64,000 bases of DNA from Candidatus Aminicenantes bacterium. GTDB taxonomy: Bacteria > Acidobacteriota > Aminicenantia > Aminicenantales > UBA8522. A program made the translations under genes and the position numbers. The notes beneath the pieces were generated by a model, which was not told the origin of the DNA, did not search any database, and saw nothing but the letters and a program-made list of their open reading frames with translations. Positions 1 through 64,000 of the stretch are shown in pieces. The stretch spans positions 235,207 through 299,206 of the forward strand of contig JAFNEO010000012.1 of the NCBI GenBank assembly GCA_017886205.1, in the 5' to 3' direction. How positions within the stretch are numbered: the stretch's first letter is position 1; every line of letters starts with the position of its first letter.

Positions 1-2124
1 CATTTTTTTCTGGTCCTTGCACTCGTCTTGATAGTGGGTTCTTTCTCGTGCGCTAAAAAACAAGAGCCGAAGCCGGTCGCACCGGCCGAGACGAATCCAT
101 TTTTCACGGAATGGACGGCGCCGTTCGGGACGCCGCCATTCCCCGAGATCCAAGAAGCCCACTACCTGCCTGCCTTCACGGAGGGCATGGCCCGCCAGAA
201 GAAAGAGGTCGAGGCCATCGCTTCGAGCGCCGAGGCCCCGAGCTTCGCCAATACCATCGAGGCCCTCGAGCGCACGGGGGAACTCCTCACCAAGGTCGAC
301 AACGTCTTCTACGCCCTGACCGACAACAATACGAACGAGGAGCTGCAAAAGATCGAAGCCGCGGTCGCGCCCATCCTGGCCAAGCACAATGACGATATTG
401 CCCTCAACGACATGCTTTTCCGGCGCGTCGAAGCAGTCTGGAGGGAAAAGGACAAACAGACCCTAACGCCCGAGCAGGCCCGGCTTCTGGAGCTGACCTA
501 CAAGACCTTCGTCCGCAGCGGCGCCGCCCTCGATGAAGCCAAGAAGGCCGAGCTCCGCAAGATCAACGAGGAACTGGCCGTCCTGACGGTTAAATTCGGT
601 GAAAACGTCCTCAAGGAAGACAACGGTTTCATGCTGGTCCTGGAAAAGCAGGAGGACCTGGCCGGCCTTCCCCAGGACGTCGTCACGGCCGCCGCCGAAG
701 CGGCCAAAACGAAAGGGCTCTCCGGCAAGTGGGTCTTCACCCTCCACAAGCCAAGCTGCATTCCGTTCTTCCAGTACTCGGCGCGCCGCGACCTCCGCGA
801 GCAGCTTTTCAAGGCTTTCATCAGCCGGGGCGACAACGGCAACGCGTTCGACAACAAGGCCGTTTTGGCGAAGATCGCGGTCCTTCGCGTCAGGCGGGCC
901 GCCCTTCTCGGCTACAAAACGCACGCCGACTACGTGCTCGAGGAGAATATGGCCAAAACGCCGGCCGGAGTTTATAAGCTCCTCGACCAACTCTGGGGGC
1001 CGGCCCTGGCCATGGCCAAGACGGAAGCGAAAGACCTCCAAGCCCTGATCGACAAGGAAGGTGGCAACTTCAAGCTCGAGCCCTGGGATTGGTGGTACTA
1101 TGCCGAGAAGCTGAAGAAGGCCAAATACGAGCTCGATGACGAGGTCCTGCGGCCCTATTTTGAACTCAAAGCCGTCCGCCAGGGAGCCTTCGACGTGGCC
1201 GGCAAGCTCTGGGGGCTCAAGTTTGAGCCGCGAACCGACATCCCCGTCTATCATCCCGACGTCGAGGTCTTCGAGGTCAAGGAGGCCGATGGAACACACC
1301 TCGGAATACTCTACACAGACTATTTTCCGCGGGCTTCCAAGCGGGGCGGCGCCTGGTCGGGCGCAATCAGAGAACAGTCGGTCCGGGACGGCCGGAAAGT
1401 GACACCGGTCATCTTCAATGTCGGAAATTTCACCAAGCCGACAGCGGAGAAGCCCTCCCTCATAACGTTCGAGGAGGCGCTGACGCTCTTCCACGAGCTC
1501 GGCCACGCCCTTCACGATCTGCTTTCGAACGTGACCTACGAGTCACTCTCCGGGACCAACGTGCCGCGCGACTTCGTCGAGCTCGGCTCCCAGATCATGG
1601 AGAATTGGGCAGGAGATCCCGAGGTTATCAAGTCCTATGCCAAGCACTACCAGACAGGCGAACCCATCCCGCAGGAGCTCGTGGACAAGATCAAAAAGGC
1701 GAGTCTCTTCAACCAGGGCTTCGCCACCGTCGAGTATATGTCCGCCTGCTACTTGGACATGGACTGGCACACGCTGTCCGAGCCGGTGGAGCAGGATCCC
1801 GTCGGTTTCGAGAATGCCGCCATGAAGAAGATCGGCCTGATTCCGGAGATCGTCGTCCGCTACCGCAGTCCCTACTTCCAGCACATCTTCAGCGGCGGTT
1901 ATTCGGCAGGATACTACAGCTACATCTGGAGCGAGGTGCTCGACGCCGACGCCTTCCAGGCCTTCAAGGAGACGAGCCTGTTCGACCAGGCGACGGCCAG
2001 GAGCTTCCGGGAGAACATCCTGGCCAGGGGCGGTTCGGAGGACGCCATGGCGCTCTACAAGCGGTTCCGCGGCCGGGAGCCCAAGGTCGAACCCCTGCTC
2101 AAACGCAAAGGCTTCTTGAAATAG
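1..2124 (+). CDS. dcp: M3-family peptidyl-dipeptidase (Dcp/oligopeptidase A-like); 5' end outside window, N-terminal lipoprotein-like signal (LVLALVLIVGSFSC)
   Basis: HELGHALH zinc-binding HExxH motif and overall M3A architecture in 698-aa ORF; ORF is open to position 1 in frame. Confidence 0.8.
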   Translation, partial: HFFLVLALVLIVGSFSCAKKQEPKPVAPAETNPFFTEWTAPFGTPPFPEIQEAHYLPAFTEGMARQKKEVEAIASSAEAPSFANTIEALERTGELLTKVDNVFYALTDNNTNEELQKIEAAVAPILAKHNDDIALNDMLFRRVEAVWREKDKQTLTPEQARLLELTYKTFVRSGAALDEAKKAELRKINEELAVLTVKFGENVLKEDNGFMLVLEKQEDLAGLPQDVVTAAAEAAKTKGLSGKWVFTLHKPSCIPFFQYSARRDLREQLFKAFISRGDNGNAFDNKAVLAKIAVLRVRRAALLGYKTHADYVLEENMAKTPAGVYKLLDQLWGPALAMAKTEAKDLQALIDKEGGNFKLEPWDWWYYAEKLKKAKYELDDEVLRPYFELKAVRQGAFDVAGKLWGLKFEPRTDIPVYHPDVEVFEVKEADGTHLGILYTDYFPRASKRGGAWSGAIREQSVRDGRKVTPVIFNVGNFTKPTAEKPSLITFEEALTLFHELGHALHDLLSNVTYESLSGTNVPRDFVELGSQIMENWAGDPEVIKSYAKHYQTGEPIPQELVDKIKKASLFNQGFATVEYMSACYLDMDWHTLSEPVEQDPVGFENAAMKKIGLIPEIVVRYRSPYFQHIFSGGYSAGYYSYIWSEVLDADAFQAFKETSLFDQATARSFRENILARGGSEDAMALYKRFRGREPKVEPLLKRKGFLK

Positions 2125-2139
2125 ACTGCTGGCAGGGGC

Positions 2140-3618
2140 TCACTTAATCCGCGCCAGGAGATGGCCGATCTTGCGGGCGACAGGGCTTGCGCCCCCGTCG
2201 ACATTGGACATGACGGCGACTATAAGCCCGAAATCCACGTAGATGTCGAGGTTGGAGTTGATGCCGTCAAACCCGCCGCCGTGACCAACGACCTTTCCGG
2301 CAGGACCCTCGCTGACCGAGAACCCGTAGCCGTAGTCCGCCTTCAGGTGGTCCGTCCACATGGCATTCCGGGTTTCCTTTGAGACATACTTCCCGTCGAG
2401 GAGGGCCAGGGCGAAATTGTGGAGGTCCTTGACGGTCGAGAACCCACCCCCGGCCGGACCGCCTTTGATGACGTGCTTGTAGAGGTTGTTCTGCCAGCCG
2501 TAGGGGCTCTTCGGGTCGGGGCTGTAGCCGATGGCCAGGTTCTCGACCGGGTAATCCATCTCGTAACAATCGGTGTTTGTCATCCCGGCCGGCTCGTAGA
2601 TCGCCTTCCTGATATAGCTGAAATAATCCTCGCCGCTGACTTTCTCGATGACAACACCCAGCAGGAACATCCCGGTGTTGCTGTACTGGAATTGTTTTCC
2701 CGGTTCGAAGGCCGGCCGGTCGTCCTTGATCAGGGGCTTGTAGTCATCGAGCTTGCGGAAAAGGGCGCGGGAGCTCTTCATGTAGGTCTCGTTGAAGTAG
2801 CTCCCCAGCCCGGAGGAATGGGTGAGGAGATGACGGACCGTGATCTTGTCCGTTACTTCTTTGGGAAGCCAGGATTCGTCGATGTATTTGCCGATCGGGT
2901 CGTCAAGGGAGAGCTTCCCCTTCTCGGCCAGCTGGACGATAGCCGTCGAGGTGAACATCTTGTTCATCGAGCCGAGGTTGAACTTAGTGTCGATGTTGTT
3001 GGGCACGTGGAAGGCCTTGCTCGCTTCCCCGGCGGCCATGGTCAAGAGCACCTGATCTCCCTTGGCTATAAGCAGCGTTCCCGAGAACAAGCCCTTATCG
3101 ATGAGCTTGGCCATGAAGGCCTTGGTCTGGCTCAGGAACTCCTCCTGGGTCAGGGGCAGCTCCTGGACGCTCTTCGGCGGGCGGGCGGGGCTGAAGCCGA
3201 TGCCGGCGATGAGGTGCTCGGGAGCAGCGCCGAACCGGACGACGATGCCCTGCCAATCCTCTAGGTTCTGGTCCTTGACGATAACTACGGTTTCTCCCTG
3301 GCGTTCGGGCATATAGGTGCGGATCCCTTGGAAATCGATGCCGCCCGTATCCCGGAAGAATCCCAGGAAGACGCTGATGTGTTCGTCCATGGGGGCCATG
3401 TTGCGGAAGCGCTCGGCGCACTCCGTGGAGATGAATTTGCGGACGCGCTCCATGTCCCCCGAGTTCAGCGTGTCGATGAGAGACTGGATGCGCTGGCCCT
3501 GGATGCCCGCGGGCATGACCGGGCTGTCTTTATAGTCGCCCTCCACAGGCCTCTGCGACCAGCCGGCCTGGACCATGAACAGACAGATAAATAGAACCGC
3601 GAAAAGCCTACGTTTCAT
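2140..3618 (-). CDS. Secreted serine hydrolase of the beta-lactamase/PBP (class C-like) family
   Basis: N-terminal signal peptide (MKRRLFAVLFICLFMVQAGWS); S-x-x-K motif 'GSMNKMF'; beta-lactamase-fold length and pattern. Confidence 0.75.
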   Translation of the reverse strand: MKRRLFAVLFICLFMVQAGWSQRPVEGDYKDSPVMPAGIQGQRIQSLIDTLNSGDMERVRKFISTECAERFRNMAPMDEHISVFLGFFRDTGGIDFQGIRTYMPERQGETVVIVKDQNLEDWQGIVVRFGAAPEHLIAGIGFSPARPPKSVQELPLTQEEFLSQTKAFMAKLIDKGLFSGTLLIAKGDQVLLTMAAGEASKAFHVPNNIDTKFNLGSMNKMFTSTAIVQLAEKGKLSLDDPIGKYIDESWLPKEVTDKITVRHLLTHSSGLGSYFNETYMKSSRALFRKLDDYKPLIKDDRPAFEPGKQFQYSNTGMFLLGVVIEKVSGEDYFSYIRKAIYEPAGMTNTDCYEMDYPVENLAIGYSPDPKSPYGWQNNLYKHVIKGGPAGGGFSTVKDLHNFALALLDGKYVSKETRNAMWTDHLKADYGYGFSVSEGPAGKVVGHGGGFDGINSNLDIYVDFGLIVAVMSNVDGGASPVARKIGHLLARIK

Positions 3619-3628
3619 GATCTCCTCC

Positions 3629-5005
3629 TCACTTCTCTTCTTTAATCCGGCTCAGGTGCTGTTTTCCGCCGTCGCGGAAGTGGCCGATGGCCTCGTATTC
3701 CTTACCCTCTTGGTCGAGCACGAATTCGACCTGGATCTCGCTGTCGTCCTCCGGGACGAAATAGGTTGGACTCAGCGCGATCAGCCTGAGTTTCATCCCT
3801 CGAGCCAGGACGTAGATCTGGCCGTTTTCGAGCGTTATCTCGCCCTCGGTGTAGCGTCCCACGTATTTTTTCAAGATGGCTTCGTCGACCACCGCCGGTT
3901 CCATCTTGGCCCGCAGGTCGTTGAGGGCCCATTGCAGACGGGCTTTGGCCTCTTCGCCTGGGGCAGCCTTCATCATTTTTTCCAGGGAGACGGTCCGCGC
4001 CTTTCCCAGGGCCTTGTCGCTCTCCACCGCGATATCGGGCGCGACCCCTGTGCCCTCCCAGTTTGTCTTGCTGATGGGGTTCACCGCCCGGCCGGTCGGG
4101 ACCCAGACCAGAAAGCTGTCGTTGACGATTTGCATCCCGCCGGGGTGGGCACCGCCGCCCGTGGTCTCGCCGACGATGGTCGCCCTCTTGAGGTTCTTCA
4201 TGTTGTAGGTGAATTCCTCGGCCGCGGAGAAGGTCCTCCGGCTCGTTAGAATATAGAGGTCCGTGTCGAACATCGGCCTCCCGGGGACGTAGTGGAAGCT
4301 CCAGTACTGCTCGAGGGTCTCTTCTCCTCGGTTCTCGAAGCTGTTGAGATGGGTTCGTTCTTTGAGGAAATAGCTGCTGATGAACTGGATCATCTCCGGG
4401 TTGCCGCCGCCGTTCCGGCGGAGGTCGATGATGACGGCATCGGCGTTGGCCAGGAAGTTCATCGCGGCTGCGGCCGTCTCGGCCGCCTCCCTGAACCCGG
4501 AGAAACCGCGGAGGTCGAGGTAGCCGATTTTCCCGTCAAGGAGCTTGAGCTCCTGGAAACCGAAGTTGCCCTTTCGCTCTTCCCTGAGGGCCTGCTGCCG
4601 TTCTTTCTCCCGATCGTCGGCGCTTTGGCTGTTCCGGGCTCTGATCCGCTTCACGATCTCGGGGCCATAGACACAGCGGATGTGCCGGTCCTTGCTCACA
4701 CTGCGAAGATCCTCGGTCAGGACGCGTGCGAAGGCCTGGACGTCCTCGACCTTGTTGTACTGCCCTTCCTGGAGCTTCTTCGTCAGCAGGGCCTCCATCT
4801 CTTTGGCCTTATCGGGGAAGATGTAGAGCTTCACCATCAGCTCTCCGACTCCTTTGACCACTTCGGCCCTCATCTTGGCATCGAGAGCCGGCGGTTTGGC
4901 CGTTTCCTCTAAGCCTTGGGCGAAAGAGGGGAGGGCCGAGCAGGAAAATAACAGCGCAAACAGGATGATGATAAAAATCGAGATTGCCTTCTTCAAATCA
5001 GCCAT
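3629..5005 (-). CDS. S41-family C-terminal processing/tail-specific peptidase
   Basis: Signal peptide; conserved S41 block 'TSRRTFSAAEEFTYNMKNLKRATIVGETTGGGAHPGG'. Confidence 0.75.
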   Translation of the reverse strand: MADLKKAISIFIIILFALLFSCSALPSFAQGLEETAKPPALDAKMRAEVVKGVGELMVKLYIFPDKAKEMEALLTKKLQEGQYNKVEDVQAFARVLTEDLRSVSKDRHIRCVYGPEIVKRIRARNSQSADDREKERQQALREERKGNFGFQELKLLDGKIGYLDLRGFSGFREAAETAAAAMNFLANADAVIIDLRRNGGGNPEMIQFISSYFLKERTHLNSFENRGEETLEQYWSFHYVPGRPMFDTDLYILTSRRTFSAAEEFTYNMKNLKRATIVGETTGGGAHPGGMQIVNDSFLVWVPTGRAVNPISKTNWEGTGVAPDIAVESDKALGKARTVSLEKMMKAAPGEEAKARLQWALNDLRAKMEPAVVDEAILKKYVGRYTEGEITLENGQIYVLARGMKLRLIALSPTYFVPEDDSEIQVEFVLDQEGKEYEAIGHFRDGGKQHLSRIKEEK

Positions 5006-5041
5006 ATGGGCCTCCCTTTTTGGTTATTTCAGTTTATATAT

Positions 5042-5057
5042 ACGTAAGCGCTTACGT
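5042..5057. promoter_or_regulatory. Perfect 16-bp palindrome ACGTAAGCGCTTACGT between MarR-GNAT gene and S41 peptidase gene (candidate MarR operator) plus adjacent hairpin TCCGTT-N7-AACGGA
   Basis: Direct reading of sequence; lies 37-52 nt upstream of the S41 start codon on the minus strand. Confidence 0.3.
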
Positions 5058-5080
5058 TTCCGTTGCAAAAAAACGGACGC

Positions 5081-6046
5081 TTACTCCAGGTTCAGCTTCA
5101 TCGCAAACCCGAACTTGGACCGGCCGAACCGGCCCGAGGCGGTCGCTTCGTTCGGCGCGGCCTTGAACCCCAGCCTGCGGTAAAGGCCCACCGCCGCCCG
5201 CAGGCGGTTGTCGGTCCGGAGGACGATCCTCTTGGCACCCTTGTCCCGGGCCCTGGAGATCGCCTCCTCCGTCAGCCGACGCCCGACCTGTTTTCCCTGG
5301 GCCTTGGGCGTGACGGCCATCTTGGCGATCTCATAGGTCTCATCATCCAGCTTCAGGAGGGCGGCCGTGCCCACAATCCTATCCCCCAGTCGGGCGAAAA
5401 GGACCGATCGCCCGCCCTCGATGATCTCCTTTTCCGGATGAAGGAGAAGCCGCGCGTCGGCCTCTTCGACCTCGAAATACTTCTTCAGCCATTCCTCGTT
5501 TAGCTTCCTGAAGGCGTCCTTGTACTCCGGGGAGAAATCGATAATCTCGACCGCCTCCGCCTGCATGTCCTTGATCTTCTTGATGATCCGGTTTCCCATT
5601 TCTTCCTTGTCGAGCTCCGCCTCGACTCTCTGGATGCCGTCCAGCATATCCACCCCGGCGCTGTCGAAGAGCTCGGTGGCGGCGGCCAGAAAACAGTTCC
5701 AGACCGGGGCGAGCGAGGCGGCGAGCTCTTTCCCTTTGGGAGTGATGGCCAGCCGCCTTTTCCTCCTGTCAACATTGTCCTGGAAGGACCGGACGAGGCC
5801 TCTTTTCACCAGCATCTGGGCGGTCTGGATGACGGCCGGGTGGGAGACCTTCAGGTCGTCGGCGATCTCCTGGATGGACAGGGGAGAGTCCTCGGTGTAC
5901 AGACGATAAAAAAGGGTGAACCAGCGGGGCTCAAAATCGAGGCCGAGGGAGCGGTAGGCTTCACTTCCGCCGCGCAGAAGCCCATCCGTCAGCCTCTTCA
6001 TCCGGCTGGCGATGGCGAGGTAACCGAGCTCCTTGAGGAAATCCAT
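5081..6046 (-). CDS. MarR-family winged-helix regulator fused to GNAT N-acetyltransferase domain
   Basis: N-terminal MarR-like wHTH (SIQEIADDLKVSHPAVIQTAQMLVKRGLV...DRRKRRLAITPKG); C-terminal GNAT motifs (QGKQVGRRLTEEAISRARDKGAKRIVL...YRRLGF). Confidence 0.7.
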   Translation of the reverse strand: MDFLKELGYLAIASRMKRLTDGLLRGGSEAYRSLGLDFEPRWFTLFYRLYTEDSPLSIQEIADDLKVSHPAVIQTAQMLVKRGLVRSFQDNVDRRKRRLAITPKGKELAASLAPVWNCFLAAATELFDSAGVDMLDGIQRVEAELDKEEMGNRIIKKIKDMQAEAVEIIDFSPEYKDAFRKLNEEWLKKYFEVEEADARLLLHPEKEIIEGGRSVLFARLGDRIVGTAALLKLDDETYEIAKMAVTPKAQGKQVGRRLTEEAISRARDKGAKRIVLRTDNRLRAAVGLYRRLGFKAAPNEATASGRFGRSKFGFAMKLNLE

Positions 6047-6227
6047 GATCCCAAGACTATCTTAGTTGTTTCATAATATCATCAAGATTTCTGGGGCACA
6101 ACACCTGAAATTGGGGACACCATATCAATTTCCGAAATTCAGCGAGAGCTGGCGGCAGAAATCAGGCCTGGGTATTGTGTCGCTCATCATGGTGTGTTAT
6201 TAAATAGAGAAGACGGCAGGGAAATCC

Positions 6228-7589
6228 ATGATCGGCCAGACGCTCAAACACTATAGGATCGAAGAGCTCCTGGGCATGGGCGGCATGGGTGTGGTCTACC
6301 GGGCGCGCGACACCAAGCTCCAGCGGCCCGTCGCCCTGAAGCTTCTCAAGCCCGAGCTCGTCGCCGACCCGGTGCGCAAGAGCCGCTTCCTGGTCGAGGC
6401 CCAGTCCGCCGCGGCCGTCACCCATCCTGCCATCGCCTCGGTCTATGACATCGACGAGGCCGACGGCACGATGTTCATCGCCATGGAGTACATCGAAGGC
6501 CCGACCGTCGGCCGCCTAATCGCCGAGGGCGAGCTCGACCTCCAGGGAGCCGTCGAGATCGGTCACCAGATCGCCGAAGGCCTGGCCCGGGCCCACGAAG
6601 CGAACATCATCCACCGGGACATCAAGTCCGATAACATCATGGTCACCCGGGACGGCCATGCCAAGCTCCTTGACTTCGGGCTGGCCAAGCTCCTCGATCC
6701 CGGCCTCACGGAAGACGATCTGCCCGCGGAGGTCAGCCGCACCCTGACAAGGGAGCGGGTCCACACGATCGCCGGAACGGTCCTGGGCACCACCAACTAT
6801 ATGAGCCCGGAGCAGGCCCGGGGCCGGCCCGTCGATTCGAGGAGCGACATTTTTTCCCTCGGCGTCGTCCTCTACGAGATGGTGACCGGGGAGCTTCCGT
6901 TCAGCCGAGAGACGGCGCTGGACACGATGCATGCCATCGTCTTTGAAGACGCCAAGCCCGTGACATCCCTGCGCCGGAACCTCCCGCCCCAAGTTCACCA
7001 GATCATCTCCCGCTGTCTGCGTAAGCGTCCCGAAGACCGCTACCCGGACGCCGGCCGACTGGCGGACGACCTCAAGCGGCTGGAGCAGAACATCGAGACT
7101 GGGACGAGCCTCTCCCTTCCTGCCGGAGAACGGATCAGGGGCTGGCTGGAATCCATCAAGACGTCGGTTCCGTTTGGGAACAAAGGACTAATCATCCTGG
7201 CGGCCGTCCTTGTCCTGGCCGTCGCTTTGCTCTTTACCGGGGTGCAGTGGGGAAGCCTCATCGGACCTGCCTTTCTGGTCTTATTTTTTTATCGGTTCGC
7301 CCGCAACCGGAAACGCCGGATGCTTTCGGATTTCACTAAGAAAATTTCGAAGCTTCCTGAAGTCAAGGCCGTCGTCATCCAGGAAGACCGGATCACGGTT
7401 GTCCTCGACAAGGCGCCGGCCAAGACCTACATCCACATCAACAGTCGGCTCGAGTCGCTCAACTCAAGGCTGTTTTTCGGCAAGCCGGCCGTTGTCGAGA
7501 TCAAGGATAACCTTACTGATGCGGAGCTCAAGAAGCTTATCCGCCAGCCGGGCGTCGTCTATATCAGAGACGACATCACGCTCGAATAG
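6228..7589 (+). CDS. Hanks-type Ser/Thr protein kinase with C-terminal transmembrane segment and extracytoplasmic tail
   Basis: GMGGMGVVY glycine loop, HRDIKSDNIMV catalytic loop, DFGLAK, SPEQARG; TM helix LIILAAVLVLAVALLF. Confidence 0.85.
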   Translation: MIGQTLKHYRIEELLGMGGMGVVYRARDTKLQRPVALKLLKPELVADPVRKSRFLVEAQSAAAVTHPAIASVYDIDEADGTMFIAMEYIEGPTVGRLIAEGELDLQGAVEIGHQIAEGLARAHEANIIHRDIKSDNIMVTRDGHAKLLDFGLAKLLDPGLTEDDLPAEVSRTLTRERVHTIAGTVLGTTNYMSPEQARGRPVDSRSDIFSLGVVLYEMVTGELPFSRETALDTMHAIVFEDAKPVTSLRRNLPPQVHQIISRCLRKRPEDRYPDAGRLADDLKRLEQNIETGTSLSLPAGERIRGWLESIKTSVPFGNKGLIILAAVLVLAVALLFTGVQWGSLIGPAFLVLFFYRFARNRKRRMLSDFTKKISKLPEVKAVVIQEDRITVVLDKAPAKTYIHINSRLESLNSRLFFGKPAVVEIKDNLTDAELKKLIRQPGVVYIRDDITLE

Positions 7590-7593
7590 TCCC

Positions 7594-7630
7594 AATTCGG
7601 TGCCAGACATTTAATTACCGAAATTCTAAT
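7594..7630. repeat. REP-like repeat family B copy (AATTCGGTGCCAGACATTTAATTACCGAAATTCTAAT)
   Basis: Near-identical to copies at 8729, 9552(rc), 16864, 34105. Confidence 0.8.
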
Positions 7631-7718
7631 TATGGAAATCAAATGCCTGGCCCATTATTATGTGGCAATTTATCATGCCCACGTGAAGAGACTACGGGAC
7701 GGAATTCGTCATCACCGG

Positions 7719-8642
7719 CTAAGGTCCAACGCTTTCCGCCGGTGCTGCGAAAAGCCGATACTCAGGGCCGAACTGGGCCAGGAATTCCAGGCTGAAGGCC
7801 CGGAGGGTGTACCAGAAGGGAAGCGTCACGACCGTGCCGATATAGGGGATGACCAGGAGCAGCCACCCGATGCAGCAGGTCACGAGTCCGGCGAAGATGA
7901 CCACGACCACAAACAACACGTAGAGCACAAAAATGAGCAGCCCGTACAGGATGAAGTGAAAAGGGTGGTGACCCAAGAGCGGGAGGAAGCGGCGCCAGCC
8001 TGCGACCGTCGAGAGGCGCTCTTTGCCCATGATCGGGACGACGAAGTCATTGAGGAACAGGGAGATATAGCCGATGACGATGAGGAGGAGGAGGAAGGCC
8101 AACCCCATACCGACCAGAAAAAGAATGGGCACCCGGCGGCCGAAGCCGACGTCATAAATCTGCCGTGCCCCTACGAAGAAAAAGACGATAAAGGCCACGA
8201 ATATAGCGAAGCTCACTAAACCGAACACTAGCCGCCAAAGGAACAGCGAGTCGCCTTCCTTTCGAAACTCCCCCCAAGGCTTGGCGATCTCGGCGCGGTT
8301 GTGGACCACGTTGTCGAGGAACATGAATTTTCCTCTCGAGCTCAGCCAGAGCAGGACGATCCCGACGGCGATCACGACCAAGGCCAGGACCCCGATGGCG
8401 ATGAACCAGCCCGGATGGCTCGTCAGCCATTCCCAGCCTCGATTGGGCAGGTCGAGGAATTCGCGGAAGGTCATATCGCCGCGGGCTCTTCCTCCGGCCG
8501 ATCCGTTCCGGCTTTCGGCCAACCCGGCCAGGAAGGCATTGAAACCGACGACAAACCACTTGTGCAGGTCGAAAGGCCTGAAAAGGGCCAGTTTCATCCG
8601 CTCCCAGGCGCGTCCGAAGGGCTCGAGGTAGGCGATGCGCAT
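7719..8642 (-). CDS. Polytopic integral membrane protein of unknown function
   Basis: 307-aa ORF with >=6 predicted hydrophobic helices; no recognisable catalytic motif. Confidence 0.45.
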   Translation of the reverse strand: MRIAYLEPFGRAWERMKLALFRPFDLHKWFVVGFNAFLAGLAESRNGSAGGRARGDMTFREFLDLPNRGWEWLTSHPGWFIAIGVLALVVIAVGIVLLWLSSRGKFMFLDNVVHNRAEIAKPWGEFRKEGDSLFLWRLVFGLVSFAIFVAFIVFFFVGARQIYDVGFGRRVPILFLVGMGLAFLLLLIVIGYISLFLNDFVVPIMGKERLSTVAGWRRFLPLLGHHPFHFILYGLLIFVLYVLFVVVVIFAGLVTCCIGWLLLVIPYIGTVVTLPFWYTLRAFSLEFLAQFGPEYRLFAAPAESVGP

Positions 8643-8728
8643 CTTATCCCTCCCCGATCGAAAGCGAATCTCACATCCTCTGTGGCGCTATTTTATCATC
8701 GAAACGCCCCCCGATGGCAAATTTTTTC

Positions 8729-9590
8729 AATTCGGTGCCAGGCATCTAATTGCCGAAATTATCGCTAACTGCTCGCTGACGCTTACCGGCTAGGTCGGAG
8801 GCACCTTCCTTGGTTTAGGCCCGCGTCTTTGCGGTGCAATTTTTTTGCCAGTCATCTTCTCGAGTTTCTCGATGAAACCTTGATCTCCCAACGGCCGGCC
8901 CGTCGAAGCATGATTTCGCAACAACCTCACCTCGGGTTCTGAGACTCCTTCTGCAAGGAAGGAGGCCCAGTCTTTGATTTGGGTTGCAAGATCGCAGTCG
9001 ACAATCACGGGGTCCGGCCTCCTATTGATGTGAGCCTCCGCACTCGACCACGGATAATCTTCGGCATTGGCGACAATGCCGGCTCTGACAGGATTGAGTT
9101 CGATGTAACGAAAGGCCGCGACCAAGTACGATTGGTCCATCGGATAGGAGATGAAACGTCCCTGCCAAAAGCTGCCTTTCCAGTCCTCGCGCAGATTAAT
9201 CGCCAGGGCATACCGCCAATGAGCCGCACTCATCGCGAGGGCCAGGCTTTCCGGCGTCTTGGGTACGGCAATCAGGTGGACATGATTGTCCATCAGGCAG
9301 TATGCCCAGAACGACAGGCCGGTCCGGTCCCCCTGCTTTTTGAGCAAACTTAGATAGAATCTGCGATCTTCATCGCCAAAAAAAACACGCTGGCGTCGGT
9401 TGCCACGCTGAATCACATGATGGGGGTAATCAGGAACGACCACTCTAATTTTTCGAGGCATCAGCCCTAATCCCTAAACGATATGGATGTTTCTTGCAGC
9501 ACGTTCTCTGATAAATGGAAGGACGCTATCAGGAGTGCAAGATTCTCAGATGCCTACCGAATTAGGTAATTAGATGCCTGGCACCGAATT
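8729..9590. mobile_element. REP-RAYT-REP unit (REPtron-like): RAYT gene flanked by inverted family-B REP copies
   Basis: Family B repeat at 8729-8760 (+ orientation) and 9552-9590 (inverted) bracket the IS200-like tyrosine transposase ORF 8790-9461. Confidence 0.65.
8790..9461 (-). CDS. REP-associated tyrosine transposase (RAYT; IS200/IS605 TnpA-like Y1 HUH enzyme)
   Basis: PDYPHHVIQRGNRRQ N-terminal block, HUH motif 'DNHVHLIAVP', catalytic Tyr block 'AFRYIELNPVRAGIV' typical of RAYT/TnpA_REP. Confidence 0.8.
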   Translation of the reverse strand: MPRKIRVVVPDYPHHVIQRGNRRQRVFFGDEDRRFYLSLLKKQGDRTGLSFWAYCLMDNHVHLIAVPKTPESLALAMSAAHWRYALAINLREDWKGSFWQGRFISYPMDQSYLVAAFRYIELNPVRAGIVANAEDYPWSSAEAHINRRPDPVIVDCDLATQIKDWASFLAEGVSEPEVRLLRNHASTGRPLGDQGFIEKLEKMTGKKIAPQRRGPKPRKVPPT

Positions 9591-10512
9591 AAATGAAGAT
9601 GTCCTGGTCGTAGCCGATCTTGACCAGCTCTATCTTGTTCGGGTCGGCGGTGCCCAGGTGGTACTCTGTGTCGGCCGTGAGGATATGTTTGGCCGGCGGG
9701 CTCAGCGGCCGCTCCTCCCCGAAGAATTCCTGCCGCTTGGCCTGGATGATGCGCAGTCCCGTGGCATCCACGGCCACCGGGTCGACGCCCACCAGGAATC
9801 CAAAATAGGACCAGACATACTTGGGGTTGAAGCTGTGCGGGCCGAGAACATGGAACTGGGGAGTGAGCATGACCAGGACGTTCAGGCGCGTCCTGCCCTT
9901 GACCTGCGGCTTCTCCCAGATCGAGGCCAGACTCGCGCAGCTGTCTCCATGGTAGTTCTCGGGGTCGGGGATGAACATGATGTAGTTCTTGATCAGGGTG
10001 CCCACTCCCGCCCAGTGGTGGGCCCTCATCGGCCGGGCGTTGATCAGGGCGGTGGCTTTCTGGAACACCGGGTGACGCAGGACGCCCCTGTCGTCGATGC
10101 CGATGTTGGCTTCTTTGACGCCGGCGTCCATGACGCGCTTTTTCAGGGCGTTCTCGACCTCGGGTGTAGTCGGAATGTATGTCCAAACATTGCTCTTGAT
10201 GCCGACGATGTCGTCCGGCTTGATGAAAGTCTTCCAAGACGCAACGGCATCCGGCTTGCCGGTTAGCTCCTTAACGGCCGCATCCAGCATGTCCAGGACA
10301 ACTTCGGCTTTGGGCCGGCCCTGCTCGTCGAGGACGTCCTTGTTTCTCACCAGGACGACTTTTGACTTCTTGATTTCCTGGGCGGCTCTAGCCGGGCCCG
10401 CTGCCTTCATGGCGGCCCACTCCGGCTTCGTCAGGAACACGGCGCCGCCGACCGCGGCCAGGGAGGTTCGCCTGATGAACTCCCGCCGGGTGATTATCTT
10501 CTTCTTTTTCAT
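9589..10512 (-). CDS. Twin-arginine (TAT) signal exported protein, unknown function (possibly DUF362-like); paralog of 26651-27541
   Basis: N-terminal 'ITRREFIRRTSLAAVGGAVF' TAT motif; ~50% identity blocks shared with 26651-27541 (IGIKSNVW.Y.PT.PEVE.A.KKR..DAGVKE.NIGIDD). Confidence 0.5.
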   Translation of the reverse strand: MKKKKIITRREFIRRTSLAAVGGAVFLTKPEWAAMKAAGPARAAQEIKKSKVVLVRNKDVLDEQGRPKAEVVLDMLDAAVKELTGKPDAVASWKTFIKPDDIVGIKSNVWTYIPTTPEVENALKKRVMDAGVKEANIGIDDRGVLRHPVFQKATALINARPMRAHHWAGVGTLIKNYIMFIPDPENYHGDSCASLASIWEKPQVKGRTRLNVLVMLTPQFHVLGPHSFNPKYVWSYFGFLVGVDPVAVDATGLRIIQAKRQEFFGEERPLSPPAKHILTADTEYHLGTADPNKIELVKIGYDQDIFI

Positions 10513-10586
10513 CTGTCCTCCTCGTTGTTGGCCGTCACCTCAGCACTTCTATCGGCTTACAAATTCTATCGATGGCATCGAAATCG

Positions 10587-11507
10587 TCAGTTCGTCGGGG
10601 ATTGTCCGGGCCCGATCATGTCAAGATAGGAGACGGCAGCCTCCCGCGACGGAGCGTTGAAGACAACAGAGAGCCTGGTTCCTTCGACCCGGCAGCCCGT
10701 CCAGAGGCCGTCGGGCAAGCGGGCCATTCCCTCGCTGGCGTCATGCAGGTAGTTCCGGAGAAAGCTCTGCTCGGCCTCCTTGGCCTTGGTCGCGTCCGGA
10801 TACAGGGCGATCAGTAGATGCACGGGCTTGCCGTCTGTCTTGTACTTCGCGAGCACCGCCTGGGTCTCATCGTCGATCAGAAGTATGTTTTCGTTGGCGA
10901 TGAAGAAGTGGCTGTTGAGCCAGATGTAATGATGGAAATAGCGGACACTTTCCGGGATGAGGTTCGGCTGCGGCAGGAGGCCGATGACCGGCGGCACGTC
11001 GCCTTGTTTGGGGACGGCGTCCGCCAGCGCCCGTCCGAGTCCGAGGACGATCTCCTTTTTCCCGCCGGTTTCGGGATAGGCTAGTATGGAGACATAGTAC
11101 CTGTCCTTCCAGAAAGTCAGCAGGCCCGCGTTGTATTCCGACCCCTGGCCCACAATCTTATCCTCGCGCTCCCGGCCATGAGAAAAGAGGCCGAAGGCGT
11201 CGTAGGAGTTGCCCATGTCAAAGATGTCGATGACGATCTCTTCCTCGTCTGCAGCCTTGTACCGGACGGCCAGGAGTTTCCGGAAATTGTAGGAGATGTA
11301 GAGCTCCGCTCCGCCGTCGATGTAATCGTAGAGGTTGCTCTTGTCGTAGGTTTCCGGCGGCTCGGCTTTCTTCCAGCCGCTCAACTCGGCCGGGAGGATG
11401 GAATAGAGCTTCTCGAGGGATTGAGACATGGCCACCCCCGTGGAGAGTATTAGCAGGACAAAACTAAAGACCAGCCGATACGAATTCCGGCGGGCCGATG
11501 TGCTCAT
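10587..11507 (-). CDS. Secreted protein of unknown function; partner of TAT protein; paralog of 27549-28439
   Basis: Signal peptide (RLVFSFVLLILSTGVAMSQS); conserved block YDYIDGGAELYISYNF shared with paralog; start codon uncertain (alternatives at 11525/11552). Confidence 0.45.
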   Translation of the reverse strand: MSTSARRNSYRLVFSFVLLILSTGVAMSQSLEKLYSILPAELSGWKKAEPPETYDKSNLYDYIDGGAELYISYNFRKLLAVRYKAADEEEIVIDIFDMGNSYDAFGLFSHGREREDKIVGQGSEYNAGLLTFWKDRYYVSILAYPETGGKKEIVLGLGRALADAVPKQGDVPPVIGLLPQPNLIPESVRYFHHYIWLNSHFFIANENILLIDDETQAVLAKYKTDGKPVHLLIALYPDATKAKEAEQSFLRNYLHDASEGMARLPDGLWTGCRVEGTRLSVVFNAPSREAAVSYLDMIGPGQSPTN

Positions 11508-11587
11508 CACAGTTCTCTGCCTCATGAACAAGTAGGAATAGCAAACGTCCAAGAAAAAGTCAAAAATACTCCTCCTCCATTTTAGTT

Positions 11588-11735
11588 CCCCTCTTTAGCA
11601 AAGAGGGGTCAGGGGAGATTTTATAAATAATAAGCAACTCCATATCCCTACTATCCTTGTTCGCCTTTTCCAATCCCCCCTCGCCCCCCTTTCCCAAAAG
11701 GGGGGGAAGATAAAACCTCCCTTTTCCAAAGGGGG
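11588..11735. other. Array of three similar short GC hairpins (CCCYTTT-loop-AAAGGGG) in an AT-rich divergent intergenic region
   Basis: cccctctttAGCaaagagggg (11588-11608), cccccctttCCCAaaagggggg (11684-11706), ccctttTCCaaaggggg (11718-11735). Confidence 0.4.
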
Positions 11736-11852
11736 ATAATAAAGATGCCAAGTGCCCGCCCTCCCGTGGATACCACACTAAACGTCATTGAGCCTAAATC
11801 CTGTTGCCTGAACACCGCTTTTTTCCTATGATGGTGAAAAAGGAGATCTTAG

Positions 11853-13556
11853 GTGAAGCAAAAGTTCTCGTTCCTAGTATCGATCCTTGTCTTGTTCGCT
11901 GTTTCAGCCCTTGCTCAGCAGCCGACAGCCTCAGGTCAGCCGCCGACATACGAGGAGAAGCTCAATCGCGTGTTCCAGGAATGGGAGCGGCCCGACCGGC
12001 CGGGCGGCGTCGTGGCCGTTGTCGAGAAGGGACAGGTTGTTTATAAAAGATGCTTCGGCCAGGCCAACGTGGAATACCAGCTCGCGACGACACCTCAGAC
12101 CGTCTATGATGTCGGCCAGCTGGCCGAAGCCGTCACCGGCATGGCCGTAGCCATGCTCGAGGACCAGGGCAAGATTTCCGCCGCCGATCCCATCAAAAAA
12201 TACCTGCCTGAGCTGCCGTCCTGGGCGGACGGCCTCACGGTCGGCCACCTTGTCCATCATATGAGCGGGCTTCCCGACTGGTACGAGCTCATGACGGCCG
12301 CCGGATGGAACGACGGGGATGCCATGACCCTCGACCAAATCCTCAAGATCCTCAAGCGCCAGAAGCAGCTCCTCTTCGAGCCCGGCACGAAGAGCCTTCC
12401 TTCGCGGGCCGACTATGTCCTCCTTGGCGAAGTGGTGCGCCGGGTAACCGGCCAGTCCTTCCGGGATTGGACTTGGGCCAACATCTTCAAGCCGCTGGGC
12501 ATGACCCGGACGCTCTTCCGCGACAGCTACCGGGAGATCGTCGAAGACCGAGCCTACTCGATCAATTATCATTACCGGGACGGCTATCTCAAGGGTGCCG
12601 ACAACCTGGGCGCAGTGGGTTCCCTGGGACTATTTACGACTCTCGATGATTTCATCAAGTGGGTGCTGAACCTCGACAACCCGGTCGTCGGCTCGGCCCG
12701 GGTCAAGGACAAGATGCTGACCTCCGGGAAATTGTATGACGGACGCGAAACGGGCTTCTCCTACGGGTTCGCGGTGGATTCTTACAAGGGCCTCAAGCGG
12801 GTCCATAAGAGCGGCAGTTGGGGAGGTTTCCGCACCGCCTTCCGGTATTTCCCGGCGGCTTCCTTGGCCGTTTTCGTTTTTTGCAGCTGGGATTATAGCT
12901 GGAACGATCCCAACCAGTGCGCCGACAACGCAGCCGACGTCTGCCTGGAGGCACTGCTGGAGAAGCCCGCGGCGCCACCCGCTCCCGCGGGAGCCAAGCG
13001 AAAACCCCTCAAGCTGAGCCCGGCGGAGCTGTCTCAATATGTCGGCGAATACCGGTCCGGAGGATGGGGCTACCTGACCATAGCGCAGGAGAAAGACGTG
13101 CTGCTGTTCAAGGCGGGCGGACAAGCCTTCCCGCTGATCTCCATGGGGGAGGGGCGTTTTTCTTTCGAGGACCCGAACATCCCCATCGTACTCACTTTTT
13201 CCAGGGGGCCCGACAGAAAAGTGAGCCAGTTCTCCTTTGATCCCGGGAACGGAGAGGTCACAGCCCAGAGGGTCGAACGGGAGACACTCACTCCTGAGCA
13301 GTTGAAGATCTACGAAGGAGCATACTATTGCGTGGATCTCGATGCCCGATACGAGATCGTCACGCGGGAGGGCCGGCTCGTCCTGACCGGCCTGCGGACG
13401 AGGGATATTGCCTTGACGCCGGAGAACCGGAAGACCTTTGTCAGCGACGGCGCCGGGTTTCAGCTCATCTCATTCTTGATCAGCGAGAAAGGCGAGGTGA
13501 CCGGATTCCGCGTCGAATCCGACTCCCTCCGCCATCTGGCTTTCCAGAAGGAATAG
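11853..13556 (+). CDS. Secreted beta-lactamase-fold protein predicted catalytically inactive (S-x-x-K replaced by Q-L-A-E)
   Basis: GTG start with SD aaaaaggag; signal peptide; aligns to 2140-3618 product with 'GSMNK' -> 'GQLAE'; retains KSG (KTG-like) motif 'HKSGSWGGF'. Confidence 0.6.
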   Translation: MKQKFSFLVSILVLFAVSALAQQPTASGQPPTYEEKLNRVFQEWERPDRPGGVVAVVEKGQVVYKRCFGQANVEYQLATTPQTVYDVGQLAEAVTGMAVAMLEDQGKISAADPIKKYLPELPSWADGLTVGHLVHHMSGLPDWYELMTAAGWNDGDAMTLDQILKILKRQKQLLFEPGTKSLPSRADYVLLGEVVRRVTGQSFRDWTWANIFKPLGMTRTLFRDSYREIVEDRAYSINYHYRDGYLKGADNLGAVGSLGLFTTLDDFIKWVLNLDNPVVGSARVKDKMLTSGKLYDGRETGFSYGFAVDSYKGLKRVHKSGSWGGFRTAFRYFPAASLAVFVFCSWDYSWNDPNQCADNAADVCLEALLEKPAAPPAPAGAKRKPLKLSPAELSQYVGEYRSGGWGYLTIAQEKDVLLFKAGGQAFPLISMGEGRFSFEDPNIPIVLTFSRGPDRKVSQFSFDPGNGEVTAQRVERETLTPEQLKIYEGAYYCVDLDARYEIVTREGRLVLTGLRTRDIALTPENRKTFVSDGAGFQLISFLISEKGEVTGFRVESDSLRHLAFQKE

Positions 13557-13615
13557 CCGGCCGCACTGATCCGCTGACACGGAAAGAAAATCATCGAGAT
13601 TGAGGTCCGCCGTCT

Positions 13616-14113
13616 TCAGTCCCGCCCGGGTTTGGGCTGCCGCTTCTCAGCAAATCGCCCGGGTTGGGCTTCGGGCGTCGGCATATTGATTTGGCCCTCG
13701 AAATAAGAGCCATCGGCGATGGCCAGGAGCTTCGTCTGGATGTTCCCCCGCATCCTGGCCTTGGTCCGGAGCTCGACGTGGAGGGCGGGGCCGATGTTCC
13801 CCTCGAGCTCGCCCTCGAGGATGACATGGGCGCAGAAAATATTGCCCTTCACTTTTGCCGTCTCCTCGACCCACACCAGACCTTCGCAGCGGATGTCTCC
13901 CTGTATCTCTCCGGCGACCCGAACGCCGGCGCGGCCGCTGATCTCACCCTTAAAAGTGCTCTGGGCCGAGACGACCGTATCATCGGGACCTGATCTGTCC
14001 TCCAGCCGGCGGAACTGCTTCGCGGCGGCCTGAGGCGTTTCCGAGGACGCGGGGGGCTCCGGCGCTTCTAAAGAAGGCGCACCGAAAAGCTTGGACTTAA
14101 ATCCCTTTAGCAT
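13616..14113 (-). CDS. Bactofilin-family cytoskeletal protein
   Basis: Repetitive beta-helical pattern (KGNIFCAHVILEGELEGNIGPALHVELRTKARMRGNIQTKLL...GSYFEGQINM); start chosen at MLKGFKSKLFGAP. Confidence 0.6.
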   Translation of the reverse strand: MLKGFKSKLFGAPSLEAPEPPASSETPQAAAKQFRRLEDRSGPDDTVVSAQSTFKGEISGRAGVRVAGEIQGDIRCEGLVWVEETAKVKGNIFCAHVILEGELEGNIGPALHVELRTKARMRGNIQTKLLAIADGSYFEGQINMPTPEAQPGRFAEKRQPKPGRD

Positions 14114-14224
14114 CAAATAGAGTTTATTCAGAGCCGGGACGGAAGTCAAGCCTCGGGAGAGGTTTTCTGCGGGCAATCGGTCCGATTCCCCTCTGTGCTA
14201 GAATATAGGAGAAAGGAGGCTCCC

Positions 14225-15346
14225 ATGAGCTGGTCGATCAAGCTTTTCCGCGTCAAGGGGATCGAGATCCGGGTCCATCTGACTTTTGTCCTGATCCTGA
14301 TCTGGGCCGCGAGCCGCTGGGGAGTGACGATGAAGGGTGGCACGAGGGGCGCGCTCTACGGTGTTCTGGTGATTCTCCTACTCTTTGTCTGCGTAACCAT
14401 CCACGAGCTGGCCCATAGCCTGACGGCGATGCGGTTCGGCGTCAAGGTAAGAAATATCACGCTCCTTCCGATCGGCGGCATCTCTCAGATGGAGGAGATG
14501 CCCAAGAAGCCATCCGAGGAGTTGCGCATGTCACTGGCCGGGCCGCTGAGCAACTTCATTATCGCCGCGGTCCTGCTCCTCCTCTCCATCCCCTTTCATT
14601 TCCAAGCGGAGGTTTCGGCCGCGCGGATGAGCCGGGTCCTGGGTTCGGTGAGCTGGGAGGGGCTCCTGGCCTATCTTATCACGGCCAACATCATGCTCGG
14701 GGTGTTCAACCTCCTGCCGGCCTTTCCCATGGACGGCGGGCGCGTCCTGCGCTCCCTGCTGGCCATGAGGATGGATCATGCCAAGGCGACCTCGGTGGCG
14801 GCCGCGGCCGGACAGGGACTGGCCTGGGTGATGGGACTTATCGGCGTCCTGAACGGCGCCTGGACGCTTGTCATCATCGCCGTTTTCATCTACCTCGGGG
14901 CCGGCCAGGAAGGGCGGATGGTCGAGGTCAAGAACGTGCTCGGCGAGCTGCGGGTGCGGCAGGCCATGACGACGAAGTTTCAGTCCGTGACCCCGGATGA
15001 GCCCTTGTCGCGGGCGGTGGACTTGATCCTGCACGGTTTTCAGACTGTCTTCCCCGTGCTCGAGGAGGGCCGTCTTGCCGGAGTCCTGACCGAGGCCGAC
15101 CTGGTGAGTGCGCTTAAGCACCAGGGACTCGAGGTGGCCGTAAAGATGGCCATGCGCACCGATGTCCCCACCGTCGACCCCGACAGCTCTCTATTCGACG
15201 CCCAACAGCTCATCTCCGAAAAACGGTTGGGCGCGCTGCCGGTAGGCCAGGGGGGGCGGATCATCGGCCTCCTCACTCCCCACGACGTGAGCGAAGCGTA
15301 CCTGTTCCTCTCCTTGAAGCCCGACCTCCTTGCCAAAACCCAATAG
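14225..15346 (+). CDS. Site-2 protease (M50 metallopeptidase) with C-terminal tandem CBS domains
   Basis: HELAHSL HExxH motif, NLLPAFPMDGG (LDG) motif, multiple TM helices, CBS-like C-terminus; SD aggagg upstream of ATG 14225. Confidence 0.8.
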   Translation: MSWSIKLFRVKGIEIRVHLTFVLILIWAASRWGVTMKGGTRGALYGVLVILLLFVCVTIHELAHSLTAMRFGVKVRNITLLPIGGISQMEEMPKKPSEELRMSLAGPLSNFIIAAVLLLLSIPFHFQAEVSAARMSRVLGSVSWEGLLAYLITANIMLGVFNLLPAFPMDGGRVLRSLLAMRMDHAKATSVAAAAGQGLAWVMGLIGVLNGAWTLVIIAVFIYLGAGQEGRMVEVKNVLGELRVRQAMTTKFQSVTPDEPLSRAVDLILHGFQTVFPVLEEGRLAGVLTEADLVSALKHQGLEVAVKMAMRTDVPTVDPDSSLFDAQQLISEKRLGALPVGQGGRIIGLLTPHDVSEAYLFLSLKPDLLAKTQ

Positions 15347-15426
15347 GGGTCAGGTCTCAACATTCAACAATTTAGACTCGATTCCAAGGCTCTGCCCGAT
15401 TTGTTGATTGTTGAGACCTGACCCCC
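15346..15426. repeat. REP-like repeat family A doublet (GGGGTCAGGTCTCAACATTCAACAA ... TTGTTGATTGTTGAGACCTGACCCC)
   Basis: Inverted pair with ~30-nt spacer; copies at 19177, 21903, 28519, 50694 and singleton half-sites elsewhere. Confidence 0.85.
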
Positions 15427-15459
15427 AAATTTTCCAAATTGGATTAAGGAGATGCGCAG

Positions 15460-16404
15460 ATGAATAACGAAGAAATTGTCCAGGCGTGGGCGAAGACAAG
15501 AGGATACCGCGCGGCCGTTGGGAGCGTCTCGCTGCTGGAAGAAGTCCGCAGTGCCCTCCAAAGGCGCCGGGAGGCCGGAGAGATCGAGGCTGGTTTCTAT
15601 CGGGAAAACCTGGATATTTTCACCTACCTTGACGGAGTCCCGCTCGAGAATCCGCAGTCGATTATTCTCGTTGCCGTCCCCGCGCCCGCGCATATTCTGT
15701 CTTTTGTCGTCGGCGATAAAAGGATCGAAACCATTCTCCCTCCGACCTATGCCGGCTACCGGGAAACGTTCGCCGAGGTCAGGGACGACCTCGCGGGAGC
15801 CCTGTCAGGCTCGGGCTTCCGGGTGGAGCTTCTGAACGCTCCGCTCAAGGCGCTGGGAAACCGGCTGGGATTGCTTTCCTATGGCCGGAACAACGTCGGT
15901 TACATCGAGGGCCTGGGAAGTTATTTCCAGCTAGTCGGCCTTGTATCCGACATGCCGTTCGATAAAGAGAGCATGCCTCCCAGGTCGGCGGAGACGCTCC
16001 TACCCAGATGCCGGGAGTGCAGGATCTGTGCGGCGGCCTGCCCGACGGGCGCTATTGACAGGGAAAGGATCCTCCTCCATGCCGAAAGATGCTACACACT
16101 GTTTTCCGAATCGCAGCGACCGATCCCCGAGAACCTCAAGTCCCCGTCCCCGAAGTGCATTATCGGATGTCTGAGATGCCAGGAGCTCTGCCCCGAAAAC
16201 AAGGGCCTGTTGCGGCATGAAAACGCAGCCGTGTCCTTCGATGCAGAGGAGACCAAAGCCTTTCTCGGGATGACGCCGGCGAAGGGCGGCCGGGCCTTCG
16301 ACCGCGCCCAGGCGAAATTTCAGGAACTGGGCTTGACGGAAGGCCTTCCTGTATTTAGACGAAACCTTAAGCGTCTGCTCCGGATCCACGGCGTCATCTC
16401 ATAA
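15460..16404 (+). CDS. 4Fe-4S dicluster protein, QueG (epoxyqueuosine reductase)-like core
   Basis: Two CxxCxxCxxxCP motifs (CRECRICAAACPTGAI; CIIGCLRCQELCPEN) and QueG-like block 'PLKALGNRLGLLSYGRNNVGYIEGLGSYFQLVGLVSDMPF'; shorter than canonical QueG. Confidence 0.45.
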   Translation: MNNEEIVQAWAKTRGYRAAVGSVSLLEEVRSALQRRREAGEIEAGFYRENLDIFTYLDGVPLENPQSIILVAVPAPAHILSFVVGDKRIETILPPTYAGYRETFAEVRDDLAGALSGSGFRVELLNAPLKALGNRLGLLSYGRNNVGYIEGLGSYFQLVGLVSDMPFDKESMPPRSAETLLPRCRECRICAAACPTGAIDRERILLHAERCYTLFSESQRPIPENLKSPSPKCIIGCLRCQELCPENKGLLRHENAAVSFDAEETKAFLGMTPAKGGRAFDRAQAKFQELGLTEGLPVFRRNLKRLLRIHGVIS

Positions 16405-16502
16405 AAAATGGGGGCGGTCCTATTTTTTTTATTTAGCCGGATTATTTCCCGTAGTTGACGCCGCTGGCCGAGGATACTAGGATTTTATCCGCAGGACAAA
16501 CA

Positions 16503-16865
16503 GTGGAATTCGAGCACCGAGTCAAAGGTGTGATCAAGGCGATCCCCCGCGGCAAAGTCGCCACCTACGTTCAGGTCGCCGCTCTCGCCGGAAACCACCG
16601 GGCCGCCCGCCAGGTCGTCCGGGTTCTTCACGCGTCCTCCCACAAGGACCGCCTTCCCTGGCACCGCGTCATCAACAGCCGCGGCGGGATTTCGCTCGGA
16701 CGGGGCCGTGGGTTCGAGGAACAGAGGCGCCTCCTCCTCCAGGAAGGCGTTGACGTTAGCCGCTCGGGCCGCATCGCCCTCGAGGAATTTCAATGGGAAC
16801 CGGAAGGCCTGCGTTCCAGGGCCGTCGCGAAATTCCTCCGTGAGCTCAACCGAGAGGATACATAA
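16503..16865 (+). CDS. Alkyltransferase-like (ATL) protein, MGMT DNA-binding domain with Cys->Trp (PWHRV)
   Basis: 'IPRGKVATYVQVAALAG' and 'LPWHRVINSRGGIS' (PWHRV instead of PCHRV); start placed at GTG 16503 (track start 16455 is TTG). Confidence 0.6.
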   Translation: MEFEHRVKGVIKAIPRGKVATYVQVAALAGNHRAARQVVRVLHASSHKDRLPWHRVINSRGGISLGRGRGFEEQRRLLLQEGVDVSRSGRIALEEFQWEPEGLRSRAVAKFLRELNREDT

Positions 16866-16941
16866 TTCGGTGCCTACCTAATTCGGTGTCAGGCAGCTAA
16901 TTACCGAAATTCTCATTAGTGTATTTAGTTGCCTGGCACCG
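16864..16941. repeat. REP-like repeat family B doublet
   Basis: aattcggtgcctacctaattcggtgtcaggcagctaattaccgaaatt + inverted partial tttagttgcctggcaccg. Confidence 0.8.
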
Positions 16942-16980
16942 TCTTCAGGCACCGTATTAGCAAGCCTAGTCGTTCTGGAC

Positions 16981-17005
16981 TTGTTGATTGTTGAGACCTG
17001 ACCCC
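16981..17005. repeat. REP family A half-site (TTGTTGATTGTTGAGACCTGACCCC)
   Basis: Exact match to conserved family A half. Confidence 0.85.
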
Positions 17006-17040
17006 TAAGTGTGATAATAACCATGTTCTGGAGGGTGAAC

Positions 17041-19128
17041 ATGAAAAAAATTCTTTGGACAATCCTTATCTTTATCGGCTTGGCTGTCATCGGATACGCT
17101 CTGGAAAAACAGGTTGAGCCTGCGAAGCAGGTCGAACCGGCTAAGCCGGCCGCACAGGCCACTCAGATACCCGGCCCAGCTTTCAAGGACGTGCTGAGCC
17201 TCAAGTCCGTCGGCAGCCCGGTCATTTCTCCCAGCGGGAAGGACATCCTTTTCCCCGTGAGCCAGGCCGACTGGGATAAGAATAAGTACGATACCGAGAT
17301 CTGGCTCAGCCGCGATGGCACTGCTCCCTTTCAGCTGACGCAGACCACCGATGAAAGCAGCGACTCGCCGTCCTGGTCGCCGGATGGCCGCCGGATCGCC
17401 TTCCTGGCTAACCGCGACGGCAAAACCAGCCAGGCCTACCTCATCAACCCCGCCGGCGGCGAGGCCTTCAAGCTCACAAACCACAAGGAGGGCGTCAGCT
17501 CCTACGAATGGGCTCCCTCGGGCCAGTTCATTGCCTTCGCTTCGACCGAGCCCCAAAGCAAAGAGCAGAAGGGCCGCGAGAAACAGTACGGCAAGTTCCA
17601 GGTCGAAGACGCTGAATACCGGATGACCCATCTCTGGCTTGTCGCCGTCGAGCCGGGCAAGACTCCGGAGGCAAAGAGACTGACCTCGGGCACGGATTTC
17701 ACAGTCGGTGGTTTCGCTTGGTCACCTGACGGGAAGAAAATCGCCTTTGCCCACCGCCCCGACCCCCTGATCAACTCCTATCACAAGAGCGATATCTCCG
17801 TCCTGGACGTGGAATCCGGGAAGATCACACCGCTCGTCACCCAGCCGGGCTCGGACCGCGGGCCCCAGTGGTCTCCCGACGGCCAATGGATCGCCTTTTC
17901 CACCAAAATGGGGGACGATCGCTACTTTATCAACAGCAAAATCGCCAAGATACCAGGAGGGGGAGGCCCGATTACGGTCCTGACCTCAACCTTCGATGAG
18001 AATCCTTACATGCTCAAGTGGACAAAGGCCGGCCTTGCCTTTATTGGCTCCGAGGGTGTCTTTACGCGGCTGTATCTCCTCGACCCGGCCAATGGAAACG
18101 TCACCAAAATCGTCTCCACACCCGAAAATATCAGCGACGTGAGCTTCGCCGAGGACGGCAACGCGGTTGCCTTCGCCGGGGGTGACCGGACGACCCTTGG
18201 CGAAATCTACCGCGCGACCCTGGATTCGTGGAAACCGGAGGCCGTCACCAAGATGACTGAACAAGTCGCCGGCTGGAAGACCGGCACACGCGAAGTCATC
18301 CAATGGAAGAGCAAGGACGGCACCTCGATCGAGGGCGTCCTCTGGAAGCCCGACGGGTTCGAGCCCGGCCGGAAATATCCGCTGCTCGTCATCATCCACG
18401 GCGGACCGGCGGGCATCTCAATCCCGGTCCTGGTCGATGCCTACGTCTATCCCTATCTCGAATGGTTGAACAAGGGCGCGCTGATCCTGGAGCCGAACTA
18501 TCGGGGCTCAACGGGTTACGGCGAGAAATTCCGCTCCCTGAACGTCCGCAACCTGGGCGTGGGCGACATGTGGGACGTGGAATCCGGGGTCGATAGCCTG
18601 ATCGCGAAAGGCCTGGTCGATCCCGACCGGATGGGCGCCATGGGCTGGAGCCAGGGCGGCTACATCTCGGCTTTCCTGGCCACGAACTCGAAGAAGTTCA
18701 AGGCGATATCGGTCGGGGCCGGGATCTCCAACTGGGTAACTTATTACGTCAACACCGACGTCCATCCCTTTACCCGACATTATCTCAAGGCCACACCTTG
18801 GGACGACATGGAAATCTATTTGAAGACCTCGCCCATGACGAACATCAAGAAGGCGCGTACCCCCACCCTGATCCAGCACGGCGAGAACGACCGCCGCGTT
18901 CCCATCCCCAACGCCTACGAGCTCTTCCAGGGCCTCCAGGACGTGGGCGTCGAGACGAAGCTTATCGTCTATAAGGATTTCGGCCACGGTATCTCGCGGC
19001 CCAAGGAGCAACTCGCCGCCACGTGGCACAACTGGCAGTGGTTTGCCAAGTACATCTGGGGAGAGGATGTCGTGATTCCGGTGGAGGTTGAAGAGGAAAA
19101 AGAGAAGGACGAAGAGGCGAAAAAATAG
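17041..19128 (+). CDS. S9-family serine peptidase (prolyl oligopeptidase/acylaminoacyl-peptidase-like) with N-terminal beta-propeller
   Basis: Signal peptide; PD40-like WSPDG repeats; nucleophile elbow GWSQGGY; C-terminal D...FGHGI; SD ggaggg before ATG 17041. Confidence 0.85.
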   Translation: MKKILWTILIFIGLAVIGYALEKQVEPAKQVEPAKPAAQATQIPGPAFKDVLSLKSVGSPVISPSGKDILFPVSQADWDKNKYDTEIWLSRDGTAPFQLTQTTDESSDSPSWSPDGRRIAFLANRDGKTSQAYLINPAGGEAFKLTNHKEGVSSYEWAPSGQFIAFASTEPQSKEQKGREKQYGKFQVEDAEYRMTHLWLVAVEPGKTPEAKRLTSGTDFTVGGFAWSPDGKKIAFAHRPDPLINSYHKSDISVLDVESGKITPLVTQPGSDRGPQWSPDGQWIAFSTKMGDDRYFINSKIAKIPGGGGPITVLTSTFDENPYMLKWTKAGLAFIGSEGVFTRLYLLDPANGNVTKIVSTPENISDVSFAEDGNAVAFAGGDRTTLGEIYRATLDSWKPEAVTKMTEQVAGWKTGTREVIQWKSKDGTSIEGVLWKPDGFEPGRKYPLLVIIHGGPAGISIPVLVDAYVYPYLEWLNKGALILEPNYRGSTGYGEKFRSLNVRNLGVGDMWDVESGVDSLIAKGLVDPDRMGAMGWSQGGYISAFLATNSKKFKAISVGAGISNWVTYYVNTDVHPFTRHYLKATPWDDMEIYLKTSPMTNIKKARTPTLIQHGENDRRVPIPNAYELFQGLQDVGVETKLIVYKDFGHGISRPKEQLAATWHNWQWFAKYIWGEDVVIPVEVEEEKEKDEEAKK

Positions 19129-19176
19129 AGCAAACAAAGGCCAAGTCGCAGAAAGTCAAAGTAGGGGTCTCGAAGT

Positions 19177-19246
19177 AGGGGTCAGGTCTCAACAATCAAC
19201 AAATGCGGAGCGACTCTGTCCATTGTTGAATGTTGAGACCTGATAC
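19177..19246. repeat. REP family A doublet
   Basis: ggggtcaggtctcaacaatcaacaa-N20-ttgttgaatgttgagacctgatacc; preceded by partial duplication gtaggggtctc. Confidence 0.85.
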
Positions 19247-19304
19247 CGGAGTACCCCCATTTCCCAATTTTCCAGAACTTCGCCTTGGAATCAAGTTCAG
19301 TAGC

Positions 19305-19334
19305 TTGACATCGATCACCAGACGGTGATATAGT
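19305..19334 (+). promoter_or_regulatory. Putative sigma70 promoter TTGACA-N18-TATAGT with embedded palindrome ATCACC-N4-GGTGAT upstream of kinase gene
   Basis: Sequence reading; ~140 nt upstream of ATG 19472. Confidence 0.3.
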
Positions 19335-19471
19335 ATTCCTATAATAATTGTAGAGATTCCGAACTCAAACGGGCCAAAAAGGGTTTGATAGCTATCATTC
19401 ACTATCCCAGCTGCTTTGCCGGGAGAAAGAGAATTTTTGCATTTCGGCTGGATTTCAAGGAGTGAGCCACC

Positions 19472-21859
19472 ATGATAGGTCAGACTCTCGGACATTATCG
19501 CATCATCGAAAAAATCGGTGCCGGAGGGATGGGTGTTGTCTATCGGGCTAGAGATGAACGCCTGGAAAGAGATGTCGCCATCAAAGTGCTGCCCGCCGGG
19601 GCTCTCGCCGATGAAGAGATGAGAAAGCGCTTCCGCAGGGAAGCCATGGCTCTCTCCAAGCTCAACCATCCCAATATCGCCACTATTCATGATTTTAACA
19701 CCGAAGGAGAGGTGGACTTTCTGGCCATGGAATACATATCCGGTGTCACGCTGGGGGAGAAGGCACACTCAGGAGGATTGCCGGAGGCGGAAGTTGTCCA
19801 GGTGGGAAGGCAAGCCGCCGAAGCGCTGGAGGCCGCCCATGAGCAGGGAATGATCCACAGGGATCTTAAGCCCGGGAACATCATGATCACACCCAAGGGT
19901 CTGGTCAAACTGCTCGACTTCGGCCTGGCCAAGCTTTTCCGGCCCTCAGGAACTCTAGACAAGACTTTAACCCTCACCGGCGCCGGCACAGAAGCGTTGA
20001 CGGGCACCCTTCCCTACATGGCGCCCGAGCAGCTGGAAGGCCGCGAAGTTGACGAGCGAACCGACATCCACGCCCTGGGTGCCATTCTCTATAAGCTGGC
20101 TACAGGGAAAAGGCCGTTTCCTCAGGAGACCCCTTCTGAGATTATTCATGCCATCCTCCACAAACAGCCTGAATTGCCTCGGTCCCTGGGACCCCAGATC
20201 TCCGAGGGGCTGGAGCGGATTATCTTCAAGTGCCTGGAGAAGGAGCCGGCCGACCGTTATGCGTCGGCCAAAGAGGTGATCGGCGATTTAAACAAGCTTG
20301 AGACCGGTGATCTTTCGGCGCTTATTGCCGGAAGGCCCGGGCGCAGGGCCAAGCGAAGCTTGTGGCAAAGACCGCTGCCTGTGAGTCTTTTAGCCCTCGT
20401 CGGAGTAGCGGCTCTTTTGTTCGCTCTCAACATCGGTGGAATGAGAGACCTTTTGTCGGGCCGGGCCAAAACCCCCGGAGTGCAATCACTCGCCGTTCTG
20501 CCCCTGAAAAGCCTTTCCCAGGATCCTGAGCAAGACTATTTTGCCGAGGGAATAACGGATGCTCTCATCACTGAATTAGGACAGATCAGCACCCTGCAGG
20601 TGAAATCTCGCACTTCCGTCATGCAGTATAAAAAAACAGAAAAATCTCTGCCGCAGATCGCCAAAGAGCTGAATGCAGACATGGTGGTTGAAGGTTCTGT
20701 CTTGAGGGCGGGGAAAAAAGTGCGGATCACAGCCAAGCTCATTCATCCGGCCGACGAACGGCAGCTCTGGGTTAAGAGTTACGATCGCGACATCGGCGAT
20801 TTTCTGATTCTGCAAAGCGAGATTGCCCAGGATATCACAAGACAGATCGGCATCAGGCTCAGGGAGGAGGAGAGTTTCCGGTTGGCCAAGAGAAAGACTG
20901 TGAATCCCCAAGCCCTCGACGCCTATCTCAAGGGGGTTTATTCAGGCGATAATGGATATTTTAATCAAGCGATCAAGCTTGACCCGGATTTTGCTCTGGC
21001 TTATACCGAGATTGCAAAAAGTTATTTTTATAGTGGTCTATTGGGCGATGTTCCGCCTCGGGAGGCCTTTTTGGAAATGAAACAAGCAGCTCTAAAAGCG
21101 CTGGAGAAGGATAATACTCTCGGAGAGGCCCACGGCTATCTGGCTGTGGCCTGGCTCCATTATGATCTGGATTGGACTGAGGCTGAAAAAGAATTCAAAC
21201 GAGCCCTTGAGCTCAACCCCAGCCTCGCCATGATCCACCATCTCTATGCGCATCTCCTGATGGCCCTGGACAGAATGGAAGAGTCGATAGCCGAGGTCAA
21301 ACTCGCCTCGGGACTTGATCCCTTTGCCAATCCCAATCATTTATGCTCCGGCTGGCACTGCTTCAGCACGGCAGGTTATGATGAGGCGATTGGGCTTGCC
21401 CGCCAAGACATCCAGGCGAATCCTAAGGATGCGTGGGCCCATGTCACTTTGGGAATGGCCTATGAACAGAAATTCTTGATCAAAGAGGCCATTGTCGAGT
21501 TCCAAATCGCCCGCGATAATTGGAAGGATAACTTTCTTCCCCTGGCCGACCTTGGTCACGCCTACGGGATCGCCGGCCAAAAGAAGGAAGCGCAGGAGAT
21601 TTTGGAGAAACTCTTAGAGGAGAAATTCTTAGAGAAGTCCAAGCGCATTTACGTTTCAGCCTATGATATCGCCGCCGTCTATATTGGCCTTGGAGAAAAG
21701 AATCAGGCCTTTGAATGGCTTTCTAAAGCCTTAGAGGAGCGGTCAGGCTTTCTGGTTTACATCAAATGCGATCGGCGGTTTGACGGGCTGCGGTCCGACC
21801 CCCGCTATGAGGCTTTGCTCAAACGTATCGGCCTGCCACTCGGCGCGATAAAGAGCTGA
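19472..21859 (+). CDS. Hanks-type Ser/Thr protein kinase with TM segment and C-terminal TPR-repeat domain
   Basis: GAGGMGVVY, HRDLKPGNIM, DFGLAK, APEQ; TM 'LPVSLLALVGVAALLFAL'; TPR-like C-terminus. Confidence 0.85.
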   Translation: MIGQTLGHYRIIEKIGAGGMGVVYRARDERLERDVAIKVLPAGALADEEMRKRFRREAMALSKLNHPNIATIHDFNTEGEVDFLAMEYISGVTLGEKAHSGGLPEAEVVQVGRQAAEALEAAHEQGMIHRDLKPGNIMITPKGLVKLLDFGLAKLFRPSGTLDKTLTLTGAGTEALTGTLPYMAPEQLEGREVDERTDIHALGAILYKLATGKRPFPQETPSEIIHAILHKQPELPRSLGPQISEGLERIIFKCLEKEPADRYASAKEVIGDLNKLETGDLSALIAGRPGRRAKRSLWQRPLPVSLLALVGVAALLFALNIGGMRDLLSGRAKTPGVQSLAVLPLKSLSQDPEQDYFAEGITDALITELGQISTLQVKSRTSVMQYKKTEKSLPQIAKELNADMVVEGSVLRAGKKVRITAKLIHPADERQLWVKSYDRDIGDFLILQSEIAQDITRQIGIRLREEESFRLAKRKTVNPQALDAYLKGVYSGDNGYFNQAIKLDPDFALAYTEIAKSYFYSGLLGDVPPREAFLEMKQAALKALEKDNTLGEAHGYLAVAWLHYDLDWTEAEKEFKRALELNPSLAMIHHLYAHLLMALDRMEESIAEVKLASGLDPFANPNHLCSGWHCFSTAGYDEAIGLARQDIQANPKDAWAHVTLGMAYEQKFLIKEAIVEFQIARDNWKDNFLPLADLGHAYGIAGQKKEAQEILEKLLEEKFLEKSKRIYVSAYDIAAVYIGLGEKNQAFEWLSKALEERSGFLVYIKCDRRFDGLRSDPRYEALLKRIGLPLGAIKS

Positions 21860-21902
21860 GTCCGAATCAGTCCCCGAAGACAAGGAATTCGTTAGCCGAG
21901 TA

Positions 21903-21972
21903 GGGGTCAGGTCTCAACAATCAACAAATCCGGAGCGGTATTTCCAATTGTTAAATGTTGAGACCTGACCCC
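21903..21972. repeat. REP family A doublet
   Basis: ggggtcaggtctcaacaatcaacaa-N21-ttgttaaatgttgagacctgacccc. Confidence 0.85.
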
Positions 21973-22039
21973 CTAATTACGCGGGGGCTCCTCGAAATCC
22001 AGGGCCGATTTGGGATAAAATAATCACCGGCGCGATAAA

Positions 22040-24595
22040 ATGGGGCTCTTAAAAAGAGACAGCTCGAGGATGACGGGCCAAAAACTCCAGGAATTCTGGA
22101 GCCTTCCCGAGTCCGAGGTCCTCGGTCGGCTCGAGACCTCACGCCGCGGATTGTCTTCCGAAGAAGCCCGGAAACGCCTGGCCGAGTGCGGACCGAACCT
22201 CCTCAAACCCCAAAAAAGGACGAACACCCTCTCCCTGCTCGTCTCCCAGTTCAAGAGCCCGCTCATCCTCATCCTCACTTTCGCCGCCGGCCTGGCGTTT
22301 CTGACGGGAGACAGGCCGGACGCTTTCATCGTCCTCTTCATCATCCTGGCCAGCGGGCTCCTGGGATTCTGGCAGGAGAAAGGGGCCAGCGATGCCATCA
22401 GGAAGCTCATTTCCATGGTCCAGGTTGAAGCGACCGCGCTCCGCGATGGTAGCCCGCGGGAAGTTTCCGTCGAGGAGATCGTCCCCGGCGACATTCTCTC
22501 CTTCAGGGCCGGGAATAAGATCCCGGCCGACTGTCTGCTCCTGGAATCGAAGGACCTCTTCATCGACGAGGCCGTTCTGACAGGCGAGACGTTCCCGGTC
22601 GATAAGACGCCGGGCGTCATGGCTCCGGAAACGCCCCTCGCGCGCCGGAGCAACAGCCTTTTCATGGGGACACACGTCACGAGCGGCAGCGGCTCGGCGG
22701 TCGTCGTCGGGACGGGCCGGGGCACGGAATTCGGCGCCATCTCCGAGCGCCTCAAGCTCAGGCGGCCGGAGTCGGAATTCGAACGCGGCGTCCGGAGGTT
22801 CGGCTACCTCCTCATGGAGATCACGCTGATCCTCGTCATCTCCATTTTCGCCATCAACGTCTTTTTCAAGCGTCCGGTTATCGATTCTTTTCTCTTTGCT
22901 ATGGCCCTGGCGGTCGGACTGACTCCCCAGCTCCTGCCGGCCATCATCAGCATCAACCTATCCCACGGGGCCAAGCGAATGGCCCGAGAGAAGGTCATCA
23001 TCAAGCGGCTGGCCTCGATCGAGAATTTCGGCAGCATAAACGTCCTGTGCTCCGACAAGACCGGGACGCTGACAGAGGGCAAGGTCCGGCTCCGTTCTTC
23101 GCTCGACATCGACGGACAGGAGAGCCGGAAGGTCCTCTTTTATGCCTATGTCAACGCGGCCTTCGAAACAGGGTTCGAGAACCCGATCGATGAAGCCATC
23201 CGCAGTCATCAGCCCTTCGACCTCGCCGGATGCCGGAAACTCGACGAGCTCCCTTACGACTTCGTCCGCAAGCGCCTCAGCATCTTGGCCTCGGTCGAAG
23301 GCCGGAGCCTGATCATCACCAAGGGTGCCTTCGCCAACGTCCTCGGCGTCTGCACGAAAGCGGAGACGCCCGGGGGGGAAGTGGCCGACATCGAGGCGGT
23401 CCGGGACGAGCTCGAAAAGCGCTTTGAAAACTCCAGCCGGGAGGGGTACCGTGTCCTCGGAGTGGCCTACCGCGAGGCCGCGCCCGATACCCGGATCACA
23501 AGGGACGACGAAACGGAGATGACTTTTCTCGGCCTGCTCGTCCTCTTCGACCCGGTCAAGCCGGGGATCGTCGAGACCCTGGCCCGGCTGAAGAATATCG
23601 GCGTCTCGCTGAAGCTTGTCACCGGGGATAGCAGGCTGGTGGCCGCCCATGTCGGCCAAGCGGTCGGCCTGTCCGGAGAGGTCATACTCACCGGCGGCGA
23701 ACTGCGCGAGATGAGCGATCTCGCCCTGGTCCAGCAGGCAGGCGGGGTGGACATCTTCGCCGAGATCGAGCCCAACCAGAAGGAGAGGATCATCCTGGCC
23801 CTGAGAAGGGCCGGGAACGTCGTCGGCTACATGGGCGACGGCATCAACGACGCGTCGGCCCTTCATTCCGCCGACGTGGGTATCTCCGTCGAGAGCGCCG
23901 TCGACGTGGCCAAGGAGGCGGCCGATATCGTCCTCCTCGAGAAGGACCTCGGCGTGCTCGTCCACGGCATCCAAGAAGGCCGAAAAACCTTCGCCAACAC
24001 CCTGAAGTACATTTTCATGGCCGCGAGCGCCAATTTCGGGAACATGTTCAGCATGGCCGGGGCGTCGCTCTTTCTGCCGTTCCTGCCGCTCCTCCCAACG
24101 CAGATCCTTCTGACCAACCTCCTTACGGACTTCCCCGAGTTGACGATCGCCACCGACTCGGTGGACCGGGAATTCGCCGAGAAGCCCCGCCGCTGGGACC
24201 TGAAGTTCATCCACAGATTCATGCTGGCTTTCGGGCTGCTCAGCTCGATTTTCGACTATGCCACCTTCGGGGTTCTTCTCCTCGTTTTCCGGGCCTCTAT
24301 GGCTCAGTTCCGGACGGGCTGGTTCATGGAATCGGTCATCTCGGCCTCCCTCATTGTCCTCGTGGTCCGGACCCGGAGGCCGTTCTTCAAGAGCCGGCCG
24401 GGGAAATATCTCCTGGCGGCGACCCTGGCGATCGTCGTCGTGACCCTGGCCCTCCCTTTCAGTCCGCTGGCCCGGCTCTTTCATTTCGAGCCGCTGCCTT
24501 TCCGGTTCTTCCTTCTCATCGGGATCGTCGTTCTCCTCTATGTGACCGGCGCAGAAATAACCAAGCGGATTTTTTATAAACGGACGGCCACCTAG
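22040..24595 (+). CDS. mgtA: P-type ATPase, Mg2+-transporting MgtA-like
   Basis: CSDKTGTLT phosphorylation motif, VTGDS, GDGINDA, 10 TM topology, MgtA-like N-terminus (QEFWSLPESEVL). Confidence 0.75.
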   Translation: MGLLKRDSSRMTGQKLQEFWSLPESEVLGRLETSRRGLSSEEARKRLAECGPNLLKPQKRTNTLSLLVSQFKSPLILILTFAAGLAFLTGDRPDAFIVLFIILASGLLGFWQEKGASDAIRKLISMVQVEATALRDGSPREVSVEEIVPGDILSFRAGNKIPADCLLLESKDLFIDEAVLTGETFPVDKTPGVMAPETPLARRSNSLFMGTHVTSGSGSAVVVGTGRGTEFGAISERLKLRRPESEFERGVRRFGYLLMEITLILVISIFAINVFFKRPVIDSFLFAMALAVGLTPQLLPAIISINLSHGAKRMAREKVIIKRLASIENFGSINVLCSDKTGTLTEGKVRLRSSLDIDGQESRKVLFYAYVNAAFETGFENPIDEAIRSHQPFDLAGCRKLDELPYDFVRKRLSILASVEGRSLIITKGAFANVLGVCTKAETPGGEVADIEAVRDELEKRFENSSREGYRVLGVAYREAAPDTRITRDDETEMTFLGLLVLFDPVKPGIVETLARLKNIGVSLKLVTGDSRLVAAHVGQAVGLSGEVILTGGELREMSDLALVQQAGGVDIFAEIEPNQKERIILALRRAGNVVGYMGDGINDASALHSADVGISVESAVDVAKEAADIVLLEKDLGVLVHGIQEGRKTFANTLKYIFMAASANFGNMFSMAGASLFLPFLPLLPTQILLTNLLTDFPELTIATDSVDREFAEKPRRWDLKFIHRFMLAFGLLSSIFDYATFGVLLLVFRASMAQFRTGWFMESVISASLIVLVVRTRRPFFKSRPGKYLLAATLAIVVVTLALPFSPLARLFHFEPLPFRFFLLIGIVVLLYVTGAEITKRIFYKRTAT

Positions 24596-24712
24596 GCCTC
24601 TGACAGTTCGGTACCTCCCCTCTCTACCCTGAACACGATCGCCTCGTTTTCCGGATTCGGACAATCTTAAGAGCCAATGAGAATATGCGGGGGTCAATTT
24701 CGTCCCGCGGGG

Positions 24713-24789
24713 GAAATTCGCCCATCGCCCGGACGTTCGCACCCGGCTTGCTGACGCCCCGAATTTGTTAATTGTTGAGACCTGACCCC
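24713..24789. repeat. Extended family A unit (~77 nt: GAAATTCGCCCATCGCCCGGACG...GCTGACGCCCCGAATTTGTTAATTGTTGAGACCTGACCCC)
   Basis: ~80% identical over full length to 33367-33449; ends exactly at stop codon of LVIVD gene. Confidence 0.7.
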
Positions 24790-26630
24790 TATTTCAGGAG
24801 GAGGAGAGAATTCGAGTCGGCGACCAGAACAAACGGGCCGCTCAGGGCGACGGCCAGCGCTTCGCCCGGTGTGTCGAAGGAAGCTACGAGTTTCGGTGCG
24901 GCCGGGTTGCCGATCGCGATCTTCAAGACGCCCGCGTTTCCATCCGCGACAAAGGCGGAGTCGCCGCTGAGAACGACGGAACTCGAAAAATCTCCGGATG
25001 GGAGTGAACCCCTAACCTTGGGCGCGGCGGGCTGTCCGATATCGATGATCTGAAGGCCGGCCGGGCCCGAGGCCACATAAGCGAAGTCGCCTCGGACGGC
25101 AACGCCGCAGGGCTCACCATCAAGCTTCATTGAGGCAACCAGGGCAGGCGCAGCGGGCTTCCGGATATCAAGGATGTGGAACCCCGTATCGCTATTTGCC
25201 AGATAGGCGTAATCCCCCTCGACGGCCAGGCCGTAGGTGAAACGCGGCATTTTATAGGAGCCCACGACCGACGGAGAGAGCGGGTTGGTGATGTCGATCA
25301 CGAAGAGACCGGCGTTGTCAGCCGTGAGATAAGCGGTGTTCCCCCGGACAACGATCGTGCGGGGCGCGCCCCCGGGAGCATTAAACATGCGGACAGGCTT
25401 GGGTTTGGCGGGGTCCGAGACGTCAAAAATCTTCACCGACCAGCGGTCCGTGACATAGGCGTGGCGGCCGCTTACGGCGAGGCCCTGGACTCCGCGGAAG
25501 ATGGTGGTCATGCCCACCGAATCCATCCGGGCCGGGTCGGAGAGGTCAACGACCTGAACTCCCGACAACTCGCCGACCGCATAGGCATAGCGGTCCTGGG
25601 CAGCGGCCGCGATGATGGTGCTGGGCGTGAAGAAAGTCCCTATGGTCACCGGCTTTTGAGGCGCGGAGACGTCCATAAAGAAGAGGCCCGAGAAGTAATC
25701 CACGACGCAGGCGAGGTTCTCTTTCAGCGCCACTCCCCAACCTTCGTTGTACATCGTGTATTTGTTGGTCGAGACGACGACGGGCGCGGCGGGGTCGGCC
25801 ACATCGAGGATTTGAAATCCGCCGTCATAAAGACTGCCGGCGCAAAGGTATCTTCCGTCGACGGAAACGCTGCGGGCATAGCCGGAGGCGGTTAACGAAG
25901 CCGCCTGCCGCGGCGCGGACGGCGCGCTGATATCGACGCACTTTAGGCCCCCGCTTCCGTCGGCGATATAGGCGGTATTTCCGGAAAGGGCGATTCCCTC
26001 GGATGTCCCGTCCGTGTCGAGGGCCCCGACGGTCGCGGGCTTTGCCGGGTCTTTGACATCGACAATCTGGAGGCCGGCGCTTCCGTCGGCGATATAGACC
26101 AGCTTTTCGCGCAGGACGATGCCCATCGATTCACCGGGTGAGTCCCACTTTCCCGCCAGCTTTGGAGTCGCCGGGTTGCGGATATCGACAACGGCCAAAC
26201 CCGCTTGGCCATCGGCCACGAAAGCAAAGCCTCCGTCCACGGTGACATCCCGGGCGTCGCCCTCTGTGTCCAGTTTTCCTCTAAGCACGGGAGTCTTCGG
26301 GTCGGAGACGTCGATGATGTTCAGCCCTTTATCGCCGGAGGCCACAAACGCCAGCGGCTCTTTGACTTGGATGGCCAACCCCCCGCCAAGATAGAGTTGG
26401 GAAATCCGGACCGGGTTTTTCAAGTCGGAGATATCCAGGATAACGAGGCCGTTCATGAAGGCGCAATAGGCGTGTTTCCTTTGAATATCGACATCGTGGG
26501 CTTTTGTCCACAATGCGGATCCCACGAAGGAGAGCGTTTCGCTGTCCTGGCTCCGGCCGGAAATTCCCGGGAGGGCGCTAAGTAACACAAGCAGAAAAAG
26601 AATCCCGATGACCAGTTTGGGTTTGAACAT
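24789..26630 (-). CDS. Secreted LVIVD-repeat beta-propeller protein
   Basis: Multiple repeats of A(Y/F)(V/I)ADGxxGL.I(V/I)D(V/I)SDPxxP; signal peptide MFKPKLVIGILFLLVLLSALPG (start moved to internal ATG 26630; track ORF extends spuriously to 27002). Confidence 0.7.
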   Translation of the reverse strand: MFKPKLVIGILFLLVLLSALPGISGRSQDSETLSFVGSALWTKAHDVDIQRKHAYCAFMNGLVILDISDLKNPVRISQLYLGGGLAIQVKEPLAFVASGDKGLNIIDVSDPKTPVLRGKLDTEGDARDVTVDGGFAFVADGQAGLAVVDIRNPATPKLAGKWDSPGESMGIVLREKLVYIADGSAGLQIVDVKDPAKPATVGALDTDGTSEGIALSGNTAYIADGSGGLKCVDISAPSAPRQAASLTASGYARSVSVDGRYLCAGSLYDGGFQILDVADPAAPVVVSTNKYTMYNEGWGVALKENLACVVDYFSGLFFMDVSAPQKPVTIGTFFTPSTIIAAAAQDRYAYAVGELSGVQVVDLSDPARMDSVGMTTIFRGVQGLAVSGRHAYVTDRWSVKIFDVSDPAKPKPVRMFNAPGGAPRTIVVRGNTAYLTADNAGLFVIDITNPLSPSVVGSYKMPRFTYGLAVEGDYAYLANSDTGFHILDIRKPAAPALVASMKLDGEPCGVAVRGDFAYVASGPAGLQIIDIGQPAAPKVRGSLPSGDFSSSVVLSGDSAFVADGNAGVLKIAIGNPAAPKLVASFDTPGEALAVALSGPFVLVADSNSLLLLK

Positions 26631-26650
26631 TTTCTCGCCCCCCGTCGCGG

Positions 26651-27541
26651 TCAGATCATGACGTCTTCGGTCCAGCCCAGCTTGATCAGCTCGATCTTGT
26701 TGAGGTCGCTCGTGCCGAGGCCGTATTTCGTGTCCGCGATCTGGATGTGCTTGGGAACGGGCGGCAGCTCTTGGCCGGGACCGAGTTCCTGGCGTCTCTT
26801 GGCCATGATCAGCCGCAGGCCGATGGTGTCCACGGCCACCGGGTCCTGCCCTACGATCAGGCCCTTGTAGTTCCAGACATAACGGCGGCTGAAGTGGTGG
26901 GGGCCGCGGCCGTGGAACTGAGGCGTCAGGGCGCAGAGAACGTTCAGCCGGGTTTTCCCTTTGACCTGGGGCAGATTGAAGAGAGAGCCGAGGGCCGCGC
27001 AACTATCGGGGTGATAGTCCGGCTGGGACTCCCCGAACATGATGTAGTTCTTGATGCAGCCTGACATTCCGGCCAGGTAATGGGTCCGGAGGGGCCGGGT
27101 ATTGATCAAGGCCGTAGATTTCACAAAGATCGGGTTCGCTCTCACGTTGTGGTCGTCGATGCCGATATTCTCCTCCTTCACCCCCGCGTCCAGGAGGCGG
27201 CGCTTGATCGCCTTTTCGACTTCCGGGGGCGTCGGCAGATAGGACCAGACGTTGCTCTTGATGCCGACGATGTCTTCGGGCTTGACCAGCAAGCGGAAGG
27301 CCGCCGTCGGGTCGCTCTGGTCCAGGAGCTTCATGACGGCCTCGTCCAGCATCTGCTGGATGACCGGGCCGTTGAACTCGGAGTTTTCATCCAGGGCCTC
27401 GGCATGGCGGATGAGGATCACCCTGGACTTGGTCGCCTGAGGCTGAGGGTTCTGCGGATTCCGGGGAAAACCGACGGCCGTTCCTAGGACGGCGAAGGAT
27501 GTGCCGCGGATGAAGTCGCGGCGCGTCATCGGAGATTTCAT
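26651..27541 (-). CDS. TAT-signal exported protein, paralog of 9589-10512
   Basis: MKSPMTRRDFIRGTSFAVLGTAVG TAT motif; shared conserved blocks with 9589-10512. Confidence 0.5.
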   Translation of the reverse strand: MKSPMTRRDFIRGTSFAVLGTAVGFPRNPQNPQPQATKSRVILIRHAEALDENSEFNGPVIQQMLDEAVMKLLDQSDPTAAFRLLVKPEDIVGIKSNVWSYLPTPPEVEKAIKRRLLDAGVKEENIGIDDHNVRANPIFVKSTALINTRPLRTHYLAGMSGCIKNYIMFGESQPDYHPDSCAALGSLFNLPQVKGKTRLNVLCALTPQFHGRGPHHFSRRYVWNYKGLIVGQDPVAVDTIGLRLIMAKRRQELGPGQELPPVPKHIQIADTKYGLGTSDLNKIELIKLGWTEDVMI

Positions 27542-27548
27542 ATTGACC

Positions 27549-28439
27549 TCATTTTTGGGGAAATCGTATGACGGAGTATAGGGTCTCCGCGTATTCTTTC
27601 GACGGAGCCTCGAAAACGACCGCCAGGTAATTCCTGTGGGTGCGGGCCATGGTCCACTTCCCATTTTCGGTCAGCGCCGCTGCCGCCGGACCGGCCTCCG
27701 GAAGATAGGCCTTGAAGAAGGACTCGTAAGCCGCCCTCGCCTGGACCTCGTTCTGGTAGCGGACGATAAGAAGGTCCCCTGTTTCCGCCGGGCTCGCTGC
27801 ATATTCGGCGAAGATGCAGTCCGTATCTTTCCCCAAGCCCAGGATGTTCTCGCTGGCTACGAAAAATCGGTTGTTCAGGTTCACTGCGGCGTGAAAGTAG
27901 CTCGTCCGCTTTTTCTTGAGGCCGGATTCCGGAAGGCATTTGAGGAGGTCCGGAACCGGACCTGCCGGGCCGAGCAGGGGAGCGACGGCCTTCCCCAACT
28001 CGAGAATCGCCTTTTCCGCCCTCTTTTCGTCGCCCGCGGCCGTGATCGACACGAAGAAGCGGCCCTGCCGGAACCTCAGCAGGCCGTACCCGTATTCGGA
28101 TTCCTGGCCGATTCCGGCCTCCGGGTCCTGCCGGTCGCAGGAAAAGACGCCGAACGCTTCCCCGGGAGAGCCCATGTCGTAGATGTCGAGGGCGATTTCC
28201 TCGCCGGATGGGTTGCGGTACTTGCGGACGAACGCGTTCCTGAAGTCGAAAGCCAGGTAGACCTCGGCGCCACCGTCCATGTAATCGTAGATAGTTTTCC
28301 GGTCGTAGACCGCGTCTTGGCCGACGGACTCCCAATCAAGAACTTTTTTGGGAATCGACTGCGCCAGGTCTTTCATGTCTCCTCCGGCGGCTGAGATTGA
28401 GGTGATGAAAAAGAGCAGCATCAGCTTCGAGATTCTCAT
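27549..28439 (-). CDS. Secreted protein, paralog of 10587-11507 (partner of TAT protein)
   Basis: Signal peptide MRISKLMLLFFITSISAAG; block YDYMDGGAEVYLAFDF; 8-nt spacing to downstream paralog gene (operon). Confidence 0.45.
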   Translation of the reverse strand: MRISKLMLLFFITSISAAGGDMKDLAQSIPKKVLDWESVGQDAVYDRKTIYDYMDGGAEVYLAFDFRNAFVRKYRNPSGEEIALDIYDMGSPGEAFGVFSCDRQDPEAGIGQESEYGYGLLRFRQGRFFVSITAAGDEKRAEKAILELGKAVAPLLGPAGPVPDLLKCLPESGLKKKRTSYFHAAVNLNNRFFVASENILGLGKDTDCIFAEYAASPAETGDLLIVRYQNEVQARAAYESFFKAYLPEAGPAAAALTENGKWTMARTHRNYLAVVFEAPSKEYAETLYSVIRFPQK

Positions 28440-28518
28440 CCTGGTTCTTACCGCTAACAATATTAAGAAAAACGGATTCTGTCAAACGCGGCGGCGCCAA
28501 AGCGCCAAAGGGGCCAAA

Positions 28519-28588
28519 GGGGTCAGGTCTCAACATTCAACAATTGTCAGCGTCGCTCCTGATTTGTTGATTGTTGAGACCTGACCCC
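28519..28588. repeat. REP family A doublet
   Basis: ggggtcaggtctcaacattcaacaa-N20-tttgttgattgttgagacctgacccc. Confidence 0.85.
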
Positions 28589-28653
28589 ATTCAGGGCCTT
28601 GACAAACGGTCTCCCCAAATGTATCTTCTTTGTAGATACATATAGGAGGAGAA

Positions 28654-28896
28654 TTGAGAGGTCGTGTACAGAAATGGGGCAACAGCCTGGCCCTCCGTAT
28701 CCCCAAATCATTCGCGTATGAGATGGGATTGGGACAGAATTCGTCTGTCCAGTTGATGCTCAAAGAAGGAGCGCTTGTCGTGACGCCAGAACACGGACCC
28801 CAATGGCGTCTGGAAGAGCTCCTAGAAAAAGTGACCGAAGATAACATCCATCACGAATGGGAGACCGGATCCGCCGAGGGCGATGAGATATGGTGA
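28654..28896 (+). CDS. mazE: MazE/AbrB-fold antitoxin
   Basis: 'VQKWGNSLALRIPKSFAYEMGL' SpoVT/AbrB swapped-hairpin signature; overlaps downstream toxin. Confidence 0.75.
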   Translation: MRGRVQKWGNSLALRIPKSFAYEMGLGQNSSVQLMLKEGALVVTPEHGPQWRLEELLEKVTEDNIHHEWETGSAEGDEIW

Positions 28897-29234
28897 GTCC
28901 AGGTCCATACATCCCCCGGCGCGGCGATGTCGTCCGGATCACCTTGAATCCTCAAGCTGGCCACGAGCAGGCGGGTCGAAGGCCAGCGGTCATTCTATCG
29001 CCTCACGCCTATAACGCCAAGGTCGGGCTGGCTCTCCTGTGTCCGATTACGAGCCAGGTCAAAGGTTATCCGTTTGAGGTCGCTATCCCCGCAGGATTGC
29101 CTGTTTCCGGCGTGATCTTATCCGACCATGTCAAGAGCATGGATTGGCGCGCCCGAAAAGCCGAATGGGTCTGTTCCTTACCACCACAGACAACAGCCGA
29201 GGTCCTGGCCAAGTCGCAGACATTGCTGACGTAG
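28890..29234 (+). CDS. mazF: MazF/PemK endoribonuclease toxin
   Basis: 'YIPRRGDVVRITLNPQAGHEQAGRRPAVILSP...LLCPITSQVKGYPFEV' PemK/MazF signature; 4-nt overlap with mazE. Confidence 0.8.
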   Translation: MVSPGPYIPRRGDVVRITLNPQAGHEQAGRRPAVILSPHAYNAKVGLALLCPITSQVKGYPFEVAIPAGLPVSGVILSDHVKSMDWRARKAEWVCSLPPQTTAEVLAKSQTLLT

Positions 29235-29456
29235 GCCCATGAATTGACCCATGGCTTTGCCCGAATAAATCCGAGTAAAAGTCACCGAGATCCTATCCGC
29301 TTACTGCGCCACGAGATGCCCGGCCAAGTTCAAGGATAAGGTTCGGTTGGGCTTTAGATTTCGCGGATCTGCTTGCCGAGGTCGAAGCCGACCCTACAGG
29401 GATATTCTGGGGATGAGGAGGAAGCGTTTATCATTGCTTGACTTATAAACAATTAG

Positions 29457-29594
29457 TTGTGAACAACTAGAAATTGTGAACATACCGATCCGTATGTCGA
29501 TCATTTACAAGCCGGTGTCCAGATCATTGAGGAAATTTCCTCTAACAACTCATTTAGGGCTTGACATTTGTTCATATATTTGCTATGTTCACAA
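29457..29594. promoter_or_regulatory. Promoter/operator region: TTGTGAACA x2 direct + 1 inverted (TGTTCACAA), TTGACA-N17-TATGTT promoter
   Basis: Sites at 29457-29465, 29474-29482, 29586-29594; -35 TTGACA 29559-29564. Confidence 0.4.
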
Positions 29595-30676
29595 TAGATG
29601 AAAAGAAAAATAAAGTGAACGCTATCCTAAACAAAACTAATAAAAACATCGAAGAAGAAATATTTCGGCTTGCCATTGAGGCGTTTCGGAAAAATGTCCC
29701 GACGCTAGCCAATATTGAAACGATTAACCTGGAACGCGTTTTCATAGAGGGGTTTCGGCCAGACCGCCAAATAAAAATGACAGTGCAGGGCAAGACTTTG
29801 GATTACTACGCCGAAATAAAAACAAATTTCAAAGAAGCAAATAAATTCCAATTGCTTATGTACAGAGATAAGCTCGACCACCCGCCCCTGGTCATCGCGA
29901 AGTATGTCAATGCCCAGATGGCAGATCAGCTAAAGCAGGACGGTCTGGAGTTCATCGACACTGCCGGCAATGCGTTCGTCAATAATCCTGCATTCTATAT
30001 TTTCGTGAAAGGGAATAGGCCTCCGGAGATACCAGGACAACCGCCACTTGAAAGAGCTTTCAAACCTGCCGGCCTGAGAATGGTTTTTGCCTTCTTATGC
30101 AATCCCGGTTTTGAGAATAGGACCTACCGGGAGATCGCCGCTGCCACAAAGGTCGCACTCGGGACCGTTAACTGGATCATGAAAGATCTGAAAAAACTGG
30201 GCTTTCTTCTGGACATGGGGAGGCGAGGCCAAAAGCTAATCCAAAAAGAGAATTTGCTACAACGATGGGTCATTGCATACCCGGAGCGGCTCAGGCCGAA
30301 GCAGATGCTCGGGCGCTACCGGGGTGATGCTGCCTGGTGGCAACAGAAGACCCTGGACCCGTTGAAAGCACAATGGGGTGGAGAGATTGCTGCCGCCAGA
30401 TTGACACAATATCTAAAACCGGAACTGATAACGATCTATACCGGGCCCCAAGAGATCAATCATCTGTTGTTCGAAAACCGACTCAAAAAAGACACGGCTG
30501 GAGATATCGAAATTCTGGCGAGATTCTGGAAGCCCGTTGAGATGTGGGAATACGGTGACCTAGTCCACCCAATCCTAGTTTATGCCGATCTCCTGGCAAC
30601 GGGAAACCAGAGAAATATAGAAACAGCGAAAATGATCTATGAGCAACATATTATTCGACTTATCAGGGAAGATTGA
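29585..30676 (+). CDS. AbiEi-like putative transcriptional regulator/antitoxin (wHTH-containing), start uncertain (29561/29585/29597)
   Basis: Internal HTH-like segment 'YREIAAATKVALGTVNWIMKDLKKLGFL'; immediately upstream of and overlapping AbiEii-like NTase gene. Confidence 0.4.
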   Translation: MFTIDEKKNKVNAILNKTNKNIEEEIFRLAIEAFRKNVPTLANIETINLERVFIEGFRPDRQIKMTVQGKTLDYYAEIKTNFKEANKFQLLMYRDKLDHPPLVIAKYVNAQMADQLKQDGLEFIDTAGNAFVNNPAFYIFVKGNRPPEIPGQPPLERAFKPAGLRMVFAFLCNPGFENRTYREIAAATKVALGTVNWIMKDLKKLGFLLDMGRRGQKLIQKENLLQRWVIAYPERLRPKQMLGRYRGDAAWWQQKTLDPLKAQWGGEIAAARLTQYLKPELITIYTGPQEINHLLFENRLKKDTAGDIEILARFWKPVEMWEYGDLVHPILVYADLLATGNQRNIETAKMIYEQHIIRLIRED

Positions 30677-31505
30677 TCAGCAGACAGTCGCCGCGCTATC
30701 TGTCGTGAAGAAAATCGCGGACTCCTTGAGTATTCCTTTTTTCGTCGTCGGCGCTTCGGCAAGAGACATCATTCTCAAGTACTGCTACGGAATAGAAACA
30801 CCGAGGATGACCAGAGATATCGACTTGGGAGTTGAGGTCGCAGATTGGGAGCAGTTCGACCAGCTTAGGGAATCATTGCTCTCGACGAGCAAATTCTCTT
30901 CGACGCAGGTACGGCACAGGCTCCGGTTCGATTCTGTCCTCATCGATATCGTTCCTTTCGGCGCAATCACCGACGAGAAAAGACGGATTAGCTGGCTACC
31001 TGAACACGAAATATTCATGAACATGGCTGGTTTAAAGGAGGCCTACGAATATTCGGTTGATGTGAAATTGAGTTCGGTCCCTGAGCTCGATATTAAACTG
31101 CCAACTCTACCAGGCCTAGCGCTCATGAAGTTGATTTCGTGGAAAGAGGGGTATCCGGAGCGCCAGAGAGACGCTGAGGATCTGCTGCTTATCATGGAGA
31201 AATATGAAGAAGCGGGCAACTTTGACAGACTCTACGAAAAAGAGCAGAGCCTGTTGGAGGAAGAGCATTTTGATGCAAGACATGCCAGTATCAGGCTGCT
31301 CGGCCGCGATATGGCTATAATGGCAGATCCTTATACATTGGACACGGTCAGGGCGATATTGAGTGAAGAAACAGGACAACGTTCTCAATATCGATTGATT
31401 ACAGATATGATCAGAGGCATGCTTGCTTCCGATCTCAAATTCGATGAGATTCTCTCTCAGCTAGAGAAGCTGGGACAAGGCCTTGTTGAGGCCTCAAAAA
31501 CATAA
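30639..31505 (+). CDS. AbiEii/AbiGii-family nucleotidyltransferase toxin (DUF1814-like)
   Basis: 'FFVVGASARDIILKY...RMTRDIDLGVEV' minimal NTase hG[GS]...D.D motif resembling GGTAL/RFSEDID of AbiEii; ~288 aa. Confidence 0.55.
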   Translation: MSNILFDLSGKIDQQTVAALSVVKKIADSLSIPFFVVGASARDIILKYCYGIETPRMTRDIDLGVEVADWEQFDQLRESLLSTSKFSSTQVRHRLRFDSVLIDIVPFGAITDEKRRISWLPEHEIFMNMAGLKEAYEYSVDVKLSSVPELDIKLPTLPGLALMKLISWKEGYPERQRDAEDLLLIMEKYEEAGNFDRLYEKEQSLLEEEHFDARHASIRLLGRDMAIMADPYTLDTVRAILSEETGQRSQYRLITDMIRGMLASDLKFDEILSQLEKLGQGLVEASKT

Positions 31506-31517
31506 CCGCTGTACTTC

Positions 31518-32757
31518 TTGTTAACCCCCTGTCCGCCCAGAAGCTTGTATCATATTAAAACAAGCATAACAGCTTGTGTTTCGACCGGAAAAAGAGACAC
31601 GGCAATTTTCACTAGACAGTTAAAAAAGCCTTGCCCGCCACTTCCTCTCCCTAGAAAACTCCCAGGAGCTCTATTACAACTGGGACCTTCGCCAGGTGCG
31701 GGATAGGTATAGGTCTGACTATACTTTCTTTGAGAGCCCGCTGCGAGACGCCAAATCTCGGGGGCGATTGCCCTGGATCTGTTTCGATGAGATCCACAAA
31801 ATGCCGAAATGGAAGAATATTCTCAAGGGTTACTACGACAAATACGAGAACGACTGCCGGTTCATCGTCACCGGCAGCGCCCGGTTAGACTGGTTCCGGC
31901 GGTCCGGAGATTCCCTGGCGGGGCGTTATTTCCTCTTTCGCTTGAATCCTTTAACACTCTCCGAAGTCGCAGGTCACCCGCATCGTGAGCCTGCCCGGGA
32001 TGAAACTGCTCTGGAATTCATTGAGCGAAAGCTGAGCCGGGGCCCCTCCAGGCAGGATCTGATTGATCACCTCCTGCACTACAGCGGGTTTCCCGAACCC
32101 TTCCTCAAGGCGGATGAGACATTCTACCGGCGATGGCAACGGGATATGGTGGATTACCTGACGAGGGAGGACGTTCGCGATCTGACGCGGATTATGGCCG
32201 TTGAGCATATTGCGACATTGATGCAGATCATGCCGGATCGTGTGGGCTCGCCTCTATCGTTGAATGCGCTGACAGAGGACATCGAGGCCAGTTATACTGC
32301 AGTTAAGAACGCTATCTCCGCCATGCAGCTCATCTGTGCCGTTTTTTTGATCTCCCCTTATCACCAGAGAATTGCCCGGGCGGTCAAAAAAGAAAAAAAG
32401 GCCTATTTTTATGATTGGGGCCGCGCCCTCGAGCCGGCGAAGAGATTCGAGAATTATGTCGCCGTCGAGCTCGCCACGATGATCGACCTCTGGCACGATA
32501 AGGGGATCGGCGATTTCGACCTGATGTACGTCCGAACGCGGGACGGCAAAGAAACTGATTTCCTGGTCATGCGGAATCGCCAGCCCTGGTGCCTCTTCGA
32601 GGCCAAACTTCAGGACGACGTTATCGCCCGGCACCATTTCGATCAGGCCAATGCCCTGGGGAACATCCCGTTTCTTCAGGTCACGGGTCAGGATAAGGTC
32701 TTCAAGAGACAGGATTCGCGCTTTTTCCGCATCTCCGCCAGCCGGTTCTTTGCGTGA
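31518..32757 (+). pseudogene. 5'-truncated/frameshifted AAA-ATPase of DUF4143 family
   Basis: ORF 31696-32757 begins at Walker B (WICFDEIHK) and has DUF4143-like 'TGSARLDWFRRSGDSLAGRYFLFRLNPLTLSEV' but lacks Walker A; short overlapping upstream frame (31518-31706) suggests frameshift. Confidence 0.5.
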
Positions 32758-32880
32758 TTTTTATCTCCTCTTCCTGACGCCCGCCTCCAAGGTCCGGGCA
32801 GCGATCGAGCAGTAGTTTCAGAAAAATGAGATTAAAGGATCTTACCTGCGTCTTATTAAATGCTTGGACAAATCCAACCC

Positions 32881-33087
32881 ATGAAAGTCAAAGGGGCCAT
32901 AAAAATGATTGAACAGGACGGCTGGTTCATGATAAGAAAAAGAGGAAGCCACCGGCAATATAAACATAACAATAAAAAAGGCGTGGTGACCATAACCGGC
33001 CATTTGAATGATGATCTCGCTAAAGGGACACTCGATAGCGTGTTTAAACAAGCGGGTTTAAAATATGGGAGGAAAGAAAGTGTATAG
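32881..33087 (+). CDS. hicA: HicA-family toxin (YcfA-like mRNA interferase)
   Basis: 'MIEQDGWFMIRKRGSHRQYKHNNKKGVVTITGH...GTLDSVFKQAGL' HicA signature. Confidence 0.75.
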   Translation: MKVKGAIKMIEQDGWFMIRKRGSHRQYKHNNKKGVVTITGHLNDDLAKGTLDSVFKQAGLKYGRKESV

Positions 33088-33295
33088 GTATCCGATTATC
33101 ATAGAAAGATCCAGGAATAACTATTCTGCCTACAGCCCGGATCTGCCCGGCTGTGTAGCCACGGGCGCAACCATCAAAGAGACTCTCTTGCGAATGAGGA
33201 GTGCGATCAGGTTGCACCTGGAAGGACTCAAGAAAGAAGGAACTGAAATCCTCCAGCCGTCGACGAAAGCTAGATACGTAGAAATCTCCATCTGA
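33080..33295 (+). CDS. hicB: HicB-family antitoxin
   Basis: 'YPIIIERSRNNYSAYSPDLPGCVATGATIKETL' UPF0150/HicB N-domain; GTG start with SD gggagg, overlaps hicA end. Confidence 0.7.
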   Translation: MYRYPIIIERSRNNYSAYSPDLPGCVATGATIKETLLRMRSAIRLHLEGLKKEGTEILQPSTKARYVEISI

Positions 33296-33366
33296 TTTTT
33301 CCGCCTCACCAACTCTAGAAATGGGGGAAAAATAGGACCGTCCCCATTTTGATTCCATCCGCAGGA

Positions 33367-33449
33367 GAAATTGGACCACCGCCCATCGCCCGGACGCTCG
33401 CGGCGGTATGCTGATGCTCCGGATTTGTTGATTGTTGAGACCTGACCCC
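33367..33449. repeat. Extended family A unit (second copy of ~80-nt element)
   Basis: GAAATTGGACCACCGCCCATCGCCCGGACGCTCGC...GCTGATGCTCCGGATTTGTTGATTGTTGAGACCTGACCCC. Confidence 0.7.
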
Positions 33450-33534
33450 GCGCACTGCTCCCCACGCCTTGAGAATTTTTGCCAATTAACTCCGTCTATA
33501 TAACCGGAGCCCGCAAAGCGCGGAAAAGCGCGAT

Positions 33535-33563
33535 TTGACAATTGGTACAATGAATAGTACAAT
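33535..33563 (+). promoter_or_regulatory. sigma70-like promoter TTGACA-N17-TACAAT for phd-relE pair (short leader)
   Basis: TTGACA 33535-33540, TACAAT 33558-33563, ATG at 33580. Confidence 0.4.
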
Positions 33564-33579
33564 TCAGCCGCAACACCAA

Positions 33580-33843
33580 ATGGACAAAGTCATCGGCATC
33601 GCCAAGCTCCGCAATTCGCTGGCCTCAATCATCAAGGATGTGACCAGGGGGTCTCATTACATCATCGTCCAGAGATCAAAGGCCAAAGCGGTTCTTCTCA
33701 GCCCAGAAGAGGTTGAGACACTTGAGGTCCTGGCTGACCGGAGGCTGCTGGAAGAGATCCTGGAAGCGAAGAAAGACATTCTTGAAGGCAGGTTCGCAAC
33801 CTACGAAGATTTTTTTGCCAAGAAACTACCTGAAAAACGCTGA
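33580..33843 (+). CDS. Phd/YefM-family antitoxin
   Basis: 'MDKVIGIAKLRNSLASIIKDVTRGSHYIIVQRSKAKAVLLSPEEVETLE' Phd/YefM signature. Confidence 0.75.
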   Translation: MDKVIGIAKLRNSLASIIKDVTRGSHYIIVQRSKAKAVLLSPEEVETLEVLADRRLLEEILEAKKDILEGRFATYEDFFAKKLPEKR

Positions 33844-33851
33844 ATTTCTGG

Positions 33852-34106
33852 ATGGCCCTTTTTCTAACCCGCACTTTCCAGAAGAACTTTCTTCGACTTC
33901 CCAAAAACAGCCAATCCAAGGTTGAGGCCGCTCTGAGAGAGATCCATTCAAACCCCCTTGCCGGGAAAAAGCTTCTCGGGGATCTCGAAGGCGAATTTTC
34001 GTTTCGAATCGGTGCCTACAGAATTATCTATTTCATCGATCAAGAGAAGAACATTTGGGTTGAAACCGTCCGGCACCGAAAGGAAGTCTATAAAAGGCTC
34101 AAGTAA
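33852..34106 (+). CDS. RelE/ParE-family toxin
   Basis: 'FSFRIGAYRIIYFIDQEKNIWVETVRHRKEVY' RelE/ParE C-terminal signature. Confidence 0.75.
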   Translation: MALFLTRTFQKNFLRLPKNSQSKVEAALREIHSNPLAGKKLLGDLEGEFSFRIGAYRIIYFIDQEKNIWVETVRHRKEVYKRLK

Positions 34107-34143
34107 TTCGGTGCCAGGCAGCTAATTACCGAAATTCTAATAG
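34105..34143. repeat. REP family B copy
   Basis: aattcggtgccaggcagctaattaccgaaattctaatagc, begins at relE stop codon. Confidence 0.8.
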
Positions 34144-34415
34144 CTTCCCTGACGGGTTTCCGCGGCTATCATGAAGACGATCTTTTTCTCTTCATCCACT
34201 TCATAGAAGAACCGCTGTGGGCCGATTCTGTATCGCCATGTCTCCGGCTTGTAGCCTCTCAACTTCCTGATGTTTTTCCCAAAATAGGGCTGGGCTTTCA
34301 ATTGCGGATAAACGTATTCATGAAGCTTTTTCGTCAACTTCTCCTGCCTCGGACCTAGATTCCTTTGGAGGTCTTCCTGAAACTGCTCAGTCTCGAATAT
34401 ACGATACTCACTCAA
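34137..34415 (-). CDS. RelE/ParE-family toxin
   Basis: 'KLRGYKPETWRYRIGPQRFFYEVDEEKKIVFMIAAETR' signature. Confidence 0.7.
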   Translation of the reverse strand: MSEYRIFETEQFQEDLQRNLGPRQEKLTKKLHEYVYPQLKAQPYFGKNIRKLRGYKPETWRYRIGPQRFFYEVDEEKKIVFMIAAETRQGSY

Positions 34416-34650
34416 CGAATCGACCTTTTATCCGTTTGGCTTGTTCACTGCCGGTCTTCAACCTCTCCAACAGATTCTTGTTGTTGAGGATCTCCTCCAT
34501 CTCAAATTCATCAGCGAACAACTCCTCTTCGATTTGTTTGAGTGCCAGTGTCTCGATGGCATTGGCCAGCGTTCGATTCTCGGCCTTGGCAAAGGCTTGA
34601 AAAAGACGGAAATCCTCGTCGCTCAGGCGCAGGGTGATCGTCTTGGGCAT
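34408..34650 (-). CDS. Ribbon-helix-helix (CopG-like) antitoxin
   Basis: MPKTITLRLSDEDFRLFQAFAKAENRTLANAIETLAL...; internal ATG of spurious 328-aa track ORF; overlaps relE start by 8 nt. Confidence 0.65.
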   Translation of the reverse strand: MPKTITLRLSDEDFRLFQAFAKAENRTLANAIETLALKQIEEELFADEFEMEEILNNKNLLERLKTGSEQAKRIKGRFVE

Positions 34651-34810
34651 GATGCAATATCCTTCCTTTTGATTCATTTTGATTCTATTTGCTTCATTTC
34701 GCTTTGTCAAGCTCATTCCGGTCCTTGTTCCAAAAGGAAGGTCCATATTGACCAACGAATTGGAAGCGGAGGATATCCCAACGTTTTTGAACGTTCTTGT
34801 CTCCCTAGGA

Positions 34811-34837
34811 TTTGTTGATTGTTGAGACCTGACCCCC
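34811..34837. repeat. REP family A half-site
   Basis: tttgttgattgttgagacctgaccccc. Confidence 0.85.
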
Positions 34838-34854
34838 TGTCCGTTAACCCCCAA

Positions 34855-34912
34855 TCCGCGGCGTAAACTTTTGTTGACATGACCCCAACATAATGTTATT
34901 TTGGTCCGGCGC
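34855..34912 (+). promoter_or_regulatory. Promoter module copy 1 (AACCCCCAATCCGCGGCGTAAACTTTTGTTGACA-N17-TATTTT, extended TG -10)
   Basis: Same ~45-nt module recurs at 51470-51530 and 56417-56472. Confidence 0.55.
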
Positions 34913-35007
34913 GGAAGCGAGGTGTTGCGATTTGTGCAAGCGCGCCGGCTGGGCGTTGACTTGCCGGCGGCGGCACACGATAATCGCCCCCGCAGAGCTT
35001 GGCAACT

Positions 35008-37200
35008 GTGATCGGGCAAAGCGTATCCCACTATCGCATCGTCGACCGTCTGGGCAGCGGCGGGATGGGTGTCGTCTACGCCGCCGAAGACACGCGCCTG
35101 GGCCGCCGCGTGGCACTGAAGTTCCTGCCGGAAGATGTGGCTCAGGAGAGCGAGGCGGTGGAGCGCTTCAAGCGCGAGGCTCGCGCTGCCTCCGCCCTGA
35201 ACCACCCCCACATTTGCACCATCTACGACATCGACGAATACGAAGGCCGCCCCTTCCTGGCCATGGAACTGCTGGAAGGCGAAACCTTGAAGGATCGTCT
35301 CACCGGTCGCCCGCTCAAGCTCGAGGAATTGCTGGGGTGGGGCATCGAAGTGGCTGATGCCCTCGATGCTGCCCACTCCCGGGGCATCATCCACCGCGAT
35401 ATCAAGCCGGCAAACATCTTCATCACCCAGGGGGGCCGGGCCAAGGTTCTGGACTTCGGCTTGGCCAAGCTTGCGCCCCAGCTCGGGCGGCCCGCAGGGA
35501 CCTCCGCTACGGTCACGATGGATACGAATCTGACCAGTCCCGGCTCTTCCGTGGGTACGGTGGCCTATATGTCGCCCGAGCAGGCACGGGGGGAGGGACT
35601 CGATGCCCGCAGCGACCTCTTCTCCGTCGGATCAGTGCTGTACGAAATGGCCACTGGACAGCGGCCCTTTTCCGGCTCCACCCCGGCGTTGGTCTTCGAC
35701 GCCATTCTGCATCAGTCCCCGCCTGCGGCCAACAGCCTGAACCCCGCCCTGCCGACGGCGCTGGACCGCATACTCGCCAAGGCGCTGGAGAAGGACCGCT
35801 ACGCCCGCTACCAGAGCGCCGCCGAACTGCGCGCCGACCTCCACCGCCTGAAGCAGGAGTTAGATTCTGGCCGCGTCCCGGCCCACGCTGCCGCCCGCCC
35901 GCCGGACGACAAGTCGGTGGCGGTGCTCTACTTCGAGAACCTCAGCGGCGCCAAAGAGGACGAGTACTTCCGCGATGGCATGACCGAGGACGTCATCACC
36001 GATCTCTCCAAGATCAAGGGGTTGCAGGTGTTCCCCCGCGCCGCCGTGTTGACCTTCCGTGACAAGCCGGTCACCGGCCCCCAGGTGGGGCAGCAGTTGG
36101 ATGCCGCCTACGTTCTGGCCGGCAGCCTGCGTCGGGCAGGGAGCCGGCTGCGGGTCAACGCTCATCTGGTCGAGTCCTCCACCGGCCACTCGGTCTGGGC
36201 CGAGCGCTACGACCGCGAGCTGCAGGATCTCTTCGAAGTGCAGGACGAGATTGCCCGCAGCATCACCCAGGCGCTGCGCATCACCCTCTCCCCGCCAGAG
36301 CGGAAAGCCATCGCGCAGAAACCTACGCGAGACCCGCGCGCTTACGACTACTATCTGCGGGGGCGCAGCTACGCCCGGCGGGTGACGCGCCCCGACTTGG
36401 AACTGGCGATTGAAATGTACGACCGCGCCGCGACCTTGGACCCCAACTTCGCCCTCGCTTATGCCGGCCTGGCCATCGTCTGCGGCGTGTACCACGAATG
36501 GCACGAGCAACATCCCCGCTGGGTGGAGAAGGGCCTGGCCGCCTGCGAGCGTGCCCTCGAACTCGACCCCGAGCTGCCCGAAGCGCTGGCCGCGCGCGCT
36601 CGCCTCTTCTACGCCCAGCACCAGAACGATAAGGCCATCGAGTACGCCCGCCGCGCTATCGAGCGCAAGCCCGACTGCGAGGGCGCCTACTGGACGCTGG
36701 GGCAGGCCTGCTTCGTTTCCGATCGCTGGCAGGAAGCGGCAGCGGTGGTGGAACAGGCGCTCCAAGCCAGCGGCGACGACTACAACACCTATATCCCCTT
36801 CTACAACATCCTGGTGCGGCTGGGACGAGACAAGGAAGCATCCGCGGTGCGCGAACGGCACTTGCGCGCATTGGAGTTGCATTTGGGACGCGTGCCCGAA
36901 GACGTGCGGGCGCGGATTCTGGTGGCGGCCCTCTATGCTGAACTGGGCCGAGAAAGTGATGCCATCCGCGAACTGCAGATGGCGCTCGTCCTCCGTCCCA
37001 ACGACGGCAATATCCTCTACAATGCCGCCTGCACCTACGGCCTCCTGCAGAAGAAGGCGGAAGCGCTGACACTGCTGCGCAAGGCCAAGGAATCCGGCTT
37101 CGCCACCATGGAATGGGCGGCGCGCGACCCCGACCTCGCCTGCCTGCATGACGACCCCGAATTTCAGCAACTGGTCGGGATGGAAGGCTCCAGCCGCTAG
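35008..37200 (+). CDS. Hanks-type Ser/Thr protein kinase with C-terminal TPR domain (compositionally GC-rich relative to flanks)
   Basis: [32 protein letters not shown]; TPR C-terminus; start set to GTG 35008 by analogy with MIGQ... starts of the other two kinases (track start 34999 is TTG). Confidence 0.8.
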
Positions 37201-37356
37201 CTTCTCCGCCCGCCTACCTTGCTCAGGAAGGGGAGAGGTTTGCCCCCTCCCGCGGCCGCGGGCAATGTCCGCAAGCCAGGTCCACAAATTGTTGACAGAG
37301 CATCCCGGGAGGTACTATATTTTCCTTAAAACAGCCTTTCATTGCAGGAGGTCAAA

Positions 37357-38265
37357 ATGTGTATTTCAAAAGACCACCGGTTTCTATATTCTCTCCTCAC
37401 CGGCCTTCTTGGTATTTGTCTTTTCGGGTTCGCCCAAGACTTCGAGAAAATACAAGTCCAGACCATCAAGGTCACCGAGAACATCTATATGGTTGTCGGC
37501 GGGGGCGGCAACATCGGCGTTTCCGTCGGGCAGGATGGGATCCTGCTCATCGACAGCCAGTTTTCCGAGCTTCTGGAAAAGATTAAAGCCGAGATCGCAA
37601 AAATCTCAAGCGGCCCGATCCGCATCGTCTGCAACACCAACTGGCACTATGACCATGTCAGCGGCAACGAGCCTTTAGCCAAAGCGGGCGCGCTGATCAT
37701 CGCCCACGAGAACACGAGAAAAGGAATGGCCAGCGAGCAGTACTTCCCGGAGTTCGACCAAAAGTCGCCGCCTTACCCGGAAGCCGCTCTTCCCGCCGTG
37801 ACCTTCAGGGAGAGTTTGACTCTCTACTTCAACGGCGACGAAGTTCAAATCCTTCACATCCCCAACGCCCATTCGGACGCGGACCTGGTGTTTTTCTTCC
37901 GCAAGGCCAATGTCATCCATACAGGAGACATCTGCTTTCCCGGGATGTATCCGTTCATCGATGTGGGCCATGGGGGATCGGTCGCCGGTACAATTGCCGG
38001 GGCAGATAAGATCGCCGGCATGATCGACACCGCGACGAAAGTCATCCCGGGACACGGGTCTCTTTCGGATCGGGAAGGAGTGCTCGCTTATCGGAATATG
38101 CTGGCCGCTGTACGGGACCGCATCGCCAAGCTCATCCAGGAAGGAAAGACGCTCGAACAGGTTTTGGAAGCGAAACCGACAGCGGATTTTGATAAGACCA
38201 TGGCGCCCGACATCCCGGCTGAGATGTTTGTGAAAATTGTTTATGGCGATCTGACCAAACGGTGA
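37357..38265 (+). CDS. Secreted MBL-fold metallo-hydrolase
   Basis: Signal peptide; 'TNWHYDHVSGN' HxHxDH motif; SD aggagg before ATG 37357. Confidence 0.75.
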   Translation: MCISKDHRFLYSLLTGLLGICLFGFAQDFEKIQVQTIKVTENIYMVVGGGGNIGVSVGQDGILLIDSQFSELLEKIKAEIAKISSGPIRIVCNTNWHYDHVSGNEPLAKAGALIIAHENTRKGMASEQYFPEFDQKSPPYPEAALPAVTFRESLTLYFNGDEVQILHIPNAHSDADLVFFFRKANVIHTGDICFPGMYPFIDVGHGGSVAGTIAGADKIAGMIDTATKVIPGHGSLSDREGVLAYRNMLAAVRDRIAKLIQEGKTLEQVLEAKPTADFDKTMAPDIPAEMFVKIVYGDLTKR

Positions 38266-38466
38266 AAGATTTCCCCCCCTTTAAGTCATAAGAACTTGGT
38301 TTTTAGGGTCCGCTGGCAGCGATTGCATTTTTGTCTCTCTTGCCCCTCCAACCATCGTGAGGATGCATAGATTAAGACATCAATAGCTTTGGTTTGAGCC
38401 TCGTCAAGGCCAGCTCAGGCGCCGCGACTCGACGCCTGCCTCGCATTCTGTCACCGCTTCTACCTG

Positions 38467-40557
38467 CTATTTGGCGACTTTCAGCGCCGGCAGGAAGTTC
38501 TCCATCACCCAGACCTCGATTTTCGGCATTCCGGAATCGAAGGCAATCCGCTTCCCGTCCGGATGAAGGGCGATGTTGCGCATGCGGTCCATGGCCAAGC
38601 CGAATGATTTGCACTCCCGGGTTTCAACTTGGACCCGCCACAGTTCGGTTTTCTCGACACCTTGAGGATCCAGGCGCGCCGTGAAGTAGAGGACGAAGCG
38701 GCCGTCTGGTGTCCAGGCCAGTCCGGAGTAACCGGGAATATATTCAGGAATCTTAACGCGGACTATTTCACGGATGTCTCCTCCCGACACAAGCATGGTT
38801 TTCAGCGTTATGTCTGGTTTTTCGTACGACCGAAAGACAATCCTTTGGCCATCGGGAGAGACGGCGGATTCATTGATCGGATAATTGTGCAGGAGTTCCA
38901 CTTCTTGACCCGACGCGACATCTCGCTTTATGTACCAGCCTTCCTTCAAATCACCGCTGAAGCGTCTGAAAAAAACGGTCTTACTGTCCGGCGACCACGC
39001 CGCTTGCTGGACGAACCTTTCTCCTTCATTCAGAACGAAGGGCGTGAGCTCGCCAGATTGAGGATCGATGAAAAAGAATCCCTCTCGGCTCTCAGTTTTC
39101 ATTCCAGAGACGAGGATGGTCCGCCCGTCGGGAGACCAGATGGGCCAGCCGAAATACATTGCAGGATTGATGTCCCGCTCTTCCCCCGTTTCCATTGAGC
39201 GTATGCAAAGAATCGACTTGTAGCGCGGGGTCCGACCCAAGACATAGGCCAAGAATTTGCCGTCCGGGGACCAGGCGGGCGAATTGTTGTTGCCTACGAA
39301 TCGTCTGGCGAGCGGCGCAGGAGGAGAGAGCAGCTTTCCCGGCTCGATGTCCAATGTGGCGATGAAGACATCGGAAAGCGCGGCTTGGACGCCATAATAA
39401 AAAGAGCCGTCCCGGGTGAAACCCAGGGGCGTAACCTCCCCGATGTCCTTTCTGACTAAACCCGGAGCTCCTTGAGGTTGACCATCGGCCACCGGGATGA
39501 CCCAGGAATCAATGGACCCGGTGCGGTTGCTGGCGAAGAGGATGCCTTTCCCGTCCGGCGTCCAGCCAAGGACAGTGTCGTTGGCTTCGTGCTCGACAAG
39601 GGGGATTTCCTGTCCTCCGTCAACCCGAAGGAGGAATATATCAAGGTTCTGGGAGGTTTTGGTGGGAAGCCGATCATACACGATATATCGGCCGTCGGGA
39701 GACAGACTCGCCTTCCGGGGGCTGAACCCGTCCAAAGTCTTCAGGACCCGGAAAGAGCCTCCTTTGGCAGCCACCTGGACGATCTCATAAATTGTGAGGT
39801 TCCTCCAAATAAACGCCAGAATATATTGCCCGTCCGGCGACCACCCCACGGGCCCGACGTCATCTACGGTCATGTCACCAATAACAATGCGGGGATCGGA
39901 CCCGTCGAGGCCGATCGTCCGGATCTCAAATTTCCCGTCCTTGTTGAACCAGGTATAGGCCAACTGGCGACCGTCAGGCGAAAACACGGAATAGAGGGCA
40001 TACTCCGACCAGGCCTCTGAACTCTTGGTCAGAAATCGCTCCTCTCCGGTTGTAAGGTTGCGAACTAGCAGATTCCCGCTTTTCCAATCCATATCCGAGA
40101 AGTACCTGCCGTCGGGAGACGGAGATCCTCCGAACCCCCAGCCGGGACCTTCGCGCAACCGGCGGACGACAATACCCTTGGCTTCCCTGGCTCCTGCCGC
40201 GCCCGGTTCCAACGCACTCAGGCGCGCTTTCGCCTGTGCCACAATCTCGGCCTGCTCGGCGAATTCGCGCACCACCCGCTCATAGGCTGTGCGGGCCTCT
40301 GCATCGCCCAGCTTTTCGTGGCACTGGCCCATCCGCAGCAGGGCGGTCGCGACCGTAGCCCGGCCGGCGCCCGGCAGCGCGGCGATCTTCTTGTATTGCT
40401 CGATGGCGCCCCTCAGGTCTCCATCGACAGTTTCAGTTTTAATGGCGGCCTGGAGCGCCACCTCAGCCTTATTATCCTTCGCCTGGTTCGCCAGGTACCC
40501 GGCGGACAGGGCCGCGCAGAGCAGCCCGGATAAAAGAACGAATTTGATGAGCTTCAT
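38467..40557 (-). CDS. Secreted TolB-like PD40 beta-propeller repeat protein with N-terminal TPR-like region
   Basis: Repeated WSPDG(Q/R) / SPDG motifs; signal peptide MKLIKFVLLSGLLCAALSAG. Confidence 0.7.
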   Translation of the reverse strand: MKLIKFVLLSGLLCAALSAGYLANQAKDNKAEVALQAAIKTETVDGDLRGAIEQYKKIAALPGAGRATVATALLRMGQCHEKLGDAEARTAYERVVREFAEQAEIVAQAKARLSALEPGAAGAREAKGIVVRRLREGPGWGFGGSPSPDGRYFSDMDWKSGNLLVRNLTTGEERFLTKSSEAWSEYALYSVFSPDGRQLAYTWFNKDGKFEIRTIGLDGSDPRIVIGDMTVDDVGPVGWSPDGQYILAFIWRNLTIYEIVQVAAKGGSFRVLKTLDGFSPRKASLSPDGRYIVYDRLPTKTSQNLDIFLLRVDGGQEIPLVEHEANDTVLGWTPDGKGILFASNRTGSIDSWVIPVADGQPQGAPGLVRKDIGEVTPLGFTRDGSFYYGVQAALSDVFIATLDIEPGKLLSPPAPLARRFVGNNNSPAWSPDGKFLAYVLGRTPRYKSILCIRSMETGEERDINPAMYFGWPIWSPDGRTILVSGMKTESREGFFFIDPQSGELTPFVLNEGERFVQQAAWSPDSKTVFFRRFSGDLKEGWYIKRDVASGQEVELLHNYPINESAVSPDGQRIVFRSYEKPDITLKTMLVSGGDIREIVRVKIPEYIPGYSGLAWTPDGRFVLYFTARLDPQGVEKTELWRVQVETRECKSFGLAMDRMRNIALHPDGKRIAFDSGMPKIEVWVMENFLPALKVAK

Positions 40558-40636
40558 TTTAATTTTCCTCCTGCCCATCATGTTACGGCGCCATTGTCAG
40601 GAGAGTATCCGCGCTATTGTCAGGATTGGGTTTTAT

Positions 40637-42145
<1,509 letters not shown>

Positions 42146-42248
42146 GGGTTGCCTCTTAGTGTAACACCTGGGAAGTGCAATTTCTATGTTTAAAAAAGGT
42201 CTCGACTTTATTGCGGAAAGATGCGGAAAATCGCGGTGTCGGCCTAGA

Positions 42249-42290
42249 AACTTTAGCGACCTCGAAAATACCCTCTGCGGATTCCAGATA
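42249..42290. repeat. Repeat family C copy (AACTTTAGCGACCTCGAAAATACCCTCTGCGGATTCCAGATA)
   Basis: ~88% identical to 54728-54768. Confidence 0.6.
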
Positions 42291-42298
42291 CCGTACGA

Positions 42299-42958
42299 TC
42301 AGATGATGCGGCCGTCCAACAGGTTGATCGTCCGCTGGCTGTAGGCGGCGATATTGGTGTCGTGGGTGACCATCAGGATCGTCCGCCCCTGCTGCTGCAG
42401 CCTGACAAAGAGGCCCATGATCTCCACTCCGGTTTTCGAGTCGAGGTTGCCCGTCGGTTCGTCGGCCAGGATCATTGCCGGGTCGTTGGCCAAAGCCCGG
42501 GCGATAGCTACGCGCTGCTGCTCGCCCCCCGAAAGTTCGCTGGGACGGTGGAGCTGCCGGTTGACAAGACCGACCATTTCGAGGAGCTCGATGACTCGCT
42601 GCCGCCGCTTTTTCCCCGATTTGCCGTTAAAAAGCATCGGCAGCTCCACATTTTCGTAGGTTGTGGCATACGGGAGCAGGTTGAAATTCTGGAAGACAAA
42701 CCCGATCTTCCGATTCCGGACCGCGGACAGCTGGTCCAAGCTGAGGCCGGCCACGTTCTTCTCTTCGAGAAAGTACGAACCGCTGGTCGGCGTATCCAGG
42801 CAGCCAATGATGTTGAGCAGCGTCGATTTCCCCGACCCGGAAGGTCCCATGATCGAGATGAACTCACCCGGCTCGATGCTGAGGGAAACCTCCTTCAGGG
42901 CGTCGAGCGAGACCTCTCCCATCTTGTAGACTTTGTTGATATTCTCCATCTCGATCAT
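42299..42958 (-). CDS. ABC transporter ATP-binding protein (MacB/LolD-type)
   Basis: Walker [10 protein letters not shown], signature [15 protein letters not shown], Walker [12 protein letters not shown]. Confidence 0.85.
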
Positions 42959-42967
42959 CGCTGTCTC

Positions 42968-44218
42968 CTATTCATACCGGAGCGCCTCGACCGGATTTAG
43001 ACGCGACGCCCGGGCGGCCGGGAAAATCCCCGACAAGAAAACGAGAATCCCCAGGACAACCAGGAAGATGATCAGGATGTCGAGGGAGAAGACCGGCCGC
43101 AGCAGGTAGGTTTGAATGCCGCTGATTTCATAGCTGATGGGAATAAGCCGCGTCAGACGGACGATGGTGTAGGCGATGGCTGTTCCCCAGAAAGTCCCTT
43201 TGGAAAAAATGAACACTGTTTCCAGCAGGAACTGAATGATGATATGGCGGCGTCTGGCTCCCAGGGCCATTTTGATTCCGATCTCGCGCGTCCGTTCCTT
43301 GACCAGGGCGTACATCAGGTTGGTGACACCCACGGCGCCGATGAGCAGGGTCAGACCGCCGATGAGGGCCAGGAAGATCTCGATGCCTTTGAATGCCTTC
43401 CCGGCGACCTCGGCCTGCTCGATGGTGTTCCAGACCCCCAGGGCGTAGTCGTCTTTGGGATCGAAGCGGTATTTGCGGCCGAGGATCTCGCGGATGCGCC
43501 GCTCCACGAGCTTGTTGTCCTCGCGCCGCTTTGGCTGGATATGAATGCGGTCGAGGTAAAGCTGACTGTCGATGCGGGAAAAGGTGGAATAAGGAATATA
43601 AGCGTGGTCGGCGTCAAAGCCCTGGTAGGCGGAGCTCTGCAGCTTCTTTTTCATGACGCCGATCACCGTGAAGGGCACACGGGTGATGACGATGGTCCGG
43701 CCCACGGGATTCTCGGCAGGGAAAAGGTTTTTGGCCATGTTCCAGCCGATGAAGGCCACCCGGCGCGCGGACCTCTCGTCGTCCTCGTTGATAAACCTCC
43801 CGCCGCTTTCCGCTATCATGGAGCGCATCCCTCCGAAAGAAGGTCCGACGCCGCAGACGTTGCGGTTGGTTTCGCGGCCTCCTCCGGTGATGGTGAAGTA
43901 GTCATTGGACTCGGGCGAAATCAGCTCGATCTCCGGGATAAGCGCCGACAGAAGGGAGATGTCTCTTGGGTAGATCATGATGCGCCGCCCCTTGGGGAGG
44001 CCATGATAATCCTTGGAGGTCTGGCCGCGGTAGATCATGATGAGATTGTCGCCCAGGCCTTTGAAGCTGATGCGGAAGGAGTTGGTGAGGCCGCGGCCGA
44101 ACGACATCAGAAGAAGGAGGGAGAGAGTGCCCCAGGTGATGGCGAAGGTGATCAGGGCGGTTTTCTTTTTCCGCTTGCGGTACTCTTTCGCAAAGTAGCG
44201 GAGAAGCGGGGTGCGCAT
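42968..44218 (-). CDS. ABC transporter permease, FtsX/MacB-like
   Basis: N-terminal TM, large periplasmic domain, C-terminal FtsX-like 3-TM bundle. Confidence 0.75.
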   Translation of the reverse strand: MRTPLLRYFAKEYRKRKKKTALITFAITWGTLSLLLLMSFGRGLTNSFRISFKGLGDNLIMIYRGQTSKDYHGLPKGRRIMIYPRDISLLSALIPEIELISPESNDYFTITGGGRETNRNVCGVGPSFGGMRSMIAESGGRFINEDDERSARRVAFIGWNMAKNLFPAENPVGRTIVITRVPFTVIGVMKKKLQSSAYQGFDADHAYIPYSTFSRIDSQLYLDRIHIQPKRREDNKLVERRIREILGRKYRFDPKDDYALGVWNTIEQAEVAGKAFKGIEIFLALIGGLTLLIGAVGVTNLMYALVKERTREIGIKMALGARRRHIIIQFLLETVFIFSKGTFWGTAIAYTIVRLTRLIPISYEISGIQTYLLRPVFSLDILIIFLVVLGILVFLSGIFPAARASRLNPVEALRYE

Positions 44219-44221
44219 GGC

Positions 44222-45448
44222 CTATTTCCTCAAAGCCTCGATGGGATTCGTGGATGCGGCCTTCCGGGCCGGCATCAGGCCCGAGACGATTCCGATGGTG
44301 AGAAGGATCAGGATCGTAACTATGCCCACGGCGGGATTGATCTCAGGAATTCCGACGTAGTCCTTAATTTTCTCGACGGGGATGGCCCGTAAGACCAGGG
44401 CGGCGCAAAGGAAGCCCAAGCCGCCTCCGAACAGGACGATCGTCAGGGATTCGGCAAAGAACTGCCAGAGGATGTGTCTCCGCTTCGCGCCCACGGCGAG
44501 CTTGATTCCGATTTCCTTGGTCCGTTCCTCAACGACCACCAGCATGATGGATGCCACCCCCACCCCCCCGACCAACAGCGTGAATGCGCCGATCACGCCG
44601 AGAAAGATGTTGAAAGCCAGAAAGAAAATCGAGAAAGATCTTTCCACTTCGGTCCAGTCCCAGACGAACAGGGCGTCCTTGTCGTCGGGCGAGAAGCCGG
44701 CCCGGTTTCCCAGGTCCTCCCGCACCAGGCGGGTGATCCGCTTGGAGGCCGCCGGATTCCCGGGCTGGAAGATAAGGCTCCCGATGTATTTATCGCCGAA
44801 AATCGCCGAGTAGGTCGTCCAGGGGATGAATGCACAGTGCTCGTCAGGTTGGCCGCTGAAATTGCTCGTCTGGATCTTTTTCTTCATCACTCCCACGACG
44901 GTGTAGGGGATGCCCTCGATGAGTATGGCCCGGCCCACAGCCTCTTCTTTATGGAACAGATTTTCGGTGACGGTGTTGCCGAGCACGCATACACGGCGCT
45001 TGAGGGCCATGTCGGTGTCGTTGAGGTAGCGGCCTTTGCCGGCGATGATGTTGCGGATGTCTCCATATTCGACCGGCACTCCGCGGACCGTGTTGAGGAC
45101 ATCCTCCCGTCCGTAGCGGATGGGGCGGCTGGCGGTGAACTCGAAGGCCATCCTCTTGATTCCGGGAACTTTCCGGCCGGTCAGAGTGACCTGCTCCGGA
45201 GTCAGCCGGACAAGACGGCCCTTGGGGAGACCCTGATAAGGCAAAGTCGTGCTCGCCGGGAAGGCGATGACGAAGCCCTGTCCGACGCCGCGGAAAGATA
45301 TCATATTCTGCCGGCCCACGGCCGAGCCGAAAGCGAGCAGGAGCACGACGGCAAAAGTCCCCCACCCGACACCCGAAAGCGTCATCGAAGTGCGGAGGGG
45401 CTGACGCCTCAGGTCCCGGAAGAGGTTGCGGAAGAAGATGAAGATCAT
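44222..45448 (-). CDS. ABC transporter permease, FtsX/MacB-like (second)
   Basis: Paralogous architecture to 42968-44218; 3-nt spacing (operon). Confidence 0.75.
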   Translation of the reverse strand: MIFIFFRNLFRDLRRQPLRTSMTLSGVGWGTFAVVLLLAFGSAVGRQNMISFRGVGQGFVIAFPASTTLPYQGLPKGRLVRLTPEQVTLTGRKVPGIKRMAFEFTASRPIRYGREDVLNTVRGVPVEYGDIRNIIAGKGRYLNDTDMALKRRVCVLGNTVTENLFHKEEAVGRAILIEGIPYTVVGVMKKKIQTSNFSGQPDEHCAFIPWTTYSAIFGDKYIGSLIFQPGNPAASKRITRLVREDLGNRAGFSPDDKDALFVWDWTEVERSFSIFFLAFNIFLGVIGAFTLLVGGVGVASIMLVVVEERTKEIGIKLAVGAKRRHILWQFFAESLTIVLFGGGLGFLCAALVLRAIPVEKIKDYVGIPEINPAVGIVTILILLTIGIVSGLMPARKAASTNPIEALRK

Positions 45449-46527
45449 TCGATTTCCCGGGGCGGCCGTTCGACGACGAGGTCACCTTCCTTGAGGCCTT
45501 CCAGGATCTCGATATTCAGGCCGTCCGAGAGGCCGGTCTTGACGTCGACTTTTTTGATGATCTCGTTTTCCTTGACCTCGACGGAGCGTTTTTCGCCCTC
45601 CGAAAGGACCAGCCGCTCGGGGATGACGAGGACGCCCTTGTGTTCCTGGATGGTCACATAAGCCGTGGCTGAGAATCCGGCCCGGAGGATGACTCCGGGG
45701 GCCTCGCCGAGAAGGATCTCTACATCGAACAGGGTGGCGTTACCTTCCTTTTTCGCCTTGGGGAAGATGCGGTCGAGCGTGCCGTGGATTTTGTTCTCGG
45801 CCATGGCTCCGATCTGAATCTCGGCGTCCATGCCCGGCACGAGCTTTCCGACGTCAATCTCGTCGACGGTTCCCTTGAACAGAATATTTTTCATGTCGGC
45901 CATTGAACACATGTCGGTTCCGGGCTGGAAACTAGTCAGGGGGACGACCGGGTCGCCTTCGTGCGCTTTGAGGGAGAGCATGACGCCGGAGATGGGGGCC
46001 TTGATGATGGAGTCGATATTGCGGTTGGACATTTGGATCCGGCCCTTTTCCAGGAGCTCGAACCTCTCTTTGGCCACGCGGTGGCGGAGCCTCGCCTCAT
46101 TGTACTCCGCCTCCAGGTCGTCCATCTGAGACAGGGAGATGAGTTGTGACTGGTATAATTTCTCGTTGCGGTCCCGTTCATTCTGGATTCTCGACAGGGT
46201 CACTTCGGCCACTTCCATGCTGCGGCGGGTTTCGACGTACTCGAGGGGAGTCGGGTTGGGCAAGATCTTGAACAGGGGACTGTTTTTGGCGATGGTGTCA
46301 CCGACCTTAAACATCACCTCTGAGACGATGCCCGGTATGGTCGATTTGACATTGATTTCCTGTTCGGGCTCGAGGGTGCCCACGGCCAGGGCCCGTTCGG
46401 CGATATCGCCCCGCTTGGCCGGGACGAATTTCAGGTCCTCGTCCTTCTTTTTCCGACCGGAGACAAGAACATAGGCAACTCCGATCACGATCAGGACGAT
46501 AATCGGAATGACGATTTTTTTCTTCAT
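45445..46527 (-). CDS. Periplasmic adaptor (HlyD/MacA-family membrane fusion protein)
   Basis: N-terminal TM anchor, coiled-coil region, beta-barrel/lipoyl-like blocks; overlaps permease start. Confidence 0.75.
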   Translation of the reverse strand: MKKKIVIPIIVLIVIGVAYVLVSGRKKKDEDLKFVPAKRGDIAERALAVGTLEPEQEINVKSTIPGIVSEVMFKVGDTIAKNSPLFKILPNPTPLEYVETRRSMEVAEVTLSRIQNERDRNEKLYQSQLISLSQMDDLEAEYNEARLRHRVAKERFELLEKGRIQMSNRNIDSIIKAPISGVMLSLKAHEGDPVVPLTSFQPGTDMCSMADMKNILFKGTVDEIDVGKLVPGMDAEIQIGAMAENKIHGTLDRIFPKAKKEGNATLFDVEILLGEAPGVILRAGFSATAYVTIQEHKGVLVIPERLVLSEGEKRSVEVKENEIIKKVDVKTGLSDGLNIEILEGLKEGDLVVERPPREIE

Positions 46528-46629
46528 GGTTTCACCCTTTTAGACATCGGCACTGTCTATTATATACTACGAAAGACTGGAGAAATGGTTCACTGTAGCG
46601 ATCGTTTTGATTCAGAACCCGGGGGAAGG

Positions 46630-46944
46630 TCAGTCCATATCCAGGGCGAAGCGGATGGCCTTATGGATCTCCTCCATTTTCCGCTCCGAAAGCCGGGCGA
46701 TTCTCGATTCCAGATAGGCCTTGGGAATCGTCAGCATCGAATCGCAATTCACGGCGCACGGCTTGGGGAGTCCGTCCTCCAACCCGAGAGAAACCTCGGC
46801 GGCGATTCCGCGGACGGTCGTCGTCACGGGCGCCACGGTGACTGCCGTCCTCACGGGATAGGCTTCGTCCCGGCTGAGGAGGACGACGGGCCTTCGCCCG
46901 GCCGGCGGTTTCAGCCGGGCCCACCAGACCTCGCCTTTTTTCAA
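46630..46944 (-). CDS. MazF/PemK-like toxin
   Basis: 'KKGEVWWARLKPPAGRRPVVLLSRDEAY' PemK-like N-terminus. Confidence 0.65.
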   Translation of the reverse strand: MKKGEVWWARLKPPAGRRPVVLLSRDEAYPVRTAVTVAPVTTTVRGIAAEVSLGLEDGLPKPCAVNCDSMLTIPKAYLESRIARLSERKMEEIHKAIRFALDMD

Positions 46945-47198
46945 GTCCAGTCCTCTTCTGACATGGACTCGGCCGACGTGCCGGCCATGGCCTCGGCGAT
47001 GGAGGCGTCCTCGGGCTTTTGACGATACCCGTTTTCGTACTCTCTCACCAATCGTTCCCTTTCGCGCGCTTCCTTCCAGGCGCGGAACGTTGCTAAAAGA
47101 AAGCCGCTGCGGCTCAATCCGGCTTTTCTGCGAATGGTCTCCAATTCCTTAAATTCCTCCCATGGGATACTGACGGCGAATTTGGCGGATTTTCTCAT
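46941..47198 (-). CDS. Ribbon-helix-helix antitoxin
   Basis: 'KFAVSIPWEEFKELETIRRKAGLSRSGFLLATFRAW' CopG-like; overlaps toxin start. Confidence 0.6.
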   Translation of the reverse strand: MRKSAKFAVSIPWEEFKELETIRRKAGLSRSGFLLATFRAWKEARERERLVREYENGYRQKPEDASIAEAMAGTSAESMSEEDWT

Positions 47199-47269
47199 GA
47201 CCAAGACCTGCTTCTTTCGGGTATTACCATGATAATACCGGAGTATTCCTATTGTCAAGTCGCAGATCG

Positions 47270-47390
47270 CGATTCAGTTCCGCCTTCGCCCGCGCGCTCG
47301 GCTTTTCCTCCGAATTCATCTCCCTCCTCGAGGCCGATAAAAGAGCGCCGTCCCTCGCCGCCCTGAACAAGATCGCCGCGTTGAAAAAGG
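47270..47390 (+). pseudogene. Remnant (~40 codons) of a third XRE-ImmA regulator gene copy
   Basis: Translates to FARALGFSSEFISLLEADKRAPSLAALNKIAAL, near-identical to residues ~20-55 of 51557 and 56507 products. Confidence 0.6.
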
Positions 47391-47549
47391 GTAATAAGAT
47401 CACACCGGCCTGAGAATTCATCTTCATATCCCGCGTCTTTTGAGTATGTTGATATTTGTTCCCGGCTCGAGCTTAGCAGGGCGCAAAATGTGTACGCAAG
47501 TGTTGACACATTTGGCTGTAATGATAAAATATCTCTTAAGGTGATCACC

Positions 47550-47816
47550 ATGAAGATGGCGGGCATTCGTGAAGTCCGGGCAAAATGCGCCGGCTATCTT
47601 GGCGGTTCCGAGCCTTTCCTGGTCACAAAACACGGGAAGGTCTCGGGTGTGTACATCCCGCTCGAATCTCCGGATCGGTTGCCCGACGATTGGCGCCGGG
47701 AAATCGGCAAGAGCCTGAGCCATTATCTCGCCAGGCTGCTGGAATTGAAGGGAATCACTGAGCGAGACGTTGGAGAGGATTTCCGTGCCTTTAGAGGCAG
47801 TCGTCGCCGACGCTAA
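47550..47816 (+). CDS. Phd/YefM-like (VapB-position) antitoxin
   Basis: 'MKMAGIREVRAKCAGYLGGSEPFLVTKHGKVSGVYIPLES'; SD aaggtga; overlaps PIN gene. Confidence 0.55.
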   Translation: MKMAGIREVRAKCAGYLGGSEPFLVTKHGKVSGVYIPLESPDRLPDDWRREIGKSLSHYLARLLELKGITERDVGEDFRAFRGSRRRR

Positions 47817-48207
47817 CGTTCTTCTTTCAGCGGTCATCGGAAAAGCCGCGCAAAAAATATTTTCAGAGCATAACCTTAAAGTCCATGCCTCAGAATTCAA
47901 TGCGAGCGAAGTCGGGGAATACCTGCCTGTCATGGCTAGAAAATATGCGCTGCCGGTGAATCTTGTCGTCTTGCGCTGGAGACTCCTCCCGCTGATCATC
48001 CATCCAGCTTCTGAATACGCCGGGCATTATAAAAAGGCATTAGCGGACCTAAAGGATCGAGATCCTGAGGATGCGCATGCGCTGGGGCTGGCCCGCGCGT
48101 TGAATTGTCCTCTGTGGTCGAATGATCGCCATCTGGCCAAATTCGAAGTCGCCTGTTACACGACGGCCCGGCTGCTCAAAATCCTGGAAATGCCGAAAGG
48201 ACGATAA
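47770..48207 (+). CDS. PIN-domain toxin (VapC-like)
   Basis: 'VVADANVLLSAV' N-terminal Asp block and 'WSNDRHL' C-terminal acidic block typical of PIN. Confidence 0.65.
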   Translation: MERISVPLEAVVADANVLLSAVIGKAAQKIFSEHNLKVHASEFNASEVGEYLPVMARKYALPVNLVVLRWRLLPLIIHPASEYAGHYKKALADLKDRDPEDAHALGLARALNCPLWSNDRHLAKFEVACYTTARLLKILEMPKGR

Positions 48208-48210
48208 GCC

Positions 48211-48248
48211 CGACGCCCCGAATTTGTTAAGTGTTAAGACCTGACCCC
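48211..48248. repeat. Degenerate REP family A half-site
   Basis: cgacgccccgaatttgttaagtgttaagacctgacccc. Confidence 0.7.
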
Positions 48249-48307
48249 GAAGGACCGAAGGAGGGCAATCCTTTAGCCTGGCGGTTATAATTGCCCTGGA
48301 AAAGGCG

Positions 48308-48937
48308 ATGACGCTGGTCAAGGAATATAAAGCCTACAGAAGAGCGTACAGGGAGATGAATCATAAAATTATGGAGAAGTATCTGAAGCATGATCAGCTT
48401 TTGAGATCAGCCAAGTTGCTCGGCGTTGTCCAGAGGGGCACTATGGTGTTCGAAAATGAGGAGGAAACAAACGTTTTGATGGATTTCGCCTTACATGAAT
48501 ATCGAGAGCACGACAAGAATGCAATCGCCCTCTACAGGGAGAAAATCGGCGGAGAGAGCGCCATGGAGAGGGCAATTTTGAACGCTCTGCTTTCCTCACA
48601 CACGTCATTGTTTAGAATTAGCGCTGTCTCGCCGTCAGAAAGTATCACGTCCTTAAGAGACCTCCTGAGTGAAGGGCAGCCGGTCAGACTCTTGGATATC
48701 GGCCTCAGCCAGTGCGCCACTCCAGGCTTCTTGATATTTGTCAGGCTCGTTCCATACAAGGACATGTTCATAACCTCCGGGATATCTTTCGTTTTTCCTC
48801 CCGGCCTGGAGAGATGTCTTCTTGGGAAGTATGAGGAGTTGTGCGGAAAAACCGAACCGGATGGGCTCTCGCTGGAGAGGTTTGTTTACTTTTTCAGGAG
48901 GAGCCGCGAAGATGGCCTGAGAGTCATTTATCAGTGA
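48308..48937 (+). CDS. Hypothetical protein (209 aa)
   Basis: Uninterrupted ORF in AT-richer accessory segment; no recognised motifs. Confidence 0.35.
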   Translation: MTLVKEYKAYRRAYREMNHKIMEKYLKHDQLLRSAKLLGVVQRGTMVFENEEETNVLMDFALHEYREHDKNAIALYREKIGGESAMERAILNALLSSHTSLFRISAVSPSESITSLRDLLSEGQPVRLLDIGLSQCATPGFLIFVRLVPYKDMFITSGISFVFPPGLERCLLGKYEELCGKTEPDGLSLERFVYFFRRSREDGLRVIYQ

Positions 48938-49028
48938 ACCTGAGCCATCAAGCGATCCTTATTACTTCATCTGTTTTGATCTTGCTTTATTCTAATAAAC
49001 GATTTTTAAATGAAAGAAAGAGTGCGCT

Positions 49029-49340
49029 ATGTGGTCGAAAAAGGAAAAGGACATTGCCCGGCGGGCTTTTGAGATGGCCCTGGAGAGAGAAGGCTTAGAG
49101 CTTTTAAGAAAGATCAAAGAGATGGCGCGTACGGCCGAGAATCGTAAAGATATCTGGCAGATCCACGATTTCCTCACGGAGAGAAGAACCGAAATCGATC
49201 AAAAGTATGATTATCGATATTCAGTGCTCATTCCTATTTTCGGCAGATTGGTCCGCGAAGAATGGATTAGACTCGATGAGCTTGAGGGTCTTGACGAAGA
49301 TAAAATCACGAAAATTAAAATAATGGCGAGTTTGGAGTAA
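49029..49340 (+). CDS. Hypothetical small protein (103 aa)
   Basis: ORF only. Confidence 0.3.
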   Translation: MWSKKEKDIARRAFEMALEREGLELLRKIKEMARTAENRKDIWQIHDFLTERRTEIDQKYDYRYSVLIPIFGRLVREEWIRLDELEGLDEDKITKIKIMASLE

Positions 49341-49453
49341 CCCATGGCTTTCATGGATCTGCTTGCCGAAGGCGAGGCCGGCAATAGAGCGCTGTCTTTC
49401 GCCACTCTCCATTTCCCTGTTATCGAATCGCCTTGGCCGCATCCGCTCGATGC

Positions 49454-49825
49454 TCACCTATATCGGCTGAGAATTCTCTCTCTATCCTCGTTCTCTTTGT
49501 CACCCTTGTAGTAAATTTCGATGAGCTCGACCCGATCCATTTCCTCGAAATAGGCATATACCACTCGAATTCCGGAATGGGCTCCTTTTCCTTTGAGCGC
49601 CCGGCAAGCGAATTTCCGGCCCTTGTAAACCTTTGGTCCTTGAATGCCAAGCTCCGCCATCTGCACAACCCCTTTGTTGTCAATCCTCAACTTATGGAAG
49701 AGTCCGAGCTCTGTGTTGATGAAATTGTCCAGGTCATCCTCTAGGGACCGGAACCTCTTGAGGAGCCTCTTCATGTCCCGCTCGAATTCCGGCAAGCGAA
49801 TAATTTCCTTAAACGGCGTCATCAT
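49454..49825 (-). CDS. RelE/ParE/HigB-like toxin (Gp49-like)
   Basis: C-terminal 'GIRVVYAYFEEMDRVELIEIYYKGDKE' toxin-fold signature; overlaps upstream antitoxin gene. Confidence 0.5.
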   Translation of the reverse strand: MMTPFKEIIRLPEFERDMKRLLKRFRSLEDDLDNFINTELGLFHKLRIDNKGVVQMAELGIQGPKVYKGRKFACRALKGKGAHSGIRVVYAYFEEMDRVELIEIYYKGDKENEDRERILSRYR

Positions 49826-50591
49826 ACTCCCGGACTGAATAAGCCGGTGCCCTGTAAAATACGGATTCGTACTCGATCGTTTTTCCCTCCTCAGTGGTCA
49901 GCCAGGGAACGTCGTTATGGGAATAATCAGTGATCTGACGGGCGTTCATGTCGGATAGCCTCCCCAGGACGTCGTTAATGATCTCTATCTCGCTGCCTTT
50001 CAACATGTTCAGGTCTGGCTTTCTCAGAGGCAGGTACTTTCTCTGAGGATATTCAAAATAATTCGCCTTAACTTCGACAATCACCCCATTAGCCATCATT
50101 TGATCCACGATTTTCCTGAATTCAAGGGGCGTCGGCCCATATTTGTTCTTCAGGTAAGTGGCGCCCATGAGCTGCTCCTCATACTTCTCGTAATAGTCAA
50201 AATCGATGAAATATAGGAGCTTATAAATGACCGTTTCGCCGATGGCGGGTTTTGCTCCCACCTTGTTGAGGATATAGATCAGTACTTCCTTGAATTTCCG
50301 GAGGTTCTTCTGGGGGATGTTAATTCTCATCCGGGGCATCGCTTCGGATCCATAGGCTTCCCGGCTTTCTCTGATCACGATTTGCGGCTCTTTATCTGGA
50401 TCGAGCAGGGTGTCCACAGACAGATTGAAGATTCCAGCTAATTTCCTAAGCTCCTCGGCGCACACCTTTCTCTCTCCGTTCTCAATCTGAGATATAGACG
50501 GGCGTGAAACACCGAGTTTCTCAGCCAAGGCCTGTTGGCTTAATCCAGTGGACTCGCGGATTTGCTTTATTCTTTGACCTAATGAATCCAT
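49809..50591 (-). CDS. HTH-XRE + Panacea (DUF4065/SocA-like) domain antitoxin
   Basis: N-terminal 'IKQIRESTGLSQQALAEKLGVSRPSISQIENGER' XRE HTH; C-terminal block 'VIYKLLYFIDFDYYEKYEEQLMGATYLKNKYGPTPLEF' resembling Panacea domain. Confidence 0.5.
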   Translation of the reverse strand: MDSLGQRIKQIRESTGLSQQALAEKLGVSRPSISQIENGERKVCAEELRKLAGIFNLSVDTLLDPDKEPQIVIRESREAYGSEAMPRMRINIPQKNLRKFKEVLIYILNKVGAKPAIGETVIYKLLYFIDFDYYEKYEEQLMGATYLKNKYGPTPLEFRKIVDQMMANGVIVEVKANYFEYPQRKYLPLRKPDLNMLKGSEIEIINDVLGRLSDMNARQITDYSHNDVPWLTTEEGKTIEYESVFYRAPAYSVREYDDAV

Positions 50592-50693
50592 ATTTCACTC
50601 CTAGGTTATAATTATAGATATGTTGGATAATATGTCAAGGCTATGTAAGAATATCGGACAAATCGAACCAGCAAGATATAGAGGGCAAAGACA

Positions 50694-50764
50694 GGGGATC
50701 AGGTCTGAATTCTTAACAAATTGAGGCGCCCCCTAGGATTTTTTGATTGTTGAGACCTGACCTC
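50694..50764. repeat. Degenerate REP family A doublet
   Basis: ggggatcaggtctgaattcttaacaa-N22-ttttgattgttgagacctgacc. Confidence 0.7.
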
Positions 50765-50922
50765 AAAAATCGATAATCCCCCCCGCGGCCGAGGCGGTAC
50801 GGTCGTCTTTATCCCACCTCTCCCCGAACTCAAGGAAACAAGCGAATACCTTATGAAATCCGGTTTCCGTCCGCTGTCTTGAAATAGCGGAACTCTTGTT
50901 TTATTAGGGCTTATCCGCTCAC

Positions 50923-51114
50923 TCACTGGCCGGGCGGAGGGATCTCCAGATCCCGACAGATCTTGCGCGCTAAAAAATCGTTTATTTCGGCATGTCTTGG
51001 CACTGTCGAAACCTTATATGTCCTTTCATTCAGATAAACCGAGTGGCTCCTGCCTTCCCGGAGCATAACGCATCCGTGTGCCTCCAGGAATCGGATCAAC
51101 TCCCTGCGCTTCAT
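50923..51114 (-). CDS. hicA: HicA-family toxin
   Basis: 'MKRRELIRFLEAHGCVMLREGRSHSVYLN' HicA signature. Confidence 0.7.
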   Translation of the reverse strand: MKRRELIRFLEAHGCVMLREGRSHSVYLNERTYKVSTVPRHAEINDFLARKICRDLEIPPPGQ

Positions 51115-51329
51115 GAAAGAGGGACTTCAATTTTTTCCCGAATGACGCTTTTGTCCGCGATTTCCTGCTCCGCGAGCTTTTTGTTGGCTTCTAGGACTAA
51201 GCAGACGGCTTCTCGAAGATTCCGGCGAGCTTCACTCAAGGTTTTTCCTTGCGTATTCGCCCCGGGCAATTCTTCTACAAAACCGACGTAGCCTTCCGGC
51301 ACCTTCATAAAGACGGCCGTGAACGACAT
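51111..51329 (-). CDS. hicB: HicB-family antitoxin
   Basis: 'MSFTAVFMKVPEGYVGFVEELPGANTQGKTLSEARRNLREAV'; SD agaggtg; overlaps hicA. Confidence 0.65.
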   Translation of the reverse strand: MSFTAVFMKVPEGYVGFVEELPGANTQGKTLSEARRNLREAVCLVLEANKKLAEQEIADKSVIREKIEVPLS

Positions 51330-51454
51330 CTTTGCACCTCTATTATGAATAGACGCTTTTCCTGCGGGTTTTCTCATTTTTTCCCTCGCCAGTTTAATAT
51401 ATCACAATTTCTCAAGGAATCATGGCCGAGCGCCTAAAGATCAGCAAAACGGAC

Positions 51455-51479
51455 TTATTGATTGTTGAAACCTAACCCC
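51455..51479. repeat. Degenerate REP family A half-site
   Basis: ttattgattgttgaaacctaacccc. Confidence 0.6.
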
Positions 51480-51530
51480 AAGTCCGCGGCGTAAACTTTT
51501 GTTGACATTTCCCTAACTTATTGTTATATA
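51470..51530 (+). promoter_or_regulatory. Promoter module copy 2 (AACCCCAAGTCCGCGGCGTAAACTTTTGTTGACA-N17-TATATA with TGn extended -10)
   Basis: TTGACA 51502-51507, TATATA 51525-51530. Confidence 0.55.
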
Positions 51531-51556
51531 GTCCCTTGCAGGGGCGTTAATAAGGG

Positions 51557-52651
51557 ATGCAAGGGGTCCTCGGCATCAAGCTCAAAAAAGCCCGCACCGA
51601 TCTGGGCCTCTCCCAGGCCGCTTTCGCCCGCGCGCTCGGCTTCTCCTCCGAATTCATCTCCCTCCTCGAGGCCGATAAAAGAGCGCCGTCACTCACCTCC
51701 CTGAACAAGATCGCTGCCTACCTCAAGAAAGACCTCGGCTACTTCTTCCAGGAGAAAGAAGGCGCCTTCAACATCCTCCTCCGGGGCGACGCCCTCAAAG
51801 GGCCCGAAGGCCTCGACGCCGCCTCCCAAGCCGTCCTCCAGCGCTTCAAACGATACTGCGACGACTATCTGAGGCTCGAACGCGTCGCCAACCGCGCCGG
51901 CTCCTCCGCCGGCCCCTCCCGCCGCCTCCCTCTCGCTCCCTTCTACACCAACATCTCCCCTGAGCGCCTGGCCGAAGAGGAACGCCGTCGCCTCGGTGTT
52001 GGCGATGAGTCCATCCGCGACATCTTCGCCCTCTCCGAGCTCAACGGCTGCCGCATCCTCCGCCTTCCCATCCCCAGCGGCGCCAAGCTCTCCGGCGCTT
52101 TCATCTTCCTCGAGGACAGGGAAGCGGCCTTCGCCCTCATCAACAGCGCCGACACACCCGGCCGCCAGGCCTTCACCGCCGCCCACGAATACTGCCATTA
52201 CCTCAAGGACCGCCACGAGGGGCCGCTCATCGAAAACCCCGATGTTTTCATCGACGAGTATGTCTCCCTCTACCATCCGCGGGAGAAATTCGCCCAGACG
52301 TTCGCGGCCTGCTTCCTCATGCCCGCCTCCAAGGTCCAGGCGATCATCGAGAAGGAATTCGGCGGCCGAAGGCTGACCTTCGACCATGTGCTCTACATGA
52401 AGCGGTATTTCGGCGTGAGCTTTGCCGCCATGCTGCGCAAAGTGAGGGAGCTGGGATTTGTGTCGGCGGCCCAGTTTGAGGATTATATCAAGCGCGATCC
52501 GGACAGCCGAGAGCGAGAGGTATTCGGGGCGAGGGGAAGGCGGAGGGCGAACGCCAGCCGGCCCATCTATTCTGACCGATACATGTTGCTTAAGGCTGAA
52601 GCCGCAAAGACGAAGCGCCAAACTTCGGATAGTGCGAAATCAAAAGGTTAA
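51557..52651 (+). CDS. Single-chain XRE-HTH / ImmA-IrrE (M78) metallopeptidase regulator (COG2856-like)
   Basis: N-terminal 'LKKARTDLGLSQAAFARALGFSSEFISLLEADKR' HTH; C-terminal 'TAAHEYCHYL' HExxH. Confidence 0.75.
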   Translation: MQGVLGIKLKKARTDLGLSQAAFARALGFSSEFISLLEADKRAPSLTSLNKIAAYLKKDLGYFFQEKEGAFNILLRGDALKGPEGLDAASQAVLQRFKRYCDDYLRLERVANRAGSSAGPSRRLPLAPFYTNISPERLAEEERRRLGVGDESIRDIFALSELNGCRILRLPIPSGAKLSGAFIFLEDREAAFALINSADTPGRQAFTAAHEYCHYLKDRHEGPLIENPDVFIDEYVSLYHPREKFAQTFAACFLMPASKVQAIIEKEFGGRRLTFDHVLYMKRYFGVSFAAMLRKVRELGFVSAAQFEDYIKRDPDSREREVFGARGRRRANASRPIYSDRYMLLKAEAAKTKRQTSDSAKSKG

Positions 52652-52702
52652 TATTGCCTGCCAAAAAAACCACCATGGAAGAGATCTTGGTATCGATTTC
52701 CA

Positions 52703-52734
52703 GAGCGCCGGTTCGATCCCGGTCAGCTCCACCA
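52703..52734 (+). other. tRNA/tmRNA 3'-end-like fragment (T-arm GCCGG-TTCGATC-CCGGT + acceptor CAGCTCC + A + CCA); candidate att/integration scar
   Basis: No matching 5' acceptor strand (GGAGCTG) or cloverleaf upstream. Confidence 0.4.
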
Positions 52735-52937
52735 GATTATTTCCCTTGTTTCCCTTGGCATTTGAGCATTTCCGTGATTCTGCTTTTTTAGACTGAGTTA
52801 GCTAGACTGAGCCATTTTGGGCAGTTTTGTCCACACCGTGTCCACACGGGGAGAGGTCTGTTTTCAGTTGACTTGCTCCCCAATTCCTTGCTACCCTTTA
52901 ACCACACCTGCGTGAATCTAAACGTAAGGAGTAGGCA

Positions 52938-53453
52938 ATGATATGGAAAAAACCGGACGCGGACAACCCTCCAACCCAGACTCCCATGCAACCGCCGCCA
53001 CAGCCATCGGCCCCGCGGAGTCAGCCGCCGCTTGCCAAGGAACGGGCTTTGATCGGTCCTTCGATCGAGATCAAGGGCACCCTCTCGGGCGGCGAGGATC
53101 TGTTTGTGGAGGGCCGGGTTGAAGGAAAGATCGAACTGGCTCAGCACAGTGTCACAATCGGCACGAGCGGGCGCATTAAGGCTGATATCCAGGGACGGAG
53201 CATCGTCGTTATGGGAGAGGTCGAAGGTAATCTCGATGGGTCAGAGCAGATTATCTTGCGGCAATCCAGCAAGGTGCGAGGCAACCTTGTTGCCCCGCGT
53301 GTGAGTCTGGAGGACGGGTCGGACTTCAAGGGCAGCATCGACATGACTTCCAAACCTGCAGTGGAAGCAAAACCGTTACATACAGATAATACTGCAGTGA
53401 AGCCTCCGTCACAGCAGGTGCTTAGACAGGATAGGACTGGGGATAAGGTCTGA
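52938..53453 (+). CDS. Bactofilin-family protein
   Basis: 'IEIKGTLSGGEDLFVEGRVEGKIELAQHSVTIGTSGRIKADIQGRSIVVMGEVEGNL' beta-helical repeats. Confidence 0.6.
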   Translation: MIWKKPDADNPPTQTPMQPPPQPSAPRSQPPLAKERALIGPSIEIKGTLSGGEDLFVEGRVEGKIELAQHSVTIGTSGRIKADIQGRSIVVMGEVEGNLDGSEQIILRQSSKVRGNLVAPRVSLEDGSDFKGSIDMTSKPAVEAKPLHTDNTAVKPPSQQVLRQDRTGDKV

Positions 53454-53517
53454 TTCCAACGGTGCGAGACGGCCGCCACCCGGCGGCCTGCAATGAGAAC
53501 TTTCGACGCAGCATCCC

Positions 53518-54126
53518 ATGACTCTGAGTGCTCCTCGAGAAACCCAGGTTTCGCCGGCAGTGCACAAATCGCTCGGACTGAATGCGCTGCTGAACCCGGT
53601 GCGGGGCGATCGAAGTTACTCCATCCTGGACCTCGGCCCCGCCCTCGAAGCGAACGTGCGGTTCTGGTCGCAATTCTCCTGCTGGCTGCATATCCACGAC
53701 TTTTATCGCAGTTACCGGGAGTGGAAGGCAGCGGTTGTGCCGGAGGAGGAGTCCGAGGAGGCGGCGTTTTCCGCACTGCTTCCGTTCAGTGACGAAACGG
53801 TCTTCGACATTATCCTTGCCTGGGACATTTTTAATTACTTCGATCTGCGGGAACTCGAGGCGCTCGTTCAGAGGCTGAGCCGCTGGTGCCGTCCGGGGAC
53901 CAGGCTTTTCGCGCTGATCTCATCTCTGCCGGACATCTCTGTGTCACCCACGATGTTCAGAATTCTCAACCGCGAACAGATGATCTACGAAATACCAACC
54001 CAGGATACGAGACCATGCCCGCGCCATCAGCCGCGGGATATCGCCAGACTCATGGCACGATTCACTGTATCCAGTTCCTTCCTGTTGCGTCACGGCATCC
54101 AGGAGTACGTTTTCGCATTCAAATAG
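53518..54126 (+). CDS. Putative class I SAM-dependent methyltransferase-like protein
   Basis: Motif I-like 'SILDLGPALEAN', motif II-like 'FDIILAWDIFNYF', 'GTRLFALIS'. Confidence 0.4.
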   Translation: MTLSAPRETQVSPAVHKSLGLNALLNPVRGDRSYSILDLGPALEANVRFWSQFSCWLHIHDFYRSYREWKAAVVPEEESEEAAFSALLPFSDETVFDIILAWDIFNYFDLRELEALVQRLSRWCRPGTRLFALISSLPDISVSPTMFRILNREQMIYEIPTQDTRPCPRHQPRDIARLMARFTVSSSFLLRHGIQEYVFAFK

Positions 54127-54591
54127 GAGAACCCGCGTTCGTTCCGTTTCTGCTCGCCGCCTGCCGGAGATTAAGCAGGTTCGGAGTCGAGATGCTGGCG
54201 TCCGGCGCTCTTGTGAGACTCGGAGTGCTCGGCGGTCGGGGGTACGCTGCCTCACCTCTAAGACTCGAAGGCTCGAAAAATCTCTAAACACAGAGACTGA
54301 CCTGCCCCCGCAAGGGATCCCGGGGCACTAACGCCGCTGGACGCAAGAAATTCCCTCAGTCTCCTGAGAAACTTCGCTGAAAGCTTCTTCCTCTCAACCT
54401 TATGGGCGAGGTCGATGATCGGAATCCTCTTGTTTACGTCCTTGAGCCGTTTCAGCTTGGTCCATAATTCAACCCACCGCCTATCGCCCGGGCGCCCATA
54501 CGCACGCGACGGACCCCATTTTTTATTGGCTAAATGATAGTACCGCTCCTCTTCAAACGTCCGTTTTATTGAGTTTGAGGAATATCCGCAA

Positions 54592-54650
54592 TTGACATAA
54601 ATAATCTATATGTAAATTATTATTTGACAAATAGTCTATCCATATGTAAA
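54592..54650. repeat. Two ~25-bp imperfect direct repeats (TTGACAtAAATAaTCTATaTATGTAAA / TTGACAAATAGTCTATCCATATGTAAA)
   Basis: AT-rich gene-free segment. Confidence 0.4.
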
Positions 54651-54727
54651 AAAGGTAAGAACTTCGAGATCAGAAAAAGCCCCAAGGTCTATCTCTGCGA
54701 CGAGGTCGTTCAGCGTCGTTTCCAGAT

Positions 54728-54768
54728 ACTTTACCGACCTCGATAATACCCTTTGCGGATTCCAGATC
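54728..54768. repeat. Repeat family C copy
   Basis: tactttaccgacctcgataataccctttgcggattccagatc. Confidence 0.6.
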
Positions 54769-54912
54769 TAAATATCAATACCAGATCTGGACCTCCGAAG
54801 TAGGTGGCAAGCACACAACCCACGGAACTGAGGCCGCAGAGAAACAAAAATGGAAACCAGGACGTATACATAGTGTACGGTGACGTTGGCATTTCGGCAT
54901 AAGGAAGAAACA

Positions 54913-56256
54913 ATGCCGGGGTCGAGGAAAATCCCATCCCGCTGGGTTCTTGCCCTATGTCTCATCGCCGGTCCCTTATTTACCTCTTCCGGGGTTGGAA
55001 ACTCGGCCGATCCCTCCGCTCAGACTTCCTACGACCACGAAAACGGAGCCGACCGTCCATATTCCCTTCTCGAACGGCTCTACAAAGACCATCGGTATTT
55101 CGAGCTCCGCGACGCCGTCGAGCTGATGAAAGACCTGCCTGCGCCCGAGATGGAGTTCTACCGGGGGGCGGCCGACGAGGTCTTCAACCGGCTGGATTCC
55201 GCCGTCGCTCATCTCCGGAACTATCTTGAGGGAGGCGCGGCCGCGGGCCTCGACCGGCCGCTGGCCCAAGAGGCCTGGGCTCTTCTCCGTGACGCTTACA
55301 GGAGGGCGGGCCAGTATCGGAAATCGGCCGAAATCAGACGCTTTATCCTCGAGCGCTACGGGACCGGCCTGGACGCCGGCGGGAAGACCAATCGCGGGAG
55401 CGGGAGCGTCATCTGGTCCGCCCTGGCCGATGTCCCGCCTCAAACTGTCGAGGTCCTGGGAGCGTCGGATATTGCGATGGAGAATCGCAACTTTCCTGTC
55501 CGCATCAAGGACCGGATTTTTTATTTCTCCTATGATACCGGCGCCAGCTTCTCGGTCCTCTATCAATCGGTCGCGGAGGAATTGGGCCTCGCCCTTTTGG
55601 GGCAAGGGATAAAAATCCAGGCGGCCACGGGCAAGTGGGTTGACGCCCGGCTGGCCGTCGTCCCCGAGATTCGATTGGGCCAGGCCGTCATCCGGAACGC
55701 GGTCTTCCTGGTGCTGCCCGATGATTTCTTCCCCGTGCGGCGGGTCCGCGACGGCGTCGAACGCCGTGGCTTCATCGGCACTCCCGTCCTGGCCGCCCTC
55801 AAGGAAATCACCGAGACCCGGGACGGCCGTTTCATCATCCCGGCCTCGCCGCAACCTCGTCCCGTTCAGAACATGTGCTTCTTCGGGACCATGCCCATCA
55901 CCGAGGTCGTCCACCGGGGCGCTCGGCTGTTGTTCTTCGTGGATACGGGGGCTTCAGTGACGGACCTTTATCCGACATTCTTCCGCTTCTACCGGGGAGA
56001 GATTCAATCCCGTACGAAACCCGTGCCCGTCAGGATGCGCGGAGTCGGCGACGAGCGGACGGTCAGGACGCATATCCTGGACGAGTTCGCCTTCAAGGCG
56101 GGCGGCCGCGACCTCGCTCTGAGGAAGGTTATGGTCCATACCCAGGTCACCCATTCCATAACGGACATTTTCCACGGCAGGATCGGCCTTGACGTCCTGA
56201 CGCACTTCTCGCGGATGACGCTCAACTTCGAGTCCATGAGCTTTATCCTGGAATAA
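54913..56256 (+). CDS. Secreted protein with two tandem retropepsin-like aspartic protease domains (two D-T-G-A-S motifs)
   Basis: Signal peptide; 'FYFSYDTGASFSVLYQ' and 'LLFFVDTGASVTDLYP'; SD aaggaag before ATG 54913. Confidence 0.6.
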   Translation: MPGSRKIPSRWVLALCLIAGPLFTSSGVGNSADPSAQTSYDHENGADRPYSLLERLYKDHRYFELRDAVELMKDLPAPEMEFYRGAADEVFNRLDSAVAHLRNYLEGGAAAGLDRPLAQEAWALLRDAYRRAGQYRKSAEIRRFILERYGTGLDAGGKTNRGSGSVIWSALADVPPQTVEVLGASDIAMENRNFPVRIKDRIFYFSYDTGASFSVLYQSVAEELGLALLGQGIKIQAATGKWVDARLAVVPEIRLGQAVIRNAVFLVLPDDFFPVRRVRDGVERRGFIGTPVLAALKEITETRDGRFIIPASPQPRPVQNMCFFGTMPITEVVHRGARLLFFVDTGASVTDLYPTFFRFYRGEIQSRTKPVPVRMRGVGDERTVRTHILDEFAFKAGGRDLALRKVMVHTQVTHSITDIFHGRIGLDVLTHFSRMTLNFESMSFILE

Positions 56257-56416
56257 CGACTATTTGCTTTTGTCGAGAACAGCCTGAATCGAATTCGGGA
56301 AGGATGCTCAAAGGCAGTCAGCACCTGCACGAGGTCGCGCCCGGGGACGTCTCCGGCCGTCGTCGCTGACAAGATCATGGCCCTCGTTCATCGGCACCAG
56401 GGTCCCCGAACTTCTA

Positions 56417-56472
56417 ACCCCAAGTCCGCCGAGTAAACTTTGGTTGACATCTCCCTGACATAGTGTTATATA
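56417..56472 (+). promoter_or_regulatory. Promoter module copy 3
   Basis: TTGACA 56445-56450, TATATA 56467-56472. Confidence 0.55.
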
Positions 56473-56506
56473 CAAGCCACGGGGAACGCGCCAGCGTTTC
56501 AGGGCA

Positions 56507-57568
56507 ATGCACGGTGTCTTAGGGTCCAAGCTCAGAAAAGCCCGCACCGATCTAGGCCTCTCCCAGGCCGCTTTCGCCCGCGCGCTCGGCTTCTCCTCCG
56601 AGTTCATCTCCCTCCTCGAGGCCGATAAAAGAGCGCCGTCTCTCACCACCCTGAACAAGATCGCCGCCTACCTCAAGAAAGACCTCCACTACTTCCTCCA
56701 GGAGAAAGAAGACGCCTTCAACATCCTCCTCCGGGGCGACGCGCTCAAAGGGCCCGAAGGCCTCGACGCCGCCTCCCAAGCCGTCCTCCAGCGCTTCAAA
56801 CGCTACTGCGACGACTATCTGAGGCTCGAGCGCCGCGCCAACAGCCGCCTCCCTCTCGCTCCCCTCTACACCAACATCTCCCCCGAGCGCCTGGCCGAAG
56901 AGGAACGCCGCCGCCTTGGTCTCGGCGATGAGCCCATCCGCGACATCTTCGCCCTCTCCGAGCTCAACGGCTGCCGTATCCTCCGCCTTCCCATCCCCAG
57001 CGGCGCCAAGCTCTCCGGCGCTTTCATCTTCCTCGAGGACAGGGAAGCGGCCTTCGCCCTCATCAACAGCGCCGACACACCCGGCCGCCAGGCCTTCACC
57101 GCCGCCCACGAATACTGCCATTACCTCAAGGACCGCCACGAGGGGCCGGTCATTGAAAACCCCGATTTCTTCATCGACGAGTATGTCTCCCTCTACCATC
57201 CGCGGGAGAAATTCGCCCAGACGTTCGCGGCCTCGTTCCTGATGCCCGCCTCCAAGGTCCGGGCGATCATCGAGAAGGAATTCGGCGGCCGCAGGCTGAA
57301 CTTCGACCATGTACTTTACCTTAAGCGGTATTTCGGCGTGAGCTTTGCCGCGATGCTGCACAGGGTGAGGGAAATGGGATTTGTGACGGCGGCCCAGTTT
57401 GAGGACTATATAAAGCGCGACCCGGACAGCCGCGAGCGAGAGTTGTTTGGGGCGAGGGGAGGGGAGAGGGCGAGCGCCGGCCGTACCGTCTTCTCCGACC
57501 GGTATAAGCTGCTTCAGCTCGAGGGTATGAGGCAAAAGCGCCGAATCCCCAATAGAGGAAAACGATAA
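56507..57568 (+). CDS. Single-chain XRE-HTH / ImmA-IrrE (M78) metallopeptidase regulator, second intact copy
   Basis: ~85-90% identical to 51557-52651 product incl. HEYCHYL. Confidence 0.75.
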   Translation: MHGVLGSKLRKARTDLGLSQAAFARALGFSSEFISLLEADKRAPSLTTLNKIAAYLKKDLHYFLQEKEDAFNILLRGDALKGPEGLDAASQAVLQRFKRYCDDYLRLERRANSRLPLAPLYTNISPERLAEEERRRLGLGDEPIRDIFALSELNGCRILRLPIPSGAKLSGAFIFLEDREAAFALINSADTPGRQAFTAAHEYCHYLKDRHEGPVIENPDFFIDEYVSLYHPREKFAQTFAASFLMPASKVRAIIEKEFGGRRLNFDHVLYLKRYFGVSFAAMLHRVREMGFVTAAQFEDYIKRDPDSRERELFGARGGERASAGRTVFSDRYKLLQLEGMRQKRRIPNRGKR

Positions 57569-57681
57569 GGGGTATTTGTGCTTGTCCGAAAAATCACCCG
57601 GAAAGGTGATTGTCAGGCGCCCAACGTTTGCCCTATTTTAAGAATTGGGATTCGTCAAGGCCTTGCTTTTGGGAAATAACC

Positions 57682-58173
57682 ATGAAAATCCTCGACGATT
57701 CTGTCAACTCGCCTTCGATTAGGGAGAGCCTCAGGATCGACTTGCCCCAGGTCTTGCCCCCCGGGGAATGCAGAAACGCCGTTTATGACGCAAACCTGGC
57801 TGCCCATTTTATCGCGGGCCCAGTGAACCGGGCCCAATACCTAGCCCAGATAAGCGCCGAGCAGAAGGTGCGGGAAAGGCCGCTGTGCTCTGTGGCGGCG
57901 ACCCATGAACAGGAGCTGGATAGGATGGCTAAGATTATTCGCCAGCGGCAAGTCCTCAACGAACGAATCGGCGTCATCGGAGTTCCAGGAGATGGCAGTG
58001 CTAAGGGGGGGTCGAATACAACGGGCAACTTACCATTCAGACGAGCGGTGCCTGGAAGTCTGGTGAGCAACATCGGGCTGGTGGGGGTGGGCGGGGCGAA
58101 CAGGATAATTAAAAGCGCCGGCAGGGTAAGGACCCGGACGACGATGAATTTTCGGTGCGGTGAAGAGATTTAA
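57682..58173 (+). CDS. Hypothetical protein
   Basis: ORF only; start chosen at MKILDDSV (track start 57610). Confidence 0.3.
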   Translation: MKILDDSVNSPSIRESLRIDLPQVLPPGECRNAVYDANLAAHFIAGPVNRAQYLAQISAEQKVRERPLCSVAATHEQELDRMAKIIRQRQVLNERIGVIGVPGDGSAKGGSNTTGNLPFRRAVPGSLVSNIGLVGVGGANRIIKSAGRVRTRTTMNFRCGEEI

Positions 58174-58276
58174 TATTAAACGATATGTAAGAGAATTATT
58201 GCATGGTAGACATAAGTAATATCCTTGGCGGCTATTATTAATATTTGTTCTTTATGGTGAAAAGAATTTGAGAAAA

Positions 58277-58906
58277 ATGCCAGAGTGCAATAACCGGGAT
58301 TGTGCGAGCGCGATAATTGTGACTAATTCCTCACGGAATTTTGGTAATCCTTCATTTGCTGTGACAAGGGCACTTGAATGTGGATTTATTAAATATGGGC
58401 AAAATATTCTTGAAATCGGATCTGGGAATTTACGCAATTCGTCCTATATCATCAAGAACATAGATCGGGTCGGCGTCAGCGCTTATGAGATTATGAGCAC
58501 GGTGCAAAAATATGCAAGCGCGTATAATACTTTTAGAAAAAAGGGAGGAATTATACTCCATAGCTTTCCAAATGGGCTGATTTATGATGCTATCGTTTGC
58601 ACGTTCGTTTTGGAAACAGTCTGTCCACAGGCAAAACGAACCTTCTTGCTTAAGAAAATCAGGCAGAGGTTAAAATCCGATGGGATTTTGGTTGCTTCTT
58701 TTCGCGGGGTTTCTGGGGTCATTGGAACAGAATATAAAGAATGTTCTAAAAAGGAAGGATGGCTGACGCCGTTGCATACATTTATAAAGCCTTATACGAT
58801 TAAAGAGGCAGACTCTCTGCTTAAATCCTGTGGGTTTACAAAAATAGTTTTTTTGCAGGATTATCGCGTTAACACTCCACGAAACATTCATCTCGTTGCA
58901 ATCTAG
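58277..58906 (+). CDS. Small class I SAM-dependent methyltransferase
   Basis: Motif I 'ILEIGSGNLRNSSYI', acidic 'VSAYEI', motif II 'YDAIVCTFVLETV', motif III 'DGILVASF'; AT-rich. Confidence 0.55.
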   Translation: MPECNNRDCASAIIVTNSSRNFGNPSFAVTRALECGFIKYGQNILEIGSGNLRNSSYIIKNIDRVGVSAYEIMSTVQKYASAYNTFRKKGGIILHSFPNGLIYDAIVCTFVLETVCPQAKRTFLLKKIRQRLKSDGILVASFRGVSGVIGTEYKECSKKEGWLTPLHTFIKPYTIKEADSLLKSCGFTKIVFLQDYRVNTPRNIHLVAI

Positions 58907-58914
58907 GAGTTAAT

Positions 58915-59940
58915 ATGGAAAGAAAATGGCTTGAAGCATTTTATAAAGAATGCGGACGTGAAGTATCATTAGCCTATAATGTACTAAATCAAACAAATAA
59001 TTGGGGGATTACCCTTGCAGTGGCCGTGGTCGTTACATGCTTCTTGGGTACTGCTCGGGTTGAGGGAAGAACTATTTATCTCACTTATCCTACGCTTCTG
59101 CAATGGTACCTAGTTATTTTCGGATGGATCATCATGGTCCGATTCTTCGTTCGCTCTGCCCTTGGATTGGTCAATATGTATCGTTGGAATGAATTAATTA
59201 ACTCGACATGTAAGGTTCTTTCTCTTCCAGAATCACATCCAGATACTCCTCTTTTAAATAGAAACCTCGCGAAAAAGATCGAGGCTTACTTTTTCAGATT
59301 TAGAAGCCCCAAAACAAGACGGTTTATAGTCTGGCACAACCTAAAACTCATGTACCTTTGGTTCTTTATAATCCTTCTGTGTCTGTTCACTTGGGGAATA
59401 ATTGTCCTAGAAAAAACCATTTTGTTCTGGGTTGGGCTACTTCTTTTTATTATACCTACAATCATAGAAATAGTCTGGTTTAATAGATGGTACGGCCTAC
59501 AATACCAAGGCTTAGAACTGGAAGTGGAAAAGGACTTGAAAGATATATTAAATGAAAAGCGCGAAAGTATTCCTGAAATAGGTCGGGATGTCATGATATT
59601 AGGTTTCTGTGAGGATGGTCCTTTTAAACATGCGAAAACACTCCTCACGAATCCCACGGTGAAGTGGCTTCCATGGGCCTACCAATCACACGAAATACAT
59701 CCTTTTGTCCTTGCACAACTCTCTGATAATGAGAAGCTGGATAGTCAAAGAATCGCATTTGCGTCCTGGGAAAAGGGATTCATTGGTCCCGTGGATATCA
59801 TCAGATATGGCAGGATCGACTATCATAAATTCGTTTCCGGCCATTTACAGCTCACAGTTATGCTTGATGAATACAATGGAAGCTTGCCAACTCAACGCAT
59901 TGAAATTAGAAACCCCAAAACATTTTGCTATTTCCTATGA
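58915..59940 (+). CDS. Polytopic membrane protein of unknown function
   Basis: >=5 hydrophobic helices; 9-nt gap from MTase gene. Confidence 0.45.
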   Translation: MERKWLEAFYKECGREVSLAYNVLNQTNNWGITLAVAVVVTCFLGTARVEGRTIYLTYPTLLQWYLVIFGWIIMVRFFVRSALGLVNMYRWNELINSTCKVLSLPESHPDTPLLNRNLAKKIEAYFFRFRSPKTRRFIVWHNLKLMYLWFFIILLCLFTWGIIVLEKTILFWVGLLLFIIPTIIEIVWFNRWYGLQYQGLELEVEKDLKDILNEKRESIPEIGRDVMILGFCEDGPFKHAKTLLTNPTVKWLPWAYQSHEIHPFVLAQLSDNEKLDSQRIAFASWEKGFIGPVDIIRYGRIDYHKFVSGHLQLTVMLDEYNGSLPTQRIEIRNPKTFCYFL

Positions 59941-59969
59941 TAAATGAAAAGCATAATTAGGAGAAATAA

Positions 59970-62888
59970 ATGGGCGTACTAACCGGCTGCAAACCTCGTA
60001 AGGAAGTCCTTAAGGGCGATCTCGATGATGCCATTTTTGCCGCGGACTTTGGTGACCTCATTTCCGGCAAGGCACCAAAAGTCTACGGAGATGCAAAGAC
60101 CTTCTTTCAAAACACACACCCCGCCAAACAGCTCTGTAAAGTCATCGAAGTGGTTTTCGAGCGATTGGCCGACCCGAAGGAAGCTGGAGCAACGGTTCGA
60201 CTGAGTACAGGTTTTGGCGGAGGAAAAACGCACACGCTGATGGCCCTATGGCATCTGGCCCAAAATATCGAGAACCTGGGCATGGGCACGGAACTCCTTC
60301 CCGCTGCGGGCCGGCCGAAATCTGTTACTGTAGCCGCGCTCGACCTCAGCAAAGCCGGACAGCCGGTTTTTTCCCAGCATGGGAATACTAAAATCCATAG
60401 CTTCTGGGGAGAGATCGCTTTTCAGCTTGGCGGTGATAAAGCCCTCAAGGCACTCGGAGAAGCGGATCATCCCGAAAAGCAGCCCACCGAAGAACTCATA
60501 TCGAAATGGTTTCCCTCCGGTCCTGTCCTTGTCCTGATTGATGAGGTCGTTGTCTATATGGCGAGTCTTTCTGAACAGGGGCAGGGCAATCTTCTCGCAT
60601 TTCTAAACAAGCTCTCATCCACAGTCTCGAAGCGTCCCCGAACGGTCTTTGTCGTCACTGACCCGGCTGACCAACGAGCCTATGCTAAGCAAGCTCAGAA
60701 AATCGGCGATGCCATGCTGGCCGCTGCAATCCGTCTCGACGATCTCTTCGGCCGCAGGATGACGGACTTCGATCCCATAGGAGAAGAAGCCGCTAGAGTG
60801 ATCGTCCGGCGCTTGTTCGAAAAAGTTGATCCTGCATCCACCCAGGAAGCCTCTGCCTCTTATCATTCCCTGTATGAGCGAGTTTCACAGGAATCTCCGG
60901 GAACGATCGCCCCTGCCGCCGCCTCTTCAGATTACGCCAAGAGGATCGTTGAAAGTTACCCCTTCCATCCCAGGCTGATGGATACCGCACAGGGTCGGCT
61001 CGGAGCTCTCCAGGAGTTCAATAAAAGCCGTGGCACCCTCAGGCTTTTTGCCCGCATATTGCGATCCATATGGGAATCCGGCCAGGACCTGGAGCTCATC
61101 ACTGCGGGCGATGTGGATTGGTCCAGCCCCCGCATTCAGGCGGACCTTCTCCACCGTTTGAACCGGGACAATTTTAAGGCTGCTGTATCCGCGGACGTAG
61201 AAAAACATGCCCGAGAGCTGGACGGAACCAATGTCCGTGGCGTGCACGTCCGAGTAGCTTCGGCGCTTCTTCTGGAGAGCATTCCCATGCAGTCTAACAG
61301 CGGGCTTGACCCGGCTGAGCTTAGCCTGGCTGTCCTTCGGCCCGACGAAGCCGGCGCCGAGCCAAATGAAGCTCTCGACCGTCTCGTCGGTGTCTGCTGG
61401 CATACATATCCGCTCGCCGGCGGCCGCGGGTGGCAGTTCCGTTATGAGCCGAACATCATTAAGCAGATCGAGGAGCGGATGAATGATATTTCCCTTGAAG
61501 ATGCCCGTGGCCGAGTTCACGGCGAGGCTCAGGGCTACTTCCAGGGCCCGGCATTTCGCCTCTCAGCCTGGCCTGCAACCGCCCGTCAGGTGCTCGAATC
61601 TCCCGATCTTCAACTCGCCCTCTGTGAAAATGAACAGATTGCGCGAGCCGTTTGTGCTTTTTCGGATGACGCCAATCCCCAAGCCCCGACCCCTCGCAGA
61701 TTCCGTAACGCCATCTTGGCGGTCACGGCAACCCAGGCCTCTCTGAATTCAGCTGTCGAGCGGGCACAGCGGCTGATGGCGGCCGAAGCCATTGAGAAGG
61801 ATTACAAAACTGGAGAGCCCGGCAAGTTAATTCGGGATCAGCTCCAGAGGATTATGCCGGAGCTCAGAAGGCAGTTCCGCGTCCAAACCTGTCGGGCATT
61901 CGATCGCGTCATCTTCGCCGGTGGCGCTTCCTACCCGATAGAAGAAAAATATCAGGTTTCCGAAGAAATGATTATGCAAAGAGCCCAAGGCCAGGCATGC
62001 CTGCGAAGATACCTTGAAGAAAAGGGTCTGATCTATCTTCCAGGGGATGCCGTCGATGTCAGCCGATTTGTCAAGGAAATCCTTCCGGGCACAACGCCTC
62101 TCGCTGACCAACCCGGAGTCTATACCGCCAAGGCTGTTCACGAACGCTTTTTGTCTGCCCCCGGCCTCCGGCTTATTTCGGACGGTGCCGTCGTTCGTCA
62201 AACGCTCTTGAAATCCGTTAGGGAAGGCAAGATCGTAATCAGACTTGTTGATGTTGGGCGGGCCTACGATAAGAATGGATGCGTCGAGGGGCCCGAAAGC
62301 CGCCGAAGGCGGATTCCGGGAGAATTGACGACACTCTCTCTAGACGAGTCTGTCCAAATAACGCTATCGGGAACGGACACAGCAGCGCTCTGGGTTAAAG
62401 AGGATAAGCCAGGGGAAAAACCGATACCAGGTGGGGTTAAGTATGAACCGCCACGCCCAACCGAAACCAAAGTCCGGGCCTCCACCTGGCCGAAAGCCGA
62501 GGAATATGCTAAAGAAAGGCCTCTGCTAAGAATTGAGCTCGTTGCGCATTCTCCGGTTGAAGCGCAATCACTGCTTCCTCTAGCCCAGCCGTTCGGAGCG
62601 GAGAGCATTTCGTTATCCGTAGATGTCAGCGGTGACCTCAAGGATGGAGGCAAGACCTACTTCCGCATGGAAGACGTTAAACCGACTCATGGATTGAAAC
62701 CGCTCGAAATAGCCCAGCGGCTATATACCGCAACATCTGAAGGCGCCGCTTATGAGGCAATTCTCGTTCTCGGCTTCGGCGCGTCTGGCCGCACGGGGCT
62801 CGATGCCCAATTCCGAAAGGCTTCAGAGGATGCCCCTGAAGGCATTGCCCTGAACGCCGACTTTGAAAAGCCGATAGGAGGCCGCTAA
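59970..62888 (+). CDS. Large P-loop NTPase (~972 aa), DUF499/COG1483-like predicted defence ATPase
   Basis: Walker A 'TGFGGGKTHTLMAL', Walker B-like 'VLVLIDEVVVYM'; long C-terminal extension. Confidence 0.55.
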   Translation: MGVLTGCKPRKEVLKGDLDDAIFAADFGDLISGKAPKVYGDAKTFFQNTHPAKQLCKVIEVVFERLADPKEAGATVRLSTGFGGGKTHTLMALWHLAQNIENLGMGTELLPAAGRPKSVTVAALDLSKAGQPVFSQHGNTKIHSFWGEIAFQLGGDKALKALGEADHPEKQPTEELISKWFPSGPVLVLIDEVVVYMASLSEQGQGNLLAFLNKLSSTVSKRPRTVFVVTDPADQRAYAKQAQKIGDAMLAAAIRLDDLFGRRMTDFDPIGEEAARVIVRRLFEKVDPASTQEASASYHSLYERVSQESPGTIAPAAASSDYAKRIVESYPFHPRLMDTAQGRLGALQEFNKSRGTLRLFARILRSIWESGQDLELITAGDVDWSSPRIQADLLHRLNRDNFKAAVSADVEKHARELDGTNVRGVHVRVASALLLESIPMQSNSGLDPAELSLAVLRPDEAGAEPNEALDRLVGVCWHTYPLAGGRGWQFRYEPNIIKQIEERMNDISLEDARGRVHGEAQGYFQGPAFRLSAWPATARQVLESPDLQLALCENEQIARAVCAFSDDANPQAPTPRRFRNAILAVTATQASLNSAVERAQRLMAAEAIEKDYKTGEPGKLIRDQLQRIMPELRRQFRVQTCRAFDRVIFAGGASYPIEEKYQVSEEMIMQRAQGQACLRRYLEEKGLIYLPGDAVDVSRFVKEILPGTTPLADQPGVYTAKAVHERFLSAPGLRLISDGAVVRQTLLKSVREGKIVIRLVDVGRAYDKNGCVEGPESRRRRIPGELTTLSLDESVQITLSGTDTAALWVKEDKPGEKPIPGGVKYEPPRPTETKVRASTWPKAEEYAKERPLLRIELVAHSPVEAQSLLPLAQPFGAESISLSVDVSGDLKDGGKTYFRMEDVKPTHGLKPLEIAQRLYTATSEGAAYEAILVLGFGASGRTGLDAQFRKASEDAPEGIALNADFEKPIGGR

Positions 62889-63316
62889 TGAATATCAGAC
62901 GCGCCTCGTTCGCTCTTCGTGTTGTCCGGCGGCGCGGCGGAGACGCGGCCATCCTCTATCGGAGACGCTTAACCGGCAAGGGCGAGGAACGGCTTGATCG
63001 AGTGGCCGCCGTCTCACCGCTTGCTTTTTCTGCCTCCCAAAGCCTCCTCCGGGCGGCCGTTCGAGCTAATTCCGGACCTGCGGCCAAACTGACCTATGGG
63101 CCTTTCCATCCGCTTGATGACGATTGGGGGGCCAGAGTCGCTGCTTTTGCCCTGATTTCCCGGGGACTACGAAACGCAGAACGCCTTCATCGGGCTGCTT
63201 TCCATCTTCAACATGCCGATGCCACGGAGGCTGCTTGGTGGCTGGGAATCATGGAGAAGCCGGACGGAATGCGAGCCGTCCGTGCCCTGCGGATTCTTAC
63301 AGAGGCGGTGAAATGA
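62888..63316 (+). CDS. Small basic Arg-rich protein (142 aa), unknown
   Basis: Start overlaps ATPase stop (TAATG); 4 nt before methylase gene. Confidence 0.35.
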   Translation: MNIRRASFALRVVRRRGGDAAILYRRRLTGKGEERLDRVAAVSPLAFSASQSLLRAAVRANSGPAAKLTYGPFHPLDDDWGARVAAFALISRGLRNAERLHRAAFHLQHADATEAAWWLGIMEKPDGMRAVRALRILTEAVK

Positions 63317-63319
63317 AGA

Positions 63320-63964
63320 AGAAAGAAGAACGCCCGAAAGTCCTAATCGAAGAGTGGTTACCTGCCGCTGCGATCGGCGTAGAGTGCATCAGAGAGCGTT
63401 CAACGGGGCAAAATCCGCCAAATGCGAGGCTTCACGTCTGGTGGGCGCGCCGTCCTCTCTGCGTATCCCGTGCGGCTGTCCTTGCATCTTTGCTCCCGGC
63501 TGACTTTCCCCGGAATATCTTCGAGCGTCTCCTTGGCTTCTGGGGAACTTCAGACCAGGTCATAGAAGCCCAAAAAGCTCTTGATTATGCTAAGGAAGTG
63601 GGCGAAAAAATCGATAACCCTCACGGAGAAAGAGCATTTAAAAGAGCTCTCCGTGAGGGCGATTTTGACAAAGCGCATGAGGCGGCTCGAGCGGTCTGGG
63701 GAACCGATATTGTTGTTATGGATCCCATGGCGGGAGGCGGATCGATCCCACTTGAATCAGCACGGCTCGGGTTCACAACCTATGCAAATGAATACAATCC
63801 GGTCGCGTGTTCAATATTAGAGGCTACAGTTGATTATCCATTTAGGTTTGGTGAGAGATTGGGGCAACGAACGCGTGTATGGGGCGCTGAATTAAGGAAA
63901 AGATTCAGCGGGCGTATGCAGCACTTCTATCCCAAGTCTGGAATATTGCCTCCGCATTGCTACG
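63320..63964 (+). CDS. N6-adenine DNA methyltransferase with DUF1156-type N-terminus (3' end outside window)
   Basis: 'NARLHVWWARRPLCVSRAAVLASLL' hallmark block; motif I 'VMDPMAGGGSIPLE'. Confidence 0.65.
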
Positions 63965-64000
63965 TCTTCGCCCGGACCGTGCCGGACCCGGACTATCCAA

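Follow-up and report, generated by a model that had tools for sequence, protein, structure and literature searches.

Copies and scraps of a fused XRE-HTH/M78 peptidase gene in a Candidatus Aminicenantes island of toxin-antitoxin and phage-defence genes

Why does one island hold the same fused regulator gene several times over, whole and in pieces? In the 64-kb window (the whole stretch of DNA analysed) we find two intact copies, A and B, and two scraps of a gene joining an XRE-type HTH to an M78 zinc peptidase, all within a toxin-antitoxin (TA)/phage-defence island (Table 1). The gene type is already known, belonging to the RmrA/CapH-CapP-fusion class, and the protein is ordinary; its fused architecture, the idea of autocleavage and the link to defence operons have been published (Makarova 2009; Lau 2022; Ernits 2023). 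What stands out, modestly, is the recombination debris which the gene has left behind in one lineage. In our reading, A and B are probably paralogues of long standing, each fusing a repressor to a protease. The protein most likely acts as a gatekeeper of a generic kind, which responds to a signal and controls the modules behind it, and the debris would stem from module turnover.

Table 1. Features of the locus, in positions of the window
Feature	Position	Strand	Basis or remark
Second scrap: M78 core, gene nt 756-798, intergenic	32770-32812	+	81% identical to copy A
Solo module, -10 degraded to TATTTT	34844-34902	+	~100 nt 5' of Ser/Thr kinase gene 34999-37200
Third-copy remnant: gene nt 62-165 (HTH helices 2-4)	47280-47383	+	95/104 identical to each intact copy
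Right half of the genome's dispersed REP-like palindrome	51451-51479	+	abuts/overlaps 5' end of module A
Predicted promoter/operator module of copy A	51472-51530	+	88% identical to copy B module
5'-UTR type 1 (copy A): short CCCTTGCAGGGG hairpin, then GCGTTAAT	51531-51556	+	
Copy A: fused XRE-HTH + M78 (ImmA/IrrE-type) zinc peptidase, 364 aa	51557-52651	+	Pfam, PADLOC, Foldseek
tmRNA/tRNA-like 3'-end fragment: T-arm, 3' acceptor strand, ACCA	52683-52734	+	read from sequence
A-B cargo	52938-56256	+	
Bactofilin	52938-53453	+	Pfam
202-aa protein	53518-54126	+	Pfam
DUF4143 gene scar	54586-54779	+	mapped against L003
Secreted protein, two retropepsin-like domains	54880-56256	+	Pfam
Predicted promoter/operator module of copy B	56414-56472	+	88% identical to copy A module
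5'-UTR type 2 (copy B): AACGCGCCAGCGTT hairpin	56473-56506	+	
Copy B: fused XRE-HTH + M78 peptidase, 353 aa	56507-57568	+	Pfam, PADLOC, alignment to A
163-aa ORF, no known family	57682-58173	+	gene calls, Pfam
Methyltransferase-like protein	58277-58906	+	gene calls, Pfam
341-aa membrane protein, GC 41%	58915-59940	+	gene calls, GC profile
DUF499 ATPase HmaC	59970-62888	+	PADLOC HmaC 3e-69

Two paralogous copies

Both ORFs match HTH_3 and Peptidase_M78 above the curated Pfam cut-offs (for copy A, 2.9e-11 and 6.4e-13). Both score best against the PADLOC RmrA models, in alignments that span almost the entire protein (8e-31 for A, 2e-33 for B); capP (4e-22, copy A) and capH (6e-6) are matched too. 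The top Foldseek matches of copy A are CapP 7t5t and IrrE 3dti. The predicted peptidase fold is nearest CapP and IrrE/PprI and the HTH nearest ImmR-DBD, DdrO and C-proteins, the structural matches listed being IrrE 3dti/3dte, PprI 8sln, DdrO 6jq1 and ImmR DBD 7t8i. The HExxH motif (residues 210-214) and E243, in copy A numbering, are at least 90% conserved. The loop from HExxH to the third ligand is free of cysteine, so that no cysteine switch is evident. [quoted passage not shown]

The preliminary description put the two genes at about 85-90% identity. We measured 87.5% for the proteins (309/353) and 90.7% for the coding nucleotides, with 94.2% in codons 1-300 and 74.2% in codons 301-364. Homology extends beyond the HTH to the full length of the copies; the HTH recognition region is identical, a single 27-nt indel lies in the inter-domain linker, and the longest perfect match spans 171 nt (52055-52225 vs 56978-57148).

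A fresh duplication in situ is rejected, since the 5'-UTRs of A and B are of two wholly unlike types, each found with genes in other genomes. Among related loci (L numbers), type 1 is common to L008, L009, L010b, L011, L012, L013, L073 and L029, and type 2 to L010a, L014, L005 and L015; L010 is another genome with both types in tandem.

A native promoter module and co-oriented scraps

As first reported, one module of about 60 nt precedes both intact copies; 59 nt can be compared. Its layout is CTAACCCC..GTCCGC..GTAAACTTTTG-TTGACA, a 17-nt spacer, then TGTTATATA, and 0 matches are expected from shuffled sequence. With A as its last base, the second hexamer keeps a strict sigma-70 scan from recognising the module. 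The module is near-invariant in 18 upstream regions of related loci, and its invariant positions outside both hexamers (CTAACCCC, GTCCGC, CCCTAAC) would not be needed by a bare promoter. It had been thought transplanted. Evidently it is the native upstream region of this gene, since it is conserved there in at least 14 related loci, one of them a Zixibacteria MAG.

Overlooked until now, a third copy of the module stands before an unrelated kinase gene. The same module-plus-kinase block, 97% identical, recurs in L015 with an HTH fragment directly after it. The REP-like palindrome that touches module A also lies beside the solo module, at 34808-34836, and is found next to the module in L008 and L010a too.

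The remnant of a third copy, originally described as 40 codons at 47270-47390 in the same orientation, was recovered as about 104 nt with sharp edges. It is devoid of promoter, start codon and helix 1, and tblastn aligns its residues 27-58 at 91%. The second scrap was absent from the earlier account; the ORF adjoining it (31696-32757) is an unrelated DUF4143 ATPase. Extra copies or fragments, always co-oriented, occur in 10 loci of the close clade; about 58 distant metagenome loci have none, and just one of 73 genome loci has any. Clustering of fragment boundaries may partly reflect that BLAST finds the best-conserved segments only. L010, L024 and L073 carry derivatives with internal deletions, and in L015 one junction shows microhomology (CGCCCGC). 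Each UTR type is found with each type of C-terminal tail, giving all four combinations, and CDS similarity tracks genome lineage, not UTR type, which together mean that recombination or gene conversion has taken place inside the gene.

Genes between and behind the copies

The co-oriented intact copies bracket a variable segment of 3.8 kb (52652-56506), as had been noticed. Its proposed cargo stood up in part. Pfam recovers the bactofilin and the protein with two Asp_protease_2 stretches; the supposed methyltransferase-like gene is the 202-aa protein, with sub-threshold Pfam matches only. The AT-rich direct repeats exist as sequence but are a deletion scar, as they correspond to the promoter, the beginning and the end of a DUF4143 ATPase gene, of which L003 has an intact version. 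The tRNA-like att fragment contains no tRNA according to ARAGORN. Instead, a tmRNA-like 3' end can be read 32 nt after the copy A stop; this fragment (Rfam tmRNA E=0.021, far below gathering) is probably an old att scar. In about 150 other loci, the regulator never has any of these cargo genes as a neighbour.

Recombination between A and B was suggested to excise or invert the cassette. The 171-nt perfect match makes such recombination possible, with deletion or excision as its outcome; inversion is not, the copies being direct repeats. No excision variant was found among the long assemblies carrying these genes, all of which agree in arrangement; the short contigs simply stop within the repeat.

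Behind copy A come a 286-nt gap, the tmRNA-like scar and the bactofilin gene, so that A may regulate nothing but itself and appears now orphaned. Copy B lies upstream of a small ORF and an Hma (DUF499/DUF1156/SNF2) system; the genes that come directly after B belong to no known family. The HmaC ATPase matches the NCBIfam anti-phage-associated DUF499 model below cut-off, and next in order are DUF7680, DUF1156 and a PLD-SNF2 helicase. Since a 41%-GC insertion (GC profile) separates copy B from Hma, it is by position only that B might be taken to control the system. DUF499/DUF1156 clusters lie downstream both of copy B and of its 90% relative in L003; the intervening genes differ.

The view that this gene marks module boundaries agrees well with its relatives, in which downstream genes change but residues 1-300 of the regulator remain 93-97% identical. 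In the close clade these genes (HNH, Fic/SoFic, OLD-type ATPase, PDC-M15A-like) are defence-type and mutually unrelated, and in L005 a DEAD/MZB helicase and an SNF2 helicase are among the adjoining defence-operon genes. C-terminal tails are not grouped by partner (63.5% vs 63.9%). Because nearly identical proteins precede such different genes, the regulator is probably generic and not partner-specific.

Possible mode of action and alternative explanations

One chain combines an N-terminal XRE HTH, a flexible linker and an ImmA/IrrE/CapP-type M78 zinc peptidase. An HTH dimer may bind the conserved module over its own -35 and -10 boxes, repressing the gene and downstream transcription; a stress or infection signal would activate the peptidase, which would sever the HTH from its own chain (in cis) or from that of the other copy (in trans) and so free the promoter. 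Self-cleaving derepression by the fusion, as suggested earlier, is plausible given the conserved HExxH and downstream Glu. As A, B and the kinase share the module, and the recognition helices of A and B are identical, A, B and the solo kinase module would form one small regulon. Modules would arrive or swap together with the conserved leading gene, or by recombination inside it, and later deletions, some via microhomology, would leave co-oriented fragments. Multiple copies and scraps would then record module turnover in the TA/defence island.

COG2856-Xre fusions such as M. tuberculosis Rv2515c have exactly this architecture. Makarova et al. (2009; PMC2701414) described M78-XRE fusion as common, occurring in over half of the cases, and placed it in operons that contain various toxins; likening it to LexA, they proposed an autoprotease-repressor; their prediction is generic and describes no lineage-specific tandem proliferation, co-oriented debris or conserved promoter module. 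CapH+CapP (Lau et al. 2022, 10.1101/2022.04.27.489752; Calloji et al. 2026; PMC13228613), in which CapP cleaves CapH upon DNA damage, regulates CBASS and other immune operons and likewise pairs an XRE repressor with an HExxH M78 peptidase at the edge of defence operons, and the PADLOC and Foldseek matches agree with this; a fused form, adjoining DISARM, is already described. Our protein differs by lacking a GAF domain and an evident cysteine switch, by the HTH-then-peptidase order in a single chain and by being co-directional with its presumed targets, whereas CapH/CapP run divergently from theirs. DdrO/IrrE (PprI) of Deinococcus and ImmR/ImmA of ICEBs1 share both folds and the logic of a repressor cut by an M78 peptidase. 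Those, however, work as two separate proteins, with a DNA-repair regulon or element excision under their control, whereas here we see one chain in a TA/defence context, with neither GAF domain nor integrase/excisionase.

RmrA (Millman 2022; Ernits 2023, PMC10440598; NetFlax node D25) is built on a Peptidase_M78 core, to which an N-terminal XRE HTH is often added, and is a defence-enriched hub antitoxin with many unrelated toxin partners up- or downstream, a pattern shown also by the close clade. Each copy could be an antitoxin that neutralises, by direct action, the toxin of an adjacent downstream gene in a RosmerTA-type pair, giving two modules and a decayed third. The RmrA matches, the TA pairs crowding the island, the 4-nt overlap with the next gene common in relatives, and the small ORF of no known family 41-113 nt behind copy B speak for it. 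We nevertheless consider it rather unlikely: no RmrT model or toxin family matches the genes behind A or B, no RmrT partner is recognisable in the window, copy A has no adjacent partner, and regulator and partner do not co-vary. Specific protein-protein neutralisation is hard to reconcile with nearly identical regulators shared by unrelated partners. The two explanations overlap, as RmrA may itself work by transcription and cleavage.

It is quite improbable that the copies are ImmR/ImmA-like immunity remnants, each the end of a degraded element or prophage in a tmRNA/tRNA gene. Pairs of the ImmA/ImmR and phage Xre/COG2856 kinds are characteristic of ICEs and prophages (PMC2701414), and the tmRNA-like scar and the low-GC insertion at 58-60 kb would fit. 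Yet the window has no integrase, excisionase, phage structural or conjugation genes, its sole transposase-type gene being a Y1 (RAYT-like) one at 8790-9461; the scar scores far below the Rfam threshold and is missing from related loci sharing the flanks; and the family is chromosomal, widespread in Aminicenantes and has a conserved non-phage partner. Mis-assembly of one gene as two tandem copies is scarcely credible. The source is a metagenome and short contigs of several samples end inside copy A, but the gene order is the same in three long assemblies made independently (contigs of 164-332 kb). The two copies also have different UTR types, are set apart by the 27-nt indel and a 74%-identical 3' end, and orthologues of both exist elsewhere.

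On the opposite strand, the antisense ORFs reported at the outset lie exactly at 47224-47427 and 56308-56658, and an additional minus-strand ORF is found at 51547-51708. The JGI pipeline calls genes on the antisense strand of the remnant.

Two intact regulator genes and their native upstream module

Copies A and B of the fused XRE-M78 gene (see table) each encode an N-terminal HTH_3 and a Peptidase_M78 domain in one polypeptide, as in COG2856-Xre fusions, and 120 homologues show the identical Pfam domain set in precomputed annotation. The zinc site (H210, E211 and H214, with E243) is present in both and at least 90% conserved among 39 sequences. With these domains and 87.5% protein identity, the two intact, homologous and co-oriented copies of the preliminary description are confirmed. 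Nucleotide identity amounts to 94.2% over codons 1-300 and just 74.2% over codons 301-364. The longest perfect match is 171 nt, and the inter-domain linker has one 27-nt indel.

The remnant of a third copy, reported in the same orientation, was also found; it spans HTH helices 2-4 only. A fourth paralogue near 31.7-32.8 kb was rejected, the ORF there being a DUF4143 ATPase gene accompanied by the M78-core scrap alone. Two minus-strand ORFs had been interpreted as antisense shadows of the regulator, rightly so, and we add another at 51547-51708. Such ORFs are annotated as genes by one annotation pipeline; for genome annotation, the locus thus flags spurious antisense ORFs as well as contig breaks caused by repeats.

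We compared 80 metagenome and 73 genome loci carrying the regulator gene (designated by L numbers), which fall into two groups. Members of the distant clade (52-60% identity to copy A) have a single copy, extra fragments being absent from its metagenome loci and present in one of 73 genome loci. The close clade, to which the window belongs (62-90% identity to copy A), has extra copies or fragments in ten loci, all co-oriented with the intact gene.

Both intact genes follow the same 59-nt module, as had been claimed (TTGACA, a 17-nt spacer and TGTTATATA; 88% identity between A and B). The module is found 5' of the regulator gene in at least 14 close-clade loci, a Zixibacteria MAG among them, and is therefore the native upstream region of the gene rather than a transplanted promoter, as had been proposed. 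A solo third copy lies ahead of a Ser/Thr kinase gene. Near-invariant blocks other than TTGACA and TGTTATATA are CTAACCCC, GTCCGC and CCCTAAC. Two imperfect inverted repeats may act as operators, GTAAAC-N4-GTTGAC overlapping the -35 box and CTAAC-N5-GTTAT overlapping the -10 box. A strict sigma-70 scan of the module calls no site, since TATATA, as second hexamer, does not end in T; the label of putative promoter rests on 10/12 consensus matches and on conservation across genomes.

Between the -10 box and the ATG, two unrelated types of UTR occur, type 1 in copy A and type 2 in copy B. Either type is common to genes of other genomes, and L010 has both in tandem. Each has its own short GC-rich hairpin just 3' of the presumed transcription start, conserved in other genomes for both types.

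Features of the window discussed in the text
Feature	Position	Strand	Remarks
Copy A	51557-52651	+	364 aa; HTH_3 and Peptidase_M78 above Pfam cut-offs
Copy B	56507-57568	+	353 aa; HTH_3 and Peptidase_M78 above Pfam cut-offs
HTH scrap of third copy	47280-47383	+	95/104 identical to A and to B; sharp edges
M78-core scrap	32770-32812		43 nt, intergenic; second scrap of the regulator gene
Antisense ORFs	47224-47427, 51547-51708, 56308-56658	-	mirror the conserved HTH segment
Module of A	51472-51530		
Module of B	56414-56472		
Solo module	34844-34902		
UTR of A	51531-51556		type 1; hairpin CCCTTGCAGGGG
UTR of B	56473-56506		type 2; hairpin AACGCGCCAGCGTT
tmRNA-like sequence	52683-52734		
DUF4143 gene remains	54586-54779		
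Toxin-antitoxin islands	28600-34450, 46600-51400		
Low-GC segment	58000-60000		41% GC, about 57% around
Second bactofilin gene	13616-14176	-	
Y1 (RAYT-like) gene	8790-9461	-	PF01797
Inverted repeats flanking Y1 gene	8726-8757, 9562-9593		
Further copies of AATTCGGTGCCAGGCA repeat	6107, 7593, 16879, 34104		
Full palindromes	15346-15425, 19178-19245, 21903-21972, 28519-28588, 50693-50764		
Solo right palindrome halves	16984, 24768, 33428, 34815, 48227, 51458	+	
Ser/Thr kinase genes	6228-7589, 19472-21859, 34999-37200		paralogous; two with TPR regions
Imperfect repeats	25020-26124		period ~126 nt, at least five copies, 68-75% identical

Relation to known regulators and antitoxins

Top PADLOC matches of both copies, along nearly all of the protein, are models of RmrA, the Zn-peptidase antitoxin of RosmerTA (PDLC03949, E 8e-31 for A and 2e-33 for B), the match spanning profile positions about 5-275 of 363 in a collection of models without curated cut-off. 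Assignment of the copies and their neighbours to RosmerTA would also call for a toxin, RmrT. Neither the 163-aa ORF behind B nor the bactofilin behind A is matched by a PADLOC or Pfam family of such a partner, which, given the diversity of RmrTs, does not disprove one; copy A has no closely coupled gene downstream.

The regulators of CBASS are related as well. Both copies combine an M78 peptidase related to CapP (PADLOC capP 4e-22 for A and 7e-22 for B) with an XRE repressor resembling CapH (6e-6 and 6e-7), and Foldseek of the predicted model retrieves CapP (7t5t, E 1.5e-4, probability 1.00). The solved structures nearest to the peptidase part are CapP and IrrE/PprI, those nearest to the HTH part ImmR-DBD, DdrO and C-proteins. 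The AlphaFold model is of moderate confidence (pLDDT 73.9), falling to low confidence for the linker (116-128, the site of the A/B indel) and for the loop from HExxH (210-214) to E243. CapP and IrrE have a C-terminal GAF domain that forms the ssDNA-binding groove, whereas A and B, judged by this model, probably do not: no GAF match was obtained, residues 300-364 are predicted as helical, and alignments to CapP and IrrE span just 164-208 columns. Gene order differs too, CapH/CapP being divergent from, and upstream of, the immune operon (Lau 2022), while A, B and their relatives point the same way as the genes downstream. The ImmR/ImmA pairs of ICEs and prophages adjoin integrase, excisionase or other mobile-element genes, whereas the gene calls covering the window include no integrase, excisionase, phage or conjugation gene. 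A regulator of the ScfR/RamB/PrpR kind (XRE, DUF955 and DUF2083) was rejected, since DUF2083 has no Pfam match; NCBIfam RamB aligns to residues about 5-68 only (30-44 bits, cut-off 700). The best sequence match among solved structures is a fused homologue, PDB 9vzy (E 1e-9), on which a literature search found nothing relevant.

COG2856 is fused to Xre in the majority of cases; the two occur in operons with diverse toxins and have been considered LexA-like (Makarova 2009, PMC2701414); a CapH-CapP fusion adjoining DISARM is described as well (Lau 2022, 10.1101/2022.04.27.489752). Fused XRE-M78 regulators or antitoxins, their association with defence and the autocleavage model are already in the literature, and the protein itself adds nothing new; claims of novelty are not supported. 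The locus is a real feature, another fused XRE-M78 regulator/antitoxin.

Partner genes and recombination at the regulator

In the distant, single-copy clade (Aminicenantes), the regulator nearly always has the same downstream gene, which encodes a membrane-anchored conserved protein of about 146 aa (42 metagenome loci and 29 of the 73 genome loci). This protein (e.g. L030, 11192-11623), whose anchor is N-terminal, has no Pfam or PADLOC match and forms a conserved two-gene module with the regulator. Close-clade regulators precede HNH nucleases (7 loci), Fic/SoFic proteins (6), an AriA/Old/GajA-like ATPase or a PDC-M15A-like protein. The same regulator stands ahead of differing defence genes in sister genomes, and the comparison supports the idea that it marks module boundaries.

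The C-terminal tail was tried as a partner-specific region and rejected, tail identity being 63.5% with the same and 63.9% with a different partner type. Genes of the HNH, Fic and PDC-M15A-like kinds stand behind regulators that share 93-97% identity over residues 1-300. The tail does not track the partner and near-identical regulators accompany unrelated partners, which is easier to reconcile with a generic gatekeeper of transcription than with a neutraliser specific to one partner. The two functions are not mutually exclusive, and the RosmerTA reading retains a low probability.

Between A and B lie a bactofilin gene, a gene for a 202-aa protein and a gene for a protein with two retropepsin-like domains. 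Of the cargo previously listed, the first and the last were recovered, while the methyltransferase-like gene (the 202-aa protein) has sub-threshold matches only; it shows no homology to the other methyltransferase-like protein of the window. In about 150 loci, none of these cargo genes was found beside the regulator. The second bactofilin gene, next to a Peptidase_M50/CBS gene, has ordinary chromosomal surroundings, which makes the one between A and B an additional paralogue. The supposed tRNA-like att fragment is not a tRNA (ARAGORN finds none); it reads as a tmRNA-like T-arm, 3' acceptor strand and ACCA, with an Rfam tmRNA match far below gathering (E=0.021), and is best regarded as what may be the scar of an old attachment site. 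The supposed AT-rich direct repeats align instead to the promoter and to the initial and final codons of a DUF4143 ATPase gene, intact in L003, and are the remains of a deletion.

C-terminal tails are of two types, all four combinations of UTR and tail are found, and similarity of the coding sequence tracks genome lineage, not UTR type. Recombination within the gene must therefore have taken place many times. Recent duplication in situ was rejected because the copies have distinct UTR types, each found across genomes. Simple gene conversion within one genome is only partly supported as the sole cause of the A/B similarity: A and B, 93-97% identical by segment, are no closer to each other than either is to L003 or L009, although L009 and L010a reach 94-100%. 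A and B are old paralogues kept similar across the first 900 nt.

Rearrangement extends beyond the gene. In L015, a solo module and an HTH fragment enclose a kinase block that shares 97% identity with window 34848-37213, and a 7-nt microhomology joins the block to the fragment; in the window, about 10 kb of other genes separate the pieces matching L015, and module order differs between the genomes. In L003, a copy after HicAB is cut off at nt 122, and a kinase is next. The islands have therefore been reshuffled by homologous and illegitimate recombination, regulator debris being the record. Fragment ends recur in gene coordinates, HTH pieces starting at nt 62-72 and ending at 161-167, M78 pieces starting at 708-713 and ending at 737-739; this clustering may partly be a detection effect, as these segments are the best conserved. 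Internal deletions join HTH and M78 parts in three loci.

Derivatives of 82 aa with the HTH only occur in L004 (497-745) and in L009 (1194-1442), the latter the same as in L010 (4446-4694). They keep the promoter module and an open frame. The novel C-terminal tail of the L009/L010 form is still present in L015 (about 11118-11200); the truncated allele has therefore been inherited across genomes and may have a function, such as that of a repressor that cannot be cleaved.

Recombination between A and B is feasible, as had been suggested, and would delete the 3.8-kb segment, not invert it. Excision itself was not observed: exact-protein look-ups of A, B and HicB gave no excision or recombinant junctions, only the same arrangement, shared by every long assembly, or contigs ending inside the repeat. 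Many short assemblies of this population, from other samples (L089-L097), end within copy A, at about codons 48, 106, 188 and 344. Such ends are the expected assembly-graph break at a repeated gene and would hide structural variants.

It is conceivable, if improbable, that regulator gene and promoter serve this clade as an integrase-free docking or exchange handle for defence and toxin cassettes, with truncated derivatives and solo promoters as working parts. Incoming DNA would then recombine via the conserved first 900 nt, and a captured module would arrive pre-wired to a stress-responsive promoter. The 82-aa ORFs of L004, L009 and L010 would be uncleavable repressors in the regulon, not mere debris, and the solo promoter before the kinase an extra regulated promoter. 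The locus is a clear natural record of a hub regulator changing partners, composed of the same gene and promoter before unrelated defence genes, mixed UTR and tail types and a co-oriented trail of fragments. It could reveal whether partners are swapped by homologous recombination within the regulator gene, and could help to annotate where defence islands begin and end in little-studied phyla, Aminicenantes among them.

Island surroundings and dispersed repeats

The window matches JGI metagenome contigs of 164-332 kb, and the named relatives of the family are Candidatus Aminicenantes and Zixibacteria MAGs. On one complete Aminicenantes MAG chromosome (OY970261.1, about 2.40-2.44 Mb), two members, L099 (62% identity to copy A) and L147 (54%), are separated by about 18 kb; in L099, a 40-codon N-terminal fragment is situated 3.7 kb upstream of the intact gene.

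Copies A and B sit in a toxin-antitoxin/defence island with PemK, PIN, Panacea-HTH, HicAB, AbiE and ParE/Phd genes. Two dense toxin-antitoxin islands hold two PemK, AbiEi/AbiEii, two HicAB, Phd/ParE, PIN_2, DUF6290 and a Panacea-HTH antitoxin with a 123-aa partner. Copy B is followed by the 163-aa ORF (57682-58173), which belongs to no recognised family, by a methyltransferase-like gene and by a membrane-protein gene of low GC content, then by DUF499 (PADLOC HmaC, 3e-69), DUF7680, DUF1156 and PLD-SNF2 helicase genes, which together are an Hma-type defence system. The low-GC segment between copy B and the Hma genes, carrying the methyltransferase-like gene and the gene for the membrane protein (341 aa), is probably a recent insertion.

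The sole transposase-type gene of the window encodes a Y1 protein. On both sides it has inverted copies of a second dispersed repeat (AATTCGGTGCCAGGCA.CTAATT.CCGAA), the arrangement of a REP-associated tyrosine transposase (RAYT) and its REPs. The other dispersed repeat, a REP-like palindrome (GGGGTCAGGTCTCAACAATCAACAAAT ... inverted) about 70-80 nt long, has 15 occurrences against 0.01 expected and is present also in L003 and L015. Palindromes are mostly directly 3' of genes, and the solo halves at 34815 and 51458 abut the promoter module. An integron would have an intI integrase and, at each cassette boundary, an attC with terminal R''/R' boxes; the attC reading was rejected, neither integrase nor terminal R boxes being found. 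The palindromes exceed any GTTRRRY-like box, are also found behind ordinary genes throughout 15-51 kb, and in some cases consist of a solo half.

Among the three kinase paralogues, the third is the one behind the solo module, in the block conserved in L015. The imperfect repeats at 25020-26124 lie within a coding region and suggest a repeat-domain protein.

Follow-up and report, generated by a model that had tools for sequence, protein, structure and literature searches.

A catalogued four-gene Hma/BREX-related defence core preceded by an autonomous methyltransferase/membrane-protein pair in a Candidatus Aminicenantes bacterium

Introduction

Does the run of tightly packed genes at the 3' end of this DNA form one new defence system, or is it assembled from separate units? 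The stretch analysed here (the window) comprises 64,000 nucleotides of a Candidatus Aminicenantes genome. A first-pass annotation had proposed a new methylation-based defence system of five or more genes, in which a small SAM-dependent methyltransferase (MTase) and a membrane protein would be integral members and an XRE/M78 protein would exert CapH/CapP-style control after DNA damage. Our analysis indicates that the locus very probably combines an already catalogued Hma/DUF499-centred BREX-related (BR) core, an autonomous MTase/membrane-protein module upstream of it, and an XRE/M78 gene that is not a dedicated regulator.

Results

Gene layout and base composition

Five plus-strand ORFs run co-directionally and in close succession from 58277 to the end of the window (Table 1), as had been described. 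The 29-nt gap before the DUF499 gene and the TAATG overlap behind it were both given correctly at first. The first spacing is 8 nt rather than 9 nt, and the last gene starts not at 63320 behind a 4-nt spacer but at an ATG at 63313, which forms an ATGA overlap with the preceding stop codon. The full-length product of this last gene has 986 amino acids, and the gene ends in the contig extension at position 16304 of contig L001, equivalent to window coordinate 66273. The GC content is 0.38–0.41 over 58.25–60.0 kb (0.40 in the small MTase gene) compared with 0.54–0.66 on either side, confirming the AT-rich dip reported at 58.2–60 kb, but the AT-richness is confined to the first two genes and does not extend to the defence system. 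Promoter and terminator scans at the locus gave results no better than shuffled sequence.

Table 1. Features of the locus in window coordinates.
Feature	Position (nt)	Strand	Basis of assignment
Fused XRE-HTH + M78 metallopeptidase gene	56507..57568	+	Pfam HTH_3, Peptidase_M78; PADLOC RmrA
Decayed UvrD-like helicase remnant ('orf163' region)	57682..58157	+	Homologue alignment, three frames
Small class-I SAM-dependent methyltransferase, 209 aa	58277..58906	+	Sub-threshold Methyltransf_12/23/11
Membrane protein, 341 aa	58915..59940	+	TM/structure prediction; without family assignment
DUF499 STAND/ORC-type AAA+ ATPase (HmaC/BrxC-like), 972 aa	59970..62888	+	Pfam DUF499, PADLOC HmaC
DUF7680 small alpha+beta protein, 142 aa	62888..63316	+	Pfam DUF7680
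DUF1156 N6-adenine DNA methyltransferase (HmaB), 5' part, 229 codons	63313..64000	+	Pfam DUF1156, PADLOC HmaB

The core system

The third to fifth genes make up all but the last gene of a four-gene Hma/DUF499-centred BREX-related system. The DUF499 protein matches Pfam DUF499 (E = 4.5e-24) and PADLOC HmaC (3.4e-69) and contains the Walker A motif GFGGGKTH and the Walker B motif VLVLIDE. The small protein that follows matches Pfam DUF7680 (2.1e-7), and the methylase matches Pfam DUF1156 (9.9e-18) and, as the full 986-aa protein, PADLOC HmaB (1.1e-87), with motif I (DPMAGGG) inside the window and motif IV (DPPY, residue 526) beyond it. All four motifs picked out by the first-pass annotation were found, including ARLHVWWARRP and the longer form of motif I, DPMAGGGS, and the profile matches bear out its view that the locus serves methylation-based defence and has a DUF499 NTPase and a DUF1156 adenine methylase at its centre.

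Extension of the sequence past 63964, which had been recommended, uncovered the missing partner. The fourth gene lies 14 nt 3' of the methylase gene on contig L001, just outside the window, and encodes a 1211-aa protein in which an N-terminal HKD(PLD) nuclease is fused to a RapA-like SNF2 helicase. This protein matches PADLOC HmaA (1.7e-43), is fitted better by PLD_Helicase (5.2e-73), and scores 27.9 bits with PLDc_2, with HAKFGIVTDD...GSGN located at residue 161. The HKD motif is retained in 39 of 42 helicase homologues, and the catalytic motifs of the core system are intact. Each of the PADLOC Hma components HmaC, HmaB, and HmaA is represented by a profile match on the contig. The next gene in the contig extension encodes a GmrSD (HEC-06-like) type IV enzyme. 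Neither HsdR/Res nor a type II restriction endonuclease was found as methylase partner, that position being held by the HKD-SNF2 fusion. Among the Pfam searches advised at the outset, DUF499 and DUF1156 were matched and the upstream gene was identified as HTH_3 plus Peptidase_M78; DUF3780 gave no match even at E ≤ 10, the small gene being DUF7680. Searches of PDB sequences with the DUF499 protein and the DUF1156 MTase gave no match. The pairing of these two proteins, first thought to be uncharacterised, is already known as Hma in PADLOC, as 'anti-phage-associated' families at NCBI, and as the BR system, and its helicase-nuclease has been tested against T4.

Distribution of the core and its DUF7680 protein

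The order DUF499, DUF7680, DUF1156, HKD-helicase recurs across 80 reference genomes from many phyla and is identical on RefSeq plasmids of Rhodococcus, Sinorhizobium, Nostoc, Leptolyngbya, and Roseomonas. The DUF499 gene accompanies DUF7680 in 76 of the 80 loci, directly upstream of it, the DUF1156 gene in 62, and the HKD-helicase gene in 43, with the shortfalls mostly at contig ends. The DUF7680-bearing form is abundant: the DUF7680 family comprises 874 protein clusters, and the form is found in at least 80 species and on several RefSeq plasmids. The AlphaFold2 (AF2) model of the protein has 3–4 strands and 5 helices (pLDDT 71), and alignment with genuine DUF3780 gave an hhalign probability of 0.3%. 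The predicted topology is similar to that of DUF3780, and DUF7680 occupies the slot that DUF3780 has in published Type-2 BR systems. Because no homology between the two is detectable, placement of the locus with Type-2 BR rests on architecture. By name, DUF7680 occurs in no paper of the literature searched and it shows no detectable relationship to the Type-2-defining DUF3780; annotation pipelines therefore label it 'hypothetical'. Genes are inserted between DUF7680 and the methylase in 31 of 45 loci, including a recurrent NYN-like gene, a pattern that agrees with the 'embedding' reported for Hma (10.1101/2024.01.29.577857; PMC11232893). A VapBC toxin-antitoxin (TA) module is present in loci L098/L099, and HicAB is present in the window.

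The XRE/M78 gene and the helicase remnant

The gene upstream of the operon encodes one fused protein with HTH_3 (7.6e-12) and Peptidase_M78 (1.3e-14) domains and an intact HExxH motif (HEYCH). In PADLOC it matches RmrA best (2e-33, with 16 RmrA models matched), together with capP (7e-22) and capH (6e-7), and NCBIfam 'spr1629 family repressor/antitoxin' is matched at 3e-16, below the cut-off. Its initial description as CapH/CapP-like was accordingly replaced by that of a fused protein of the RosmerTA-antitoxin type, as opposed to a separate pair. A paralogue at 51557–52651, 5 kb upstream, is 85.6% identical and also matches RmrA.

Between this gene and the operon lies the pseudogene scar left by a minimal UvrD-like helicase (about 400–430 aa), which is not an operon member. 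Its pieces are spread over three frames and lack the N-terminal ATPase half; residues 1–100 of the 'orf163' region alone have homologues, aligning to residues ~170–270 of ~400-aa proteins, and an intact helicase gene occupies the scar position in loci L104/L108. As a helicase remnant, 'orf163' was ruled out as a RosmerTA toxin. The XRE/M78 gene, a paralogue copied only recently, has taken the place of the 5' half of the now-decayed helicase gene. It is absent from a sister block of 82% identity, from the Stutzerimonas DUF3780-type locus, and from all 55 related loci (jackhmmer on upstream ORFs), whereas an XRE-M78 gene does stand directly upstream of a distant DUF3780-type system in Acinetobacter baumannii. 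The XRE/M78 protein is thus probably not the regulator of the operon that it had been taken for.

The methyltransferase/membrane-protein pair

The small MTase matches Methyltransf_11/12/23 below the Pfam gathering scores. It is not recognisable as a DNA methylase and resembles small-molecule/protein MTases. A 17-bit match to PADLOC mad2, the N6-DNA methylase of MADS, was rejected as the shared Rossmann fold alone, and a PDB sequence search with the small MTase gave no match. The membrane protein is predicted to have a long N-terminal helix, four TM helices (1–191), and a C-terminal beta-rich domain (227–340), with an AF2 pLDDT of 85.6. It gave no match in Pfam, PADLOC, NCBIfam, or the plasmid and phage collections, its profile none among PDB sequences, and the structure search no significant neighbour. 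The membrane-protein family holds only 49 clusters.

The two genes are a separate, autonomous, obligately paired, AT-rich module. The small MTase gene is always directly upstream of the membrane-protein gene, and both genes occur together in about 50 of 58 metagenome loci, the remainder being mostly cut by contig ends. None of the 80 DUF7680 reference loci contains the pair, in agreement with the early remark that it falls outside the predicted DUF499/DUF1156 system. A sister locus shares a six-gene block of 11.7 kb at 82% nucleotide identity; the shared stretch begins 20 nt into the small MTase gene and ends at the stop codon of the helicase gene, and the same six-gene order is found in L104 and L107–L109. 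In one lineage the module has very probably become fused to the 5' end of the core, with which it now travels as this block. Elsewhere the pair stands directly upstream of Type IIG systems (L004, L110) and Type I systems (L105, L112, L118/119), adjoins N6_N4-MTase/PLD (L007, L116), MmeI-like (L106, L122), and HKD-helicase (L127) genes, or occurs alone amid housekeeping genes (L005, L011–L014, L115). About half of its contexts contain no recognisable defence gene, and none was seen for a distant soil form. In 8 of 9 contexts the GC content of the pair is below that of its flanks.

Discussion

We infer methylation, restriction, and co-transcription at the locus, with the four core genes forming a compact restriction-modification (R-M)-like anti-phage system. 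Following the family literature, the methylase would mark a specific motif in host DNA, the BrxC-like ATPase and the DUF7680 protein would assemble or license a scanning complex, and the HKD-SNF2 protein would translocate along unmarked DNA and then cut it. In the sole published test (PMC11232893) HmaA alone protected against T4 and overexpression of HmaB left T4 infectivity unaltered, and the R-M-like model is for this reason unproven for the Hma family; that test used the Type-1 form with a C-terminal PD-(D/E)xK nuclease, from which the HKD form described here differs.

The composite reading has to be weighed against the single new system proposed at first. Tight spacing and co-orientation speak for one system, as do the retention of six genes as a block in several lineages, the capP and capH matches, and the XRE-M78 gene ahead of the A. 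baumannii system. The comparative sequence data nonetheless largely refute it: the MTase/membrane pair is missing from 80 of 80 related systems and is found alone or with unrelated R-M types, the supposed regulator is missing from the sister blocks, from all 55 related loci, and from the Stutzerimonas locus, and its gene, a paralogue copied recently, cut short a helicase gene and encodes a fused protein closer to RmrA than to CapP. We consider the single-system reading highly improbable. It is also doubtful that the XRE/M78 protein and a neighbouring gene constitute a RosmerTA-type toxin-antitoxin defence module. Such a module would fit the RmrA models as the best PADLOC matches, the sub-threshold repressor/antitoxin match, the intact HExxH motif, and the RmrA-like paralogue, but no toxin resembling RmrT came to light, the ORF that follows is a helicase pseudogene, and the neighbours of both paralogues are without PADLOC matches.

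For the pair, the role we consider likeliest is that of an accessory or second-line unit in SAM-dependent restriction, in which the membrane protein would serve as effector. That it represents a previously undescribed SAM-dependent restriction accessory, transcribed together with the Type I, Type IIG, and Hma/BR operons that it heads and possibly acting as a second-line (abortive) membrane effector, is a proposal we hold only tentatively and with low confidence. Here sensing could fall to the SAM-binding protein and execution to the membrane protein, and the trigger could be phage anti-restriction (SAM depletion, Ocr-like decoys) that disables the main system. A housekeeping or envelope function, such as lipid, quinone, or membrane-protein methylation, with incidental R-M adjacency, is somewhat unlikely. 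It would account for the roughly half of contexts that lie among metabolic genes (carbamoyl-phosphate synthase, FeoAB, histidine biosynthesis, trehalose synthesis), for the soil form without R-M neighbours, and for the resemblance of the MTase to small-molecule/protein rather than DNA MTases. Six R-M-adjacent architectures in a family of ~49 clusters are, however, far beyond chance by a rough estimate (<1–3% of genes would be expected at a distance of two genes or less from an R-M system), the GC content of the pair is below that of the host in 8 of 9 contexts, and an HNH-MTase-TM trio recurs ahead of both Type I and Type IIG systems. An addiction module of the toxin-antitoxin kind (membrane toxin, MTase antidote), stabilising mobile islands and hitch-hiking with R-M cargo while taking no direct part in phage defence, is improbable. 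The obligate two-gene unit, its patchy distribution and persistently low GC, the TA modules commonly embedded in such loci (VapBC, HicAB), and the position of L106 on an integrase-bearing island agree with it; against it stand the lack of similarity to known TA families in Pfam, PADLOC, and NCBIfam, the 341-aa length, four TM helices, and conserved soluble domain of the membrane protein, which make it unusually large for a TA toxin, and the favoured 5' position in R-M operons with gaps of 24–38 nt, which suggests co-expression over hitch-hiking.

The core is already named, is present in PADLOC and NCBIfam, and has been surveyed over thousands of taxa, so that another copy adds little. The pair is the sole new lead of the locus, being compact, unannotated, and repeatedly at the head of restriction operons of different types. 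A guard or backup role for the pair, if confirmed, would give R-M immunity a membrane-acting layer and would help to explain how R-M systems withstand anti-restriction.

Comparison with known systems

The upstream gene resembles RosmerTA RmrA and CapH/CapP in combining XRE-HTH with an M78 (ImmA/IrrE-type) Zn-peptidase whose HExxH motif is intact, and genes of this kind are frequent beside defence genes. It is fused as in RmrA, unlike CapH/CapP, and differs in that no toxin partner and no conserved linkage to the operon were found. Second-line modules linked to R-M operons are exemplified by PrrC, which is embedded in the type Ic EcoprrI locus. The pair resembles such modules, and the auxiliary and backup effectors catalogued around BREX/BR systems (PMC12839542), in its position inside or at the head of several unrelated types of SAM-dependent R-M operon, but it has no sequence or fold similarity to the known ones and no nuclease or ATPase domain.

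Type 3 BREX, which consists of BrxC, PglXI, BrxHII, PglZ, BrxA, and BrxF, shares with the core a homologous ATPase, methylase, and RapA-like SNF2 helicase (PMC12839542), and the PADLOC BREX models PglX|PglXI (2.6e-21) and BrxHI|BrxHII (3.4e-51) are matched here. The fusion of an HKD nuclease to the helicase sets the core apart, and no PglZ, BrxA, or BrxB/F family is on record for the genes of the 22.9-kb locus. Term counts for the 'BREX-related' MANTIS preprint (10.64898/2026.09.23.753747) give DUF499 2 times, BrxC 11 times, and helicase 12 times, with none for Hma, DUF1156, DUF3780, or SNF2.

The definition of Hma as HmaA helicase, HmaB methylase, and HmaC ATPase comes from Payne et al. 2021 (PMC8565338); Liu et al. 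2024 (PMC11232893) later assayed the helicase-nuclease against T4. The three corresponding genes lie on one strand here, the family readily hosts inserted defence genes, and a GmrSD/HEC-06-like gene adjoins. The locus differs from Hma in the N-terminal HKD/PLD nuclease of its helicase, the tested Halomonas HmaA having a C-terminal PD-(D/E)xK nickase, in the extra small DUF7680 gene, and in the two-gene MTase/membrane-protein module fused upstream.

Hma was reclassified as 'DUF499-centred BREX-related (BR)' by Rakesh and Krishnan 2026 (PMC12839542). In their Type-2 BR a standalone DUF3780 gene lies within the locus in 98% of taxa, and the helicase has an HKD endonuclease at its N-terminus, where it substitutes for the TUDOR domain. 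Type-2 BR corresponds to the NCBI 'anti-phage-associated' DUF499, DUF3780, DUF1156, and phospholipase-D-like proteins (e.g. A. baumannii plasmid NZ_CP050915). By sequence score the core proteins are homologous to these NCBIfam families but lie outside their equivalogs, since DUF499 (154 versus 1200 bits), DUF1156 (198 versus 1000), and phospholipase-D (350 versus 1100) all miss the cut-offs; DUF499_antiphage matches the DUF499 protein at 3.4e-45, again below cut-off, and the MTase is only about 23% identical to the Acinetobacter protein. The architecture is that of Type-2 BR: the order is ATPase, small alpha+beta protein, N6-MTase, and HKD-nuclease/SNF2 helicase, the N6-MTase has a DUF1156 N-terminus and an insert between motifs I and IV, the helicase has the N-terminal HKD nuclease, and the predicted logic is R-M-like. 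The sole difference of the core from the published Type-2 form is that DUF7680 replaces DUF3780 as the small protein.

Domain content of the operon and its continuation past the window

The ORF list agrees with the five co-directional genes of the first-pass annotation except in two details: the gap between the first two genes measures 8 nt, and the last gene starts not at 63320 but at the ATG at 63313, in an ATGA overlap with the preceding stop. Every motif quoted there was found in the sequence, and the core annotation proved accurate, with Pfam matches to DUF499 (4.5e-24) and DUF1156 (9.9e-18). The 142-aa protein is DUF7680 (Pfam, 2.1e-7), and the gene upstream of the operon encodes HTH_3 and Peptidase_M78 domains. 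The small SAM-dependent methyltransferase (MTase) matched generic Pfam SAM-MTase families below gathering scores only, and the Pfam search with the membrane protein gave zero matches. The segment from 58.2 to 60 kb, described as AT-rich, is indeed low in GC, but this is restricted to the first two genes (0.38–0.41 across 58.25–60.0 kb only); from the DUF499 gene onwards GC equals that of the flanks (0.54–0.60).

A 176-kb JGI metagenome contig carries the gene for the 972-aa DUF499 protein; it is the source of locus L001, which shows 2 mismatches to the window in 14 kb; locus L002 is identical to the window across 6.8 kb. On the L001 contig the methylase is 986 aa long and carries DPMAGGG as motif I and DPPY as motif IV. 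Its gene is followed after 14 nt by that of a 1211-aa protein, which combines a PLD/HKD domain at the N-terminus (HAKFGIVTDD...GSGN) with an SNF2 ATPase (GMGKT, DESH) and Helicase_C, and whose closest solved relatives are RapA proteins. The canonical REase that an ordinary restriction-modification (R-M) system would place just outside the window was thus not what was found there, but instead the family's own HKD-SNF2 nuclease-helicase. PADLOC matched the ATPase to HmaC (3.4e-69), the methylase to HmaB (1.1e-87) and the helicase to PLD_Helicase (5.2e-73) and HmaA (1.7e-43). Directly after the helicase come a 605-aa GmrSD type IV restriction enzyme (DGQQR, EHIIP), about 6.1 kb beyond the window end and closely matching the experimentally validated HEC-06 family (PADLOC, 8.5e-85), and then a 207-aa protein.

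Positions of features and loci (window coordinates unless a locus on another contig, L, is named)
Feature	Position or loci	Remark
XRE/M78 fragment	47280-47379	100 nt, 94% identical
HTH + SocA_Panacea protein	49809-50591	minus strand
HicA/HicB	L001 954-1408	about window 50923-51377
XRE/M78 paralogue	51557-52651	85.6% identical
Bactofilin	52938-53453	
202-aa protein	53518-54126	MTase-like ILDLGP motif
Retropepsin-like aspartic protease	54880-56256	
XRE/M78 gene	56507-57568	
GmrSD enzyme	L001 20084-21901	
207-aa gene	L001 22048-22671; L004 20337-20960	
HNH_2 gene	L004 8275-9342; L105 624-1553	also L110, L112, L118/119
Two adjacent proteins, 1112 and 1330 aa	L005/L006 13106-20451	Candidatus Saccharicenans
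Split membrane protein	L011 8001-9021	222-aa TM gene + 119-aa C-terminal-domain gene; one genome
VapBC pairs	L098 9998-10641; L099 9803-10482	two cyanobacterial plasmids
NYN-like gene insertions	L016-L019, L022, L027, L028, L045, L058, L072	
Pair context 1	L009/L010, L104, L107-L109	window-type six-gene block
Pair context 2	L004, L110	HNH endonuclease, pair, Type IIG enzyme (PADLOC 4e-295), HKD-Snf2, GajB-like UvrD
Pair context 3	L105, L112, L118/119	HNH, pair, Type I HsdM/S/R, PifA
Pair context 4	L007, L116	adjoins N6_N4 MTase + PLD nuclease
Pair context 5	L106, L122	adjoins MmeI-like enzyme, integrase island
Pair context 6	L127	adjoins HKD-helicase
Pair context 7	L005/L115, L011-L014, L124	alone amid housekeeping genes

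The XRE/M78 gene and the upstream island

The best matches of the XRE/M78 protein are 16 RmrA models (2e-33); RmrA, an HTH-peptidase fusion, is the antitoxin of RosmerTA. The gene has a paralogue and a third, fragmentary copy in the window, and the duplication covers the gene and about 85 nt upstream only (88.6% nucleotide identity). Unrelated genes follow the different copies, as though the gene marked cassette boundaries in the island. The segment 47400–56300 is rich in toxin-antitoxin (TA) and regulator genes, among which PADLOC matched HTH proteins only.

The ORF between the XRE/M78 gene and the small MTase, orf163, has homologues for its first 100 residues only, and these align to residues ~170–270 of minimal UvrD-like helicases (~400–430 aa). 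Pieces of this helicase are preserved in three reading frames, with the ATPase half missing. Because the helicase is decayed in the window and intact at the same position in L104 and L108, this XRE/M78 copy recently replaced its 5' half; L009 carries an IS21 element and other genes there. The CapH/CapP-like regulation proposed in the first-pass annotation found no support in this comparison. Dedicated control of this kind appears unlikely, because a fused XRE-M78 gene was absent from all 55 DUF7680-type loci whose upstream sequence was long enough, and of two distant DUF3780-type loci, that of Acinetobacter has the gene and that of Stutzerimonas does not.

The MTase/membrane-protein pair

In the 80 reference DUF7680 loci neither the small MTase nor the membrane protein has a homologue. 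Both families are small (9 and 49 clusters, respectively). Across the neighbourhoods of divergent homologues and a further 58 metagenome loci, the membrane-protein gene invariably comes directly after the MTase gene, and the surroundings differ (contexts 1–7 in the table). The GC content of the pair is below that of the flanks in eight of nine contexts. In every setting in which the pair is followed by a Type I or Type IIG system, it is directly preceded by an HNH_2 endonuclease that weakly matches PDB 6yex in its HNH domain, so that a recurring HNH-MTase-TM trio is formed; the HNH proteins of the two settings are 53% identical. Between L001 and L004 the two genes of the pair are conserved at 49% and 54% identity and the 207-aa gene, whose product has no family match, at 61%, while the cargo in between differs, which suggests that pair and 207-aa gene are the conserved flanks of a cargo-swapping hotspot. 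Our conclusion is that the two genes form an autonomous module that moves horizontally and shows a marked preference for the head of SAM-dependent restriction operons. We also conclude that in the window lineage it has become fused to the core system, because a single 11.7-kb block at 82% nucleotide identity runs from 20 nt inside the MTase gene to the helicase stop. This block does not include the GmrSD gene, in whose place L009 carries a different gene (282 aa).

Modelled with AlphaFold2 (pLDDT 85.6), the membrane protein has a long helix at its N-terminus, followed by four TM helices and, at the C-terminus, a beta-rich domain; among its invariant residues are R76, R80, N87, R90-W91-N92, E185, C232, G235-P236, R297 and D302. 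Neither structure nor sequence gave a significant neighbour. Many metagenome homologues (213–235 aa) consist of the TM part only, and in one genome the two parts are separate genes. A distant soil form has only the TM domain in common, lacking the C-terminal domain entirely, and no R-M neighbours were seen beside it.

Our preferred guess for the pair is an accessory or second-line effector role, and the pair as a possible generic accessory of restriction systems is the one lead worth following. A TA-like or housekeeping role is also possible. Solitary pairs stand amid housekeeping genes, and their tested neighbours gave no PADLOC matches. The membrane-protein family has zero matches in plasmid and phage collections. 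Two kilobases downstream of one pair, in Candidatus Saccharicenans, lie two large adjacent proteins with no Pfam or PADLOC match.

The DUF7680 form compared with known systems

Scanning one genome per species with the DUF7680 alignment as query gave 80 loci in Acidobacteriota, Planctomycetota, Chloroflexota, Verrucomicrobiota, Pseudomonadota and others. Of these, 76 have DUF499 directly upstream, 62 have the DUF1156 methylase downstream and 43 the HKD-helicase, absent partners mostly reflecting contig ends; the HKD motif is retained in 39 of 42 helicases. The four-gene order also occurs on Rhodococcus, Sinorhizobium, Nostoc, Leptolyngbya and Roseomonas plasmids, where the small protein, labelled "hypothetical", is DUF7680 in all five systems (E-values down to 4e-47). 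In 31 of 45 loci DUF7680 and the methylase are separated by inserted genes, a recurring NYN-like gene among them; the window copy is the compact form. This NYN/LabA-like gene (~215–245 aa, VDGQN...EKGVDV) is found there in at least nine loci and resembles the untested-positive HEC-09 class, and the plasmid systems of Rhodococcus and Sinorhizobium likewise have NYN genes nearby. VapBC pairs separate methylase and SNF2 helicase on two cyanobacterial plasmids.

The first-pass annotation regarded the DUF499/DUF1156 pairing as uncharacterised, which is outdated as to identity and still holds for the roles of ATPase and methylase. Payne et al. (2021, PMC8565338) put forward Hma (helicase, methylase, ATPase) as a candidate system present in 26 phyla. 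The Halomonas HmaA helicase-nickase alone protected E. coli from T4, HmaB overexpression left T4 infectivity unchanged, and inserted genes are present in roughly two thirds of hma loci (Liu et al. 2024, PMC11232893); a 2024 preprint used such "embedding" to discover new defences, including GmrSD-like HEC-06. The group was renamed "DUF499-centred BREX-related (BR) systems" and divided into three types (Rakesh and Krishnan, NAR 2026, PMC12839542); an HKD-helicase together with a separate DUF3780 gene characterises Type 2. The MANTIS preprint of September 2026 (10.64898/2026.09.23.753747) concerns a "BREX-related" system with dual-ATPase-activated hemimethylation and cleavage, a mechanism that may be that of Hma/BR or a sister family. 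NCBI labels the proteins of the DUF3780 form "anti-phage-associated" DUF499, DUF3780, DUF1156 and phospholipase-D-like proteins. Because the window proteins matched these models only far below equivalog cut-offs, the core is filed as an Hma/BR system of Type-2-like architecture, with DUF7680 in place of DUF3780. This form is a common, undescribed variant, and the core itself belongs to a known, widely distributed defence family, as a new member or a minor variant.
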